DNA of 64,000 nucleotides from Rhodobacterales bacterium (GTDB lineage Bacteria; Pseudomonadota; Alphaproteobacteria; Rhodobacterales; Rhodobacteraceae). Both the position numbers and the translations under genes were made by a program. Of this stretch, positions 1 to 64,000 are shown piece after piece (the stretch's first letter is position 1; each line of letters begins with the position of its first letter). Location: assembly GCA_031384005.1 (NCBI GenBank), contig JANNAF010000378.1:1737-65736 (forward strand). The letters run 5' to 3'. The notes under the pieces were generated by a model, which did not search any database, was not told the DNA's origin, and was given only the letters and a program-made list of their open reading frames with translations.

Positions 1-42
1 GGCCGAGAAACTTACATGATCTGAACGCAACAGGAGACATTC

Positions 43-1446
43 ATGGTTATCAGAACTGTCGGGCCATCGTCCGACTTCCCCTCTATCGCTGCGGCGATGC
101 TCAGCTCCGGTCCGGGCGATACGATCCAGCTGGAGAGTGGCTACAGCAATGAAACGGCGACGATCGGGTTCAGCGGCATGACAATTTTTGGCGGCATCGG
201 GTCGCAGGGCATTGTCTTGAACCTTGCACCCGGAATTGCGACGGTCACGATGACGGGCAACAGCCCGTTTCAACTGAATGACGCCGCCGATTCCAACGGT
301 ATCGTTGGCAATGCCGGGGATAACCGGATCACTGTCACGGGTGGCGTCGACGCCGTCGACGGGGGCCTGGGTCAGGACCGGCTGGTGGTTGATTACCGCG
401 CGGCCACGGGCGCGGTGACGGGCGACAGCACGTCCAATTTCTCGGAAGCGGGCGGGGGCGGTCGGGTGGTGACGGTGACCAGCGGCACAATCGAAAACTT
501 TACCATCCTGACCGGATCGGGCGCTGATACCATCACCACAGGCTCGGGGAATGATTATATCAATACCGCCGGTGGGGCATCGACCGTTTCGGCGGGGCAA
601 GGCCGCAATACCATCATTGGCGGCGGTAATTCGGACACGGTGACGGCGCTGGATGGCGGCAACCTGGTGCGGGCTGGCAATGGGGCAAACACGGTCACCA
701 CTGGCGGCGGAGCGGACAGGATTTATGTTGGCAAGGGAACCGACACGGTTGTTGCCGGTGGCGGCGCTGACCGGATATTCCTGACGGGTGGTGCTGACAG
801 TGTTGATGCCGGTGCGGGTCTTGACCGGCTGATCATCGACTATTCGGCCATGACGACGGCGGTGACGGGCGGCGTGACGTCTGGCAACATGACGTCTGGC
901 TATGTCGGGTTGATTGCCGATCTGGCGGGAAGCCATGTTGATTTCCAGCGGGCAGAATCCTTTGACATCACCACGGGCCTGGGGGACGACACGGTAACCA
1001 CGGGCGCGGGTGCGGATATTCTGCGCGGCGGTCTGGGCGCTGACCTGTTGCGCAGCGGAAGTGCGGCCGACATGCTGTTTGGCGGCGGTGGCAATGATGT
1101 GTTGCGCGGCGGGTTAGGGACTGATCTTGCAAGCGGCGGTGCCGGGGCCGACGTCTTTGTCTTTGGTACTGCGGAAGAGGCGCGCAGCGGTTCCGGCCGC
1201 GACCGGATTCTGGACTTTTTGGCGTCGACCGATCGGATTGATGTTTCAGGAATTGACGCCGACACCGCCAACTTGGGCAATCAGGGGTTCAGCTATATCG
1301 GATCTGCGCAGTTTTCGGCGGTTGCCGGGCAATTGCGGTTTGGCAATGGCGTGGTCAGCGGCGATGTCGACGGCGATGGGCGGGCCGATTTCGAGGTTGA
1401 GATCGGCAACCAGGTTGGGCTGACGCAGGGTGATTTCATCCTGTGA
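43..1446 (+). CDS. RTX/hemolysin-type Ca-binding repeat protein with serralysin-like C-terminus (probable T1SS substrate)
   Basis: Many GGxGxD nonapeptides; C-terminal DRILDF...DRIDVSGIDA...GDVDGDGRADFEV...DFIL; RBS CAGGAG before ATG. Confidence 0.85.
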   Translation: MVIRTVGPSSDFPSIAAAMLSSGPGDTIQLESGYSNETATIGFSGMTIFGGIGSQGIVLNLAPGIATVTMTGNSPFQLNDAADSNGIVGNAGDNRITVTGGVDAVDGGLGQDRLVVDYRAATGAVTGDSTSNFSEAGGGGRVVTVTSGTIENFTILTGSGADTITTGSGNDYINTAGGASTVSAGQGRNTIIGGGNSDTVTALDGGNLVRAGNGANTVTTGGGADRIYVGKGTDTVVAGGGADRIFLTGGADSVDAGAGLDRLIIDYSAMTTAVTGGVTSGNMTSGYVGLIADLAGSHVDFQRAESFDITTGLGDDTVTTGAGADILRGGLGADLLRSGSAADMLFGGGGNDVLRGGLGTDLASGGAGADVFVFGTAEEARSGSGRDRILDFLASTDRIDVSGIDADTANLGNQGFSYIGSAQFSAVAGQLRFGNGVVSGDVDGDGRADFEVEIGNQVGLTQGDFIL

Positions 1447-1851
1447 ACCTGGCCGCCCAAAGCTAGCCAGTCGCGGCGATTGAAACATCGTCGCGGCTGG
1501 CGCCTGGCCAAAGCCGCATGTCCGATCTGCGTTTGACGGGCCAAGGCCATTGGGGATGGGCATAGCGGGGCCCGGTCCTTTGCCGTGGTTCGGTGAAGGG
1601 AAAGTCGTGTTGCCTGAACGGCTGTTCGAACGTGGCGCGTGACGGGCATCCCCCCCATTGACTGGCCATAACGACCGGCCATAACGCAATCCGGCGCCCG
1701 GGGTGCGGGCCGTTCGCAAATGCGTCTGGTCGGTGGGCAAGGCAGGGTGTGCGCCGGCAAACCGCGTCCCTTGTGCAGCCAACCAGACGATCCGCGCATG
1801 TCCTGCCGCCAAAAAAGGTGATGTGCTGGGCAACGGGTGACTGATGGTGGC

Positions 1852-1890
1852 TTAGGTTTTGCCTAATCCTAGTATCAAGATGTAATACTT
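1852..1890 (+). promoter_or_regulatory. Putative LysR binding site upstream of the FMO operon
   Basis: TTAGG-N5-CCTAA inverted repeat (T-N11-A); CCTAATCC-N16-TACTT also found upstream of the dehydrogenase gene. Confidence 0.55.
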
Positions 1891-1978
1891 CCCCCCGGTT
1901 CTCGATTGCATGAGGGTTCCTGCAATTCGGCATTGGGTTTCGCGTGGAACGCTGGCCGGGATACAAAGGGATCAGGAT

Positions 1979-3241
1979 ATGGCAGCGGAACAGATCGACA
2001 CTTTGGTCGTGGGCGCCGGGCAGGCCGGGGTGGCGATGAGCGAACATCTGACCCAGCTTGGCGTGCCACATATCGTTCTGGAACGCAGCCGGATCGCCGA
2101 ACGCTGGCGGTCTGAACGGTGGGATTCGTTGGTAACCAATGGCCCGGCCTGGCATGACCGCTTTCCGGGGTTAAAGTTCGCGGGCTTTGGCGCGGACGAT
2201 TTCGTCCCCAAGGAAAAGGTGGCTGACTATTTCGAGGCTTATGCCAGGAAATTCTGTGCGCCGATCCGCTGCGGCGTCGAGGTAAAGCGGGTGACGCGGC
2301 AAGTGGGTTGTCCGGGGTTCATCGTTGAAACATCAGCTGGGGTGATCGAAGCCCTCCGTGTGGTGTCGGCCACCGGGCCGTTTCAAAAGCCGGCCATCCC
2401 GCCGTTCGCACCCAAGGACAGCGGGCTATATCAGATCCATTCGGCCGGATACCGCAACCCCGGGCAATTGCCGCCGGGCGCGGTGATGGTGGTGGGTGCG
2501 GGGTCGTCGGGCGTGCAAATCGCCGATGAGTTGCGCCGATCAGGCCGCAAGGTGTATTTGTCGGTTGGTGCACACGACCGCCCGCCGCGCGCCTATCGGG
2601 GCCGCGATTTCGTGTGGTGGTTGGGTGTCCTGGGCCTTTGGGACCTTGAGGCTATGGCCCCGGGGACCGAACATGTCACGATTGCGGTGAGCGGGGCCTA
2701 TGGTGGGAAGACGATAGATTTCCGTGAGTTGGCGCACCAGGGGATCATTTTGGTCGGCCTGACCATGGGGATTGCGGATCACAAGGTCAGTTTTGGCGAC
2801 GATCTGGCCTGCAACATCCGGCGCGGGGATGGAAATCTTTTGTCATTGCTGGATGCCGCTGATGCATGGGTCCGCCGCAACGGCATGGACCTGCCGCCCG
2901 ACCCCGAGGCGCGGCGTGTGTGGCCCGATCCGGACTGCCTGACATCACCGCTGCAAGAGTTGGATCTGGAGGTGGCCGGGGTCACGTCGATCATCTGGGC
3001 CACCGGGTTCACACAGGATTTCAGCTGGCTGCAGGTCGGCGCGTTTGACGAAAAGGGCAAACCAAAGCATCAGCGCGGCGTATCGGCAGAGCCGGGCATC
3101 TATTTCGTTGGCCTGCCGTGGCTGTCGCGGCGCGGATCGACCTTTATCTGGGGGGTCTGGCATGACGCCAAACATATCGCCGGGCATATCGCCACGCAGC
3201 GCAGCTATCTGGACTATCACACAGCCCAGGCGGCACGGTAA
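1979..3241 (+). CDS. Flavin-containing monooxygenase (HinF-like)
   Basis: GAGQAG FAD motif, IHSAGYRNP FMO motif, GAGSSG NADPH motif, WATG; start reassigned to ATG 1979. Confidence 0.85.
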   Translation: MAAEQIDTLVVGAGQAGVAMSEHLTQLGVPHIVLERSRIAERWRSERWDSLVTNGPAWHDRFPGLKFAGFGADDFVPKEKVADYFEAYARKFCAPIRCGVEVKRVTRQVGCPGFIVETSAGVIEALRVVSATGPFQKPAIPPFAPKDSGLYQIHSAGYRNPGQLPPGAVMVVGAGSSGVQIADELRRSGRKVYLSVGAHDRPPRAYRGRDFVWWLGVLGLWDLEAMAPGTEHVTIAVSGAYGGKTIDFRELAHQGIILVGLTMGIADHKVSFGDDLACNIRRGDGNLLSLLDAADAWVRRNGMDLPPDPEARRVWPDPDCLTSPLQELDLEVAGVTSIIWATGFTQDFSWLQVGAFDEKGKPKHQRGVSAEPGIYFVGLPWLSRRGSTFIWGVWHDAKHIAGHIATQRSYLDYHTAQAAR

Positions 3242-3273
3242 AATACGTTACCTGATCACACCGGAGATTGACC

Positions 3274-3690
3274 ATGGCGCACACCCGCCACCGCAAGTTC
3301 AACACCAAAGATACCTATCCAGAACAAAATCTGGATAATGACCTGTGTCAGGCCGTGGTCACCTGTGGCGGGCGCACCATTTACCTGCGCGGTCAGTGCC
3401 CGCAGAATCTGGATGACGCCACGGATATCGGCAGTCATGACCCGGTCGAACAGACCCACAAGGTCATGCAGAACATCAAGCAATTGATCGAGGAATGTGG
3501 TGGCCAGATGGAGCATCTGGTCAAGGTGGTGGTCTACGTCACCGATGTACGCCACCGCGAGGCGGTTTACCGCACGATGGGCCAGTATCTGAAGGGGGTG
3601 CATCCTGTCTCCACCGGGTTGGTGGTCAGCGCATTGGCGCGTCCGAATTGGCTGGTCGAAATCGACGGCACTGCCGTCATCCCGGATTGA
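3274..3690 (+). CDS. RidA/YjgF family enamine deaminase (HinL-like)
   Basis: IYLRGQ...VSTGLVVSALARPNWLVEIDGTAV RidA signature; RBS GGAG. Confidence 0.88.
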   Translation: MAHTRHRKFNTKDTYPEQNLDNDLCQAVVTCGGRTIYLRGQCPQNLDDATDIGSHDPVEQTHKVMQNIKQLIEECGGQMEHLVKVVVYVTDVRHREAVYRTMGQYLKGVHPVSTGLVVSALARPNWLVEIDGTAVIPD

Positions 3691-3694
3691 TCTG

Positions 3695-4369
3695 ATGACA
3701 TTTTCGCTGGTGGCCCGTTGCAATCTGACTGGGATGTTTGGGGTTGCGATTGCATCGTCATCCCCGGCCGTTGCCGCGCGCTGCGCCTATGCCCGTGCAG
3801 GCGTGGGGGCGGTCGCGTCGCAGAACGTGACCGATCCGACCTTGGGGCCCCTGGCGCTGGACCTGATGGAGGCCGGGCAGACCGCGGCGCAGGCGGTGGC
3901 GCAAATCCGGCGCGATGCCCGTTTCATTGCGTACCGTCAGGTGCTGGCCGTTGATGCCATGGGTCGCTGCGCCATCCATTCCGGCCCGAACGCGCTTGGT
4001 ATCTGGGCCGAGGCACAGGGTGCCGATGTCGCAGCAGGTGGCAATATGTTGGCCAATGCAGGGGTGCCACAAGCGATGGTGGATCGGTTCGTATCTGCGC
4101 AGGGTCATCTGGGGGATCGGCTGATTGCGGCGATGCGTGCAGGTCTGGCGGCGGGTGGCGAGGCGGGGCCTGTCCACTCGGCGGGTCTGCGGTTGGTCGA
4201 CAAGGTCAGTTGGCCGGTGGCCGATCTGCGCTGCGACTGGACCGATGATTGCCCGATTGCGGCGCTTGGTTTGTTGTGGGACCGCTATCGGCCGCAACTT
4301 GATGCCTATGTTCAGCGCGCGATCGACCCGCGTGCAGCCCCGTCCTACGGCGTGCCCGGCGACGTTTGA
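3695..4369 (+). CDS. DUF1028 family protein (Ntn-hydrolase-like, HinH-like)
   Basis: MTFSLVARC...GVAIASSSPAVAARC...GAVASQ; AGGEAGPVHSAG. Confidence 0.88.
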   Translation: MTFSLVARCNLTGMFGVAIASSSPAVAARCAYARAGVGAVASQNVTDPTLGPLALDLMEAGQTAAQAVAQIRRDARFIAYRQVLAVDAMGRCAIHSGPNALGIWAEAQGADVAAGGNMLANAGVPQAMVDRFVSAQGHLGDRLIAAMRAGLAAGGEAGPVHSAGLRLVDKVSWPVADLRCDWTDDCPIAALGLLWDRYRPQLDAYVQRAIDPRAAPSYGVPGDV

Positions 4370-4424
4370 AATGACGCGCCCATGACCCGGGACGATTGGA
4401 AAGCCGGTGCTGCCGCCTCTGTGG

Positions 4425-4480
4425 CCGAACCGTCGACTGTGACCGGACCGTCAACCGTGACCGAACCGTCGACTGTGACC
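4425..4480. repeat. 18-bp tandem repeat, 3 copies (CCGAACCGTCGACTGTGA)
   Basis: Copies at 4425, 4443 (variant) and 4461, contiguous, no spacers. Confidence 0.85.
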
Positions 4481-4787
4481 CTCTGACTGCGGTGTTCAGG
4501 GCGAACGACACAGGTTAGTGACCATCGATGCGCGGGGTGATCTGGCCTTGTTCAGGGCAATGCCGGGTCCCGCCTGCGCGAAAACAGGTTCCGGGATGAA
4601 AGCGCCGATCCAGCGCGCGTTTGTGGCGCGGTCGGCGGCCCGGGCATAGGCGGTGCAGTCGGGGGCGACCTGGTGACCGCCAAAGATGCGTTGATCTGAC
4701 GTTGCAGTCGCTGGACAAATAGGCCGCAGTACAGACCTTATGGGCGAAACACCCGAATTGATCGCCGCCTTGGCAGGACCACCCACC

Positions 4788-5759
4788 ATGCCCCTTCGTT
4801 TCACCCTGCGCCAACTGGAGTATTTCGTCGCTGTGGGCGAGACGGGTTCAATTGCGACCGCCTCGGAAAAGATGCATGTCTCCTCGCCGTCGATATCGAC
4901 GGCGATCAGCCAGTTGGAGGCGGATTTCGGGCTGCAACTGTTTGTGCGCAGCCATGGCAAGGGGCTGTCACTGACCCAAGCCGGGCGGCAGTTGATGGCC
5001 AAGGCCGTGCAGATCCTGTCCGACGCAGAGGCGCTGAACCGGCTGGTCGGTGCGATTGCAGGCAATGTGCAGGGCAATCTGGCAATTGGCTGCCTGCTGA
5101 CATTTGCGCAGATATTGGCCCCGCAACTGCGGCGCAGTTTCCAGACGCGCTATCCTCTGGTGCGGGTTTCGCAGGTCGAGCAGCACCAGCAAGAGATTTT
5201 CAGCAGCTTGCGCCGCGGTGACATTGACGTGGCGCTGACCTATGACCTTCAAATCCCTGACGATTTGCAATTCTTGCCGCTGGTCAGGCTGCCGCCCTAT
5301 GTCATGCTGCCCCAGACCCATCCGCTGGCGCATTTTCCGGCGGTATCGGTTGAACAGTTGATCGACCACCCGATGGTGCTGTTGGATCTGCCGTTCAGCA
5401 GCGACTATTTCTTGTCTTTTTTCAAGGATGCCGGGATCAAACCCAGGATCGCCGAACGCACCCGCGACATGGCGGTGATGCGGTCATTGGTTGCCAACGG
5501 CTTTGGCTATTCCATCGCCAATATCCGCCCGCTGAATGATCTGGCCCCGGACGGTCGCAAACTGCGGTTTGTGCCATTGACGGCGGCGCGCCCGCTGATG
5601 TTGGGGTTGGTCATGGCCAAAGGGGCGGCCAGCGTGCTGACGGTTGCCGCGTTTGTGGAACATTGCAACGCGAATGTGACCGCAAAAACTGTGGCGGGGA
5701 TGACCGTGGAACAAGAAGCGCCGCCCGTTGCAGGGCGGTGCCCGGTCGATCAGCGGTGA
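4788..5759 (+). CDS. LysR family transcriptional regulator (HinK-like)
   Basis: MPLRFTLRQLEYFVAVGETGSIATASEKMHVSSPSISTAISQLE HTH; start reassigned to ATG 4788. Confidence 0.9.
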   Translation: MPLRFTLRQLEYFVAVGETGSIATASEKMHVSSPSISTAISQLEADFGLQLFVRSHGKGLSLTQAGRQLMAKAVQILSDAEALNRLVGAIAGNVQGNLAIGCLLTFAQILAPQLRRSFQTRYPLVRVSQVEQHQQEIFSSLRRGDIDVALTYDLQIPDDLQFLPLVRLPPYVMLPQTHPLAHFPAVSVEQLIDHPMVLLDLPFSSDYFLSFFKDAGIKPRIAERTRDMAVMRSLVANGFGYSIANIRPLNDLAPDGRKLRFVPLTAARPLMLGLVMAKGAASVLTVAAFVEHCNANVTAKTVAGMTVEQEAPPVAGRCPVDQR

Positions 5760-5799
5760 AATGCGTGAAGCCGTCCCTATCGTTCCCCGCCGTGATCTG

Positions 5800-6035
5800 A
5801 CCGTCCACCGCGTGATCCCTTTGATCCGGTCAATTCCGGCAGGCAGATCCGGTCGGCCAAATTCAACGCCATTTCCGGATCATGGGCTAAATTGAGGGCC
5901 ATGACCCCGGTGGCCCTGTGCCGCGCAGACGATTGATCCCGCATCGCCCGCCCTGATTTCAGGTCCCGCAGGAAAGCCACGGGTGTGCGGGCCAATGTGC
6001 GGGCCAATGCGATGCGTTGACGCTGGCCATCGGGC
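5800..6035 (-). pseudogene. Relic of an ABC transporter ATP-binding subunit
   Basis: Minus frame reads GQRQRIALARTLARTPVAFLRD...AHDPEMALNLADRI (degenerate signature, Walker B, H-loop). Confidence 0.55.
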
Positions 6036-6040
6036 TGGGG

Positions 6041-8122
6041 TCAATCCTTGGCCAGTTCGGTGATCTCGCGGCGGAAGCTGAGGGTATCGCCCCAATCATC
6101 GCCCCATGCCCCGGTGTCCAATTCACGCGCATAACGGTGACCGGCATAGGTGGACCAGGCAATCGGGCCGGGGGCCGCGGCATCGCCGATCAGCTGAACC
6201 GACCGGATGCCCGCATCGGCCCAGTCCACCTTGCGCGCCACAAGTCCATGATAAAGCGCATCTTCCGACTGGCGTGACGCGACAATCACGACTGCATCGC
6301 AGGCAATCTGGCCGCGGATATCGGTATAACTGCACGTCGTCTCCACCCCGCCCGGCAGCAGCGCCGCCACGCCGGTGTTCAGCACGATCCTGACGCCCGC
6401 GCCCACCAGACGGCGATGGATCGCGCCTTGTTCCAGCGTGTTGCGCGTCCAGTCTGACACAAAAGCAGCGGGCGTCACCAGCGTGACATCGGCGCCACCT
6501 TGGGCACAAAGTTCGGCCAGAACGCCGCCCATGTAATAGTGGTCATCATCATAGACCACGACCCGGCCAGGGGGTACCCGCCCCGCCATCAGGTCATCGG
6601 GCGTGAACACGGGCAGATCGCCCGATTTCGGTATGGCGACCACATGCTGCCGTGCCACACCATCTGCCCGCCAATGACTGCCGGTGGCCACACAGATGTT
6701 CTGAAACCCGAACGTCATCACCTCATCGACCGACAGGCGCGAGCCGGGATACATCTGCACATTTGGCCGCTGCCCGATCTGATGCAAACGGTAATCCACC
6801 ACCCGGCCCCAAGCCGACAGACCCGGCAGCAACCGCTCGCGCGCAACACGGCCGCCGAATGCCGTGCTTGCCTCGGCCACCGCCACGTCATAGCCGCGCA
6901 AGCCAAGCGCGCGTGCTGCCTCCAGCCCCGCAGGGCCGGACCCGATGACCAGCACGTTTTCGCTGTCGCCGCGCGCGCCGATTTTTTCGGGATGCCAGCC
7001 TTTGCGCCATTCCTCCATAAAGGTCGGGTTCTGCGTGCAGCGGCTGATCGACTGGGTCATGTCGCCGGCCACGCAGATGTTGCATCCGATACACTCGCGG
7101 ATGTCGTCGATCCGGCCTTCCTCGATCTTCTTGGGCAAGAACGGGTCGGCAATCGACGGTCGCGCGCAGCCAATGAAATCCAGCACGCCGGTCTTGATCA
7201 TCCTTGCCATCACGTCGGGCGAGGTAAACCGCCCCACCCCCACCACGGGTTTGGCCGACAAAGCGCGGATACCGTTCACCAGCACTTCTTGCGCGCCCTC
7301 ATCCTTGAACCGCGATGGGCCGGAACATTCATCCCATGACCCCTGCGCCAGATCCCACAGGTCTGGCAGATTGGCGTTCATCGCGACAAACTCGCGCAAC
7401 TCGGCGTTGGAAAACCCCAAGTTGCCTATGTTTTCGTCTAGAGAAACCCGCAAGCTGAGCGCCATTGTATCGCCCACCGCATCGCGAATGTCCGCGACAA
7501 CCTCGCGCGCAAAGCGCGACCGGTTTTCCAGACTGCCGCCGTATTCATCGCTGCGCTGGTTGGTCGCGCGCGACAGGAAATGCTGAAAGATGCCAAAACC
7601 GTGGGCACCATAGAGGCAGATCAGGTCAAACTCGGCGATCTTGCACCGTTTGGCGGCATTCACGAACCAGCGGCGCAGGTTGCGAATGTCGCCCTTGTCC
7701 ATCGCGCGGGCCTGCACCGGATCGTTGGTAAAGGTGCGGATCGGCAGCGCCGTTGGGGCAAGCGGCACCTCTTTGGTATAGAAATTCGGTCCGTTGATCC
7801 CGGAATAGGCCAGTTGGATCCCGGCCAACGCGCCATGCGTTTTCATCGCGCGGGCCATCTTGCGCAGACCCGGTATGTCTTTGTCCTCCCACAGGCGCAA
7901 CTCGATGAATGGGGTGATCTCGGACGTTTGGTGCATCTCGGTCTGTTCGGTGAAAATCACGCCCCAGCCGCCCTCGGCCTTGATCCCGCGCATCGCCGAC
8001 GCCGCCGAGGGGTCGCGGTAGCCACCGCCGTTGCAGTGCGGCACCTGATAAAAGCGGTTCTTTGCGGTCAGCGGGCCAATGGCCATCGGCTGGAACAGGA
8101 TATCATACCGAGGATCACGCAA
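6041..8122 (-). CDS. Histamine dehydrogenase-like flavoenzyme (TMADH/HADH family, FMN + 4Fe-4S)
   Basis: NRFYQVPHCNG, YRDPSA, PFIELRLW, RECIGCNIC...CTQNP, DDDHYY, FRREITELA; likely TTG start 8122 (MRDPRYDILF) with GGAG RBS. Confidence 0.85.
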   Translation of the reverse strand: MRDPRYDILFQPMAIGPLTAKNRFYQVPHCNGGGYRDPSAASAMRGIKAEGGWGVIFTEQTEMHQTSEITPFIELRLWEDKDIPGLRKMARAMKTHGALAGIQLAYSGINGPNFYTKEVPLAPTALPIRTFTNDPVQARAMDKGDIRNLRRWFVNAAKRCKIAEFDLICLYGAHGFGIFQHFLSRATNQRSDEYGGSLENRSRFAREVVADIRDAVGDTMALSLRVSLDENIGNLGFSNAELREFVAMNANLPDLWDLAQGSWDECSGPSRFKDEGAQEVLVNGIRALSAKPVVGVGRFTSPDVMARMIKTGVLDFIGCARPSIADPFLPKKIEEGRIDDIRECIGCNICVAGDMTQSISRCTQNPTFMEEWRKGWHPEKIGARGDSENVLVIGSGPAGLEAARALGLRGYDVAVAEASTAFGGRVARERLLPGLSAWGRVVDYRLHQIGQRPNVQMYPGSRLSVDEVMTFGFQNICVATGSHWRADGVARQHVVAIPKSGDLPVFTPDDLMAGRVPPGRVVVYDDDHYYMGGVLAELCAQGGADVTLVTPAAFVSDWTRNTLEQGAIHRRLVGAGVRIVLNTGVAALLPGGVETTCSYTDIRGQIACDAVVIVASRQSEDALYHGLVARKVDWADAGIRSVQLIGDAAAPGPIAWSTYAGHRYARELDTGAWGDDWGDTLSFRREITELAKD

Positions 8123-8203
8123 AGTTCGGGCTCCGTCATTTCTGGCCAAAGCGGGCCGTGTGACCCGCGTTGGACACCTGACGATAGCAGGTGGCCCAAG
8201 GGA

Positions 8204-8242
8204 AAGTAGTTGATTCGAAACCTTGGATTAGGACGTGCCCTG
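8204..8242 (-). promoter_or_regulatory. Copy of the 1852-1890 motif upstream of the dehydrogenase
   Basis: Minus strand CCAGGGCACGTCCTAATCC-N16-TACTT, same spacing as the first copy. Confidence 0.55.
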
Positions 8243-8372
8243 GCGGCGTTGCGGCAGAGGCGGTGCGTTTGGTAATGACAGGCGGCGGCAAGTATCGCGT
8301 CCGGACCATTTGGGCGGCAGGACCGTGAGGCCGGAAGGGGCAGGGGTGCCTGCGTGGGGTGGGATTCAGCCA

Positions 8373-8420
8373 TTGACAAGCCTTAACCCTCAAAGTAGCA
8401 AAAATGGAACGTTCCATTTT
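8373..8420 (+). promoter_or_regulatory. Sigma70-like promoter with overlapping LacI-type operator
   Basis: TTGACA (8373)-N17-TAGCAA; perfect 20-bp palindrome AAAATGGAACGTTCCATTTT at 8401-8420. Confidence 0.7.
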
Positions 8421-8492
8421 CGCGTTGGTTGGGATTTTGCGACGGTCTGCACTGTGCCCGACGCGGCGCATTTCAATCTGGAGGAAACAAAA

Positions 8493-9656
8493 GTGGCTGA
8501 AGTCAGGGTTGCCGTTTTGGGGGCGTCGGGCTGGATGGGCAAGGTTCACACCATGGCCTATCAGACCTTTCCGCATTTCATGGGCACGGCCGGTGGTACG
8601 GCATTGGTTGTGGCCTTGGTCGAGGAGAATCCCAAAGCCGCAGCAGACCTTGGTTTTCGTGCGCCGGGGGCAAGGATCCTGTCGTCATGGCAGGAGGCTG
8701 TTGACGACCCCGAGGTTGACCTGATCGACATCTGCCTGCCCGACCACCTGCACTATCAGGTGGCGAAAGCCGCGCTTTTGGCGGGTAAACATGTGTATTG
8801 CGAAAAGCCGTTGGCCGAAACCGCCGCGCAGGCCCGCGAGCTTGCCGATATCGCGAAGGCAAAGGGCCTGATCACGCGGGTCGGCCACGCCTTTGCGCGC
8901 AACCCGGTGCATGATCTGGCCCGCGAGATCATTGCGGCGGGTGAGATCGGCGAGATCAAGATGTTCAAGGCCTGCCAGCATGTCGACATGTATGGTGATC
9001 CGCTTGCCCCATATATGTGGCGGGCTGACGGCACGCTTGCCCCCACCGGCATCGTGGGTGATACTGGCACCCATGTCTTTAGTTTCATGGATTTTCTGGT
9101 GGGACGGGTCAGTGAATTGATCGCCGACACCTTTATCGTCACCCCGCGCCGTCCGGTGGTTTCTGGCCTTGGCTATGGCGAACAGGCCGCGCTAACGGGA
9201 AACGAGCAGTGGTCGGATGTGACCAATCCTGACGCTGCCAACATCCTGTGCAAATTCGCCAATGGCGCGCGCGGTCTGATCGATTTCAGCCGCGTGGCGA
9301 CGGGCCGCAAGTTCATGCAGACCTATGAGGTCTACGGCACCAAGGGCAGCCTTTCCTACAGCTATGACGAGGTGAACCGTCTGCGGTTTTACACCAATGA
9401 CGACCGCATTGGTCGCCGCGGGTTCCGCGCAATTGATGTAGGTCCCGAGAATGAAACCTTTCGCGCGTTTCTGCCGCTGCCGAACTTTGGGCTTGGCTAT
9501 AACGAAAGCAAGATCATCGAGGCGGCCGAAGTGATCCGTTCGATCACATCGGGCCAGCAAATGTGGCCGACATTCGAGACCGGGCATCACATCTGCCAGA
9601 TTGTTGACGCCTGCATGGAATCCTCCCGCCTTGGGCGGTGGGTTTCTATCGCCTGA
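8493..9656 (+). CDS. Gfo/Idh/MocA family oxidoreductase (levoglucosan-dehydrogenase-like)
   Basis: GASGWMG, GKHVYCEKP, GDTGTH motifs; GTG start after GGAGG. Confidence 0.88.
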   Translation: MAEVRVAVLGASGWMGKVHTMAYQTFPHFMGTAGGTALVVALVEENPKAAADLGFRAPGARILSSWQEAVDDPEVDLIDICLPDHLHYQVAKAALLAGKHVYCEKPLAETAAQARELADIAKAKGLITRVGHAFARNPVHDLAREIIAAGEIGEIKMFKACQHVDMYGDPLAPYMWRADGTLAPTGIVGDTGTHVFSFMDFLVGRVSELIADTFIVTPRRPVVSGLGYGEQAALTGNEQWSDVTNPDAANILCKFANGARGLIDFSRVATGRKFMQTYEVYGTKGSLSYSYDEVNRLRFYTNDDRIGRRGFRAIDVGPENETFRAFLPLPNFGLGYNESKIIEAAEVIRSITSGQQMWPTFETGHHICQIVDACMESSRLGRWVSIA

Positions 9657-9679
9657 CCCCAGAGATGGAGCATAACGCC

Positions 9680-11776
9680 GTGGCAGACACCATTCCGCAA
9701 GACATCCTGAATGCACTGACGGATGTAGACATGCCCCGCCTTGGGACCGAGCCCGAGATCGAAACCAAGGTGGTGGTGCAGGGTTATCACGTTCCGGTTC
9801 ATGCCTGTGGCGCGGTCATCTTGGGCAGCGGTGCTGCCGGGCTGCGGGCGGCGGTCGAGTTGAAACGGCGCGGTGCCGATGTGGTGGTGATCAGCCAAAG
9901 CGCGTGGGGCGGCACCTCGGCCTGCTCGGGGTCAGATAAACAGACGGTTCACACCGCCAACACCTCGGATCGGGGGGACAATTTCAAAGAGATGGCCCGT
10001 GCGATCCGGGCCGGCGGGGCGATGGACGAGGACACCGCCTATGTCGAGGCGGTGGGGTCGGTGCGGGCGATGGCGTCGCTGCAATTTCTTGGGCTGCCGC
10101 TGCCGCAGGACGATTTCGGCGGTACGCTGCGCTATCAGACCGACCATGACGATGTGGGCCGCGCCACAAGTTGCGGGCCGCGCACCTCGCGGTTGATGGT
10201 TCGGGTCTTGGCAACCGAGGCGATCCGGTTGGGGGTTCCTGTTTTCAATCAGACGACGGGGGTTCGCATTCTGGTCGAGGGTCAGGCAGATCAGCGCAGG
10301 GTGGCGGGCATTCTGGCGGTGCGGCCAAAGGCCCAGACACCGGAAAATCCTTATGGTCTGACGCTGTTTCGCTGTGGGGCGTTGATCATCGCGGCGGGCG
10401 GCCCGGGCGAGCTTTATCGCGACTCGGTGTTTCCGAACGGTTGTTTTGGTTCTTTGGGTTTGGCACTGGAGGCGGGCGTCGATCTGGTGAACCTGACCGA
10501 AAGTCAGTTTGGCATCGGCACAAGACGCGAGGGGTTTCCGTGGAACTTGTCGGGCACCTATGTTCAGGCAATGCCTTATGTCTTTTCGTTGGACAAGCAC
10601 GGCACCGAGCATAACTTTTTGGCCGAGTATTACCGCACCACGCAGGAACTGGCGTCCAACATCTTTCGCAAAGGCTATCAGTGGCCGTTTCATGCCACCC
10701 GGATGCTGGACTTTGGGTCCAGTCTGGTTGACCTGGCGATCACGCGTGAAGGTCAGGCCGGGCGGCGGGTGTTCATGGATTTCAACCGCAACCCACTGGC
10801 GGTACCCGGCGATCTGCCCTTCAGCCTTGACCGGCTGGATGCCGACGTTGCCGCCTATCTGGGCAAGGCGGGTGCGGTGCAGGGGCTGCCCATTGACCGG
10901 CTGCGCCATATGAACCCGCTCTCGATCGAGCTTTACCTGCGGTACAAGGTTGATATCCGGCGCGACCCGCTGGAATTTGCGGTCAACAACCAGCATATGA
11001 ACGGCGGAATTGCGGTTGATACATGGGGGCGCAGCACTTTGGCCGGGCTTTATGCCATTGGCGAGGCGGCTGGGACCCATGGGGTCACACGGCCCGGTGG
11101 GGCGGCGTTGAACGCGGGGCAGGTGTTGGGGACCCGAGTGGCCGAACATATCGCGGCAGACGGACGGGCGACTGCCGCGCCAAAGGGGCCGGTTGACGCA
11201 CCGCTTGACGAGGCAATAAAGCAGATCAAGCAGGTTCTTCGGGCAGGCAGTGCGCTGAACATGCAGGTAATAAAGGACCAGATTCAGGCAAGGATGAGCG
11301 ACCATGCCGGAATATTATGTGCGCCGCAGGCTGTCGCCGCGGCGCTGCAGGCGGCAGCACAACTGAACCACGCGATCCGTGCCAGTGGCATTTCGTTCAC
11401 GCGCAGCGGCGAGATTGCACGGGTTTTGCAATGGCAGCAAATGGCATTGGCATCGCAGGCGGTGCTGGCCGCTTTGTATCACTATATTGTTCAAGGCGGC
11501 GGCAGTCGTGGCGCGCGGGCGATCTGTGACCCCGCAGGCGAGGCCACGCCGATGGCCAGATCGGGCCCCTTGCACGATGTGCGTTTCCGAAAGGAACGCG
11601 GGCAGGATCAGGGCGCGCAGATTTTGGTCCGTCTGGTGGACGGTGAATTCCAGCTTTCCTCGCGCCCCAACCGCCGCTTTGACGAAGCAGCCAAACCGTT
11701 TTTCGAACGGGATTGGCCGGCTTGGCTGACCGGTGCGGTGTTTCATCTGGACCAAGGACCGGCGGGCCATGATTGA
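9680..11776 (+). CDS. FAD-binding protein, SdhA/FrdA/NadB flavoprotein family
   Basis: GSGAAG; QHMNGG; GLYAIGEAAGTHGVTRPGGAAL; SRGA; start uncertain (9665/9680/9731). Confidence 0.8.
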   Translation: MADTIPQDILNALTDVDMPRLGTEPEIETKVVVQGYHVPVHACGAVILGSGAAGLRAAVELKRRGADVVVISQSAWGGTSACSGSDKQTVHTANTSDRGDNFKEMARAIRAGGAMDEDTAYVEAVGSVRAMASLQFLGLPLPQDDFGGTLRYQTDHDDVGRATSCGPRTSRLMVRVLATEAIRLGVPVFNQTTGVRILVEGQADQRRVAGILAVRPKAQTPENPYGLTLFRCGALIIAAGGPGELYRDSVFPNGCFGSLGLALEAGVDLVNLTESQFGIGTRREGFPWNLSGTYVQAMPYVFSLDKHGTEHNFLAEYYRTTQELASNIFRKGYQWPFHATRMLDFGSSLVDLAITREGQAGRRVFMDFNRNPLAVPGDLPFSLDRLDADVAAYLGKAGAVQGLPIDRLRHMNPLSIELYLRYKVDIRRDPLEFAVNNQHMNGGIAVDTWGRSTLAGLYAIGEAAGTHGVTRPGGAALNAGQVLGTRVAEHIAADGRATAAPKGPVDAPLDEAIKQIKQVLRAGSALNMQVIKDQIQARMSDHAGILCAPQAVAAALQAAAQLNHAIRASGISFTRSGEIARVLQWQQMALASQAVLAALYHYIVQGGGSRGARAICDPAGEATPMARSGPLHDVRFRKERGQDQGAQILVRLVDGEFQLSSRPNRRFDEAAKPFFERDWPAWLTGAVFHLDQGPAGHD

Positions 11777-12698
11777 ATTCATCAATTTGAATACAGTGGC
11801 TGTCGGCGAAGCGATGGTAGAGTTGGCCCCGGTTGGCGGCGCATTGTACCGGCGCGGTTTTGCAGGCGACACCTTCAACACTGCCTGGCATATGGCGCAG
11901 GCGTTGCAGGGCCGCGCATCGGTAGGCTTTGCCACCCGGGTTGGGCAGGACGGTATTTCCGATGATTTTATCGCCGAACTGACGGCGGATGGTCTGGACG
12001 TGTCAGTCATCGGGCGCGATCCGCTGCGCAACATGGCGCTATATCTGATCGAACTGAACGGGGTCGAGCGCAGCTTTCATTATTGGCGCGACAGTTCCGC
12101 CGCACGAGGCTTGGCCGCTGACCCAAGCGCCCTGGCGCAGGCTTTTGCCGGGGTCGGGCTGATCCATCTGTCAGGTATCACATTGGCGATCCTGTCCCCA
12201 GCTGACCGCGAAACGCTGTTTGCCGCGCTGGCCATGGCAAGGAAAAATGGGGCGCGGGTTTCGTTTGATCCGAACATTCGGCCCCGGCTGTGGTCGTCGA
12301 TGACCGAGGTGCGGCAAACGATTCCGCAGGTGCTGGCGCTGACCGACATTGCCCTGCCCAGCTTTGACGACGAAGCGGTGGTCTGGGGTGACGCGACATC
12401 GCAGGCGACCATTGCGCGTTTTGCAACCGCGGGCGTTGCCGAAATTGCGGTCAAGGATGGGGCAGGGCCGGTTTCAGTCTGGTCAGACGGTCAGATCAAC
12501 ACCCTGCCAACACCAGAGGTTCCCGGCATCTGCGATACCACCGGGGCAGGTGACGGGTTCAACGCGGGCTATCTCTCGGCCCGTTTGCTGGGTCAGACGC
12601 CGGAAGCGGCCGTCGCTGCCGGGCAAAGATTTTCGGGCGAGGTGATCCGGCATTTTGGCGCGCGTCTGCAAAAGGCCTTGATCCCCTCACTGGCGTAA
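11769..12698 (+). CDS. kdgK: PfkB sugar kinase, 2-keto-3-deoxygluconate kinase-like
   Basis: VGEAMVEL, FAGDTFNTA, FDPNIRPRLW, DTTGAGDGFNAG. Confidence 0.8.
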   Translation: MIEFINLNTVAVGEAMVELAPVGGALYRRGFAGDTFNTAWHMAQALQGRASVGFATRVGQDGISDDFIAELTADGLDVSVIGRDPLRNMALYLIELNGVERSFHYWRDSSAARGLAADPSALAQAFAGVGLIHLSGITLAILSPADRETLFAALAMARKNGARVSFDPNIRPRLWSSMTEVRQTIPQVLALTDIALPSFDDEAVVWGDATSQATIARFATAGVAEIAVKDGAGPVSVWSDGQINTLPTPEVPGICDTTGAGDGFNAGYLSARLLGQTPEAAVAAGQRFSGEVIRHFGARLQKALIPSLA

Positions 12699-12993
12699 GA
12701 CGGTTCAACCGCCACACAACTGGCGCACGTGGCCAGCCGTAGCGGCGGCAATCTTTCGCAGCCGGGACGGCAGTTGGGGGCAATCCATGTGCCACCAACC
12801 GCACGAACCGGCCCATATTCCGGCCAATATCCCGGCCGATTGGAAAGGTTGATGCAGATGGCGGCAAGGCATTACGACAGGTTACCCCGATGCCGCTTGG
12901 TCCACCGCTTGCCAGCACGTCGGCAAAATGCAGCACGCCAGCCGTTGCGATGGGCGGCACCCCGCCAAATGGTGGCAACCTGACCGACAACGA

Positions 12994-14022
12994 TCATGTC
13001 AAACTGCCAGAACCGTGCCCACTGGACTGGCGAATACAAAGGCTGACCGCAGTGCGGGTCTCGGGCGGGGGGGCGTTGCCGTTTTCCAGCCAGCCCACAA
13101 CGGTCAGTGCGGCTTGCACTCCGATCCCGGCAATATCGCAGCGCACCGAAGAAAGCGACGGATAGGCCTGCGCCACCTCTTCGATATCGTCAAATCCCAT
13201 GATCAGGAAATCCGTCCCGACGCGCCAGCCGACCTCGTGGCAGCCTGAGAGCATCCCCAAGGCCACCAGGTCATTGAAACACACGGCAGCATCCACGCCG
13301 GCACGGTCGGCGAACAGCTGGCGGGCGGCGTCGCGACCAAACGCGCGGCTGGCCTTGCCAGTCATGATGATTGGCTCCAATCCCTGTTGCGCCAGAACGT
13401 CCAGATAGCCCGCCTTGCGTTCTTCGGTCACGGCGCGGCCATCCAGACCGCCGACAAAGGCGATGCGGCGTGCCCCTGCGGCAATCAAATGCCGCGTCGC
13501 ATCGCGGCTGCCTGTCAGGTAGTCGGGCGCAATCAGAGGGAAAAGATCCAACCGCTCATCCACATGGCGCAGCATCTGCATGGTGGGAATTGCGCCGCGC
13601 GCAAGGGCGTCAAAGGTGGCACGTGTCTCGCCGTAAGCCGGGCAGATGATCAACGCCGACACGCCATGTTCAATCATGGACCCCACGACCTGATCCTGCA
13701 ATTCAGGGCTTTCGTCGGTGTTGGCGATGACAGTTGAATACCCCCTTTCGGCGAGCGCCATCTGCAACGAGGTGGCGAATTCGGTAAAGAAAGGGTTGCG
13801 CAGGTCGTTGATCACAAGGCCGATCAACCCGGCATTCGACATCCGCATGTTGGCGGCGGCGCGGTTGTAGACATAGCCGATCTCGGCCATCGCCTTTCGC
13901 ACCAGCAGCCGCGTTTCCTCGCGCACAGAGGGGCTGTTTTGCAAAACAAGGCTGACCGTTGATTTCGAGATGCCAGCATGCTTGGCCACGTCGATAATGG
14001 TCGGTCGGCGGTTGATCTTCAT
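12994..14022 (-). CDS. LacI family transcriptional regulator
   Basis: PTIIDVAKHAGISKSTVSLVL HTH; CFNDLVALG; GFDD. Confidence 0.92.
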   Translation of the reverse strand: MKINRRPTIIDVAKHAGISKSTVSLVLQNSPSVREETRLLVRKAMAEIGYVYNRAAANMRMSNAGLIGLVINDLRNPFFTEFATSLQMALAERGYSTVIANTDESPELQDQVVGSMIEHGVSALIICPAYGETRATFDALARGAIPTMQMLRHVDERLDLFPLIAPDYLTGSRDATRHLIAAGARRIAFVGGLDGRAVTEERKAGYLDVLAQQGLEPIIMTGKASRAFGRDAARQLFADRAGVDAAVCFNDLVALGMLSGCHEVGWRVGTDFLIMGFDDIEEVAQAYPSLSSVRCDIAGIGVQAALTVVGWLENGNAPPPETRTAVSLCIRQSSGHGSGSLT

Positions 14023-14444
14023 CTCGTCCAAACCCATCGCATTGCTTGCCGACACTTTTGTCGCCGAACGCAATATGACCTACTACGCAAGTGTTGAACA
14101 GGTTTTCGGGTGATGAACCGCCTGTAAGCACCCTGTGGCCGGATTTGATGTGGTTTCAGTCGATTTCAGCGGCCGGTTGTCCGTCATGGGCGCATTAGGC
14201 CGCAGGTGGTTGCAAGACGTGACCCCGCGCCCGACGCCGGCCTTGGCGCAAGACGCGGTAACCCCGGCGTACAAGGGCACGCACTGATCTTGCAGGGGCC
14301 GCCGCAACCGATGGATCAAAATGGTTATCGCGGTATCCGGCCTTGCCGTCGGTGACCGGCAGATGACCTGACCCAACGCGTGGCATTGTCGCGAAAGGGG
14401 GGGCGTCAGATATATGGAACAGGGTTTTCAATGCGCGTTCAAGT

Positions 14445-14548
14445 GGAGGCCGAATCCGGCGAGGGCGCCCCCTCTTTGAACCAGTCTTACCCCCGGGAAA
14501 CCACCCGCTGATCCCGGCCCCAGGTCTGCGGGTTTCCGTTTTGCTTTA
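14445..14548 (+). ncRNA. Candidate small RNA (two hairpins, T-rich tail)
   Basis: Follows GGAAC-N15-CGTT (14416-14439); C-rich linker; stem GGAAACC-ACCCGC...GCGGGTTTCC then GTTTTGCTTT; no plausible ORF. Confidence 0.3.
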
Positions 14549-14611
14549 CTGTTCAGGATCTCGGGCGGGGTTGGATGTTCAGGCCAGACGCTGAACACCA
14601 TCAACTCTTTT

Positions 14612-14637
14612 GGAACCATTTCTGCAACTTGCGCATT
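14612..14637 (+). promoter_or_regulatory. EcfG-type promoter of the crp-like gene
   Basis: GGAAC-N17-CATT about 50 bp before ATG 14686. Confidence 0.55.
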
Positions 14638-14685
14638 GTGAGGGTGGAAGCTGACAAAACAAATTGTCAAGAACAGGGGATCGCA

Positions 14686-15441
14686 ATGTTGAACCAGCAG
14701 AGCCCATTGGCGCGCAAACTCGCCAGCTTTATCACACTGTCCTTGCCCGAGACGAATGCGCTGGAGGCCCTGCACGGGCGGCGCAAAACATATGTGTCCG
14801 GGCGTGATCTGGTACATCAGGGGCAGCCGAACCAACCAGCATACATCCTGGCTGACGGATGGGCATGTTCGTACCGGTTGCTGGCAAGTGGCGGGCGGCA
14901 GATCGTGGACTTTCAAATCCCAGGCGATTTTCCCGGCATGCGGTCGATCCTTAGTCGTACCGCCGGGCTGAGCGTCGAGCCTTTGACCAGAGTTCAGGCG
15001 TCACCAATGAGCGCGCACGAACTGACAGAGGTGCTTGCGCGCATGCCGCGGCTTGGTACGGCGCTGCTTTGGGCCGCATCGCGCGAAGATGCCATGGTGA
15101 TCGAGCATCTGGTTGGGGTTGGGCGGCGCAATGCCGTTGAACGAACAGCGCATCTGTTGCTGGAATTGGGCGCACGGCTGGCCCTTGTCGGATTGGGTAC
15201 AAAAAGCGGATACGCCTGTCCCCTGTCGCAATACCTGCTTGCCGATGCCCTTGGTCTAAGCGCCGTTCACGTGAACCGCGTCCTGCGCGAGTTGCGCGAA
15301 GAAGGGTTGGTGATCTTTCGCAACGGGCAGGTCGAGTTCACTGATTTCGCAGGTCTGGTCGAACTTTCGGGGTTTGACGCCGACTATCTTGACCAGGAAG
15401 GGCCGCTTTACAAAGGTATGCCGTCCACGATGGCCGCATAG
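14686..15441 (+). CDS. Crp/Fnr family transcriptional regulator
   Basis: cNMP-like domain (GGRQIVDFQIPGDF); HTH LSQYLLADALGLSAVHVNRVLRELR. Confidence 0.9.
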   Translation: MLNQQSPLARKLASFITLSLPETNALEALHGRRKTYVSGRDLVHQGQPNQPAYILADGWACSYRLLASGGRQIVDFQIPGDFPGMRSILSRTAGLSVEPLTRVQASPMSAHELTEVLARMPRLGTALLWAASREDAMVIEHLVGVGRRNAVERTAHLLLELGARLALVGLGTKSGYACPLSQYLLADALGLSAVHVNRVLRELREEGLVIFRNGQVEFTDFAGLVELSGFDADYLDQEGPLYKGMPSTMAA

Positions 15442-15456
15442 GTCCGGTGGTCGGCA

Positions 15457-17208
15457 TCACTTGGCGGGGGACTGTACCGCCACCAAGCCGTTGGGCTTGA
15501 ACTTGGCAGACAAGTGAAACCTGTCGTCGGCGGGGTCCAGTCCCGAGTGACATTCGGCAGCTAGCTGGTCGCCAAAGGCGCGGATCATGTCCATGCCCAG
15601 CTGTGTGCCCGGCGTGCCGCCACCTGCGCCGCGCACAACGGTACCCGTGGTGTTCACAACACAGAAATGAATCAAATCGCCCTGCCAAGTCAGTGAGATG
15701 TCGATGGTGGGCGGGCCGTTCTTGGGCTTGCCCACATATTTCAGCGCGTTGGTGATGCTTTCGTTGGCAAGCAGAGACAGGGGGCCGATCTGATCTGCGT
15801 GCAGCATGGCCACCTCGAAATGGGTGGTGATTTGAACGGCATGGCCCGGTTCCAGATTTACGCTGGCCAACCTGTCCGCAATCAAACCGATCAAAAGATC
15901 CGCGCGCACGTCCTCGATATCGCCATTCGAATACAGGCTTTGATCAACGATGGCGATGCTGAGAACCCGGTCTTGCAGGCTGCGCAGAACCCTGCCGATT
16001 TCGGGATTATCGGTCTTGCGGCGCTGGATGCTGATGATCGATGAAATCATCTGCAGATTGTTTTTGATGCGGTGATGCACCTCGCGCAGCAACAAGAGTT
16101 TGCCCTCGGCGGTTACCGCAAGAGCGGCTTCCTTGCGGGCGACGATCAACTCCAGCTTGTTGAAGGTGTTGACGGTCTCTTGGATTTCCAGTGCAGCGCC
16201 CGGTGCAAGCACAATCGAGGCGTTACGCTGCCCCAACGCAAAGCGGCGCATCTCGTCGCGCAGCATCTTGACCGGCCGGATCACCAAACGCCGCGCCGCA
16301 AACAAGGCTGTCGCCATCCCGGCAAGCCAGGTGATCAGCGGAAAGACGACGGCACGCGCCCAGGCCTGGTCAATCTGGCTGACCGAGTTGTCCTGCGGCC
16401 AGATACCGATGGCAAACAGGGCGTCGGGAATCAGTGTCACCTTCACAAAACCGGAACGGGTGCCTGAACTGTCGGTTGCTTCAACATAGCCGTCTGGGCG
16501 GGTCAGCAAATGGTCTGTGTTCGCGTCGGCTGGCAAACGGTCCGCCACCCCTTGAAAATCCAGCGTAGAGGTCAGAACGGTGCCGTTTGTGCTGTAAAGG
16601 ACGACTTCGCTGGGATTTTGAATACCCGCGGGATTCCGGACAGGTGGCAGCACAAAGGATTGCAGAACAAAGGCCAGATACCCGACAAGTGATCCGTTTT
16701 CGCGAACGGGCTGCAAGACACGCAACACGGCCGCCATGCTGCCACCAAGGCGGGTGACCGTCGGCTCGGGATTCTCAAGGAACCGACTATGGGTCCCGTC
16801 GATGCGCAGGTCGCGCGTCAGGCCATCCGATGCACAGCGCGCAACACCGTCCAAGGGAACAAAGGATACTGACTGAAAGACCGGGTGCCTTGCGATGAAA
16901 CGCAATAGTTCTTCGCGGCATTGGGCCAGGTTGTTCCCGACCATGGGTGCAAGGGCAATCAAGGTCGGGTCGATTTGCAGACCCGCTGCAATCAGGCGAC
17001 GCTCTAGGGTGACACTCTCTTCGGTCAGCCCCAAAAGCAATGTTTCGGCCGACCGCCGGGTATCTTGCGAAAAGGCCAACGACTGCCAGACTGCGATCAC
17101 CCCGATGGGCAGCACCGCAAGCGACAGCAGTGCAAGCAACTGAAAGCTGATGCCGGTCACTGCGCGCGACAAACGGCCCTGAAAAGATGTCGGTCTGACA
17201 TCATCCAT
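15457..17208 (-). CDS. Membrane sensor histidine kinase (HisKA_2 type) of the GSR locus
   Basis: Two TM segments, HAMP-like linker, REVHHRIKNNLQ H-box, NESITNALKY N-box. Confidence 0.9.
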   Translation of the reverse strand: MDDVRPTSFQGRLSRAVTGISFQLLALLSLAVLPIGVIAVWQSLAFSQDTRRSAETLLLGLTEESVTLERRLIAAGLQIDPTLIALAPMVGNNLAQCREELLRFIARHPVFQSVSFVPLDGVARCASDGLTRDLRIDGTHSRFLENPEPTVTRLGGSMAAVLRVLQPVRENGSLVGYLAFVLQSFVLPPVRNPAGIQNPSEVVLYSTNGTVLTSTLDFQGVADRLPADANTDHLLTRPDGYVEATDSSGTRSGFVKVTLIPDALFAIGIWPQDNSVSQIDQAWARAVVFPLITWLAGMATALFAARRLVIRPVKMLRDEMRRFALGQRNASIVLAPGAALEIQETVNTFNKLELIVARKEAALAVTAEGKLLLLREVHHRIKNNLQMISSIISIQRRKTDNPEIGRVLRSLQDRVLSIAIVDQSLYSNGDIEDVRADLLIGLIADRLASVNLEPGHAVQITTHFEVAMLHADQIGPLSLLANESITNALKYVGKPKNGPPTIDISLTWQGDLIHFCVVNTTGTVVRGAGGGTPGTQLGMDMIRAFGDQLAAECHSGLDPADDRFHLSAKFKPNGLVAVQSPAK

Positions 17209-17758
17209 GAAGCGAAGTCTCGTGGCTGGCCACGGCTATCTGGATCGCATCAACCGGCATGATGCTGTCGCCCTCTTTCAGATCAAGCAATTCGACAAGA
17301 CGTTTGCGCCCGCGGCTGACCCGGCTTTTCACCGTGCCCACGGCACAACCGATGGTGGTTGCAGCCTCTTCGTAGGAAAATCCCAGCGCACCAACCAGAA
17401 CCAGAGCCTCGCGGTGTTCGTCGATCAGCTGTTCGAAACTGCGTTGAAAGTCGCGCATGGCAAGCGCGCTGTCATGGTTAGGCTTTTGCGACAATCGTTC
17501 GGCAAAGACGCCATCACTGTCTTGAACCTCGCGGCGGTGCTTGCGCAGGTCGGAATAAAAGCAATTGCGCAGGATCGTGAAAAGCCACGCCCGCAGGTTG
17601 GTGCCCTGGGTGAATCGGTCAAAGCTGGACCAGGCACGCATCACCGTTTCCTGTACCAAGTCGTCAGCGGCGGACCCATTCCGCGTCAAGCTAAGGGCAA
17701 AGCCACGCAAAGCGGGCAGGTGCACGATAAGCTGGTCCCGCGGATCGGTGCCGTTCAT
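17201..17758 (-). CDS. ecfG: ECF sigma factor EcfG (SigT/RpoE2)
   Basis: LRGFALSLTRNGSAADDLVQET, GTNLRAWLFTILRN, GTVKSRVSRGR; downstream of nepR. Confidence 0.93.
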   Translation of the reverse strand: MNGTDPRDQLIVHLPALRGFALSLTRNGSAADDLVQETVMRAWSSFDRFTQGTNLRAWLFTILRNCFYSDLRKHRREVQDSDGVFAERLSQKPNHDSALAMRDFQRSFEQLIDEHREALVLVGALGFSYEEAATTIGCAVGTVKSRVSRGRKRLVELLDLKEGDSIMPVDAIQIAVASHETSLHG

Positions 17759-17931
17759 GTTGAGGCATCCTTTTCTCGAAGCTGCTTCAACAGCTCTTGA
17801 AAGCGGTCCGGAATATCCTCTTTCACCTTCTCCGCATAGATCCGGCGCAGGTTCTCGTCGATCTGCTGTTGGACGCTGGGGGGCACTGTCGTTGGGGTCT
17901 TGGACTTGGATGGCATCGGGATGTTCATCAT
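17755..17931 (-). CDS. nepR: Anti-sigma factor NepR
   Basis: QIDENLRRIYAEKVKEDIPDRFQELLKQL core; ATGA overlap with ecfG; start 17931 or 17916. Confidence 0.9.
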   Translation of the reverse strand: MMNIPMPSKSKTPTTVPPSVQQQIDENLRRIYAEKVKEDIPDRFQELLKQLREKDAST

Positions 17932-17957
17932 TTCTGAGGTTTTCTTTTCAAAGTGGC

Positions 17958-17989
17958 GGAACCAAACGCGCAACAGGTCGTTTGGTTCC
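17958..17989. promoter_or_regulatory. Back-to-back EcfG promoters for phyR (+) and nepR-ecfG-HK (-)
   Basis: GGAACCAAACG-N10-CGTTTGGTTCC reads GGAAC-N16-CGTT on both strands. Confidence 0.85.
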
Positions 17990-18017
17990 GTAGAACCGCA
18001 AAGAAAAAGGACACAGC

Positions 18018-18854
18018 ATGGCGAATACAACCACCTCGGGATCTGAGGCGACAGGCCTTTCGCACGTCATCGCAGCAGAACTGCCGTACTTGCGGCGTCA
18101 CGCGCGTGCGCTGACCGGCAAACAGTCCACAGGTGATCGGTACGCCGCTGCGACCCTTGAGGCGATCTTGGCCGATCCATCAACCTTTGACATAGAAATC
18201 AGCCCACGGATTGCGTTGTTTCGTACTTTCCATGTGATTTGGTCCAGCGCGGGTGCGCCGATTTCAGAGAACGACAGCAATACCCTTGAACAACGCGCCC
18301 AGTTGCATCTGAGCGGCCTGACGAAAGACAGCCGCGAGGCGTTGCTTTTGTCCACGATCGAGGGGTTTGACAGCAACGAGCTTGGCCAAGTGCTGCAGAC
18401 CACGGCCGATGAAGCTGCGCAATTGGTGCAGACCGCGATGGTAGAGATGGAAAAATCTATCCGCGGCGCGGTCATGATCATCGAGGACGAGGCCTTTATC
18501 GCGATGGATATCGAAAGCATTGTGACAGGCATGGGGCACCGGGTAACCGGTATCGCGCGCACGCATGCCGGGGCCGTTGCCCTTGGGGCCAAAGACCGGC
18601 CTGACCTGATTTTGGCTGATATCAAACTTGCCGACAATTCCTCGGGGATTGATGCCGTGCGCGATTTGCTGGCATTGCTTGGCGATATCCCGGTCATCTT
18701 TATCACCGCTTTTCCAGACCGGTTGCTGACGGGCGCGCGGCCAGAGCCAACCTTTCTGATTGGCAAGCCTTTCACGGACGAGCAGGTGCGTTCGGCGGTC
18801 AGTCAGGCGATGTTCTTTGCCTCAACCGAGACCTTGCAGCACGCGGTCGCCTAG
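18018..18854 (+). CDS. phyR: PhyR anti-anti-sigma response regulator
   Basis: Sigma-like N-terminus (LPYLRRHARALTG) plus receiver (IIEDE, LILADIKLAD, FITAFP, KP). Confidence 0.93.
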   Translation: MANTTTSGSEATGLSHVIAAELPYLRRHARALTGKQSTGDRYAAATLEAILADPSTFDIEISPRIALFRTFHVIWSSAGAPISENDSNTLEQRAQLHLSGLTKDSREALLLSTIEGFDSNELGQVLQTTADEAAQLVQTAMVEMEKSIRGAVMIIEDEAFIAMDIESIVTGMGHRVTGIARTHAGAVALGAKDRPDLILADIKLADNSSGIDAVRDLLALLGDIPVIFITAFPDRLLTGARPEPTFLIGKPFTDEQVRSAVSQAMFFASTETLQHAVA

Positions 18855-19027
18855 GGATCATGCCGACCGGCGGTCTCAACTCCGACTAACTCAGGGCCAA
18901 ACAGCGGTGGTCTGGCACCGTCGGCGGCCCAACATTCCGGCACCACTCTCCGCAGCACGCCACAGCGCTGGGCTTTGGCTGACGCGCTGCGGCACGCAGA
19001 CTGAATGAATAGAATGGAAGGTTACAG

Positions 19028-19264
19028 ATGTCCCTTGGCAACGACGTGGCTGGTACCGCTGCCCTCGCAATCTGCGAGTCGCTCTTGTTAGCCCTGAACG
19101 ACCGCAATATCCTGCCGGAACATGAAATTCTGGGTGTGCTCAAGGACGCGGCGGCGGCACATGCGCAGGATCCGGGCGAGGATGGACTGGCCGAACTGCA
19201 CAGCCAGGTGGCTGTGTTGATCCACAAGATCCTCGACGGCGGAAACTCGGTTCGTCGGCGCTGA
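19028..19264 (+). CDS. Small hypothetical protein
   Basis: 78-aa ORF with GGAAGG RBS and helical, protein-like composition. Confidence 0.65.
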   Translation: MSLGNDVAGTAALAICESLLLALNDRNILPEHEILGVLKDAAAAHAQDPGEDGLAELHSQVAVLIHKILDGGNSVRRR

Positions 19265-19439
19265 TCACCCTGTCGGGCAGCATCATGCATTTGGTATCTG
19301 GGGTGTGGCGGGCCGGGGTGCGATGCGGCTCCGGCCCCGGCTCCGGCCCCGTGGCCGCCCCGGGGGCGAGCAAAGCCTGTCTCAAGCGGGGCTTGATCCG
19401 AGCTGAAACGGCCGCTCAGGTCAGGTTGAAAACCACGGC

Positions 19440-19764
19440 GCACTTGCAAAAAGGGATGCTGCCCAAGAAACGCTGTCTTTGAATGGCGTCCCAATCCTGC
19501 GGCCCCTTTTCGCACATGCGGGCGTAAGAGGGCGTCGCCCGTCCGCCCAACATGCGAGGTGTCGCGCCCCGGAACGGGGGGCGGATACGTGTGACTGTTG
19601 GGGTCGGGTCCAGCGCGGGCCGAGTGGCCTGCCCGGCAGGCAACAGCAACGAATGGCCCTTGCGCGCCTATCCGGTGTTCAGGCCAAAGGGGCTGCTTTT
19701 GGACGACCCCCTGTCCGCGCTGGACGCCAATCTGCGCGTCGAGAGACGCGACGAAATGCCGTGA
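19440..19764 (+). pseudogene. Relic of an ABC transporter ATP-binding subunit
   Basis: LPGRQQQRMALAR, then a frameshift to PKGLLLDDPLSALDANLR. Confidence 0.65.
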
Positions 19765-19921
19765 GTACGGCGCGCCAAAGGCTCTGCACAAAGATCACAG
19801 CCGCGTCGCATGTCAGGGGTGCCGATTGGTGCTCGGGAATCGCAGCCAAGCTGATGTGTGTTGGTTCAGCCCCGCCGCGCTGCGCGTAGGCTTTGGGAAC
19901 TGCAGGGAATAACTTTGTCAT

Positions 19922-19947
19922 GGAACCAGATCCAAGGTTCGCCAGTT
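19922..19947 (+). promoter_or_regulatory. Possible EcfG-type promoter of the galU'-smallORF-ndvB unit
   Basis: GGAAC-N17-AGTT upstream of RBS CAGGAG and ATG 19984. Confidence 0.4.
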
Positions 19948-19983
19948 CCTTGCGTAGTGTCACCCCAGCAGGAGACGACGGCC

Positions 19984-20430
19984 ATGCATCCTCGACCTAT
20001 CACTATTGCAGTCGCCGGGCTGGGGACACGGCTTTGGTCGGCCACCAAGGCGGTGTCCAAAGCGCCTTTGAATGTCTGTCACCGCCCGGTTTTGCAATTC
20101 GCCGAAGCTGAGGCGATTGAGGGCGGGCGCGAGGGCATCGCTATGGTTATGCACCCCGGTACGCTGGCCATCCGCGACTATTTGAGGCCCGACAACGATT
20201 ATATCGGTTGGTTGATCGCCCGCCGCACAACCATGCCCGGCGCGGCCTTGGCCACCTTTCATGTGCCAGACCCCCGTGATCTGGCGTTTGCGTTTCCAAA
20301 GCGTCGGTTCGGACCGGGTCATGCCATTTCCCGTGGCTTTGCCAAACTGCACGCCTGGTTTGCTGATTCTGCTCCCTCTGCCCGACGTCTTGATGGGCAG
20401 GCCACCTCACTGAAAGGAACCCGGCTATGA
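19984..20430 (+). pseudogene. galU: Truncated, degenerate UTP-glucose-1-phosphate uridylyltransferase
   Basis: VAGLGTRLWSATKAVSK...RPVLQFA...GPGHAI resembles the GalU N-half; C-half absent. Confidence 0.7.
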
Positions 20431-20603
20431 ACTGGACCGACATTCAAGCCAAATGGGCCGCCATGACCCGCCGGGTGCAATCAGATCAGTCAGGGGATGA
20501 CGACGTCATGGTCATCACCCGTGAGCCAGAGCAACAGTCGTCGCTGCGGGATGACGTTGCCGAATTGCGCGCGCCGCAACCGCTTGATCGTACGGCATCG
20601 TGA
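20427..20603 (+). CDS. 58-aa small protein with a CsbD-like N-terminus (not in the ORF track)
   Basis: MNWTDIQAKWAAMTRRVQ...; RBS AAAGGA; ATGA overlap upstream, GTGA overlap with ndvB. Confidence 0.6.
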   Translation: MNWTDIQAKWAAMTRRVQSDQSGDDDVMVITREPEQQSSLRDDVAELRAPQPLDRTAS

Positions 20604-23600
20604 AGCAAAGCGGGTTTTTGCACGACTGGGGGCTGGCCGCGCGCCCGGTTGATTTTTGGCAAGATCCGCATGCGATACGTGCCGATCTTTTCGGCACCGA
20701 ACGGCTAGAGCATCACGCCATCTCATTGGCCACCGAACACCGGGTGGTGGTGGTGCGCGGTTCGGGTCGCAGAATGTCGAGGCGGTTGAAAGACAATGCC
20801 GCAGAGTTATTGGTCGCCTATCAGGCAAGTGCGGCCTCGCTGCGGGCCGGGCACGCCATCACCCCCGCCGCTGAATGGCTGCTGGACAATTTCCACACGG
20901 TTGATGCGCAGTTGCGGCAGATCAAGGCTGACCTGCCGCCAGACTACTATCACCAATTGCCAAAACTGCAGGACGGTCCCTTTGCCGGGTATCCGCGTGT
21001 GCTGGAACTGGCATGGGCCTATGTCGCCCATACCGACAGCCTGTTCTCTGCGCCGATCCTGATAAGGTTTGTTCAAGCATATCAGACGGTTCAACCGCTG
21101 ACGATTGGCGAGTTGTGGGCGATTGCGATCACTTTGCGCATCGTCATGATCGAAAACATGCGCCGCTTGTCCATGCAGATCGTGGCGGCGCAACAGGTTC
21201 GGTTGCAGGCGGATCAGGTGGTGGACCGCGTTGTTGCGGGTTATCCGGGGGGGTTGAGTGTTGTTGAGAGCCTTGTAGCGGGGCTGACCAGGGCCGACGC
21301 ACCCGGCACAGATGCTCCTGACATCTTTTGCGCGCAGATTGCCAAACGGATGCGCGGGGCGGACCCGTCCGAGACGCCGCTGCTGGGATGGCTGCAAGAT
21401 CGGCAGCAAAAGGCCGGATCATCGATCGAGGCCATCGTCATGACGGCGCAGCACCGCCAAGGTGCCTCCAATATCACCATGCGCAATCTTGTCACCTCGA
21501 TGCGGCTGATATCCGAGGTGGATTGGGCCGAGTTCTTCGAGACGGTCAGCCTGATCGACGTCCGCCTGTGTGCGGCCTTTGACTTTGCCGCGATGGATTT
21601 CCCTACACGCAATGACTACCGCACGGCCATCGAAACTTTGGCACGCGGGGCAAAGTGTTCCGAGGCATCGGTGACAGAGGCCGCCCTGGAAATGGCCACG
21701 CACGGCGATCCCGGCGCGGCGCTGATTGGCGATGAACGGCGCGCGCTGGAACAAAAACTGGGTTATGCGGTGCCGTACCGTCTGGCCTTGCGGCGTGGGA
21801 TGCAGCGGTTGGGTTTGACTGGGTATCTGTTCGCCATCGGGTCGGCTTCGGCGGTGGTTCTGGCTGCGGCTTTGCTGGCCACAGGGGCGTCTGGCTGGGC
21901 CGTGGCCGCCCTGGCGCTGACCGGCGTGGGCATAGCGGTTGAGGCGGGCATGGCGCTGGTGAACCTTGCGGTCACCCGCAGCTTTGCGCCCAAACAGCTG
22001 CCGGGACTGGAACTGTTGTCCGGCATCCCGCCCGAACTGCGGGTTCTGGTCGCAGTTCCGGTGCTGTTGTCCAACGCAAATGATCTGCACGATCAGATTG
22101 AACGGCTTGAGGTGCACTATCTGTCCAGCATCGGTGGTGCGGTCAGCTACGCCCTGCTGTCGGACGGGCCCGACGCGGCTGCCGAGACCACCCCGCAAGA
22201 CGCCGGGTTGCTGGTGCTTGCCCAAACCGAGATTGCCCGCCTGAACAGCCGCTATCCGTCCGAGGATGGCGCGCGGTTCTTGCTGTTGCACCGGCGCAGG
22301 CTGTGGAACGCGGCAGAGGGCGTTTGGATGGGTTGGGAGCGCAAGCGGGGCAAATTGGAGGAATTGAACCGCCTGCTGCGCGGCGCGACCGACACCAGTT
22401 TTGTGGCCGATACCCCATCGATCCGGCAAGACATCCGCTATGTGATCACGCTTGACGCCGACACCCGGCTGTTGCGCGAAACGGTGCGCCGGATGGTGGG
22501 CAAAATGGCCCATCCGCTGAACCGCCCGCAGTTTGATGCTGCCCGCCAGCGTGTGACCAAGGGCTATGGCATCTTGCAGCCGCGCGTCGCCCCCAGTCTG
22601 CCAATGACGCTGGACGGGTCGTTTTATCAGCGGGTGTTTTCCAGCCCCGGCGGGATCGAGCCCTATGCGGCGGCGATTTCGGATGTCTATCAAGACCTGT
22701 TCGACGAAGGGTCGTTCACCGGCAAGGGCATCTATGATGTTGATGCCTTTGCTCATGCCTTGGCCGGGCGGGTGCCGGAAAACACCATGCTCAGCCATGA
22801 TCTGTTTGAAGGTGTCTTTGCGCGGGCCGGGTTGGCGTCGGATATTCAGGTGGTCGAGGATTTTCCCGCCCGACACGACGTTGATGCCGCGCGCCAGCAC
22901 CGCTGGGCACGTGGGGACTGGCAGTTGTTGCCGTGGATTGTCGGGCGCAGGCAGACCATTGGCGGCATTTCCGCCGTGGGGCGCTGGAAAATGCTGGACA
23001 ATCTGCGGCGCAGCGTGATGGCACCGCTGGCGATCGTGACGCTTGTTGTGGGCTGGGTGGGTCCTCATGCGGCGGTCTGGACGGCGGCTGTTTTGGCGCT
23101 GCTGGCGCTGCCATATCTGATCTCTCTGCCCTTTGCGGTGTTGCCGGGGCGGGCAGGGATCACGTCCCGCAGCCATCTTGAGGCGTTGTGGTCGGATGTC
23201 CAACTGGCGGCGGCGCGCATCGGGCTGAACCTGATCCTGCTGGCGGACAGTGCTTATGCCATGCTGGATGCCATTGGCCGCAGTGTTGTGCGGTTGCGGA
23301 CGCGGCGGCGTTTGTTGGAATGGACGACGGCGGCGCAGGCGGGCAGCCAGGCAGTACCGTCCTATCTGAGGTATTACTTGCGTCACATGGGCGGGCTTTG
23401 CCTCGGGCTTGGCACTTGCGTGCTGGCCTATGCAATCCGCCCCGAAAACCTGCCAATCCTGCTGCCCTTTGGCCTAGCATGGCTGGCAGCCCCGGCCGTT
23501 TCACGGCGGATCAGCCAGCCGCGCGCGCCGTCGGCACCACAAACCCTGACCGCAGCCGATGGTCAGACCCTGCGGCTGATCGCGCGCCGCACATGGCGCT

Positions 23601-26600
23601 ATTTCGAAACCTTTGTGACGGCCGAAGAAAACTTTCTACCGCCCGATAATTTTCAGGAAATCCCTAAATCTGTGGTGGCCCGTCGCACCTCGCCTACCAA
23701 CATAGGCCTTTATCTGCTGTCTGTGACGGTGGCGCATGACATGGGGTGGATCAGTCAGGCCGAGGCCGCCGAACGGCTGGAACAAACCCTGCACAGCATG
23801 CTGCGGATGCCGCGGTTTCGTGGCCATCTCTATAACTGGCACGACACCAGCGATCTGCGCGTTCTGGACCCACCCTATGTGTCGTCGGTCGACAGCGGCA
23901 ATCTGGCCGGCCATCTGATCGCGGTGGCGCAGGCCTGCGAGGACTGGGCCCTACGGCCCGCAGCCAACCCGCAAGGGCTGCATGACGCGCGGGCTTTGGC
24001 GCAGCAGGCGCTGTTGGCCGAACCGGTTCCGGCGCTGTCTGCCGTGCTTGCGCAGATCGCCGGTGGCGTGTCGGACGCCTTGATTGCAAAGGCGCAGACC
24101 TTGGCTGCGACTTTGCCCGAAACCTCGGATGCGGCGTTCTGGACACATGCCATGATCGCCAGCCATGCGCCGGCGCTTGCACCAGAAGGCAAACTGCGCG
24201 GGCTTGCGGACATGGCGCGCGGCTTTGCGATGGCGATGGATTTCCGTTTTCTCTTGCACCCTGAAAAAAAGCTGCTGTCGATCGGCTTTACGGTGTCGAC
24301 CAATATGCTGGACCCCAACTGCTATGATCTTCTGGCCTCCGAGGCGCGGCTGGCCTCGCTGTTTGCGATTGCCAAAGGCGATGTTGAAACCCGGCACTGG
24401 TTCCGCCTTGGCCGTGCCGCCACCCCGATTGGTGCGGCGTCGGCGTTGATTTCGTGGTCGGGCAGCATGTTTGAATATCTGATGCCTGCGCTGGTAATGC
24501 GCGCGCCTGCCGGGTCTGTGCTGGAACAAACCAGCCACCGCGTGGTGCAACGGCAACGCAGTTATGCCACGGGGCTGAACCTGCCTTGGGGGATTTCGGA
24601 ATCCGCCTATAACGCCCGTGATCTGGAGATGACCTATCAGTATTCGAACTTTGGCGTGCCGGGCTTGGGGCTGAAACGCGGTCTGGCCGAGGATCGGGTG
24701 ATTGCGCCCTATGCCACGGCCCTTGGTGCCATGGTTGAACCGCAGGCTGCGATGCAGAACTTCGCAGCTCTCACCGCTCTTGGGGCACAAAGCCGCTATG
24801 GGTTTTATGAGGCGCTGGACTTCACCGCCACCCGCGTGCCGGAAGGCGGCACCTGTGCCATCGTGCGCAGCTTTATGGCACATCATCAGGGCATGACGAT
24901 TGCGGCCCTTGCCAATGTGCTGCTGGATGGGCAGTTGCGCGCCCGCTTTCATGCCGAGCCGATGATTCAGGCGGTGGAATTGTTGCTGCAAGAACGGGTG
25001 CCGCGCGATGCCCCGGTTGCTGCCCCCCATGCGACCGATGTGCAGATCTCGCCGGTGGAACACATTGGCTCGCACAATTTGCGTCGCTTTGACAGCCCCG
25101 CCGACGCGTGGCCAAGCGCACATCTGCTGTCGAATGGAAACTATAGCGTGACCCTGACGCCCACAGGTGCGGGGTTCAGTCGCTGGGGTGACTTGGCTGT
25201 AACCCGGTGGCGGGCCGATCCGACGCAGGCGGGGCACGGGTCCTATCTGTACTTGCAAGATGTCAAATCCGGGGTTGCGTGGTCGGCTGCGGTGCAACCC
25301 ATTGGCGTGAATGCGGGCCATGCGGCGGTATTTTGCGATCATCACGCGGCCTTCACTCACAAGGCCCAGCATCTCATCACCCACACCGAAGTTGTGGTGT
25401 CGGGCGAGGATGACGCCGAGGCTCGGCGGGTGACCCTGACCAACACCGGGCGTCATATGCGTGAAGTGAATGTGACCTCTTACGCCGAGTTGGTGCTGGC
25501 CCCGGCTGCCGCCGATCTGTCGCATCCGGCTTTTTCCAAGCTGTTCGTCGTTACGGACTTTCTGCCTGAACTTGGCGTGTTGATCGCCACGCGCCGCCGC
25601 CGCGCACCTTCAGATCCCGAAGTTTGGGCCGCCCATATTGCGGTGGTCGAGGGCGATGAATCTGCCCCGCTGCAACACGAATCCGACCGGGCACGATTTA
25701 TCGGACGCGGGCGAACCGTGGCATCTGCGGCCATGGCCAATACCCCGCTGTCTGGCGCCACGGGCACCGTGCTGGACCCGATCTTCAGCCTGCGCCGCCG
25801 CGTTCGTATCCCGGCGGGCGGGCGGGCTCGGGTGACGTTCTGGACCATGGTGGCCCCGACCTCTGGCATTTTGCTGGACATGGTGGATCGCCACCGCGAC
25901 GCCTCGGCGTTTGGGCGGGCGGCAACGCTGGCATGGACGCACAGTCAGGTGCAGTTGCGTCACCATGGCGTGGCCCCGGTCGATTCGACGGATTTCCAAC
26001 GGCTTGCGGGAATGTTGATCCGCAATGATGCCCGTCTGCGCGCCAGCCATGCGCGAATTGCCGCAGGGGACGGCCCTCAGTCACGGCTTTGGGCATTGGG
26101 GATTTCCGGCGATCTGCCGATATTGCTGTTCATCATCACCGACGCCGAAGACATAGCCCGCCTGCGCGAGGTTCTGGCGGCGCAGGATTACTGGCGCATG
26201 CGGCAGTTGGCTGTCGATCTGGTGATCCTGAATGATCGCGCCTCGTCCTATGTGCAGGATTTGCAGATTGCCATTGAGGCGGCTGTGCGCTCGGCGCAGG
26301 CGCGGCCAAGACCGTCGGGGCAGGCAAATGCGCAAGGGGCTGTGCATACCCTGCGCAGCGACCTGATGCCCCCCGAGGCGCGGGCGATGCTGGTTGCGGC
26401 GGCGGATGTGATATTAAACGCCAGTCGCGGAGGCATCGGCAGCCAGCTGGACGCGCTTCCCAACACGGTGCCGCTGATCCTTGCGACGGCCACGCCACCC
26501 CGCCTGCCGGAGAACCAAACGCGGCCAGCCAATGCAGCCACGCCGCCGTTGGAATTCTTTAATGGTCTTGGTGGCTTTGCGCACGATGGCCGCGAATATC

Positions 26601-28951
26601 TGATCGTGATGCAGAATGGCCAAACGACGCCGGCGCCATGGATCAATGTGATCGCCAATCCCGAGTTTGGCTTTGGCGTGTCCGCCGATGGTTCAGGTGC
26701 GGTCTGGTCGGAAAACAGCCGCGAAAATCAGCTGACACCGTGGTCGAATGATCCCGTAACCGACCCGGCGGGTGAGGCGATCTATCTGCATGATCTGGAC
26801 ACGCAGCAGACCTGGACACCCACCGCCCTGCCAATCCGTGACAAGGGCCGATACCTGTGCCGCCACGGTTTTGGCTATTCGGTATTCGAGCATACGGCCA
26901 ATGAAATTGCGACGGAACTGCTGCAATTCGTGCCGATCGATGCACCGGTGAAGGTGTCCCGTCTGCGGCTGCGCAACCTGTCGGACCGGACGCGGCGGCT
27001 GTCGGTGACCGGCTATGCCGAATGGGTGCTCGGCACCTCACGCAGCGCCACGGCGGGCAAGATCATCACCGAAGTTGATGCCGAAACCGGGGCGGTTCTG
27101 GCGCGAAACCCGCGGGGCATGGCCTTTGCGGGCCGTGTTGCCTTTGCCGATTTCGGCGCAGGTGAGGGCAGCCTGACCTGTGATCGGACCGAATTTCTGG
27201 GGCAGGGCGGCAAGATGCACGCCCCTGCCGCCTTGTCCCGAACCGCGCTGTCTGGCCGTCATGGCACTGCGCTTGATGCCTGTGTTGCGCTGCAACGGCG
27301 CATCGAGCTTGCCCCCGGTGAAACGGTGGATCTGCATTTCCTGTTGGGGCAGGCCAAGTCAACTGAGGCTGCCGTGGCGCTGGTCACAGCCACCCGTGCG
27401 CGCAGCACCGATGCGATGCTGGCCGAGGTCACGCTGCACTGGGATGCGCTTTTGACCGAGGTGCAGGTTCATTCGCCCGACCGGGCCATGGATATCATGT
27501 TGAACGGCTGGCTTTTGTATCAGACCCTGTCGTGCCGTATCTGGGCGCGGGCGGGGTTTTATCAGGCCAGCGGTGCTTACGGCTTTCGCGATCAACTGCA
27601 AGATGGCATGGCGCTGACCGCGCTGCGCCCCGACCTGACCCGCGCGCATCTGCTGCGGGCGGCGTCGCGGCAGTTTCCCGAGGGCGATGTGCAACATTGG
27701 TGGCTGCCCCATTCCGGACAGGGCGTGCGGACCCGCATTTCAGACGATCGGGTCTGGCTGGCCTATGCTGCCGCACATTATGTTCAGGTGTCGGGGGATC
27801 TGGCAGTGTTTGATGAACCTTTGCACTTTCTTGACGGCCCTGGTCTGCTGCCCGGCGCACATGACGACTTCTTTCAGCCGCAAGCGTCTGATCATTCTGC
27901 CAGCCTGTTCGAGCATTGTGCGCTGGCCCTGGATCAGGCTGTTGCCTTGACCGGGGCCAACGGGTTGCCGCTGATCGGCACCGGCGACTGGAATGATGGC
28001 ATGAACCGGGTTGGCGAGGCGGGCAAGGGTACCAGTGTCTGGCTGGGTTGGTTCTTGATCACCACGCTGCGGGCGATGGCCCCGCATGTGCAGGTCCGCG
28101 ATCCTGCCCGCGCCGCACTATGGCAGGCCCATGCCGACCGCGTGGCGCAAGCCATCGAGCGTGAAGGTTGGGATGGCGCCTGGTATCGGCGCGGCACCTA
28201 TGATGATGGCACTGTGCTGGGGTCGGCTGCGTCGCAGGAATGTCAGATCGACAGTCTTGCGCAATCATGGGCGGTGCTGTCGGGGGCGGCGGACCCCGCG
28301 CGTGCGGCAACGGCGATGGCGTCTCTGTCCACCCGCCTGATCCGGCCCGACAGCGGCCTTGCCCTGCTGTTCACCCCGCCCTTTGATCACACCCCGAAAG
28401 ACCCGGGCTATATCAAGGGCTATCCGCCCGGCCTGCGTGAAAACGGCGGCCAGTATAGCCATGCCGCAATGTGGGCGATTTTGGCCAAGGCGCAATTGGG
28501 CGATGGCGACGGTGCCCATGCATTGTTCGCCCTGATCAACCCGATCAACCACGCGCTGACACCGGATGCAGCGGCGCTGTACAAGGTCGAACCCTACGTC
28601 ATTGCCGCCGATGTCTATTCCGCCCCCGCGCACGAAGGCCGAGGGGGATGGACATGGTACACAGGCTCTGCCGCCTGGATGTACCGCGCCGGGATCGAAG
28701 GTTTGTTGGGCCTGACACGCGCCGGCCCGGATTTGACCCTCGATCCGTGCTTTCCAAAGGCTTGGCCTGAATTGACTGCCAGTTTGGGCAACGGGGGGGG
28801 GCGCTGTGATATTGTTATTCTGAACCCCAACAAGACCGGCCATGTCGTTGATTGTGCTTGGCTGAATGGCAAGGCACTGCCGGTGCTGGATGGCAAAGTT
28901 ACGCTGCCCCGGAATTTGGCGCAGGGCCGGTTGGAAATTCGACTGATTTGA
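20600..28951 (+). CDS. ndvB: Cyclic beta-1,2-glucan synthase (NdvB/ChvB/Cgs; GT84, cyclisation and GH94 domains)
   Basis: 2783 aa; YVITLDADT, SHDLFEG, RQHRWARGDWQL, RTSPTNIG, SWSGSMFEY, GFRDQLQD, GDWNDG, RENGGQYSHAA. Confidence 0.95.
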   Translation: MKQSGFLHDWGLAARPVDFWQDPHAIRADLFGTERLEHHAISLATEHRVVVVRGSGRRMSRRLKDNAAELLVAYQASAASLRAGHAITPAAEWLLDNFHTVDAQLRQIKADLPPDYYHQLPKLQDGPFAGYPRVLELAWAYVAHTDSLFSAPILIRFVQAYQTVQPLTIGELWAIAITLRIVMIENMRRLSMQIVAAQQVRLQADQVVDRVVAGYPGGLSVVESLVAGLTRADAPGTDAPDIFCAQIAKRMRGADPSETPLLGWLQDRQQKAGSSIEAIVMTAQHRQGASNITMRNLVTSMRLISEVDWAEFFETVSLIDVRLCAAFDFAAMDFPTRNDYRTAIETLARGAKCSEASVTEAALEMATHGDPGAALIGDERRALEQKLGYAVPYRLALRRGMQRLGLTGYLFAIGSASAVVLAAALLATGASGWAVAALALTGVGIAVEAGMALVNLAVTRSFAPKQLPGLELLSGIPPELRVLVAVPVLLSNANDLHDQIERLEVHYLSSIGGAVSYALLSDGPDAAAETTPQDAGLLVLAQTEIARLNSRYPSEDGARFLLLHRRRLWNAAEGVWMGWERKRGKLEELNRLLRGATDTSFVADTPSIRQDIRYVITLDADTRLLRETVRRMVGKMAHPLNRPQFDAARQRVTKGYGILQPRVAPSLPMTLDGSFYQRVFSSPGGIEPYAAAISDVYQDLFDEGSFTGKGIYDVDAFAHALAGRVPENTMLSHDLFEGVFARAGLASDIQVVEDFPARHDVDAARQHRWARGDWQLLPWIVGRRQTIGGISAVGRWKMLDNLRRSVMAPLAIVTLVVGWVGPHAAVWTAAVLALLALPYLISLPFAVLPGRAGITSRSHLEALWSDVQLAAARIGLNLILLADSAYAMLDAIGRSVVRLRTRRRLLEWTTAAQAGSQAVPSYLRYYLRHMGGLCLGLGTCVLAYAIRPENLPILLPFGLAWLAAPAVSRRISQPRAPSAPQTLTAADGQTLRLIARRTWRYFETFVTAEENFLPPDNFQEIPKSVVARRTSPTNIGLYLLSVTVAHDMGWISQAEAAERLEQTLHSMLRMPRFRGHLYNWHDTSDLRVLDPPYVSSVDSGNLAGHLIAVAQACEDWALRPAANPQGLHDARALAQQALLAEPVPALSAVLAQIAGGVSDALIAKAQTLAATLPETSDAAFWTHAMIASHAPALAPEGKLRGLADMARGFAMAMDFRFLLHPEKKLLSIGFTVSTNMLDPNCYDLLASEARLASLFAIAKGDVETRHWFRLGRAATPIGAASALISWSGSMFEYLMPALVMRAPAGSVLEQTSHRVVQRQRSYATGLNLPWGISESAYNARDLEMTYQYSNFGVPGLGLKRGLAEDRVIAPYATALGAMVEPQAAMQNFAALTALGAQSRYGFYEALDFTATRVPEGGTCAIVRSFMAHHQGMTIAALANVLLDGQLRARFHAEPMIQAVELLLQERVPRDAPVAAPHATDVQISPVEHIGSHNLRRFDSPADAWPSAHLLSNGNYSVTLTPTGAGFSRWGDLAVTRWRADPTQAGHGSYLYLQDVKSGVAWSAAVQPIGVNAGHAAVFCDHHAAFTHKAQHLITHTEVVVSGEDDAEARRVTLTNTGRHMREVNVTSYAELVLAPAAADLSHPAFSKLFVVTDFLPELGVLIATRRRRAPSDPEVWAAHIAVVEGDESAPLQHESDRARFIGRGRTVASAAMANTPLSGATGTVLDPIFSLRRRVRIPAGGRARVTFWTMVAPTSGILLDMVDRHRDASAFGRAATLAWTHSQVQLRHHGVAPVDSTDFQRLAGMLIRNDARLRASHARIAAGDGPQSRLWALGISGDLPILLFIITDAEDIARLREVLAAQDYWRMRQLAVDLVILNDRASSYVQDLQIAIEAAVRSAQARPRPSGQANAQGAVHTLRSDLMPPEARAMLVAAADVILNASRGGIGSQLDALPNTVPLILATATPPRLPENQTRPANAATPPLEFFNGLGGFAHDGREYLIVMQNGQTTPAPWINVIANPEFGFGVSADGSGAVWSENSRENQLTPWSNDPVTDPAGEAIYLHDLDTQQTWTPTALPIRDKGRYLCRHGFGYSVFEHTANEIATELLQFVPIDAPVKVSRLRLRNLSDRTRRLSVTGYAEWVLGTSRSATAGKIITEVDAETGAVLARNPRGMAFAGRVAFADFGAGEGSLTCDRTEFLGQGGKMHAPAALSRTALSGRHGTALDACVALQRRIELAPGETVDLHFLLGQAKSTEAAVALVTATRARSTDAMLAEVTLHWDALLTEVQVHSPDRAMDIMLNGWLLYQTLSCRIWARAGFYQASGAYGFRDQLQDGMALTALRPDLTRAHLLRAASRQFPEGDVQHWWLPHSGQGVRTRISDDRVWLAYAAAHYVQVSGDLAVFDEPLHFLDGPGLLPGAHDDFFQPQASDHSASLFEHCALALDQAVALTGANGLPLIGTGDWNDGMNRVGEAGKGTSVWLGWFLITTLRAMAPHVQVRDPARAALWQAHADRVAQAIEREGWDGAWYRRGTYDDGTVLGSAASQECQIDSLAQSWAVLSGAADPARAATAMASLSTRLIRPDSGLALLFTPPFDHTPKDPGYIKGYPPGLRENGGQYSHAAMWAILAKAQLGDGDGAHALFALINPINHALTPDAAALYKVEPYVIAADVYSAPAHEGRGGWTWYTGSAAWMYRAGIEGLLGLTRAGPDLTLDPCFPKAWPELTASLGNGGGRCDIVILNPNKTGHVVDCAWLNGKALPVLDGKVTLPRNLAQGRLEIRLI

Positions 28952-30283
28952 CAGGACCCAATCTGCTGGGGACTTCGCGGTGACCGCGACAGGATTGTGG
29001 TGCATCGCGTCGGCCGGTGGTCTGTTCCATGGGTGCTGATGGCGGACAATCGGGCCTTGTCACCAAGGAACATGACCGAATGGCGGCGTTGGCGCACAAT
29101 GCGGGATGGGTCATCACCAGTCGTGGGACCCTCGCCGTAGGATATGGCCGCTGAACAAGCCGACAGGCAACACCTGCGGGTGCTCATCGGCCATTCACAC
29201 GCCAAAATCGAACCGGCCGCGACGAATTCACCATCATCTGAACCGAACCCGGCGCCGGGTAAATCCTTTCGACCCTTGAAACGGGTGCTCGCCTGCTCAA
29301 ACCACCGTATCTTTGGGCCGAGCGGCAGCCGTTTCGGCGTGATTTCGACTGGTCTTTGTTTGTTCAGGCAAACTGCGTGTCCTCGAGGAGCGCAATCGCA
29401 CTTGGTACGTTCGCAGAATATAGGATGCCAACCCTTGGGTTACCCGCCGACACAAAACCAGGCCAGGGGGGTATTCGCTACCTCTACCGACACGCACCTG
29501 CGCAACCCGTTTTAGCGGGATGTCAAAACCATCGGCACAATGCCCGCCCTTGTGTAAAGCCATGGATCCCAAGGCTTTTTCAAATGGACGGAACCGTGAG
29601 TTGATGCCACGCCACAGACAAGCCAGCCCCTTATCCTCTTGGCCACATGGGTCGATCCGCACGATCTGCAATCAAAGGACACCGTTCATCATATCCGATG
29701 TCAAGGTCATCGCCACCTTCGGGAAACATCTATCCCCTGACCGCACAGTCATGGTGGCGATGTAGGCCCGCGGGCCTGCCACGGTGCGCCCGCTGACGGC
29801 GCAATTGGACATTTTCGCGATGGCGGGGCCGATCTGGTTTTTCACGTTGACGGGCGGTCCATCGTCCTGGCTCACTTTGCCAGCGATGTTGCGATTTTCA
29901 CCCTATTTCGAGGGGCTTCAGCATCGTGGCGGTCGTCAAAGTTCACATGTTGCAGACGACCGACCGTCGTTCCCTGTGCCGACCTTGGAACCCTTGGGCC
30001 GCAGGCTGGTTTGCGAACAGCAAGGATCACCCCAATCGAGATGATATGTGCTTTGACCCGCAGTGTCGGCGCCATGACAGCGGGAGGGTTCGTCAGCGTT
30101 TTTCTGTTGTCTGACTGGCAATCGTGTTCGGACATCGGGGCGTCAGCCGCAGCCGTCTTGGTGCCAAAATGGCCAGAGGGCCACACCAACACGCCCCTTG
30201 GCAAACGCCATCAAAGTTGACCGGGAAGCACAGGTTATCCCGCATCCGATTGCCCCTGCGGTTTTGCAGGCCATGTCCGGTCG

Positions 30284-30541
30284 TCAGAAATGGGTAGGGC
30301 TGGACAGGTTTGCAAACTGCCGTTCACCTTTAGGGTCCCTGGCCGTTTTTGTGGTCCGGCCATAGGCCTTGATTGTCAGAACGGTGCCGATTGCCAGGAT
30401 GGCAGCCAGTATCCCGTCGGTTGACAGGCCGTCGCCCGCTTGCAGTGCACCGGGTGCCGCCATGCGACAAAGACCGCCAAGCAACATCGCAGTGGCGCAA
30501 ACAAAAAACCGCCATATGACACCGAAAAATCGGTCGATCAT
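30284..30541 (-). CDS. Small putative membrane protein
   Basis: Two hydrophobic segments; no family recognised. Confidence 0.35.
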   Translation of the reverse strand: MIDRFFGVIWRFFVCATAMLLGGLCRMAAPGALQAGDGLSTDGILAAILAIGTVLTIKAYGRTTKTARDPKGERQFANLSSPTHF

Positions 30542-30852
30542 ACATCCCGGTGTTCAACCTCGCGCCACATCATGGTGCTGATCCGGATCATGGCATCGTC
30601 AAACCACGGTGCATTCCCGCGGCGCGGTTCAATTGGCTCTTTGGATATGCGCGGCAAAGGCTCAGTTCCCTTGGCCGACAGTAAATAGGACCTGTACGCA
30701 AGCAATTTCGCCAGCCCGACTGATCGACATCAATGGGGCCTTGCCGAAATACACGCAGGCTCTTTGGTGAAGTTGGGGTCACGCACCCTGTTCGATGTCA
30801 GTCGCAGCGTTGTCTTGCTTGACGCAATCTTACCGCACAGGGGGCCGCACGA

Positions 30853-31101
30853 ATGCGCATCGTAGCTTTGGTTTTAGGTATTGCCGCAGTCCTGCTCGGC
30901 GGGCTTTGGCTATTGCAGGGGTTGGGCGCCGTTCAGGTTCGGCCCATCCTGTGCTTTGCCGATTGCGCGCCTGTACAAGGGCCCTCGATCACCTGGGTTG
31001 TCGCTGGGGGGCTGGCGTTGGCTTTGGGTGGTTTGGGGATCTTTTGGGCGCGCAGACGCCCTGCCGGCCAGGTGTCGTCGCCCGATCCTGAGGATGGGTG
31101 A
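30853..31101 (+). CDS. Small two-TM membrane protein
   Basis: GGLWLLQGLG...CFADC...second TM; RBS AGGGGG. Confidence 0.65.
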   Translation: MRIVALVLGIAAVLLGGLWLLQGLGAVQVRPILCFADCAPVQGPSITWVVAGGLALALGGLGIFWARRRPAGQVSSPDPEDG

Positions 31102-31122
31102 CCAAATGGGCGCGATCGCAGA

Positions 31123-31983
31123 ATGGAATTTCCGATGCGGGCCCTGAATTGGGTGGTCCGCCTTGGCGTGGCCTACGGTGCGGTCTTTGGCCTTGGCGTA
31201 TGGCGCTGGTCTGCTGCCATCAACGGTCTTTTGGCGCAACTGGACGCCGCCCGCATGCCCCACCGCATCGCCCGTTATCACGTGGCCGAACTCGAGGGCC
31301 TGCCAGCCCCGGTACAACGCTATTTTCGCGCCGCGCTGACCGATGGCCAAAGCATCGTCGTGGCCGCCACTTTGACCCAAAACGGAACATTTAACCTCAG
31401 CGCCGGCGCGCAGCAGTGGAAACCCTTTACGGCAACCCAGCACTTTGTCACAGCCCGCCCGGGCTTTGTCTGGGACGCCCAAATCAGGCTGTTTCCCGGA
31501 CTGCCTGTGCGCGTGGTGGATGCCTTGATCGCAGGGACTGGCCTTTTGCGCCCCACGGTTCTGGGGCTGGTTCCGCTGGGCGCTCAGCACGGCAGCGGCG
31601 AAATCGCCCGGGGCGAGTTGCTGCGCTATCTGGCCGAGGCGGTCTGGTTTCCCACCGCCCTGTTGCCCAGTCAAGGCGTGGTCTGGCACGAGGTCGACGA
31701 TGGATCCGCCAGGGCCACTTTGACGGATGGCCCTGTCACTGTGGCCATGGTGTTCCACTTTGGCGGAGATGATCTGGTGCGCGCGGTCTTTGTCGAAAGC
31801 CGCGCGGCGACGGTGGGCAAGACCACGGTCATGCTGCCTTGGGTGTGCCGCATGACGGACTATCAAAATAGGGACGGCATGCGCGTGCCTATGGTGGGCG
31901 AAGCGTTGTATCTGACCCCGCAAGGCGAAAGGCCCTATTTCAAAGGCATCACTGCCACCCTGACTTATGAGTTTGCACCATGA
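31123..31983 (+). CDS. DUF6544/DUF6920-like protein
   Basis: LPAPVQRYFR, WKPFTATQ, PGFVWDA, ELLRYLAEAVWFPTALLP. Confidence 0.75.
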   Translation: MEFPMRALNWVVRLGVAYGAVFGLGVWRWSAAINGLLAQLDAARMPHRIARYHVAELEGLPAPVQRYFRAALTDGQSIVVAATLTQNGTFNLSAGAQQWKPFTATQHFVTARPGFVWDAQIRLFPGLPVRVVDALIAGTGLLRPTVLGLVPLGAQHGSGEIARGELLRYLAEAVWFPTALLPSQGVVWHEVDDGSARATLTDGPVTVAMVFHFGGDDLVRAVFVESRAATVGKTTVMLPWVCRMTDYQNRDGMRVPMVGEALYLTPQGERPYFKGITATLTYEFAP

Positions 31984-32768
31984 CCCAAGGAATGGCCGGA
32001 CGGTTCTTCGTACTGGTGCTGATCGTGTCGCTGCCGTTCTATGCGCTGGGGCTGACGGGAGCAGCGCTGCCCTTTGCGCCCGCCTTGCCGATCACTGCGC
32101 TGATGGCCTGTGTGCCGATGGCTGTCGCCCTATTTCTGGTCGCGCGTCGTGACGGAAAGATCGCCTGGGCGTTTCCGGGGCGCTCTCTCCCCAAGCTGCG
32201 CTGGGCCGTTGCGGCGCTGGCCATCATGCCTGCGGCCTACGCCGCGACAGCGGGAATCCTGTGGGCGTCCGGTGCCACGTTTCCCGCGTTGACCTTGCTA
32301 CCCGTTGGCGCTGTCCTTCCCGCCTTCGCCCTGTTCTTCCTTGGCGCGATTGGCGAGGAGGTCGGATGGCAAGGCTACGCTTTTCCCGCGTTGGCCACGG
32401 GGCATACCGCATTGCGCGCCGCGCTGATCATCGGCACCTTTTGGGCCCTGTGGCATGTGATCCCGTTCGCGGTGATGGGCCGGGGTGCTGCGTGGATCGT
32501 CTGGCACTCCCTCGCGATGGTCTTGATGCGGGTGCTGATCGTCTGGCTGGTCGTGAACGCCGGGCAAAGCCTGACGATTGCGGTGCTGTTTCATGCGATG
32601 AGCAATTCGGCCTGGGGTCTTTTTTCCAACTATGAACCGTTTTATGACCCAAAAATCCTATGCGCTGTGCTTGTCCTGCCTGTGCTGACGGTGGTCGTCC
32701 TGTGGGGACCGGCGACCCTGATGCGGTTCAGATATGGTGCGGATGCCATAGCGTCCGGTGTTCCATGA
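31980..32768 (+). CDS. CPBP (Abi/CAAX) family intramembrane metalloprotease
   Basis: GEEVGWQGY, FWALWH, HAMSN motifs; multiple TM segments. Confidence 0.88.
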   Translation: MTQGMAGRFFVLVLIVSLPFYALGLTGAALPFAPALPITALMACVPMAVALFLVARRDGKIAWAFPGRSLPKLRWAVAALAIMPAAYAATAGILWASGATFPALTLLPVGAVLPAFALFFLGAIGEEVGWQGYAFPALATGHTALRAALIIGTFWALWHVIPFAVMGRGAAWIVWHSLAMVLMRVLIVWLVVNAGQSLTIAVLFHAMSNSAWGLFSNYEPFYDPKILCAVLVLPVLTVVVLWGPATLMRFRYGADAIASGVP

Positions 32769-33946
32769 GGCGGGGTATGGCTGCACTCCTGCTCGCGGTT
32801 GCGCTGTCAGGGGCCGGTTTCCTGACCTTTTTGCGCATCGGTTTGCCAATGACGGCACTGCAGGTCCCAACGGGCGCATCAGTCGGCGCAATCAGCGACC
32901 TGGCAATCGACCCAACCCGGCGCGACTTGTTCTCTGGTGCGGTCAATCGCGTTGTACCATTCCAGATGCTTTATCCAGCCAGCGCGCCGGGCACCCCCTT
33001 GCAATATCTGCCAAATGCCGGGCCACAGTTGGATGCCATTGTCACAATTCATGGCCGGATGTCCCATCTGTTGCTGGGGCGGATCGGCGCGCTAGCGGCC
33101 CCTTGGACCGACGCGGCCAAGCCGTCGGGCGGCGGACCTTTTCCGGTCATCCTTTATCTGCCGGGTGTGACTGGCTACATGCAGATGGCAAGTTTTCAGA
33201 CGGTCGATCTGGCCTCTCAAGGTTTTGTTGTCGTGACCTTGAACCAGCCCGGTGCTGTGGCGGCGGCTGTTTTGCCGGGCGGAAAGGTCGTGGCCGGGCT
33301 GACCCGCACCGAGGCCGCAGCCCTGATCGCACCGTCCTATCGCATCATGGGCCAAGCCTTGCCCGACCGCTTTGCGCGGGCCCTGGAACCAGACGCCAGC
33401 ATCGTGCCCTGGTTTGCCGCAGATGTCGGGCCCGTCCTTGACCGGCTGGCGCAGATCAATGCCAACCCGTCGCATCTGCTGTACGGGATGCTGGACCTTG
33501 ACCGCGTCGGCGTCATGGGTATGTCGCTTGGCGCAATTGTCGCGGCACAGGCCTGCGCGACCGAACCCCGGATCGACGCCTGCCTGATGATGGACGCGCC
33601 GGTTCCGACAGCGGTGGCCCGTGCCGGCCTGCGACAAGCCGCCCTATGGATCAGCCGCCCCAAGGCCGATCAACGGCTGGAACGTGCAGCATCAGGCGGC
33701 TGGTCCGAAGTCGAGATTGACGCTCAGGCCGCCACAATCGACGCGGCGTTGTCAAACAGCCCGCAAGGTGAACTGGTGCAATTGCACGGTCTGTTCCATC
33801 TCGACTTCACCGACCTGTCCGCCCTGCAACCTGCATTCGGCTGGCTGGGGCAATCAGGTGTCAATGGAGGTCCGGTCGCCCACCGGCAAATCAACCAACT
33901 GACACGCAGGTTCTTTGCGGGGGCCTTTGCCTCCCCCTTGCGGTGA
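32765..33946 (+). CDS. Alpha/beta hydrolase (PAF-acetylhydrolase-like)
   Basis: FPVILYLPG, DLASQGFVV, LDLDRVGVMGMSLG nucleophile, HLDFTD; ATGA-coupled start 32765. Confidence 0.82.
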   Translation: MRRGMAALLLAVALSGAGFLTFLRIGLPMTALQVPTGASVGAISDLAIDPTRRDLFSGAVNRVVPFQMLYPASAPGTPLQYLPNAGPQLDAIVTIHGRMSHLLLGRIGALAAPWTDAAKPSGGGPFPVILYLPGVTGYMQMASFQTVDLASQGFVVVTLNQPGAVAAAVLPGGKVVAGLTRTEAAALIAPSYRIMGQALPDRFARALEPDASIVPWFAADVGPVLDRLAQINANPSHLLYGMLDLDRVGVMGMSLGAIVAAQACATEPRIDACLMMDAPVPTAVARAGLRQAALWISRPKADQRLERAASGGWSEVEIDAQAATIDAALSNSPQGELVQLHGLFHLDFTDLSALQPAFGWLGQSGVNGGPVAHRQINQLTRRFFAGAFASPLR

Positions 33947-34059
33947 CCGCAATCTGGCGGGTGGTGGGCACTGGCCACCAATCGGTTCGTCTGCGCCGAA
34001 CTTGGGCCTGTCACGGTTTGGTGCCGCTCTCTTGACAGGGTGATGCGCAGCAAAAGAAA

Positions 34060-35310
34060 TGAGCTGTGGGCCCAGTCAGGACGATTGAATTTCGCAAGGA
34101 TGCGGTGCGGATCGCGCTGATTTCGCAGGATCAGGATTTGATCCGGGGGGGGGCAATTCCCTGACGACGGGCTTTCAGGCAAACAGATCGCTGAGGGTCC
34201 AGGGGTCGGTATGTCGACGCTGGACAAGTGGATCATCGCGCATCCGTTGCCCGGCAAACCATGAGGGGGGCGATACGGATGTGGTGTCGCATGAGGATTG
34301 CGAGCTTGCGCTTGAGAATAAACGGCTGCGGCGCGAAAACCGCATCCTGCGCGAGGGTTCCGGTTTGTCAAAGACCATATTGGGCGTTGCGAACGCAGCA
34401 GTTGTGTCAGGTGATGGTCGTCGGCCCATGCGGGTTGCGGGCCATATGCCGCCGCCCTGCCAGTCGCAGGCAGCACACAGAGAGGGTCGTTCTGGCCCAT
34501 ACCAAGGAACAATCGGGCCTGAGCCTATGCAGCTATGCGTTGCCCGGTAGGCGACTGCCTTGCTTCGCCGTAAGGGGTCGACCCCGGATGACCGAAGAAC
34601 TGAGGGAAGTCGGCGTTGATGTGGGTCACCCCTTGCCCGGGAGGTGAGTGCAAGCAATCCCCGAGAGGGGGCGGGTCGGGTCGTTGATGCGTGAAAACGG
34701 GATCGCCGTTGAAAGAACATGCAAATTCAGGGCAACCACAGACAGTAATCGCACCTTCAGCATCGCGCCGAACCTGCCGGACCGCGACTTCACCGCGGGT
34801 CAGCCAAAACCAGAAATGGGTGGGTGACATCAGCTGCATCTGGACCCGCGGGGGCTGGCAGTATCTTGTGGTGATACTGGACCTGTATTCGAGCTGCGTC
34901 GTCGCCCTGCGTGATTTGCACCCAAATCCCTTCCGGGTAACCGCTTGGGCCGTCAGCAACCGGATGAAGAGCGACCTGGCGATCCGGGGGCTGAGGATGG
35001 CCGTTGCCTTGCGGGCGCCGCCCAAGGGCTGCAACGTCCCTAGCGACAGGGGCAGCCAATAATGTGCGCACGACTACCACAGGATACTGCGCGAACATGG
35101 CCCGCAGCCGTCAATGAGGGGCGAAGGCAATTGCAATGACAATGCCGCTGTCGAAACCTGCTGCACGACATCAAGGACGGTCTGATATGGCGCAGGTTTT
35201 GGGAAACCCGTCATTTTCCAATATATCAACGGCTTCTATGACCCGCGCCGCCGACATTCAGCATGGCCAGAGAAACGCCCCCTGGTATTAGAACACAAGG
35301 TGGCCTAACC
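34060..35310 (+). mobile_element. Degenerate IS3-family insertion sequence (orfA/orfB relics)
   Basis: EFRKDAVRI, GVGMSTLDKW, GRPRMTEEL, QKWVGDISCIW, LDLYS, SDRGSQ*, GNCNDNAAVE; stops and frameshifts; ends approximate. Confidence 0.85.
34537..34942. repeat. Three related 39-bp in-frame inserts in IS3 orfB (34537-34575, 34630-34668, 34904-34942 inverted)
   Basis: Each interrupts a conserved IS3 motif by 13 codons; shared TT(G/A)CCCGG-n-AGG...TGC...GCAATC-like core. Confidence 0.6.
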
Positions 35311-35376
35311 GAGCTATTCGAGCGGCATGCATACGCGACAAAACCAATCCGTCGCCCGCTACTGGGTGTGCTCCGG

Positions 35377-35760
35377 TTAACACCAGTAATCTGACCGCGC
35401 GATCCTGATCTGAGCCGACAGGCCGTAGCACCGCAGCGGGCTGACCTTTGATCGCGCAAGCGCAAGATCAGCGTTGGCACGGGCGATGCGGCCGTGGCAT
35501 CCTCGAACGGATGGATTGTGATAGACCACAGATGTTCCAGCACCGCCTTGATCACCGGGTCGGTGGCCGCAGTTGCATTGAACCATGTCGGCAATTCACT
35601 CATCTCTGCCGCGACCCTTTCCGATGGAGGGGCCGCGCAAGGCAGGCGCTCTTGGCCGACTGATCCCGAAACCTTTTGCGGGGGCCCCGACCTCTCGGCT
35701 CCAAACGCAGGCGGACCGTTCCAGATCATTCGACGACGGACACGATAAAAGGTCCTGCGC
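35377..35760 (-). pseudogene. Fic family protein fragment
   Basis: DPVIKAVLEHLWSITIHPFED, then a frameshift to HGRIARANADLALARS. Confidence 0.8.
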
Positions 35761-35992
35761 CGATGTCTCAGACGCGAGATGCAAGCCGACATCACATAAA
35801 GTCAGAAACATGCGCCCAAGGCCAGTTGCCGCATACCTGAAGATTTCCGGGTCAAGCGGATCAACGCCGAACGATCGCCCTTTGGGCGAGTTTTGGTCAT
35901 GCCGAAAAGCAGCGCTGGCGCTTGCAGTGCTTTGCGGTCTTTTGGATCTAGCCCTCGGCACGGGCGCAATCCAACACATCAAAGGGCGTCCC

Positions 35993-38347
35993 ATGACCCA
36001 AACTGCAGAACAGCGTGGCGGTTCCGTCCGCGAAGACCACCCGGCCAACCATCAAACCATAGCAGTCGCACATGCGGGCATCCTGATCCATGATAGCGCC
36101 CGAATGAATTTGGCAGATCTTTCGGCCTCTTTCGCATCCGTCTTGCAAAAGGGTGCTGTGTTGGACGTTCCGGTGTCTTTGGCAGATGCGGGCCCAAAAA
36201 TGGCGTTGGCTATCGCAACTGCGCCAGCAGCGAACCCAGAGTTGTTCGTGCCAGCCGGCACCAGTGCGTCCGCACTGCAAAGCCTGATCAACGGCGCGGC
36301 GGCGGGCAGCATCATCCATCTTGCAGAGGGTCATTTCAGCTTTGACCGCACCGTCATCATCGCGCGTGATGACATAACGGTGTCGGGTGCGGGGTCGGGC
36401 CAGACGATCATCGACGTCAATCCAACCTTGGGTGCCGAAGCCTTCCGGATTGGTCAGGGCACGACAAGTGGCAATTATGCTTTGGCCTCGGATGTGGCGG
36501 AGGGCGCCACTGCGTTGACCCTGACAGGGGCGCACAGCTTTGTTGCAGGGGATTTTGTCTATTTGTCGCGCGCCAGCACGGCTGCCTTTTTCGACTCTAT
36601 CGGCGACACTGTTTGGCGAAATACCGATGTGGCGCTGCGAACCTCGATTGCGCAAGTGGCGTCGGTCAACGGCAACGTGATCACACTGGCCAATGGCGTG
36701 CATTTCGATTTTGTGCCGGGCGAAACCAAGGTTTCCGAAATCGCGATGGCCGAACGGGTCAGTGTGGGTGGGTTTACGGTCAGTTACGGCCTGCCTGCCG
36801 CTGACCCGTCCAATTTTAGCAACACCATGTCCAACTATAGTCGCAACGCGGTGATCGAGGTGAAGGGTACGGCTGGGCTGCACCTGTTCGATATCACCTC
36901 ACGCGATGTGCCCAGCTTGGGTGTCAATGTGGCCGCCAGCATCGGGGCAACGGTTGACCACATCACCATGACGGGGGCGCATAACAAGGGCGACAGTGGC
37001 AATGGCTATGCCTTGCAGATCCGCGACGTCTACGACAGTACCTTCACCAACCTGACCGATCAGGACATGCGCCATTCAGTGGTCTTTGCCTCGTGGACCT
37101 CGGCCGCTGGCAATCTCGTTCATGTTCTGCAAACCGACCGTGACATCAACTTTCACGGTGGGCGGGACCATGACAATGTAGTCATGGTCGATGCCTCGAT
37201 CCGGGATGTCGCGTCGGATATCATAGGCGCTTCGGTATACGTCAATTCCGAGGCCACCCATTACGGCACAGCGACCGACCCCACAACCAACGTCACCAAG
37301 TTCGGGCATCTCACAGGCTCCAGACTGGGGGATGATGTGCAGGGTTATGACACCGGCAGTTGGCTGGAGGGGATGGGGGGCGACGACACGCTGACAGGCG
37401 GGGCCGGGAATGATCTTTTGACCGGGGGGGCGGGCAATGACATCCTGTTCGGTGGGACAGGCGTTGACATCGCAACGTTTGCTGGGCTGCGGGCCAGCTT
37501 TCTGGTCGCAAAGTCGGCGGATGGGGTTCATGTGACGGACAAGGTCGGTGGTCAGGCTTTTGACCTTGTGAACCAGGTTGAATGGCTACTTTTCGGCGAT
37601 GGGGCCTTGCGGCTGTCGGACATGACGTTTCTGGCAACGTCAGCTGTGGACGGGGTGTTTGGCGGCCCCGGCACTTATCAGGTTGGACCGCACCTTGTGT
37701 TGACGGGTACTGCAGGTGCGGATCTGTTTGCAGTGACGGTCAAGGGAACGGTCGTCCGTGGGCTCGCCGGGGCCGATACCGTCAGTTCGACAGTTGACTT
37801 TACCCTTCCTGATGATGTGGAGCGGCTGAACCTGATCGGAACCGCCGCAATCAACGGCACGGGATCAGGCCTGTCGGATCAGATCTATGGCAACGGGGCG
37901 AACAATCTGATCGTGGGGGCAGCGGGCAGTGACTCGCTTTATGGCAATGTGGGGGATGACCGCCTGTTGGGTGGCAAAGGGGTGGACTCGCTGTTTGGTG
38001 GGGCGGGAAATGATGTGATTGACGGCGGCGCTGGGCGCGACAAGGTCAAGGGCGATGCCGGGGCGGATGTCTTTGTCTTTGCCTCGGTCGCGGACAGTTC
38101 CAGGGCGGCCGCGGATTCCATCCAGGATTTCGCGACCGGGGTCGATTTCGTTGACCTGCGGGGCATTGATGCCAATAGCGGTGTTGCGGGGGATCAGGCC
38201 TTTATATTCCGATCCGGGCCAGGCGGGGCGGCTGCCTTGTGGCTGGCGTCGGGCACGCTTTACGGTGATGTCAATGGTGACGGCATTGCGGATCTGGCGA
38301 TCGCGTTTGGCAGTCATGCCGTGACGGCGGGGGATATCTTGCTGTAA
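35993..38347 (+). CDS. Probably secreted parallel beta-helix protein with RTX repeats and serralysin-like C-terminus
   Basis: N-terminal ALQSLINGAAAGSIIHLAEGHF beta-helix cap, beta-helix rungs, GGxGxD repeats, GDVNGDGIADLAI; start uncertain (35993-36200). Confidence 0.8.
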   Translation: MTQTAEQRGGSVREDHPANHQTIAVAHAGILIHDSARMNLADLSASFASVLQKGAVLDVPVSLADAGPKMALAIATAPAANPELFVPAGTSASALQSLINGAAAGSIIHLAEGHFSFDRTVIIARDDITVSGAGSGQTIIDVNPTLGAEAFRIGQGTTSGNYALASDVAEGATALTLTGAHSFVAGDFVYLSRASTAAFFDSIGDTVWRNTDVALRTSIAQVASVNGNVITLANGVHFDFVPGETKVSEIAMAERVSVGGFTVSYGLPAADPSNFSNTMSNYSRNAVIEVKGTAGLHLFDITSRDVPSLGVNVAASIGATVDHITMTGAHNKGDSGNGYALQIRDVYDSTFTNLTDQDMRHSVVFASWTSAAGNLVHVLQTDRDINFHGGRDHDNVVMVDASIRDVASDIIGASVYVNSEATHYGTATDPTTNVTKFGHLTGSRLGDDVQGYDTGSWLEGMGGDDTLTGGAGNDLLTGGAGNDILFGGTGVDIATFAGLRASFLVAKSADGVHVTDKVGGQAFDLVNQVEWLLFGDGALRLSDMTFLATSAVDGVFGGPGTYQVGPHLVLTGTAGADLFAVTVKGTVVRGLAGADTVSSTVDFTLPDDVERLNLIGTAAINGTGSGLSDQIYGNGANNLIVGAAGSDSLYGNVGDDRLLGGKGVDSLFGGAGNDVIDGGAGRDKVKGDAGADVFVFASVADSSRAAADSIQDFATGVDFVDLRGIDANSGVAGDQAFIFRSGPGGAAALWLASGTLYGDVNGDGIADLAIAFGSHAVTAGDILL

Positions 38348-38385
38348 CGGACCGGGATCACCCTGCAAAAGCCCAAGCTTGCCGC

Positions 38386-38420
38386 CTGCCTGATCCCGGA
38401 TACCAAAAGGGATCAGGCAG
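38386..38420. terminator. Hairpin between convergent genes (possible bidirectional terminator)
   Basis: CTGCCTGATCCC-N11-GGGATCAGGCAG. Confidence 0.55.
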
Positions 38421-38464
38421 ACCATGCGGTTCCTGCGGCCCGACCAAACTCCCCCCGCCCCAAT

Positions 38465-39496
38465 TCACGGCATATCCCGCCAAACCAGCGATTGCAGACC
38501 GCCGATTTTGGAATTGGACAGATCGCCAAACGGGGTTGCAAATTCCGCAATGTCAGGTGCGTAAAACGTCGTCAGATAGGCATAGGTCCAAGCCAGTTCA
38601 AAACCCTGCAACTTGTCCGATCCATCGAAATAGCTTTGCTTGCTTTTGGCAAGGCTGGTGACCTCGGCCGGATCGGCAAAGGCGGCCAGGGTAAAGCGGA
38701 TGCTGCGGTGCAAACTGCCGTCGCAGGCCTGAAACAACGCATGACCGTCACGCTGCAACAGCATGGCTGCCGGAACCAGCGCGGTCAGGGCGTGCAACTG
38801 GTAATGCAGCGCCAGATCCTTGCGTGCCATCTCCAGCGGCAGGCTGCCGTCGGGGTTGGCGCTGCAGGCGACAAGCTGCACGCTGGCGGCGGCCCAGTCG
38901 ATCATTGCCTTGTCCTGCAAGGTTAGCCCGACCCGCGCCACTGCCAGGGCAGCCCAGGCGCGCAGGTTGTTCTTTTGCGAATTGGTCGGGGCGTCGGTGT
39001 CAAAGAACGTCATGGTGGACCGCGCCAGCCCGGCCAGCCAAGCCTCGATCACGTCAGCGTCGGGGTCATCGCCCACCAAAGGTCGCACCTGATCCCAGGC
39101 GAATGCCAACCCGGACAAACGTGATGGCACCGAAAGATTGGCGTTCATTGACCCCATCTCGCCCAATGCCCCGGCTTTCGCCCAGGCACCCAACCCGGCC
39201 AAAACGCAATCGGCTGCACTCTGGTCTGTGGTTTCCAGCGACGCATTTGCTGCAAGGATCATATCGGTGACAAAGTCATCGACGGGCTTTAACTGGGCAT
39301 TCACGTCTGCATTACTGGTGCTGTCAAACGACGAACGGCTTTTGTCATCGCTTGCATAGCGGCTGCCATGGTCCAGCCTGACCACAGGATCGACCAGACT
39401 GGGGCAGGCAAAAGGCTCTGGCGTTTCTTGCGCCTGTATGGGCATACCGGGCAACAGAGCGCAGGCCAACATGGCCAAGGGTAAAAGGCGGTTCAA
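38465..39496 (-). CDS. algL: Alginate lyase, PL5 AlgL-like (atypical active site)
   Basis: Signal peptide, SRY, NNLRAWAALAV, DGSLPLEMAR..LALHYQ; last gene of the operon. Confidence 0.8.
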   Translation of the reverse strand: MNRLLPLAMLACALLPGMPIQAQETPEPFACPSLVDPVVRLDHGSRYASDDKSRSSFDSTSNADVNAQLKPVDDFVTDMILAANASLETTDQSAADCVLAGLGAWAKAGALGEMGSMNANLSVPSRLSGLAFAWDQVRPLVGDDPDADVIEAWLAGLARSTMTFFDTDAPTNSQKNNLRAWAALAVARVGLTLQDKAMIDWAAASVQLVACSANPDGSLPLEMARKDLALHYQLHALTALVPAAMLLQRDGHALFQACDGSLHRSIRFTLAAFADPAEVTSLAKSKQSYFDGSDKLQGFELAWTYAYLTTFYAPDIAEFATPFGDLSNSKIGGLQSLVWRDMP

Positions 39497-42237
39497 TTCG
39501 ATTCTCCTTGCATATTCAGAAGTTTGACTAGGTCCATGGCGTCTGAATCTCCGGCATCGGCGGCGCGTTGTAGCCAGTTGTGGGCAAGGTCGATCGAGGG
39601 CTCGACGCCCACCCCCAGTGAATATGCCTGTGACAGCAGGACCATGGCTTTGGCATCCCCCGCTTCGGAAGCGCGGATCAGCCAGTCTGTTGCGGTGGCA
39701 ATTTGGGCAGGCTTTCTGGCTGCGTCGCCCAGACGGCGCGCATGTTCGCGCATGGCCGCAGGGCTGCCAGCCTCGGCCGCCTTTTCGTACAGGGCGTCAA
39801 GGTCCAGCCGCATGTCCACCGTCACGGCAAGGGCCGGGTTGCGACGGGTCAGCTCTGCCAACAGTTCGGGGATGTCGGTGGGGTCGCTGCGGGCGATCAG
39901 AGTGACGAATAGATCGGCCGCACGTTCAGCGTCATAGCCCGGGTCCCCGCGCACGCCATAAAGCTTGAGCAGCCGTTGCACTGCGGTCTTGCTGCCCAAG
40001 GCGTTGGACCGTTCATAAAGCGCAACCGCAGTCACCAATCCTTCGGCCCCAAGCTGTTCACGCTGCGTGTCGCCCAAAACGACCATCTGCCACTCGTCGT
40101 GACCAGCCAATTCTGCCGCGATGGCCAGCCAGCGGCGCGCCTGTTGTTCATTCCCCAGTTTTCCCCATACTTTGGCAAAGGCAATCGCCTCGGGGAACGC
40201 GCAGCTCATCACCTCGGTGGCCCGAGCGCGGTAGATTTCGCGTTCAGCCGGATCTTGCAGAAAGGGGATCGCCAGCAGCAACGCGCTGAAATCGCCCCGT
40301 TTTGCGATGGCGCCTGCATATTTGGCAAAGACCGCGTCAGGATTGGGATAGCCGACAGGGTCTGCGATTTGCAGCAGCGTCATAGCTTCGCCGATGCCCT
40401 GGGCTGCCAAGGGCTCCAGCAGGGCAAGGGCTTCGGTACGGTTGGCAAGGTCGGGCTTCTGCAACAGGGCCGCCGCCAGTTTCAGCGCGGCACCGGTATC
40501 CCCCAAGGCAATCGCCTTGCTAAACAGGTCAAACGCCGCGTCTTGCTGGGCCGCAGTTCTGGCGCGCGACAGGTCCAGCGTGGCCGAAGCGGTGGTCACC
40601 TCTGGAATGCCTTTAGCATAGCTGAACCAGAATTCAGCGGTAGAGGGGGCGGCTCCGGTGTCCTTCAGGACTGCCAGCATGTTGGCCAGCGGCGTGGCCC
40701 GTCCGGACAGTGCCTGGGTCTGCAGCGCTGCCATGGCCAGCGGGTCAGCCTTTGCGGTCAGGGCTGCCAACATCGCCGGGGTGAAATCCAGCGACGAGGA
40801 GCCGATGGACGCCTCGACATCTTGCCAATAAGCCACCTCGCGCAGATGCGGGGCATCGGGAGCTTTGCACATGAAGGCTTTTTCGACATCGGTCGCAGGG
40901 GCGACTTCGCCAAGGTTTGAAACCATCTGGATCAGCGGGTCAACGGCGGAATAAAACTGGGCTTCGGTCTGTGCCAGACCCATATCTGCCTGCGACAGGG
41001 CGTGGATGGCGGACGGATCCTGACGTTTGGCAGCTTCGACCCAAAGGGGACGAGCGGCTGCCTGACCTTGCCAGCGGCCCTGATCCTGCAGGATCAGGCC
41101 AGCCTGTTTGGCAAATGCCCATCCGGGGGCATCAGGCAGGGCGGTCAGACGCTGCAGCGCGTCCAGATAGTCCGGGCGCAGGTCGGGCTGAGCTTTCAGC
41201 CGCGCTTCCAAAGAGTTGGAGAGGCGGACCAGAGCGGCATGATCCCCCATGGCCGCGGCCCTTTGATACAGGTCAAGGGCCGCAGGGATGTCTTGTGGGG
41301 CAAGCGCTCCAACCTCCAGAATGCGGCCAAGTGTGACCATGGCATAGGGCAGCCCACCTTGCGCCGCCTTGGTAAGATAGGTCATCAGGACTGAGTTGTC
41401 CTTGACCACCAGTTCGGACTGCATTTGGTATTCCACCACACGCCAGGCCGAGATGGGGTCGCCCAGATCGGCGGCAAATCGGTACCAACGCATCGCCATG
41501 GCGTTGTCGGCGGTCACGATCGTGCCTGCAGTGTATTCGCGGGCGATGCGGGCGATGCGGTCACAGATCAGCGGGTCCATCTGCCCAACCAATGCGCCAA
41601 AGGCCATGGTGACCGCCAGATCGGGTGTGATGTCCCAACCTGCCGGGGCGCTCCCCGCCACACTTAGCCGCGTTAGGGCCAGCAGGGCATCGGCATTTCC
41701 GCCATAGCCCGCCGTCACCAGCAGGTCAGTGCCTCGGGCAGGGTCGCGGGCGATGCCCGTGCCTTCAGTGACAAGGCCCGACAGCACAAACTGCATGCGC
41801 GATGACGCTTCGTCGCTGTTCGCCAGCAGTTTGGCAACCAGCCCGGCGTCGGCCAAGGCGTTGAGCTGTCCTATGGCAATCATCTGGGTGATTTGAGCCA
41901 ACAAAACGTCATCGGCGGTAAATTTTGGCGACGCCTTGGCCAAGGCCAGAATGGCCTTTTGGATGGTCGCGTCCCAGGCCACCGCGTCCATCTCGGCCAG
42001 ACGTCGCAGGTCGCGGGTGATCAGGCTGGTCTCGCGGTCGGGCAAGGTCTTGCCGTCCCATGCGCCCCAAAAGGCGGTCAGTTCGGCATCTGGGGCGCGT
42101 GCCTGACAAATCGGCTGCACCACCATGTCAGGAGGCGCAAAGTCAAGCGTCAGGGTCTGGGTCGTTTGGACTTGCGCCTGCACCGCCGTTGCAGCGCAGA
42201 TCAGAGCAGCGGTTGTTGCCCAACTGAACATGGTCAT
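39493..42237 (-). CDS. Large periplasmic Sel1/TPR repeat protein (possible AlgK-like scaffold)
   Basis: Signal peptide; Sel1 repeats AMRWYRFAADLGD, LYQRAAAMGD, WLQRAADAGD. Confidence 0.75.
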   Translation of the reverse strand: MTMFSWATTAALICAATAVQAQVQTTQTLTLDFAPPDMVVQPICQARAPDAELTAFWGAWDGKTLPDRETSLITRDLRRLAEMDAVAWDATIQKAILALAKASPKFTADDVLLAQITQMIAIGQLNALADAGLVAKLLANSDEASSRMQFVLSGLVTEGTGIARDPARGTDLLVTAGYGGNADALLALTRLSVAGSAPAGWDITPDLAVTMAFGALVGQMDPLICDRIARIAREYTAGTIVTADNAMAMRWYRFAADLGDPISAWRVVEYQMQSELVVKDNSVLMTYLTKAAQGGLPYAMVTLGRILEVGALAPQDIPAALDLYQRAAAMGDHAALVRLSNSLEARLKAQPDLRPDYLDALQRLTALPDAPGWAFAKQAGLILQDQGRWQGQAAARPLWVEAAKRQDPSAIHALSQADMGLAQTEAQFYSAVDPLIQMVSNLGEVAPATDVEKAFMCKAPDAPHLREVAYWQDVEASIGSSSLDFTPAMLAALTAKADPLAMAALQTQALSGRATPLANMLAVLKDTGAAPSTAEFWFSYAKGIPEVTTASATLDLSRARTAAQQDAAFDLFSKAIALGDTGAALKLAAALLQKPDLANRTEALALLEPLAAQGIGEAMTLLQIADPVGYPNPDAVFAKYAGAIAKRGDFSALLLAIPFLQDPAEREIYRARATEVMSCAFPEAIAFAKVWGKLGNEQQARRWLAIAAELAGHDEWQMVVLGDTQREQLGAEGLVTAVALYERSNALGSKTAVQRLLKLYGVRGDPGYDAERAADLFVTLIARSDPTDIPELLAELTRRNPALAVTVDMRLDLDALYEKAAEAGSPAAMREHARRLGDAARKPAQIATATDWLIRASEAGDAKAMVLLSQAYSLGVGVEPSIDLAHNWLQRAADAGDSDAMDLVKLLNMQGESN

Positions 42238-42254
42238 TGCATCCTCCTTCCCTA

Positions 42255-42869
42255 CTATTTGGCGTAGGTGTTTTGCGTGCTGTAGGCTGTGTAGGTCCCG
42301 GCGGTGCCGGAAAAGATCACGGTCACACCTGCGCGCCGCTCCATCGCGATGCCTGGCAATAGGGCCAATGTTTTTCCCCCGGATTGCACTTCGAAATCCA
42401 ACGTCAACGGAGCCTTCAGGCTGACCTGCCGTGACGTGCCGGGGGCGATATCTTTCAGCGCCATGGCCGAGACGGCAGGCACATACAGATCGACCAATGG
42501 CAGGTCCGAGTCGTTGTAGAACACCAGATCTGCCTTGGCCGGGCTGTTGGTAATCATGTCCTGCATCATGTGCATGGCCCCGTCCGCACCAGGTGCAAAG
42601 GTGTAAAAGGATGCCGGGGCGATCTCGCCCTTTCCTTCATGGCTGCCGACCGCGACCGCTATGGGGCCGGGGGCGACCAATAGAAACGGCGTCACACCGC
42701 CCTTGAAATTGTCAAAGGTTGTGCCGTTGATCACGGCCAAAGTCTCACCCGGGGCCACGACCCGCACGAAAGAGGAGGTCGGGTCGGCGGGGGCCTCGTA
42801 CAGGTCTTGGGCGATGGCCTGAATTGGAAGGGCAACGAGGGACAGCAGAAAAAGCGTTTTGATGGTCAT
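42255..42869 (-). CDS. algF: Alginate O-acetyltransferase AlgF
   Basis: Signal peptide plus LYEAPADPTSSFVRV; KADLVFYN. Confidence 0.8.
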   Translation of the reverse strand: MTIKTLFLLSLVALPIQAIAQDLYEAPADPTSSFVRVVAPGETLAVINGTTFDNFKGGVTPFLLVAPGPIAVAVGSHEGKGEIAPASFYTFAPGADGAMHMMQDMITNSPAKADLVFYNDSDLPLVDLYVPAVSAMALKDIAPGTSRQVSLKAPLTLDFEVQSGGKTLALLPGIAMERRAGVTVIFSGTAGTYTAYSTQNTYAK

Positions 42870-44164
42870 GACGGTTCCTTTCCGGAACGGCAGAGCGACA
42901 GCGTCGTGTCAGCACTGACAGGGTGATCGAATGTGACTGAAAGGGTTTGCAGATCGGGGTGCCACAGCGTGCCCAATGATTTGAAGAACCGCCCCGAGGC
43001 TAGAACGCGGTCGCCGCGCTGAATCATCGCGGTGCGGGTGATGCCCGACGCGGTGACAAAGCGGAAATCCGCGCGACGCCCGCCATTCACGCCCAGATCG
43101 GCCAGGATTGAGGCGTCCGGTTGCAGGTTGAGTCCGGTGAGATCAGCCGTCAGGGTGTTCGGATCGGTCTTTTCTACGCTCAGTTGCAGAGTGCACGAAT
43201 CGCTTGCGGCAGCGATCAGCTCTTCCATGGGGTCGGGGCCGAACTGGGCAAGGTTGTTATAGATCGGGTTTTCCCAGATCAAAAACCGTGGTCTGGCCTC
43301 CGCGAAATCGCGTGAGATCAGGTATGACGTGATGGCTCCGAACTGATTGCCCCCGGTGACCGCATAGTTCTGTACTTCCAGCCCGGTGGTTTGCGCCATA
43401 TAGCCCGCAAAGTTTGCCAGTGGCGCGTCGGAAAAAGACGTGCCGACCAGCACAATCTGCGGCGCAACATCGCTCGCAAAGATATCCGCAACGGCGGCGG
43501 GATCGGTGGATTTGACGGTCGTTTGCGCCTGCGCCTCGACCCGTGGCAATTCAGACTGGCAAAAGCTTTGCAAGGTACGGCGCATCGTCGAGAATGAGGC
43601 TGTCACTGGCCCCGGAGTTGTCAGGTATTCTGCCTGCGGCAAGTCGGCATAATACGGTTGCGCCTTGATTTCCGCCGCGATGGCATTGGCAGCGCGCAGC
43701 GCACCGGCCGCAGTCCAATGGAAGTCAGTCTTGAAGAAGGGAGGTGCGTCGGGTTCAGACTTGCTCAATGCCGCCAGAATGTCGGGTGCGATTATGCCCT
43801 GTGCGGACAATCGGGTAATGATATCGTCGTACACCAGGACCGCAGTGGCGCGATCAAACAGGTAGTCCGCGGCCACTGCAGGCAACTGGTCAGGCATGAC
43901 CTCGGCCTTGGTCGGGATGGCAACATAGATCAGGGTTGTGCCCCCGGTCGCCAAAGCGGCGGACAGGGCGGCCATGCGGGCAATCACCGGGTCCTCCATT
44001 GGATGACGCATTCGCAAATCTGCCAAGACGCGGTAAAAGGTGCCATCTTGGCCCTCGACTGACGGCAGGGCCGATTGTGTGGCGGTAAAGGCGCACCCGA
44101 AGGCGGAGGTTTCTGCGGCAATAGGGGTTGCCAGCAATGCGGCAACGGCAAGGTAAGGGATCAT
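42866..44164 (-). CDS. algX: Alginate O-acetyltransferase AlgX-like (SGNH plus C-terminal module)
   Basis: FFKTDFHWT, LVGTSFS, PRFLIWENP; C-terminal extension. Confidence 0.8.
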   Translation of the reverse strand: MIPYLAVAALLATPIAAETSAFGCAFTATQSALPSVEGQDGTFYRVLADLRMRHPMEDPVIARMAALSAALATGGTTLIYVAIPTKAEVMPDQLPAVAADYLFDRATAVLVYDDIITRLSAQGIIAPDILAALSKSEPDAPPFFKTDFHWTAAGALRAANAIAAEIKAQPYYADLPQAEYLTTPGPVTASFSTMRRTLQSFCQSELPRVEAQAQTTVKSTDPAAVADIFASDVAPQIVLVGTSFSDAPLANFAGYMAQTTGLEVQNYAVTGGNQFGAITSYLISRDFAEARPRFLIWENPIYNNLAQFGPDPMEELIAAASDSCTLQLSVEKTDPNTLTADLTGLNLQPDASILADLGVNGGRRADFRFVTASGITRTAMIQRGDRVLASGRFFKSLGTLWHPDLQTLSVTFDHPVSADTTLSLCRSGKEPS

Positions 44165-44898
44165 GGCGCGGCCTTTGTGGCAATGGTTGCGGGGGTGTCC
44201 AAAAGTCGCAACAGGTTTTGTGCGGTAACCTGCGCCGACAGGTTGTCGCTGTTTGCGGCAAGGGTCAGGGCGGCGCGTGCGCCAACATGGTCAAGTGCGG
44301 TGTCGGCAGGGTCAGTGATCAGCACGATGCCCAGTTTCAGCGCGGCGAGAGGATCGTTTTGGCCCGCCATTGCCAGAAAATGCTGCGCCTGCATCAGGTC
44401 GCGGCCAAACGGCACACCTTCGGAATACATCTGACCCAGTACTTGAGCCGCCTTTGCATTGCCGCTGATCGCCTGAATGGTCAGGGCGTTCAGGCTTTGC
44501 TGCAGCAGGCTTGGGCCATAGTCGTCGCCTTCTGCCACCAAAAGCTTGGCCAGCGGGGCCACGGCAAAGGCGCGACCCGTATAAGCGGCGATGGCATAGT
44601 AATGCGCGGCCGCGCCTGCCTTGGCGGGCGGAACGCTGGCTTGCAACAGCTTGCCATAGCGATAGGCCGCCAGCCCGTCGCCTGCATCCGCCAAGGCGCG
44701 CAATTGGCTGGTCGTGACATTTCCACCTGAAACCATGCGTTTGCGTGCGGCCTGCAATGCCGCACTGGGCAGATCGCGGGTATGCGTGACCTTGTTGTCA
44801 AAGACGAAATCCACCTGAACCAGGTCTGCCGGGGGCGGCTCGGCCAGGGCACCAAGAGGCAGCGACAAAAACAGCATGACTATCAACGATTTACCCAT
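44161..44898 (-). CDS. Periplasmic Sel1-repeat protein
   Basis: Signal peptide; LRALADAGDGLAA, GNAKAAQVLGQMYSEGVPFGRD. Confidence 0.7.
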   Translation of the reverse strand: MGKSLIVMLFLSLPLGALAEPPPADLVQVDFVFDNKVTHTRDLPSAALQAARKRMVSGGNVTTSQLRALADAGDGLAAYRYGKLLQASVPPAKAGAAAHYYAIAAYTGRAFAVAPLAKLLVAEGDDYGPSLLQQSLNALTIQAISGNAKAAQVLGQMYSEGVPFGRDLMQAQHFLAMAGQNDPLAALKLGIVLITDPADTALDHVGARAALTLAANSDNLSAQVTAQNLLRLLDTPATIATKAAP

Positions 44899-45994
44899 TG
44901 GAGGCCACCGCGCTGGCGTCACTGCCCGCCAAAGGTGAGGTTGCAGGATTGCTGGGCCACAGGTTGGGGTCGGTCAGGTAACGGACAGGAAATTCCCAAA
45001 TCACCACTTGGGCCGGAGTGTCGCGAAACTCGTTACCCTGCAGATAGGTTTGCATCGGTCTGACCGGGCCCAGACCGACTTCAGCATGGTTCACAACCTC
45101 GCGGCCCAAGGCGCGGGTTAGGGCATCCGCAAAACCCCAATCGGGATTTGCGCTGTAACTGGTGCCGATCAACACGATATCCACCAGCGCCTCGCCAAAA
45201 ATGTCGCCGGGGGCGGCGTCTGCGGTTATGGGGGTCAGCGTTACCTTTTCGGGCAACAGCCCGATCATGGGGGCCAAACTATCCTCGGTGACATAGCGGA
45301 TCAGATCGCCCGTCAGGGGTTTGGCGCTGCCATGTCCGGTGGTATAGGTCAGCGGCCCCTGCGGCAATTCGGCCGCAACCGCACCCGTGGCCTGCGCCGC
45401 GCCAAACGGGGTCCAATGCGTGTCGGTAGCAAAAAACACTGGCTTTTCCTGACCCATCATAGCCTGGCGCAGGTCTATGGCCGTAATCCCTGCGGCACGC
45501 AGGTCTGTCAGGAATGCGGCGTGCAGCCCGGCCATGGCATCCGAAAGCGCCGGGTCGGGTGACTTGGCGCTTTCCACGTCGATCTTGGCGGGCAGCGCCA
45601 AAAGCACCAGTTGCGTCCCTTGTGCCGCCAACAGGGTTTGCACGTTCTTGATCTTCTGGATGGTTGCCCGCAATTCCTCGGCACCAGGCAGTGGCCGCGT
45701 TTCTTCACTGGTGAACAACCAGCCATCACGGCCCACCAAGGCGCCATGGCGCGCCTCTCCCAGCACGGCATACCGGACAGCGCCGATCACGCCAAACGAT
45801 GGGCCAAAATGGGGCAAGGTGGTTTTGTACTGCTGCTCGAAATCGCGGGTTAACCCGCCGGCCAGCAGATCGGCGCGCGGCAGGGTCAGGGGCGTGGGGG
45901 GGCCTGTCAGAACCGACAGGTTTGCAGCAAAGCCATAGCCGAACAAGAGCAGCGGCAAGACAAGGCGAACAGCATGGAAAGGGGGACGCATCAT
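44891..45994 (-). CDS. algJ: Alginate O-acetyltransferase AlgJ-like
   Basis: N-terminal TM, GRDGWLFTSEE, FFATDTHWTPFG, LIGTSYS, VVIWEFPVRY. Confidence 0.85.
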   Translation of the reverse strand: MMRPPFHAVRLVLPLLLFGYGFAANLSVLTGPPTPLTLPRADLLAGGLTRDFEQQYKTTLPHFGPSFGVIGAVRYAVLGEARHGALVGRDGWLFTSEETRPLPGAEELRATIQKIKNVQTLLAAQGTQLVLLALPAKIDVESAKSPDPALSDAMAGLHAAFLTDLRAAGITAIDLRQAMMGQEKPVFFATDTHWTPFGAAQATGAVAAELPQGPLTYTTGHGSAKPLTGDLIRYVTEDSLAPMIGLLPEKVTLTPITADAAPGDIFGEALVDIVLIGTSYSANPDWGFADALTRALGREVVNHAEVGLGPVRPMQTYLQGNEFRDTPAQVVIWEFPVRYLTDPNLWPSNPATSPLAGSDASAVASNG

Positions 45995-45999
45995 GGCAC

Positions 46000-47418
46000 C
46001 TAAAACTGGAAATAGAGAAAGGGAGAGAAGCTTTGTTCGGCCATCTTCATCAGGGTCAAGGTGGCCAGCAGGCTCAGCAAGGCTGCCGGAACCACGGTGT
46101 TGACCCAACCCAAAGCAGCGTCACCGGGGGTCAGATGCGCGGCGGCAAAGCGGTTCAGGCGCGGCTCATAGGTGGCAAAGGCGATGGCAAGCGCAAGGAA
46201 GATAAGGCTTTCCCGCGTGATCTGCAGTGCCACGTCCGGGGCAGTTGCCCAGCCGTTCAGACCGATCATCCCGGCATAGATGCCGCCTGCCTGTACCGGA
46301 TCGACGGCGCGGAACATCACCCAGCCAAGCAGAACGATCAGCAATGTCGAAACGAGGGCGAAGCCGGTTTTGCCCTGCGCCCGACCGGTTGCCCGTTCCG
46401 CCGCCAGCCAGCCGCCATGCCACAGCCCCCACAGCACGAAGGTCATGTTGGCCCCGTGCCACAACCCTCCCAGCAGCATCACCAGCATCAGGTTTACATA
46501 GGTGCGCGCCGCGCCCAACCGATTGCCACCCAAGGGAATGTACAGATAATCGCGCAACCAGACCGATAGGCTGATATGCCAGCGCCGCCAGAACTCGGTG
46601 ATCGAACGGCTGACATAGGGCGTGTCAAAATTGGGCCGGAAGTGAAAGCCGATCATCAGGCCAAGACCGATGGCCATATCGGAATAGCCCGAAAAGTCGA
46701 AATACAGCTGCATCATGTAGCCGACAGCACCCAACCACGACACCACCATTGAGGGATTGTCGGTGGCAAAGGCCAGATTGGCCAAGGGGGCGACCGTATC
46801 CGCCAGCAGCACCTTTTTGGCCAGACCGATGGCAAACAGCGTAGTGCCGTCGATGAACAGGGGCAAGGAGTGGGTGCGATGGGCGAATTGGTGGGTCAAA
46901 TCCTTGAACCGCAGGATGGGTCCGGCAACCAGTTGCGGGAACAGTGCGATAAAGGCAGCAAAGTCGAAAAAGCGGGTCGTCGCCTCGGCATCCTTGCGGT
47001 AAACATCGACCAGATAGCTGACGGCGTGAAACACATAGAATGACACGCCAATCGGCAGGATCAGCCGCCAATGCACGCCAAGACCTGCGGCGTCAGTGCC
47101 CCAAAGCGCGGCAAAACTGTCGATAAAGAAATTCAGGTACTTGAACACGCCCAGCACCGCCAGACAGCCCGTCAGCCCGATGATCAGATAGGCCCGCGCG
47201 GCAGATTGGCTGCGCGCTGTACCGATGCGGCGGCCCAGGGCGTATGTCCACAGCGTCGTTGCAAACAGCAGCGCCAGGTAATCGACCCGCCACCAGCCGT
47301 AAAAGGCGTAAGAGCCGATCAGAATAGTAACCGATCTGAACCGCATAGGGGTCAGGTAGTACACGGCCAAAAATAGCGGCAGAAACAGAAACAGAAAGGT
47401 TTCAGAAGAAAAGACCAT
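46000..47418 (-). CDS. algI: MBOAT alginate O-acetyltransferase AlgI
   Basis: MVFSSETFLFLFLP, PQLVAGPI, DFSGYSDMAIG, SITEFWRRWHISLS, GLWHGA, SPFLYFQF. Confidence 0.93.
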   Translation of the reverse strand: MVFSSETFLFLFLPLFLAVYYLTPMRFRSVTILIGSYAFYGWWRVDYLALLFATTLWTYALGRRIGTARSQSAARAYLIIGLTGCLAVLGVFKYLNFFIDSFAALWGTDAAGLGVHWRLILPIGVSFYVFHAVSYLVDVYRKDAEATTRFFDFAAFIALFPQLVAGPILRFKDLTHQFAHRTHSLPLFIDGTTLFAIGLAKKVLLADTVAPLANLAFATDNPSMVVSWLGAVGYMMQLYFDFSGYSDMAIGLGLMIGFHFRPNFDTPYVSRSITEFWRRWHISLSVWLRDYLYIPLGGNRLGAARTYVNLMLVMLLGGLWHGANMTFVLWGLWHGGWLAAERATGRAQGKTGFALVSTLLIVLLGWVMFRAVDPVQAGGIYAGMIGLNGWATAPDVALQITRESLIFLALAIAFATYEPRLNRFAAAHLTPGDAALGWVNTVVPAALLSLLATLTLMKMAEQSFSPFLYFQF

Positions 47419-48878
47419 CAGAATTTCCCTTCATCGGGGCAAACGGGGATAGGGTCAAACTGTAGACGGGTGGGGCCATGGCTGCGGCGTTCCTCCAGCC
47501 AGGCGATGGTGCGGGGCGACAGGTCGCCCGAAAACAGGCGGGGCAACTGGCCCTCCAGATCATTGCCGGTCACGGTCAGGCTGCCCGCAGTGGCACCGCG
47601 CAACCCCTCGTGATTGCCGGCAAACTGATTGCCGGTGACTTTCACGCTGGCCTTGTCTCCTTGGCCGCGCAGCAGGATCCCCGAGCCCAGATTGTCCAGA
47701 ATGGCATTGCCGGCGATGGCAACGCGCCCGGTTCCAGACAAGGATATGCCAGAGCCACCGCCCAGCACGGTCATATTCCCCGTAACGTCGGCGCATTCCA
47801 CGTTGTCCAGCCTGATGCCGCTGGTGTCCTGACCCGCAAGAACATTGCCTGACAAGGTGATGCGCCGGCTGGCCTGATCGGCCGAAATGCCCACCGGTGC
47901 CCCCAGGATGATGTTGTCAGCGACCAGCGTCTGAACCGAGCCGCTGGTAATGCGGATGGCAGCAGTGGTTGCGCCGTTCAGCAGGTTGTCGGTCACAGTG
48001 GTGTTGACGGAATGGGCAATCATGATGCCGCTGCCAGTCATGGTGTTGGCCGTTGCCGTTGCAGACCGAGTGCTGATCAGTGCCAATGCCCTGACATCGG
48101 TAAAGTGGCTTGCAGAGATGATCGGCGGTGTCGCAGGGGGCTCCAAGCCGGAATTGTCAACAGACACCCCGCCAAAACGCGGCGTTTCCCCAAAGCCCAA
48201 ATGGTCAAAATTTGCATTCGATACGGTCAGGCTGCCCCTGCCCGCCGTCAGCACAAAGGGGCGAAAGCCCGGCTCGCCGACATTGGCGGCCTGGCTGCCG
48301 CTGACCGATGCGCCGTCAATATTCAGCCAGCCGAGGTTTGCCAGAAAACTGCCATCCGCCCGGCTGAGGATCAGACTGTCGCCAGGTGATAGCGTAAGCC
48401 CCGCATCCGACCACAAGACCAGAGCGCGGGTCAAGGTCACGCCCTGTGGGCCACCGGTGACAAATGCGGCCGCAGCAGAGGATGCCATCAAGGACTGCAA
48501 TTCGGCCAGAGTGACATACCCGCCACGCAACAAGACCACCTGATGCACGCCAGCTGCCTGAGCACGCGCCAAGGCAAGATGGTCCTTGGCCCCGGTCTGT
48601 ACGGCGATTTGTGCCAGCAAAAGGCGCATGTCCACCAACTCAATCACCGCCGCTCCGCCGGTCACAAACGTGGTTTGGCTTGGGGGCAGGGTGATGCCCG
48701 CCGCGGTCAGGCCGAACCGGGCCTTCAATGCCTGTGCGACCGTCTGGGCCTCGGTTACGCTTTGGGACATTGTCAATGCGGCCAGCGCCGCATCGATTTC
48801 GGCACCGCGCGGCGTGGCTTGGGCCGCAGTTGCAACCAGCATGGCCAGCATTGGCCACATTAGGGGGCACCTAATCAT
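47418..48878 (-). CDS. algG: AlgG-like periplasmic beta-helix protein (lacks the DPHD epimerase motif)
   Basis: LILSRADGSFLANLG, FRPFVL, HLGFG resemble the AlgG N-half; beta-helix C-half; operon position. Confidence 0.65.
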   Translation of the reverse strand: MIRCPLMWPMLAMLVATAAQATPRGAEIDAALAALTMSQSVTEAQTVAQALKARFGLTAAGITLPPSQTTFVTGGAAVIELVDMRLLLAQIAVQTGAKDHLALARAQAAGVHQVVLLRGGYVTLAELQSLMASSAAAAFVTGGPQGVTLTRALVLWSDAGLTLSPGDSLILSRADGSFLANLGWLNIDGASVSGSQAANVGEPGFRPFVLTAGRGSLTVSNANFDHLGFGETPRFGGVSVDNSGLEPPATPPIISASHFTDVRALALISTRSATATANTMTGSGIMIAHSVNTTVTDNLLNGATTAAIRITSGSVQTLVADNIILGAPVGISADQASRRITLSGNVLAGQDTSGIRLDNVECADVTGNMTVLGGGSGISLSGTGRVAIAGNAILDNLGSGILLRGQGDKASVKVTGNQFAGNHEGLRGATAGSLTVTGNDLEGQLPRLFSGDLSPRTIAWLEERRSHGPTRLQFDPIPVCPDEGKF

Positions 48879-50274
48879 GATGCACCAAATCCGTGGATTT
48901 CGAGTAGTTGCCGGTGGACAGCAACAGTGCCTGAAGATCGGTCGATTGGGTATTGGTCAGGCTGACCTGAGTGTCCTTGTCGATCGCCAACATCGCGCCG
49001 AGCCCAATGGATTGACCCGGTTGCGCGTGATCCTCAAGGTAGCTGCCCTCGCCCTTGACGACCGACAAAAAGGTGGCCCCCACGCCGTGCCCGTTGATCT
49101 GCGCCGTCGATCCTGGACGCACTGTCAACATTTCCAGTTTGTATCCCGCTTCCGATACGATGTCCTCGATCCCGCCCCATGACTTGGTGGCATAGGCGTG
49201 GCTGATCACTTCGGTGCGGTTACTGGATTTCAGGGCCTCGACCACCTGTTTGACCTTTTGGGCATGGGCACGATTGGTCACCAACAAGGCGTCCTTCGTA
49301 TCAACGACGATCACGTCATCCATGCCCACCACGACCACCAACCGCCCATCCGACCGGATCAGCGAATTTGTCGTGTCCATCGCCATGACGTCGCCCGAGG
49401 TGACATTGCCATCGCCGGATTTGGCGTTGACGTCATAGACGGCGGCCCAGGCACCGATATCATCCCATTTCACCGCGATCGGAGCCAGGCAAACGGCAGG
49501 GGAGTGTTCGAACACCGCCCGCTCTGTCGGCTCGTTGCGGGCCTTGCTGAAAGCGTGCAACTCCAGCGTTGTGCCATGGGCGTCTTGCGTCGCCCCAAGC
49601 ACAGCGGCAGCCACTGCGGCATAGGTGTCAGGTTCCAGTCGTCTGAATTCAGATGCGATCGTGGCCGCGCTGAACAGGCTAATGCCGGACGCCCAATAGG
49701 ACTTGCCGCCGTCAATCAGCTGTTGGGCGACTTGCACTTCGGGCTTTTCGACAAAGCGGGCGACGTGGTGCAGGCCATAATGTAAGCCCGTCGCTCCTCC
49801 GTCGATGATGTAGCCATAACCGGTTTCCGCATAAAGCGGTTTGATGCCAAAGGTGACGATTCGACCTTCTGCGGCAGCATCGGCCATGCCCAGAACAGTT
49901 GCATTCAGATCGCCAAGGATGATGTGATCGGCGGGCAAAACCAGCAACAGCGCCTCTGGGTCACTTTGCAACACAGTCAACGCGGCGGCCAGAACGGCAG
50001 GGCCGGTGTTGCGTCCAACCGGTTCACCGATGATCTGACCACCGCATTGAATTTCGTCCAGTTGCTGATGGACAAGGTCGGTGTGGCGATGATTGGTCAC
50101 AACAATCGGGTCATGAAACTGCCGCCCGCGATGGCGCTGCACCGTGGTTTGAAAATAAGTCAGGCTGCCCTTGCCGCTGACGGGCTGAAACTGCTTTGGC
50201 TGGTCGATCCGGGACATCGGCCACAATCTCGACCCCATGCCACCACACAGAATGAGGGGATATATCTTGCGCAT
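48871..50274 (-). CDS. algA: Mannose-1-phosphate guanylyltransferase / PMI-like bifunctional protein
   Basis: ILCGGMGSRLWPMSR..PKQF, EPVGRNTGPA, FVEKP, WDDIGAW; degenerate cupin C-terminus. Confidence 0.88.
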   Translation of the reverse strand: MRKIYPLILCGGMGSRLWPMSRIDQPKQFQPVSGKGSLTYFQTTVQRHRGRQFHDPIVVTNHRHTDLVHQQLDEIQCGGQIIGEPVGRNTGPAVLAAALTVLQSDPEALLLVLPADHIILGDLNATVLGMADAAAEGRIVTFGIKPLYAETGYGYIIDGGATGLHYGLHHVARFVEKPEVQVAQQLIDGGKSYWASGISLFSAATIASEFRRLEPDTYAAVAAAVLGATQDAHGTTLELHAFSKARNEPTERAVFEHSPAVCLAPIAVKWDDIGAWAAVYDVNAKSGDGNVTSGDVMAMDTTNSLIRSDGRLVVVVGMDDVIVVDTKDALLVTNRAHAQKVKQVVEALKSSNRTEVISHAYATKSWGGIEDIVSEAGYKLEMLTVRPGSTAQINGHGVGATFLSVVKGEGSYLEDHAQPGQSIGLGAMLAIDKDTQVSLTNTQSTDLQALLLSTGNYSKSTDLVHHD

Positions 50275-50275
50275 C

Positions 50276-51328
50276 TCACAACTTTCCCGAAACTTGTTCA
50301 AACCATTGACGCACAATCGCAATCTGCTCGCCCAGCCAGCCGTCGTCCCGGATCAGACGCACCTGGACAGGTTGGCCAACCAAGGACGGAGCCAAAGTGG
50401 TTGCTGGCATCAGCAACGCGTTTTGGCCCGTGTTCGACAGGGCCGAGGCAGTGACGGTGGCGCCATCGGGCAGGGTCAGTTCAATCTGGTCACCGCGCGC
50501 CAGATCAAAGGCGAGATCGGGCGGAATGACGGCCCGCACGATCGCCACCGCATCTGGCGTGGTCAGTTGCAAGATGGGTTCGCCCGCCAGAACCGTGGAC
50601 CCTACGCGCAGGCCAAGGCTGGTCGCGGTACAGTCACACGGCATGGTCAGGCTCAGGACATCCCCGTTTGACGTGGTGATGGCCAGCGCGACTTGGCCCA
50701 TTGGTGCGGACGTGTCCAAAAAGGCGATCTGGCCGCTGGCGGTGGCACGCAAAGTCTCGCCCTGCAGGGCGACGATGCCCAACTCGGGCAGCATTTGCAC
50801 AAAGCTGCGCTGATAGATCAGCGCACCCGCCACGCCAATCAGCGCCACAGCCAGCACGGCCAGTGCAGTACCTTGCAGATATCTGCGGCCAGTGGCCGAT
50901 GTCGTGTCCTTGGCAGGCTTGGGCGGTGTGGTGCCCGCAACGCCGATAACATGGCCCAGCGACACCAGATCCCTGGCAATATACGCGTTCAGAATGTGGC
51001 GCAGTTGCGGTAGGTGCGGCCCCGACGGGTGGGTGAAATCAAGACCGATTTCGCCCTTGCCCTCGGCTAGCTCGCGTATATTTGCCAGCACCACCAGCGT
51101 TACGGAAAAGCCGTCAAAGTCAAAGACCAACCTTACGATGCGCGGCACTCCGGATGCCGATACCCCCAACAGCCCAACGACATAGGCGCTGACCAGCGAC
51201 AAGCCATGGCCCCGGAACTGTCTCCCGTCGATTATCGCCGTGAATGGCAAGTCAACTACGGCATGATCGTTGCCTTCGCTTAGCGAGGCGATCGGTGCGG
51301 TATTCAGAACGAGCGGTGCGGTTTCCAT
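50276..51328 (-). CDS. alg44: Alg44-like co-polymerase (degenerate PilZ, TM, membrane-fusion-like domain)
   Basis: LRHILNAYIARDLVSLGHVI, TM helix, TMPCDC motif; directly after alg8. Confidence 0.75.
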   Translation of the reverse strand: METAPLVLNTAPIASLSEGNDHAVVDLPFTAIIDGRQFRGHGLSLVSAYVVGLLGVSASGVPRIVRLVFDFDGFSVTLVVLANIRELAEGKGEIGLDFTHPSGPHLPQLRHILNAYIARDLVSLGHVIGVAGTTPPKPAKDTTSATGRRYLQGTALAVLAVALIGVAGALIYQRSFVQMLPELGIVALQGETLRATASGQIAFLDTSAPMGQVALAITTSNGDVLSLTMPCDCTATSLGLRVGSTVLAGEPILQLTTPDAVAIVRAVIPPDLAFDLARGDQIELTLPDGATVTASALSNTGQNALLMPATTLAPSLVGQPVQVRLIRDDGWLGEQIAIVRQWFEQVSGKL

Positions 51329-51348
51329 GAGAGATGCCTTTCCAGACG

Positions 51349-52803
51349 TCAAAGCAGGCCAGAGATGATCGTGACGCCGAGCGTGAGCCAGCCAAGGGTC
51401 AGAACATGGATGAAGGTTGATATGCGGTCAGACAGCGTGACAGCGCGCCGCGCGCCACTGGTTTGCCGGGTCCAGCGTTGCCGGTCCAACCGGAACAGGA
51501 CAAAGCTTTTGACAGCCGCGCCCACGATCTGGCCAAAGTACAAAAGGAACGGATAGCGGATCGGAAAGGCCGTGCCGCGAAACAGCGACAGCGCCAGACA
51601 AAACGCATAACGGGTGAACAGCACCCAGGCGAGATAGACCACCAGAATGCCCGGCCCGACAAAGGCAGCCGTCAGCGCAACCCCTATTGGTCCCGCCAGC
51701 GTGGTCCAGATCGTCAACCGCTGATCCAGCAGCGACCACCAGGTAAAGGCCCCAATCCGCGACACCGGCAACGCCAGCGCCCGCCCATTGGTGCGCATCA
51801 TGTTGCCATACCAGCGCACCATCAGCGTCGTGGCCGAGGCGACAAAGCCGGGCAAAGGTTGCCGCTCCATCGACAGGGTGCGGACATCTGGCAGGTACAG
51901 CATCCGATATCCGGACTTCAGCAGCCAAAACCACGTGGACTTGTCGTCGCCGGTCAGAAAGTTCACGCGGCCCAGCCGCCAATGTTCCAGATGGTCGCTG
52001 TGTACCAGGGCAATAAAGGCCGGATCGGTGGCCAGATCGGCGCGAAACACCGACATGCGCCCGGTCAGCGTCAGCACATGCCCCGCCAGCGCCATTGACG
52101 ACATCAATACGTGGCGTTGAGTAAAACGCAGGTCGAACCAGTCGGCAAAGGTCGGGGCGTCGGGGATTTCGGCCTGTTCGTCGGTGGTCAGCGCGCCAAC
52201 TGTAGTATCGCTGAACCAAGGTGCCGACTGCGCGACGATGTCGACCGGAACACAGCTGTCCCCATCGACAAAAATCACGATGTCACGCCACGACGGTGCC
52301 TGCCCCGCGATCATCCTCAGACCTTTGGCCAAGGCGTCACGCTTGCCGGTTCCGGCGATCTGATCGACAACCAGCGTCACACGTGACATGTCTGCCCGCA
52401 TCTGGGCAAAGATCGTGCTGATCAGCCGCGCGTCCGCTCCCTCGACCACCGAGGCCACGACGCTCGCCCCGCCAGTGGCATTGGCGGCTGCGGCAAAGAT
52501 CGACTGATAAACCCGCGTCGTAACCTCGGGCTCGATCTTGAAACTGGTCACCAAAAAGAAGGCATGCGGCGCCGTGGTGCGCGCATTGTACAGGGAAACA
52601 ACGCGGCGCTTCATGGCCGGAAAGGCCACGCGCTGATACCAAATGGCCCGCACAAAGTTGGTACCAGCCCACGTGTACCGCCACAGCCCCACAACCCCAA
52701 GCACGAACAGGGCGCCATGGGCATGGGCCAGCGACCCCGGCGGGATGGCCAGTGCAATCAGCGCCAGCACCGTCAGATAGAGGGTGTGACCAAGGACCTG
52801 CAT
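51349..52803 (-). CDS. alg8: Alginate polymerase, GT2 glycosyltransferase
   Basis: GTGKRDAL, VDGD, LTLTGRMS, FLTGDDKSTWFWL, LMVRWYGNMMR. Confidence 0.9.
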   Translation of the reverse strand: MQVLGHTLYLTVLALIALAIPPGSLAHAHGALFVLGVVGLWRYTWAGTNFVRAIWYQRVAFPAMKRRVVSLYNARTTAPHAFFLVTSFKIEPEVTTRVYQSIFAAAANATGGASVVASVVEGADARLISTIFAQMRADMSRVTLVVDQIAGTGKRDALAKGLRMIAGQAPSWRDIVIFVDGDSCVPVDIVAQSAPWFSDTTVGALTTDEQAEIPDAPTFADWFDLRFTQRHVLMSSMALAGHVLTLTGRMSVFRADLATDPAFIALVHSDHLEHWRLGRVNFLTGDDKSTWFWLLKSGYRMLYLPDVRTLSMERQPLPGFVASATTLMVRWYGNMMRTNGRALALPVSRIGAFTWWSLLDQRLTIWTTLAGPIGVALTAAFVGPGILVVYLAWVLFTRYAFCLALSLFRGTAFPIRYPFLLYFGQIVGAAVKSFVLFRLDRQRWTRQTSGARRAVTLSDRISTFIHVLTLGWLTLGVTIISGLL

Positions 52804-52804
52804 G

Positions 52805-54124
52805 TTACCAGCAGATGCCCTGATAGGTGCCATGCGACACGATCCCGGCCTGCAACCGCGTCAAATCGACCATCGGCTGATCCTCCATCGCGCGCGACAG
52901 GGGGCCCTTTGCCTCGGCATAGCTGTTGCCAACCAGGATGACACCTGCGTGGTCGATCAGAGCCTCGATCGTGGGCACCATGCGGTCACGCAAGTCAGGC
53001 ACCACATCATTGCCACGCCCGGCGGCATGCGCGTCCAACCCGTGGGAAATGCTGACATTGGGGTCATAGACCTGCACATCCAGCCCCTGCGCGATCAACC
53101 GTGCTGCCAGTTCGGCCAGCGGGCTTTCCCGCAGATCATCGGTGCCGGGCTTGAAGCTGATACCGACCAGACCAACCGACGTTTCGCCGGTATCCGTCAC
53201 CATTTTGGCGGCACGTTCGATCTGATCTTCGTTGGCCTGCAGGACCGCCCCCATCAGCGGGGCCGCCACATCCTTGGTGCGGGCCAATTGCCGCAGCGCG
53301 CGCACATCCTTGGGCAGGCACGATCCACCAAAGGCAAACCCCGGGCGCATGAAGTGGGACGAGATGTTGACCTTGTCATCGCTGCACAGCAGTTGCATCA
53401 CCAACTGGCCATCCAGCCCGCAGGCCTTGGCAATATTGCCGATCTCATTGGCAAAGGTCACTTTGACCGCGCGCCACGAATTCGAGGTGTATTTGACCAT
53501 TTCCGCGGTGCGCAGATCGACCTGATGCGCAATGCAGGGCATGTCGCGGTTCAAAAGGTTCAGCAGCGCAAATGTCGGCTCATCCAGCGCGCCAAAAACA
53601 ATCAGTCCTGGGTCATAGTAATCTGCAATCGCCGTGCTTTCGCGCAGGAATTCCGGGTAATAGCCCACACCGAAATCAACCCCGGCCTTCTTGCCTGACG
53701 CCGCCTCCAGCAAAGGCACGCAAACCGATTCCATGGTGCCGGGCACGATGGTTGACCTGATGATGACCGAATGGAAGGTGGCCTTTGCCGCTATGGCCCG
53801 CCCGATGATGCCACATACCTCGGACACATAGGCCAGCCCGACCGATCCGTCGCTGTTGCTGGGCGTGCCGACGCAGACATAGCTGGCGTCCGTATCGCGG
53901 ACCGCCGCATCGGCATCCAGCGTCGCGGTCAGTGAACCAGATGAAACCGCAGCATTTATCAGGGGCTCAAGTCCGTTCTCAACGATTGGAGACTGACCTG
54001 CGTTGATCATCGCCACCCGTTCGGCAACAATATCCACGGCAACAACCCGGTGCCCGTCTTTGGCCAGACACGCCGCCGAGACGACCCCGACATACCCGAT
54101 CCCGAACACTGATATACTAACCAT
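52805..54124 (-). CDS. algD: GDP-mannose 6-dehydrogenase
   Basis: GIGYVG, PEFLRESTA, PGFAFGGSCLPKD, TDDLRESP, C-terminal GICW. Confidence 0.92.
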   Translation of the reverse strand: MVSISVFGIGYVGVVSAACLAKDGHRVVAVDIVAERVAMINAGQSPIVENGLEPLINAAVSSGSLTATLDADAAVRDTDASYVCVGTPSNSDGSVGLAYVSEVCGIIGRAIAAKATFHSVIIRSTIVPGTMESVCVPLLEAASGKKAGVDFGVGYYPEFLRESTAIADYYDPGLIVFGALDEPTFALLNLLNRDMPCIAHQVDLRTAEMVKYTSNSWRAVKVTFANEIGNIAKACGLDGQLVMQLLCSDDKVNISSHFMRPGFAFGGSCLPKDVRALRQLARTKDVAAPLMGAVLQANEDQIERAAKMVTDTGETSVGLVGISFKPGTDDLRESPLAELAARLIAQGLDVQVYDPNVSISHGLDAHAAGRGNDVVPDLRDRMVPTIEALIDHAGVILVGNSYAEAKGPLSRAMEDQPMVDLTRLQAGIVSHGTYQGICW

Positions 54125-54752
54125 TTACGCCGCTCCACTCTGATTTATATGCATATTTCCCCGCATCCCTGTGGGGCAGAATCTGGTCCCTTGATGGCGC
54201 GCAAACCTCTCTTGACCACCACCAGCTATGGTGGTGCGACGCCCCGAAAGGGCATTCGCGGCAATGCGATCAAGGGGCTTGGCAGCCAGTTAACAAACCA
54301 ATGTTCATCGAGGTTAACCGTGGACCATTATGCAGGTGCAGAAACTGATCTATGTGCGGAAAGTCGGCCTTCGCCGCTCACGAAGTCGCGATATCGCCGT
54401 GAACAGGCGACTTCTTCGTATTTTGGCAATCTTTTTGACGGTCAGACCCGACATCGAACGCCGCACTGATTCGGCTTTGCCTCATGTCTGCGATACCAGG
54501 ACTTAGCGTCGTACCGCCAAAAAAAGGTGCCCAGCCGTTTGGCCTGTCGCGGCAAAACAGCCCGAAAACGCCAACCCAACAGCAGGCAAACAGACCGGCG
54601 GGGCGAAAGTCACCGGTGGAAATTTTGCTCTTGGCCCCCCCCGGCGCCACGTTCAGCGCGACTGCGGCCAACGTGAGCACATCCCAGATCAGTACGAACT
54701 GATGACAAGGCTGCCATAACCTGCGGACCGAACTTCGTCAGAGGAAATGTAC

Positions 54753-55232
54753 ATGACCAGCACCACGCACAGAATTGCAGACATTGGGCCGCAACCGCAG
54801 TCGTTCGACATTGAACGCGCAACGGTCCAGAATGAAAATTACCGTTCCGTCGCCTGGAGCGGTCGCTATTTGCAGGTGACACTGATATCGATCCCGGTAG
54901 GCGGCGACATTGGCCTAGAAGCACATCCCGAGACCGATCAGTTCCTGCGCCTGGAAGCGGGCATCGGTCGGGCACAAATGGGCGTGGCAAAGAACGACCT
55001 TACCTTTGATCAGCAAGTGTCCGACGGCTGGTGCGTTCTGGTTCCCGCAGGAGCGTGGCACAACATCACCAATACCGGGACCGAGCCGATGCAGGTCTAT
55101 GCTATATATGCCCCAGCCCATCATGCGCCCGACAAGGTACAATCGACCGAGGCAGTTGCCATGGCCGACAAGGCTGATGAGCCTGCCGCGTGGTCCGTTC
55201 AGCCAAAGCACGTGTCCGACAAGCACGGCTGA
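54753..55232 (+). CDS. Cupin domain protein
   Basis: IGLEAHPETDQFLR...VPAGAWHNITN cupin motifs. Confidence 0.85.
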   Translation: MTSTTHRIADIGPQPQSFDIERATVQNENYRSVAWSGRYLQVTLISIPVGGDIGLEAHPETDQFLRLEAGIGRAQMGVAKNDLTFDQQVSDGWCVLVPAGAWHNITNTGTEPMQVYAIYAPAHHAPDKVQSTEAVAMADKADEPAAWSVQPKHVSDKHG

Positions 55233-55522
55233 ACCGGTCGTTGGTTTGCCGCCAAAGTGCCTTGCTCTTTTGCGCGCCACCCGTTTTTTTTCACCAGTAG
55301 GATGCGCCGTGCAGAGCGGCGAACCTCCGGACGGCCATTGATCTTGCAGCGGGCCTATGTCCATGGAACGGCGTTTTCCCACCAGAACTCGGGGAAGCGA
55401 CGGCCCTAACGGATGGCCCCTGCTGTCGCGTGGTCCATCTGGGGTGCAGCCAGGCATGGACTTGCAGGTTCTGGCCTCACTTTGCCTTGTCACAATGGTC
55501 GCCTCACATCAGGAAAGCCGCG

Positions 55523-56677
55523 ATGCCCAAAACCTTTTCAGCTGCTCTGCGCCGGGCGGTCCGTCTCATGCGCCCTGCCAAAGTGAAAAAAGCAACCTTG
55601 TCGGCCCAAAAGGCAATGGCTGGCATTGTCGTCAAATTGGCCAGTGCCAAAGCCAAGCCAGTGAGGTCCAAACAGCCGACTTCCGCACTGCCCAAAGGCG
55701 GTCGATCGCTGGGCGTCGTCCTGGAACAGTTGCGCGCCGCACAGGCCTTCCTGCCTGCGGCACAGGGGTTACTGCCTGCGGCGCGGGCAGGGTCAAACAC
55801 AAGCAAGGTTTCACCCCGCATTCCGACCGGCGCGCAGTACCTTTCCCGGAATCACCGCAATGCCGCTGGATCGCGCGGATACAAGCTTTACCTGCCGATC
55901 AGCAGTGCCTCACCCAAGGGCCTGATCCTCATGTTGCATGGGTGCAACCAGACCCCAGACGACTTTGCCGTCGGCACCCATATGAACGCGCTGGCGGAAA
56001 AGCATGGGCTTGCCATCGCTTACCCGGCGCAGACGCGGCGCCACAACGCTGCATCTTGCTGGAACTGGTTCAATCCGGCCAATCAGGCGCGCGGCGCGGG
56101 CGAACCTGAAATGCTCGCGGCGATTGCACGAAAACTGATGCAAGAGTTCAGGCTCGACCGCAATTCGGTCTTTGTGGCCGGTTTGTCCGCTGGCGGTGCC
56201 ATGGCGGCGATTCTGGCAGATCTTTATCCAGATGTGTTTGCGGCAGCGGGGATTCATTCAGGCCTCGCCCGCGGCGCGGCAAGCGATGTGCTTTCGGCCA
56301 TCACAGCCATGCGGTCCGGCAGACCCTCCGGGGGCAACACACCGCAAGCCACCACGCACCCGGACCCGGTGCGCCGCATCGTTTTTCACGGTGAGGCCGA
56401 TGCCACGGCCCACAGATCCAATGCCGGTTTCATCGTCAGGGCGGCACTGGGCGACCACGCATCTCCAACCAAGGTCAGCAAACGATCCGTGTTGGGACGT
56501 GGCTACACCCGAAGTGATTTTGTGGCAGCGGACGGGTCAGGTCTGCTCGAGTTGTGGATGGTTGAAGGGGCGGGCCACGCATGGTCAGGCGGTCGGGCAA
56601 AGGGGTCTTACACGGATCCAAAGGGCCCCGACGCATCGCTGCAAATGGTTCGGTTCTTTCTGGCAAAACCCGGCTGA
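55523..56677 (+). CDS. PHB depolymerase family esterase (LpqC-like)
   Basis: MLHGCNQ, CWNWF, VAGLSAGGAM, IVFHG, GHAWSGG. Confidence 0.88.
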   Translation: MPKTFSAALRRAVRLMRPAKVKKATLSAQKAMAGIVVKLASAKAKPVRSKQPTSALPKGGRSLGVVLEQLRAAQAFLPAAQGLLPAARAGSNTSKVSPRIPTGAQYLSRNHRNAAGSRGYKLYLPISSASPKGLILMLHGCNQTPDDFAVGTHMNALAEKHGLAIAYPAQTRRHNAASCWNWFNPANQARGAGEPEMLAAIARKLMQEFRLDRNSVFVAGLSAGGAMAAILADLYPDVFAAAGIHSGLARGAASDVLSAITAMRSGRPSGGNTPQATTHPDPVRRIVFHGEADATAHRSNAGFIVRAALGDHASPTKVSKRSVLGRGYTRSDFVAADGSGLLELWMVEGAGHAWSGGRAKGSYTDPKGPDASLQMVRFFLAKPG

Positions 56678-56782
56678 TGCCTGATCTTGAAACGCCAGTT
56701 TCAAGCAGGGGTGGATTGCATTGCAAAGCAGAGCGCCACTTTTGATCACGGCGATCAACCGTTGGGTCCTGCGGCGAACAGG

Positions 56783-56797
56783 TTAAATACTGATTAA
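56783..56797 (-). promoter_or_regulatory. CtrA-box-like motif
   Basis: Minus strand TTAA-TCAGTAT-TTAAC in an AT-rich intergenic patch. Confidence 0.3.
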
Positions 56798-57075
56798 GTC
56801 AAAAAGTCAACTCTATGATTTATAACATAAAAAACTGCCGTCCGCACGTGGGACATTTTCGACATCACACTTTTTTGCGCCCGATTTCTGTTTCAGGTTT
56901 TGGCTAGAGAGGCTCGATACCACTTGCGTCAAGCCAGGTCCGCGAAGGAGGCGCGCTCTTCTGGCAAGTCCTGCCGATTACGCAGAACAAACGTAAAGCT
57001 CACCCCTTTGACAAGGTAATAGCCGCCCACGACCAGATTGCCCGAAGGTACCAGTTTTGGTTTCGTCACCATCCT

Positions 57076-58634
57076 TCAGGGTTTGAAAACGGCTTCGCGC
57101 GGCCAATAGCGCAGGACCTTTCAAGCCACCACAACGGCCCCGGCCAAGGCGGAGTCGGTCAGGGCGTACAAGGCCGGGTCGCCGTTGGCGGGATCCCTGG
57201 CGTTGCCGACCGCTTGGCGCGGGTCGATCAGCAGTTTACCGTCAAGGCCGTCGCTGACCATGATACCCAAGACCTGGCCGTGGAAATCGCCCGGCGGATT
57301 TGCACAGATCAAAGTTCAGGGCGGCGGCGATATGGCCTTGTTCCGGGGGTGTCTGGCTGATGTAGAACTGCCGGGGATGCGAGTGGTGGTCGGCAAAGCT
57401 TTCCGGCTGCAAGCGCTTCTTGTCTCCAGTGGCGGGGGCCCTGCAGCTGACATAACCCACTAACGGATCGGGGTTGGGGGTCGTCACCCCAGGCCACAGT
57501 TGACACGGTCCCGTAGGGGAGGCTGTCTGCATATGGCCGTCTTGCTGGCAATGGCTGACTGGGCAACCCTTGGGGCGTTCACCGGCATCTGGCCAAAGTT
57601 CGGGCTGCCCAGCCGTTTGACCCGCGTGTCACGACAAGAAAAATTGCGCCCCTGCAGCCGCGGATCATCGGTAAGGTCGATGCTGAGGATCACGTTGCCA
57701 GTGCAAAAGGCGACCTGCTCGGTTTCAGCAAAGAAGTTGTCAACGGCGCGGTTCAGGGTCAGGGTGGCGATGATCTTGATTGGACACTCCTCCTCGGGGA
57801 TCTGCTGTGCTGGGTCCCGCACATCGAACGCAAAGCTGTCAGCAAAGGCCTGATCGAACAACTGTACGCTCAGATCCAATTCCGGAAAATCACCCCGGTC
57901 GATTGCGGCCCACATGTTGCGGCGGTGGCGGTCCGGGGTGGCGCTGTTGCTTTTGACCGCCTCGTCCCAAACCAGCGAATGTTGGCCCATCTTCGGAGTC
58001 CAGTGGCGTTGGACAAAGATCCTGTCGCCCTTGGCACTGACAAAGCGGAAGGTGCAGGCGCCAAACCCCCTCATCGTGGCGAGAGGTCGCGGTAAGGCGC
58101 GGTCGGACATCGCGCAAGGGATCGTGTGGAATGCCTCGGGGGGTCAGCGAGATGAAACTCCAAAAGTTGTCGTGCGGCGAGGTGGCCCGTGGAAAGTCGC
58201 GGTTTGTGGCGGGTTTGACGGTATGGATCAGGCCGGGAAACTTGATTGCATCCTGAATGAAAAAGACCGGGGCATTGTTGCCCACCAGACCCCAGTTGCC
58301 TGATCGCTGTAGAACTTGACAACAAAGCCCCGGATGTCGCGGGCGAGCCCTTGGAACCTGCAACCGTCGAAAACCGCACGAAAACTGGGGTGACCTTGCC
58401 CTTGTCGGCAAAGGGCACCGCTCTGGTGACGTCTGACATGGGCGTTGTCCAGGCGAAGGTGCCCTGCGCGCCGTAGCCTCTTGCATGCACGACCCGCTCG
58501 GGAATGCGCTTGTGGTCGAAGTGGAAAATCTTGTGGTGCAAAGCGAAATCTTCCAGCCGGGTTGGCCCCGGCGCAACGGCCTTCAACGAATTTTGGTCAG
58601 CGTTGATCACCATGCCCTGTGGGGGTTCAGACAT
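57076..58634 (-). pseudogene. katE: Large-subunit catalase (KatE/HPII) pseudogene
   Basis: [82 protein letters not shown] spread over several frames. Confidence 0.9.
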
Positions 58635-59337
58635 TCCGCGCCAAGGGCAGCGTTTTGGTGAGTCTCTCTGTCGGCACCTCGGGTGAAGATCGGATCGTGC
58701 AAATCGGCGGATTGGACGGCCAAAGATGGCTGGGGCGGCTTGATGGGTTATCCTATTGACGCCAGGTTGCGACGAGGAGCGGTGGCAGGGGATGGTTTAT
58801 GGACTTGATGCGAACGGGCAGTACGTCAGAATTGTCGAGGATTAACGGCGGAACCATTGTGCGGGCCATGACGAGCGGCAGCATGGCAATCGCGGCCACC
58901 CCGACGGCGCTCAGGCACTGATCCGAAGCAGCCCCGACCGGCATGATCGGGCGCAATTCGATCAAATAGTTTCACCGCATGATGCCCGTTCACGTCCGGA
59001 AGATATAAAGCACAAAGGTCCAAAAACAGTCCATTCGCATGAAAACTTGCTGCTTGCGTTGATTTGTCGCCTGCAGACCTGTCTTGGCTTGAGGCCGCCT
59101 TCAACCGTCGCCACAAGTATCCGGCTTGGCAGGGTTTGATCAAACAGGGCGAGAAAAGTCAAAGTGCTTTTATTCCGTCGTAAAGCGGGGCTTGTTCCTA
59201 TGTGACCCTGCCCAACGGTGCGAGGCAGATCGTGGCCTTCGCAGTCTTTGACCGGGGTTATCTGCATCGGCCTTTTCCCAAGTATGTGCCGCAACAAGCC
59301 AATCTTCGCCTTTCGCAAACGAAGGTCCGATAGGCCG

Positions 59338-59362
59338 GGAACCCAATAAGTTATGGGGCGTT
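59338..59362 (+). promoter_or_regulatory. EcfG-type promoter of yciF
   Basis: GGAAC-N16-CGTT. Confidence 0.75.
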
Positions 59363-59462
59363 TTCCTTTTGACAGACCCGTCAAGCACGGCTTCACGACG
59401 AAATTCCGATCCCGTCGCGGTTCACCTGTTTCAACTCAAATTGCTCAACACAGGATAAACAC

Positions 59463-59948
59463 ATGAAAACGCTTGCCGAAGCTTTCAGTCACACTCTGCA
59501 AGATATCTACTTTGCGGAAAATGCTCTTATCAAGGCTCTGCCCAAGGTGGCAGGCGCAGCGATCAGCGCCGAGTTCAAGGCCCTGGTCGAGGTCCATCTG
59601 GCCGAGACCAAGCATCAGATCGTCATTCTCGACAAGGTCTTTGCGTCAATCAAGCAAAAGCCACATGGCCTGAAGTGCGATGCCATTGAAGGTCTGCTGA
59701 TTGAGACCGAGGGTATCATCGCGGTTGCGTCCGGCGTGGCGCTTGATGCATGTCTGATTGGTATCGCACAGGCCATCGAACACTATGAGATCGCCCGATA
59801 CGGTACGCTGCGCGAATGGGCCAAGGTTCTGGGCATGACCGAGGCGCATGATCTTTTGAGCGAGATCCTGGATCAGGAAAAGGCCGCCAACTCCAAACTG
59901 ACCAGCCTTGCCGTGGCCTCGATCAACAAGGCCAAGATCGCAGCGTAA
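59463..59948 (+). CDS. yciF: Ferritin-like DUF892 stress protein
   Basis: LQDIYFAE, HLAET, KCDAIEGL, AQAIEHYEIARYGTL. Confidence 0.9.
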   Translation: MKTLAEAFSHTLQDIYFAENALIKALPKVAGAAISAEFKALVEVHLAETKHQIVILDKVFASIKQKPHGLKCDAIEGLLIETEGIIAVASGVALDACLIGIAQAIEHYEIARYGTLREWAKVLGMTEAHDLLSEILDQEKAANSKLTSLAVASINKAKIAA

Positions 59949-60192
59949 GGTTTCGAAAGATGGGTCGGGCAAACGATTTTGCCCGATCCGCCTCCAATCT
60001 TTTGATGCTCCAATCCGGATTGCCCCAAAGCGGCTGGAACATCCCACCGGTTCTCTGCGGGCTGCATTCAGACAAGCGGCAAACGGTTCGTACCTATTCT
60101 GGCCGAAGTGCTGATGCCGGACGCAAGATGCGCCTCTTGACACCCTGCAGAGGACGCCAATCGCTCGACAAGTTGTGATAGCGGTGAAGTTC

Positions 60193-60217
60193 GGAACCCA
60201 GGTCGGCCCGGCACGTT
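60193..60217 (+). promoter_or_regulatory. EcfG-type promoter of the PRC-barrel gene
   Basis: GGAAC-N16-CGTT. Confidence 0.75.
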
Positions 60218-60264
60218 GTTCTGATGGGCAGGTTCGCCCGCACCCAAACCGGAGGATATGGTCC

Positions 60265-60561
60265 ATGAACACGTCGACCCCCAAAGCCTTGGCGCACGCC
60301 GAACTGAATGATGCAACCCTGGTCGGCGCAGTGGTTTACGGTGCAGGTGACGTCAGGATCGGGAGCGTATCACAGATTCATGGGCTGAACGCCGTGTTGC
60401 AGGTGATAATCGAAGTTGGTGGACTTTTTGGCATCGGCGCAAGACCCGTGGTGCTGGCAGCCAGCGAGTTGAGCTTTCTGCGTGCAGACGACGGTGCGGT
60501 CTATGCCAAAACGATCTGGACCAAGGAACAGGTCATGGCTTTGCCCGAACACCACCAATAG
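60265..60561 (+). CDS. PRC-barrel domain protein
   Basis: LVGAVVYGAGDVRIGSV...VIIEVGGLFGIGARPV...WTKEQVMALPEH; GGAGG RBS. Confidence 0.85.
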   Translation: MNTSTPKALAHAELNDATLVGAVVYGAGDVRIGSVSQIHGLNAVLQVIIEVGGLFGIGARPVVLAASELSFLRADDGAVYAKTIWTKEQVMALPEHHQ

Positions 60562-60810
60562 TGGCCTTCCGTGACGCCGGACAAAAACGCTGGCGTCTGT
60601 TGCGGCGGCCCCTCAAACAATTGGGTGTTCGCACGACGACGGCCCGTACTTCGGCGGCTTTGCACGATCGTCGTGTGAAACAGCAATTTCACGGGATCGG
60701 GCATACCCTCCAGAGGTCGCCGGGCGACAACTGCATGACTTGACCGTGGTTGTGCCGGATCTCGAAAGCGGGGTTCGGGCCCCCCAAAGAAGACGTGATC
60801 GCGACCTTTG

Positions 60811-61581
60811 CTATCCGCCGGTCTGGCTTCGAAGGGCGCGCAGTTGGTCGGCGGTCAGATAGCCGCTGACCCGAAGAGCCTCGTCCCGTTGCCAAGTGGC
60901 CAATGCCCGGCGCGTATTTACACCGAAAATGCCATCACTGCCGCCCGTGCTGTAGCCCAGGGACGTCAACCTGATTTGGACTTCGCGACGCTCGGCATAG
61001 GTCAGGCTTAGCAGGCGTTCCTCGACCAGATCATCGCCTGCCACGGGAATGACAGGATCAATGCCGACGCCGGGGCCGGCCTGCTGTGCAATCAATTTGA
61101 CCTGACCAGCGGTGACGTAGCCCGTTGCCGCCTGCTTGTTTGCGGTCTGCCACCGGATTATGGCGCTGCGGGTATTTGTGCCCCAGAGACCATCTGCAAC
61201 GCCGGTGGCATAGCCGATCGCTGTCAACTGCTTCTGGATCTGAATGCGTTGCGTGCGGCTCAATCCGATCGACGCCTCAATCGAGGCGGCACTTTGATTG
61301 CCGCCGATTGGTGGCAAAGGGGTCACCGATCCGTCCAGCTTTGCCAAGGCCTGCTCGGCATTGACGCGATAGATGCCTTTGGGAAACTTCGTCAGATAAC
61401 TGCGGTAAGCGCTGGCCGTGTTGAGCCGTTGCGCCTCGACAAAGGCAGTCCGGTCAAGCTCTTGATTGAGAAGTGACTGGGCGATCCCAGAGACGATATC
61501 GCCAAAATTCGGTTCAGCATTCAAGGGCGCCGCCGCCGCCAAACTGGCAGCCAACAAGAGCGGGAGGCGAATTTTCCACAT
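60811..61581 (-). CDS. Exported protein with two peptidoglycan-binding domains
   Basis: Signal peptide; IQKQLTAIGY..GVADGLWG.NTR.AI..WQ repeated twice. Confidence 0.85.
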   Translation of the reverse strand: MWKIRLPLLLAASLAAAAPLNAEPNFGDIVSGIAQSLLNQELDRTAFVEAQRLNTASAYRSYLTKFPKGIYRVNAEQALAKLDGSVTPLPPIGGNQSAASIEASIGLSRTQRIQIQKQLTAIGYATGVADGLWGTNTRSAIIRWQTANKQAATGYVTAGQVKLIAQQAGPGVGIDPVIPVAGDDLVEERLLSLTYAERREVQIRLTSLGYSTGGSDGIFGVNTRRALATWQRDEALRVSGYLTADQLRALRSQTGG

Positions 61582-61766
61582 CGTGCGATCCTTTTAGCCT
61601 GGTGGGCCGTTTGGCCAGCACCGCTTCGGTATGACAACCCCTCAACCATCAATTGGTTGCAGAGAACCTTCGGCCAAGGATATGCCCAGTTCTTGCGGCG
61701 CAGCGTTCAAGCCGCACGACTGTGCCGGGGCATTCTGACGAATTAAGCGATTTGGCGTTTAAGGGC

Positions 61767-61952
61767 TCAAACCTCTTTGCGATCAGGCAAACCCTTGTGG
61801 CTGGTGGATGCCAAATCATCGAGTTTCTTTTCGGTCATCGACTCGGCCATTTCCTTTGACGCACCTTTCAAGGAAGAAATCTTGGTTTCGCCTCGCTTTG
61901 CTGACAGGGCGGCACCGGCGGCCATTTGCTGAGCTTTGGATCTGGCGGGCAT
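61767..61952 (-). CDS. DUF3008 family small stress protein
   Basis: MPARSKAQQMAAGAALSAKRG...SMTEKKLDDLAST; RBS AAGGA. Confidence 0.85.
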   Translation of the reverse strand: MPARSKAQQMAAGAALSAKRGETKISSLKGASKEMAESMTEKKLDDLASTSHKGLPDRKEV

Positions 61953-61999
61953 GCTCGGTTCCTTTTTGCAGTGGCTGCACCAAATGGCACCCTTGCCAC

Positions 62000-62066
62000 A
62001 ACGTCCAACAGAGGGAACCGTTCCGAATGGAACCCGGTCAGGGAACTTTTCCCCTTCAGCCGCATT
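62000..62066. promoter_or_regulatory. Divergent EcfG-type promoters
   Basis: Minus GGAAC-N16-CGTT (62024-62000); plus GGAAC-N16-CATT (62042-62066). Confidence 0.7.
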
Positions 62067-62113
62067 GATTGAAGCAACGCATTTGTCGGCCAGTCCGCAA
62101 GAAAGGCACGAGC

Positions 62114-62341
62114 ATGTCAGCCCCTCAGACGAACATCGAAAAGCAGAAGCGTTGGCACAAGGGACCATTGATCGGCATAGCGCTTGTGACGCTCTTTGGC
62201 GTGTCCATGGTTTTCATCTGGCTTATGGGCGAGGCCGCAAACGGCAAAAAGCCCGGCGACCCCCAGCCTGCCGCCACGCAAACGGCCCCGACAGACACTG
62301 CGCCTGCTCAAACCTTGCCCAAAGCGGTTCCCTCACCTTGA
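62114..62341 (+). CDS. Small single-TM protein
   Basis: MSAPQTNIEKQKRWHKGPLIGI, TM segment, Pro/Ala/Thr tail; RBS GAAAGG; EcfG promoter. Confidence 0.75.
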   Translation: MSAPQTNIEKQKRWHKGPLIGIALVTLFGVSMVFIWLMGEAANGKKPGDPQPAATQTAPTDTAPAQTLPKAVPSP

Positions 62342-62411
62342 CGGTGAAAACTGCAAGGCAGACGTGCCTTCAGGCTGGGCGGGAGAGGGATGGTTGGTTC
62401 TTGCCCCCGGT

Positions 62412-63330
62412 CTAATGGGCGTGTGTCGGCTTTGAGGCCGGTGCGTAACACTCCGCCGCCTCCAGAATGTCCGCCTCGGTCAGATCATGTCCTGCATGCC
62501 TCATCATATCGACGAATGGGCCGCCACCACGGGTATAGGGGTTTTGGGCAAAGAGGCGCAACTGAGACGCCAAACAGTCTGCAGAGTGGCCGGACAGGTT
62601 TGGAAACGCCGGGCGGGCAATAGGCGCCGGGGTGTTACAGGGAGCGCATGCTGAAAGGCGACCTGCGGTGCCACCATCGGCCGGGCTGGATGGCAGTCTG
62701 ATTGGGGCCTGATCCGTTTGAGTGCCCGCAGATAGTACCGAAAGCCGCTTCACCTGAAGATCAGTCAAAGCTCCAGCGATGCCAGCCATAAAGTCGCCTT
62801 GACGCTGACCGTTACGACAGGCCTGCAGGCTGGAAATAGATACTCGCAACTTTGAAGGTCGAGTCGTGGGAATGTTCCCGCAGCGTCGCTTTGGCCCGCA
62901 ACCCCGTGGCACATGGCGCACATATCTGAAATGCCAGATCCCGCACCTGCGCTTACCCCAATAAATGCAGCGTGTTTTGGCGCGTCCAGATCCGGCAATA
63001 TTTGCAGCAGGGCCACCATCGACCAAACCTCGTCATCGCGCCCCTTGGCGGGCCACGCGGGCATGGAAGAGTTCGGCAGGCCGTTCTTGACTGTCAGTAA
63101 CAAGGCCCCGGGCAGCCAGTTGTCTGGGCACAGGCGATGTCGCAACCCTTGGCAGCACGCAAATCGTCGTCCTAATCGCCACTGTGTCCATATTCCACCG
63201 CAGGTTTTTGCCGCACTTCCGCTGGGGACATTTGATGCTGCCACGCAGGCTCGTGTCGCACCACTGCTGGAAAAGGCCGCCCTGACCGCCGCAATTGACG
63301 ATGCATGCCTGACGATCGTGACGCGTACCG
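62412..63330 (-). pseudogene. Multi-heme c-type cytochrome pseudogene
   Basis: MPAWPAKGRDDEVWSMVAL, intact CAMCHG, degenerate ACCQG and CAPCN heme sites, frameshifts. Confidence 0.7.
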
Positions 63331-63410
63331 GAATTACGTCTTTGTGTTTGCAGTTTGCGCGCGGCGGCATTCCGGCACCAGAAAACAACTTGCAGTTTCG
63401 CTGAAAAACT

Positions 63411-63440
63411 CCATATACCATCCGCACAGATGGTATATGG
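63411..63440. promoter_or_regulatory. Inverted-repeat operator abutting the RBS of the CopG-like gene
   Basis: CCATATACCATC-N6-GATGGTATATGG, overlapping GGAGG. Confidence 0.65.
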
Positions 63441-63447
63441 AGGTCAA

Positions 63448-63867
63448 ATGCCGAAACCCACCCTCGTTTCACTGGTCAGGCCTCCTGACTCTGAAAAGCT
63501 GACCATCAATCTGGGCTTCGTCGATCTGGGCCAGATCGAACTTTTGGTACAGGAAGGGTTTTATTCCAATCGCAGCGACTTTATCCGCACAGCGATCCGC
63601 AACCAGATCGAGCGGCACGCCGAGACAGTGCGTCAGGTCGTCACCCGCAGAAGTGTGGATCTGGGCCTGCGCCATATCTCTACGGCTGACCTGATCGCGG
63701 CACAGGCGGCGGGTGAAATGTTGGATATCCGGGTTCTGGGCCTTGCCGTCATCGCGCCCGACGTCTCCCCCGATCTGGCCCGCACCACAATCGCAGCACT
63801 GCATGTACTGGGCGGATTGCAGGCCAGTGATGCAGTCAAGGCCGCGCTGGCCGACCGGATCACTTGA
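63448..63867 (+). CDS. CopG/RHH family transcriptional regulator
   Basis: SEKLTINLGFVDLGQIELLVQEGFYSNRSDFIRTAIRNQ. Confidence 0.85.
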   Translation: MPKPTLVSLVRPPDSEKLTINLGFVDLGQIELLVQEGFYSNRSDFIRTAIRNQIERHAETVRQVVTRRSVDLGLRHISTADLIAAQAAGEMLDIRVLGLAVIAPDVSPDLARTTIAALHVLGGLQASDAVKAALADRIT

Positions 63868-63890
63868 TCCATTCACATAGAAAGCACCAA

Positions 63891-64000
63891 ATGACTCTGT
63901 TTTTGACGCAAGGCATGGCAAATGCCGCCGAACTAACGCGTTCTGGCAAGCTGCACGAGGCAACGGCGCTGATCCAGTCGCTGCTGAACCAACCTAGCCC
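63891..64000 (+). CDS. Partial CDS, probably the N-terminus of a PHB depolymerase family esterase
   Basis: MTLFLTQGMANAAELTRSGKLHEATALIQSLL, open to the window end; resembles genes I recall following this CopG family. Confidence 0.5.
   Translation, partial: MTLFLTQGMANAAELTRSGKLHEATALIQSLLNQPS

Follow-up and report, generated by a model that had tools for sequence, protein, structure and literature searches.

Gene content and integrity of the locus

Twelve uninterrupted open reading frames, all on the minus strand, fill positions 38465 to 54124 of the window exactly, the window being the whole stretch of 64,000 nucleotides of Rhodobacterales DNA whose ORF listing was analysed here. Their order is algD-alg8-alg44-algA-algG-algI-algJ-Sel1(253)-algX-algF-Sel1(914)-algL. 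They overlap by 4 bp at alg8/alg44, Sel1-253/algX, algX/algF and Sel1-914/algL, and by 1 bp at algG/algI; a single gap, of 17 bp, lies within the operon. The original prediction, which had spoken of 12 intact, tightly packed genes, is borne out: the operon is real and intact, and family assignments agree with the identity and rank given to each gene. The order to which it had been compared, algD-8-44-K-E-G-X-L-I-J-F-A in Pseudomonas, was re-derived from a canonical locus (L111) and from the PAO1 row of the S1 Table of PMC7112194. A scan for promoters and terminators found sites in the operon no more numerous than in shuffled sequence.

Measured against a congener, dN/dS lies between 0.07 and 0.25 in all 12 genes, so that the operon is not decaying, general decay being what this ratio had been proposed to check. 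A survey of loci, also proposed with the prediction, found the same 12-gene order in dozens of genomes of Rhodobacterales and Rhizobiales (Paracoccaceae, Roseobacteraceae, Rhizobiaceae, Devosiaceae and Stappiaceae). The operon is carried by 7 of 24 congeners and, in a sample of 401 genomes of the class, by 19, the source genome counted. This patchy distribution, together with the loss of several 'catalytic' motifs, might bring to mind a silent or decaying relic of horizontal transfer, yet all 12 frames are intact, each gene shows the low ratio just given, and the residues that replace the lost motifs are themselves conserved across the families. Furthermore, the homologous cluster of Dinoroseobacter shibae is transcribed and regulated, responding to AHL and to plasmid content, according to two papers (PMC9426580, PMC6473078). 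Near-identical short contigs from an RNA library (run X11) map to five of the operon genes. As carried-over DNA may account for them, these contigs weigh little, and the stretches that the run leaves uncovered say nothing either way. A relic is thus highly improbable.

The operon is no rarity of this genome: it belongs to an alphaproteobacterial variant of the Pseudomonas system that has been catalogued without being characterised. That related operons might already figure in surveys had been anticipated, and many public genomes do hold them. The ten genes Dshi_1895-1904 of D. shibae are already termed an 'alginate gene cluster' (PMC9426580, PMC6473078), and the survey of Bundalovic-Torma et al. 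(2020; PMC7112194) lists this Rhodobacterales relative among 'atypical alginate operons', with AlgD, Alg8, Alg44, AlgG and AlgA detected there, and AlgK and AlgE not. The passages on these loci in the D. shibae papers and in the survey contain no analysis of motifs, Sel1 proteins or product. The literature searched on alg8 or alginate in Rhodobacteraceae, Alphaproteobacteria, Roseobacter and Rhizobium yielded no study of the polymer, and none isolated from any carrier.

Precursor enzymes and synthase

The first gene, algD (52805-54124, minus strand), encodes a GDP-mannose 6-dehydrogenase of 439 aa that matches P. aeruginosa GMD (1mfz) over its full length, retains the catalytic Cys in the context GGSCLPKD and is 47% identical to AlgD of L111. 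A ranking of NCBIfam families had raised the alternative of a UDP-glucose dehydrogenase, with polyglucuronate as the polymer. This is disfavoured by comparison with the PDB, where the protein scores 423 bits to 1mfz versus 242 bits to the best UDP-glucose dehydrogenase, and by the adjacent GMP gene.

The latter, algA (48871-50322, minus strand; an ORF of 483 aa with a likely start at 50274), codes for a mannose-1-P guanylyltransferase followed by a degenerate C-terminal PMI cupin. It scores 390 bits against TIGR01479, above the cut-off, its GMP part is intact, and it is 37% identical to AlgA of the canonical locus. The Pfam PMI domain scores under its own cut-off. The His-rich metal motif of PMI is missing here and across the clade, whereas relatives of the Microvirga type have it; this loss had gone unremarked in the original prediction. 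A canonical PMI/GMP gene is present on another contig of the source genome.

The synthase gene, alg8 (51349-52833, minus strand), is an ORF of 494 aa, more likely 484 aa from a start at 52803, belonging to the GT2 polysaccharide synthases (Pfam Glyco_tranf_2_3). The motif columns DGD, TGDDKS and RW do not vary across the family alignment. Identity is 42-43% to Alg8 of genomes with an AlgE porin 3 kb from alg8, and 42% to Alg8 of L111; relatives are annotated as Alg8 or mannuronan synthase by both JGI and NCBI. Searches of the PDB, by single sequence or by profile, gave nothing useful.

Its presumptive partner, the Alg44-like co-polymerase (50276-51352, minus strand; 358 aa), was recognized through a clade profile only, the single sequence having no match in Pfam or the PDB. 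That profile matches the PilZ domain of P. aeruginosa Alg44 (4rt0/4xrn, E about 1e-9) as well as MFPs, in agreement with a layout comprising an N-terminal PilZ-fold domain, one TM helix and a periplasmic MFP-like domain. Identity to Alg44 of L111 is 21%. Within the PilZ domain RxxxR has become N-D-H-A-V and DxSxxG has become G-L-S-L-V-S; both motifs are absent clade-wide, and a conserved E-H-P signature is found in the domain. As both c-di-GMP-binding motifs are missing, activation of the synthase is probably not through c-di-GMP.

The acetylation set

Four proteins make up this set, two of them with ALGX domains (AlgJ and AlgX). The MBOAT acetyl-group transporter AlgI (46000-47418, minus strand; 472 aa; Pfam MBOAT) is 47% identical to its L111 counterpart, and the His of its WHG motif is invariant in 42 of 42 members. 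AlgJ (44891-46108, minus strand), a membrane-anchored SGNH-like O-acetyltransferase whose homology begins near residue 40 of the ORF, scores 222 bits against Pfam ALGX, is 38% identical to AlgJ of L111 and keeps the D-x-H and GTS-Y-S residues, invariant in 37/37 members. Its periplasmic relative AlgX (42866-44164, minus strand; 432 aa; 173 bits against Pfam ALGX) is 28% identical to AlgX of the canonical locus. It keeps the D-H-S triad, as do 36/36 aligned loci with algI, and the triad is lost in 11/11 loci devoid of algI/J/F: in these alignments it co-varies with the presence of the other three genes. Finally, AlgF (42255-42869, minus strand; 204 aa) barely exceeds its Pfam cut-off (34.5 versus 34.4 bits), and its position after algX is conserved across loci.

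Beta-helix, lyase and Sel1 proteins

The AlgG-like protein (47418-48878, minus strand; 486 aa) is a periplasmic right-handed beta-helix (Pfam Beta_helix, NosD) that aligns to AlgG (4nk6/4ozy) through residues 101-241 only. The DPH motif is found in none of 58 clade members, the sole conserved feature being an Asn ladder. With no epimerase motif in this protein, the exported polymer should have no guluronate made in the periplasm.

At the other end of the operon, AlgL (38465-39496, minus strand; 343 aa; Pfam Alginate_lyase) is a PL5-type protein whose best PDB match is Smlt1473 (7fhz) and which is 24% identical to the PL5 lyase of the canonical locus. It reads N-N-L-R-A-W in place of N-N-H, the Arg...Tyr pair being retained. 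The Leu stands at the PL5 His position in 13 of 13 clade members; distant relatives have His. In a PL5 lyase, mutating the same His to Ala greatly lowers activity (PMC11890756). Since the change affects an activity-critical residue, the lyase step may work differently, or be inactive.

Two secreted proteins with Sel1 repeats complete the set. The small one, Sel1-253 (44161-44922, minus strand), sits directly upstream of algX wherever both genes are found. As a single sequence it has no Pfam match; its clade profile finds Sel1 proteins at E 1e-8 and, with a weak E of 0.02, AlgK (7ula_B). The large one, Sel1-914 (39493-42237, minus strand), with Sel1 matches in Pfam and the PDB, is predicted to be an all-alpha Sel1/TPR solenoid: its AlphaFold2 model (mean pLDDT 88) has about 50 helices and zero strands, thus no beta-barrel, and its top Foldseek matches are Sel1/TPR solenoids. 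Neither protein has a lipobox Cys, and Sel1-253 is not a lipoprotein. A complex of AlgX (18-432) with Sel1-253 (28-253), predicted from alignments, scored 0.01, a value that speaks neither for nor against their interaction. In tblastn searches against L111 the AlgG-like protein, AlgF and both Sel1 proteins had no match, so that the roles given to them are based on fold, family membership and position.

A linked secreted protein and the question of export

Convergent with algL lies a plus-strand gene (36200-38347, its start inferred from homologues) for an accessory secreted protein recognized by its RTX repeats. At least 10 loci of Rhodobacterales have a homologue immediately upstream of algD. 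The model of its N-domain is a beta-helix, and Ca-binding repeats follow, which is the layout of the A and R modules of AlgE proteins. One might then imagine a true mixed M/G alginate, epimerized outside the cell as by AlgE1-7 of Azotobacter, the more so as the A-modules of AlgE4 and AlgE6 are among the structural matches. The latter are however low in rank (E about 1e-4), along with PL6 lyases, and capsule and EPS depolymerases are closest, the best matches being capsule and O-antigen depolymerases (7w1c, 4ru4, 4y9v; E 1e-12 to 1e-13). By sequence, the N-domain has no match in Pfam, in the PDB or to AlgE modules, and its conserved motifs, NKGDGGNGYG and RDINFHGG, differ from the YG(F/I)DPH(D/E) of epimerases. 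It also has no match in the flanks examined of Rhizobiales loci of this clade, the match in Devosia (L036) involving the C-terminal RTX part alone. We therefore consider a mixed alginate unlikely.

In neither the source genome nor five other carriers did an AlgE-family porin (PF13372) score above the family cut-off, and the sole match in these five (E 0.02, 14.8 bits) contains stop codons. The source genome being 88.9% complete, a porin could lie in its unassembled part. The family is found in 107 of 401 genomes of the phylum, and its presence elsewhere is therefore no marker of alginate synthesis; it was used solely through its absence in carriers. Downstream of algL, where a possible exporter was sought, no gene is common to the six loci compared.

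A polymer that stays in the periplasm or bound to the cell, for example as an osmoprotectant or a capsule-like layer, would need no outer-membrane channel, and would fit the absence of the porin from the six genomes, of a barrel or lipid anchor from either Sel1 protein, and of any conserved gene downstream. Against this stands the linked RTX protein, since a secreted polysaccharide-active enzyme, as it is predicted to be, is sensible only with a substrate outside the cell. The periplasmic lyase is also retained, as where the periplasm must stay clear. Furthermore, other alphaproteobacterial synthase systems, CrdASC for curdlan and BgsBA for mixed-linkage glucan, secrete their polymer without a known cognate porin. 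Retention of the polymer is therefore quite improbable. Its secretion, by a system with no identifiable outer-membrane exporter, is a candidate feature.

Comparison with known systems

Nearly all that is known of alginate biology comes from Pseudomonas and Azotobacter. With the operons of P. aeruginosa and A. vinelandii the present one shares the precursor enzymes AlgD and AlgA, the Alg8/Alg44 synthase pair (PilZ-TM-MFP), the four-protein acetylation set AlgI/J/X/F, an AlgG-like beta-helix and a member of the PL5 lyase family. The order differs, with A fourth, I and J ahead of X, F after X and L last. Two secreted Sel1 proteins, of 253 and 914 aa, are found instead of the AlgK lipoprotein and the 18-strand barrel of AlgE. 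The processive-synthase motifs of Alg8 and the catalytic residues of AlgI/J/F/X are kept, as family alignments show; the c-di-GMP motifs of PilZ, the DPHD of AlgG, the His of AlgL and the PMI motif of AlgA are absent. The original prediction had contrasted intact polymerase and acetylation motifs with altered regulatory, epimerase and lyase motifs, and our alignments concur on both counts. Judged from these and from dN/dS, the altered motifs are conserved in the clade and under purifying selection.

Closer relatives differ too. The cluster of D. shibae counts ten genes and might be related to the sub-type without algI/J/F that occurs in other Roseobacter-group loci; the operon in the window has a full acetylation set. 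The alg8 loci of Microvirga and some Rhizobium (L077-L090) are likewise alphaproteobacterial, with algD-alg8-alg44-algA at the front, but they keep the canonical RxxxR and DxSxxG of PilZ, the His motif of PMI and the N-N-H of AlgL, and their AlgG-like match lies within an ORF of 1240-1265 aa. In the Alg8 tree they group with the canonical type, and a branch with SH-aLRT 100 separates the clade of the window.

The CrdASC, BgsBA and BcsK-type cellulose systems also join an inner-membrane GT2 synthase to one or more periplasmic partners, with no co-encoded cognate beta-barrel, BcsK being a TPR protein found without the BcsC barrel. Their products are neutral glucans, and an acetylation set, a lyase and a beta-helix partner are all absent from them.

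Proposed mechanism and product

We propose, with a probability of about 0.7, that these genes specify all the inner-membrane and periplasmic parts of a machine of the Alg8/Alg44 alginate type making acetylated polymannuronate. The AlgA-like guanylyltransferase and AlgD would provide GDP-mannuronate, mannose-6-P isomerase activity being supplied by the second, canonical PMI/GMP gene on the other contig. Alg8 and the Alg44-like co-polymerase would polymerize and translocate poly-beta-1,4-mannuronate, which AlgI, AlgJ, AlgF and AlgX would O-acetylate in the periplasm. A protective conduit through the periplasm might be built from AlgX, both Sel1 proteins and the AlgG-like beta-helix, scaffold roles that we infer, and AlgL would remove stray polymer. 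Outside the cell, the linked beta-helix/RTX enzyme probably trims or modifies the product, which is most likely an O-acetylated slime polymer of the polymannuronate type. The original prediction had put forward a synthase-dependent system of its own kind, with acetylated polymannuronate or a variant of it as product; the precursor enzymes, the synthase, the acetylation set and the PL5 lyase support it, the product itself being predicted.

A more elaborate picture can be drawn, which we hold as tentative and, taken jointly, rather doubtful. There, the giant Sel1 solenoid in the periplasm and the small Sel1 protein would replace AlgK and AlgE, feeding a non-AlgE route through the outer membrane; a re-purposed PilZ domain would act as a switch that does not respond to c-di-GMP; and a pure acetylated polyM would be remodelled only extracellularly, by a dedicated beta-helix enzyme of the T1SS type.

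Significance

Operons of this type are frequent among Alphaproteobacteria of the sea, fresh water and soil, and their carriers include cultured and genetically tractable organisms: Dinoroseobacter shibae and, with the 12-gene type, Cypionkella psychrotolerans PAMC 27389, Thioclava litoralis FTW29, Tabrizicola soli, Agrobacterium albertimagni AOL15 and Rhizobium rosettiformans W3. If the proposed reading is true, they would be a likely natural source of acetylated polymannuronate free of guluronate, and a test case for barrel-less export of a polymer by a synthase-dependent system. They would also offer a natural experiment on an Alg44 PilZ domain unable to bind c-di-GMP, and natural pseudo-enzymes, AlgG and, in the sub-type without I/J/F, AlgX, in which scaffold roles would be separated from catalytic ones.

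Organization of the operon

The minus strand of the window, part of contig C508 in a metagenome-assembled genome of 535 contigs (completeness 88.9%), carries between 38465 and 54124 twelve open reading frames, none of them interrupted, that adjoin by overlaps of 4 bp or 1 bp, with a single 17-bp gap. The original prediction had read them as tightly packed, apparently intact genes in the order algD-alg8-alg44-algA-algG-algI-algJ-Sel1(253)-algX-algF-Sel1(914)-algL, and family searches agree gene by gene. They identify a UDPG/GDP-mannose dehydrogenase (algD), a GT2 synthase (alg8), a GMP/PMI protein (algA), a beta-helix protein (algG-like), an MBOAT protein (algI), a first and a second ALGX-domain protein (algJ and algX), AlgF, a 914-residue Sel1 protein (Sel1-914) and a PL5 alginate lyase (algL). 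The longest-frame starts are probably too far upstream for some genes; likely starts are 52803 for alg8 and 50274 for algA, and homology in AlgJ runs from about residue 40 onward.

Searched as single sequences, the 358-residue protein at the alg44 position gave no family or PDB match, and the 253-residue protein no family assignment. A profile of 30 relatives matches the former to the PilZ domain of Pseudomonas aeruginosa Alg44 (E about 1e-9) and its C-terminal half to membrane-fusion proteins; with its one transmembrane helix, the protein has the architecture of Alg44. The profile of the latter shows Sel1 repeats (E 1e-8), the match to AlgK being marginal. The dehydrogenase is a GDP-mannose enzyme: its full-length alignment to P. 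aeruginosa GMD scores 423 bits, whereas the best UDP-glucose dehydrogenase reaches 242 bits.

General decay, named beforehand as counting against the prediction, is not seen. Measured against the operon's orthologue in a congener (G010), whose proteins are 66-92% identical, all twelve genes have dN/dS of 0.07-0.25, at dS of 0.7-1.2. In this congener and five carrier genomes Sel1-914 is followed by algL as the last gene, and across the loci compared no conserved gene lies past it. Other neighbours deserve mention. Divergent from algD on the plus strand are genes for a small cupin protein (54747-55232) and, after it, an esterase of the PHB-depolymerase family (55430-56677); in the congener, a cupin homologue sits just past the algL end. 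At 57484-58576 (minus strand) two overlapping frames each match Pfam Catalase (profile positions 173-355 and 104-165), probably a frameshifted gene or an assembly error.

Motifs kept and motifs lost

As a reference we used a locus from a genome of the same phylum, with the canonical order D-8-44-K-E-G-X-L-I-J-F-A and an AlgE-family porin 3 kb from alg8. Identity to it is 47% for AlgD and AlgI, 42% for Alg8, 38% for AlgJ, 37% for AlgA, 28% for AlgX, 24% for AlgL and 21% for Alg44; the AlgG-like protein, AlgF and both Sel1 proteins have no match there.

Polymerase and acetylation motifs are intact, as had been anticipated. Alg8 shows no variation in the DGD, TGDDKS and RW columns among 12 relatives as distant as 42% identity; the D-x-H and Ser of AlgJ (37 members) and the WHG His of AlgI (42 members) are likewise invariant, and AlgX of the window has its D-H-S triad. 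In 47 loci, whose kinship keeps the count from being a statistical test, this triad is kept in 36/36 with algI and lost in 11/11 without algI/J/F (L039, L041, L042, L049, L051, L053, L056, L062, L063, L065 and L074), where the gene is retained with its catalytic His and Ser gone (D-R-D/E etc.). Since the triad tracks algI, a clean internal control despite the kinship of the loci, AlgX looks like an acetyltransferase where its AlgI/J/F partners exist and, without them, like a natural pseudo-enzyme serving as scaffold only.

The regulatory, epimerase and lyase motifs, by contrast, are altered, and across the whole clade of alphaproteobacterial relatives. The PilZ domain of Alg44 reads N-D-H-A-V in place of RxxxR and G-L-S-L-V-S in place of DxSxxG in the window, and (E/D)-H-P with G/S-x-x-S throughout the clade; distant Microvirga and Rhizobium loci retain R-Q-H-x-R and D-W-S-x-G-G. 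None of 58 AlgG-like clade members has DPH, an Asn ladder being their sole conserved feature, and only the N-terminal half of the window's protein aligns with AlgG structures. AlgL has N-N-L-R-A-W, with Leu in 13/13 clade members and the Arg...Tyr pair retained; the distant loci keep N-N-H. PL5 variants with Gln or Lys at this His are reported for ocean metagenomes, and its mutation to Ala greatly reduces activity (PMC11890756); we found no Leu variant described there. One loss comes in addition to those predicted: across the clade, the His-rich metal motif has gone from the C-terminal PMI cupin of AlgA, though it is still present in the Microvirga type. Contig C386 carries a further PMI/GMP gene, of canonical form (G000:C386:40988-41314).

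The distant loci (L077-L090, in Microvirga and some Rhizobium, one on plasmid pR87027a) represent a second alphaproteobacterial type of alg8 locus, with canonical PilZ, PMI and AlgL motifs and the AlgG-like match within a frame of 1240-1265 residues.

Export across the outer membrane

No AlgE porin (PF13372) scores above the family cut-off in the window's genome (88.9% complete), nor in Thioclava litoralis, Cypionkella psychrotolerans, Agrobacterium albertimagni, a complete Roseibium MAG or Tabrizicola soli; the sole match among five carrier genomes (E 0.02, 14.8 bits) contains internal stop codons. The AlphaFold2 model of Sel1-914 (18 sequences; mean pLDDT 88, pTM 0.67) has about 50 helices and no strands, its top structural matches being Sel1/TPR solenoids, and a lipobox cysteine is missing from both Sel1 proteins. 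Because of these three observations, we consider the AlgK/AlgE module absent as such. The genome also has three Wza-like OPX genes at other sites, and no tie between them and the operon was found.

Some Alphaproteobacteria do encode strong PF13372 porins (genomes G700 and G128, one of them from the window's own family). G700 lacks an Alg8 relative, so porins of this family are present in the class independently of the operon type.

A linked secreted protein

Convergent with algL, a beta-helix and RTX protein is encoded on the plus strand at 36200-38347. Alignment with homologues places its start at about 36200, not 35585, which would add some 205 residues without counterpart in nine aligned homologues; conserved motifs include NKGDGGNGYG, DTRHAV.FASYTSA and RDINFHGG. 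Homologues of its N-domain lie directly upstream of algD in at least 10 Rhodobacterales loci. Searches with the sequence of this domain found no match in Pfam or PDB; its model (pLDDT 79, pTM 0.81) is a right-handed beta-helix. In structure the model comes nearest to depolymerases of capsule and O-antigen (Klebsiella K1 lyase 7w1c, phage tailspikes; E about 1e-12 to 1e-13), with the epimerase modules of AlgE4 and AlgE6 and alginate lyases of PL6 and PL31 ranking lower (E about 1e-4). The protein probably depolymerises or modifies the polymer outside the cell, the modelled fold being compatible with lyase and epimerase alike.

Distribution and nature of the system

In a pattern scan limited to a single genome of each species, at least 577 genomes have an Alg8 relative, the best 80 being nearly all Alphaproteobacteria. 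With the window's proteins as tblastn queries, the order D-8-44-A-G-I-J-Sel1-X-F-Sel1, with algL scored at its end where the flanking sequence reaches that far, recurs in Paracoccaceae, Roseobacteraceae, Rhizobiaceae, Devosiaceae, Phyllobacteriaceae and Stappiaceae, alongside a shorter sub-type that lacks I, J and F. The distribution is patchy: an Alg8 relative (E <= 1e-30) is present in 19 of 401 genomes sampled evenly across the class, the window's own included, and in 7 of 24 other genomes of its genus. A quick maximum-likelihood Alg8 tree, midpoint-rooted and read for neither donor nor direction, separates the window's clade (67 rows) from the Microvirga and canonical types (SH-aLRT 100) and implies at least two to three I/J/F losses.

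Rhodobacteraceae bacterium CCMM004 carries both an I/J/F-less (L056) and an I/J/F-containing (L067) copy, on different contigs. A MAG named 'uncultured Exiguobacterium' (Bacillota) includes a contig with an operon of the alphaproteobacterial type (L070), most likely a binning error.

Metagenomes of freshwater sediment, sediment and soil (three studies) contain near-identical DNA. Contigs of 167-281 nt from one ice metatranscriptome library, with 0-3 differences, fall on Sel1-914, algJ, algA, alg8 and algD, a weak hint of transcription, DNA carry-over being possible.

That related operons might already figure in surveys proved correct: the survey of synthase-dependent EPS operons by Bundalovic-Torma et al. 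(2020; PMC7112194) describes "atypical" alginate operons, rearranged and with algKE lost. Its tables assign Alg8 of Dinoroseobacter shibae to a separate clade, G7; one locus-clade row with Alg8 clade 7, which we take to be the D. shibae operon, gives AlgK, AlgE, AlgX, AlgL, AlgI, AlgJ and AlgF as undetected. The D. shibae "alginate-biosynthesis operon" is reported to be transiently activated by AHL (PMC6473078). No paper was found in which the polymer of this operon type is isolated, or its lost motifs, paired Sel1 proteins or lack of a porin are analysed.

The operon would resemble the alginate system in how precursor is supplied, polymerised and acetylated; unlike the Pseudomonas type, it lacks a c-di-GMP-binding PilZ domain, the AlgK/AlgE pair and a catalytic AlgG, three defining features. 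The original observation is borne out, and the distinct synthase-dependent, alginate-type system it proposed is supported. To judge from its genes, the product is most likely O-acetylated polymannuronate, and the operon is best regarded as belonging to a widespread and already catalogued alphaproteobacterial variant of uncharacterised biochemistry.
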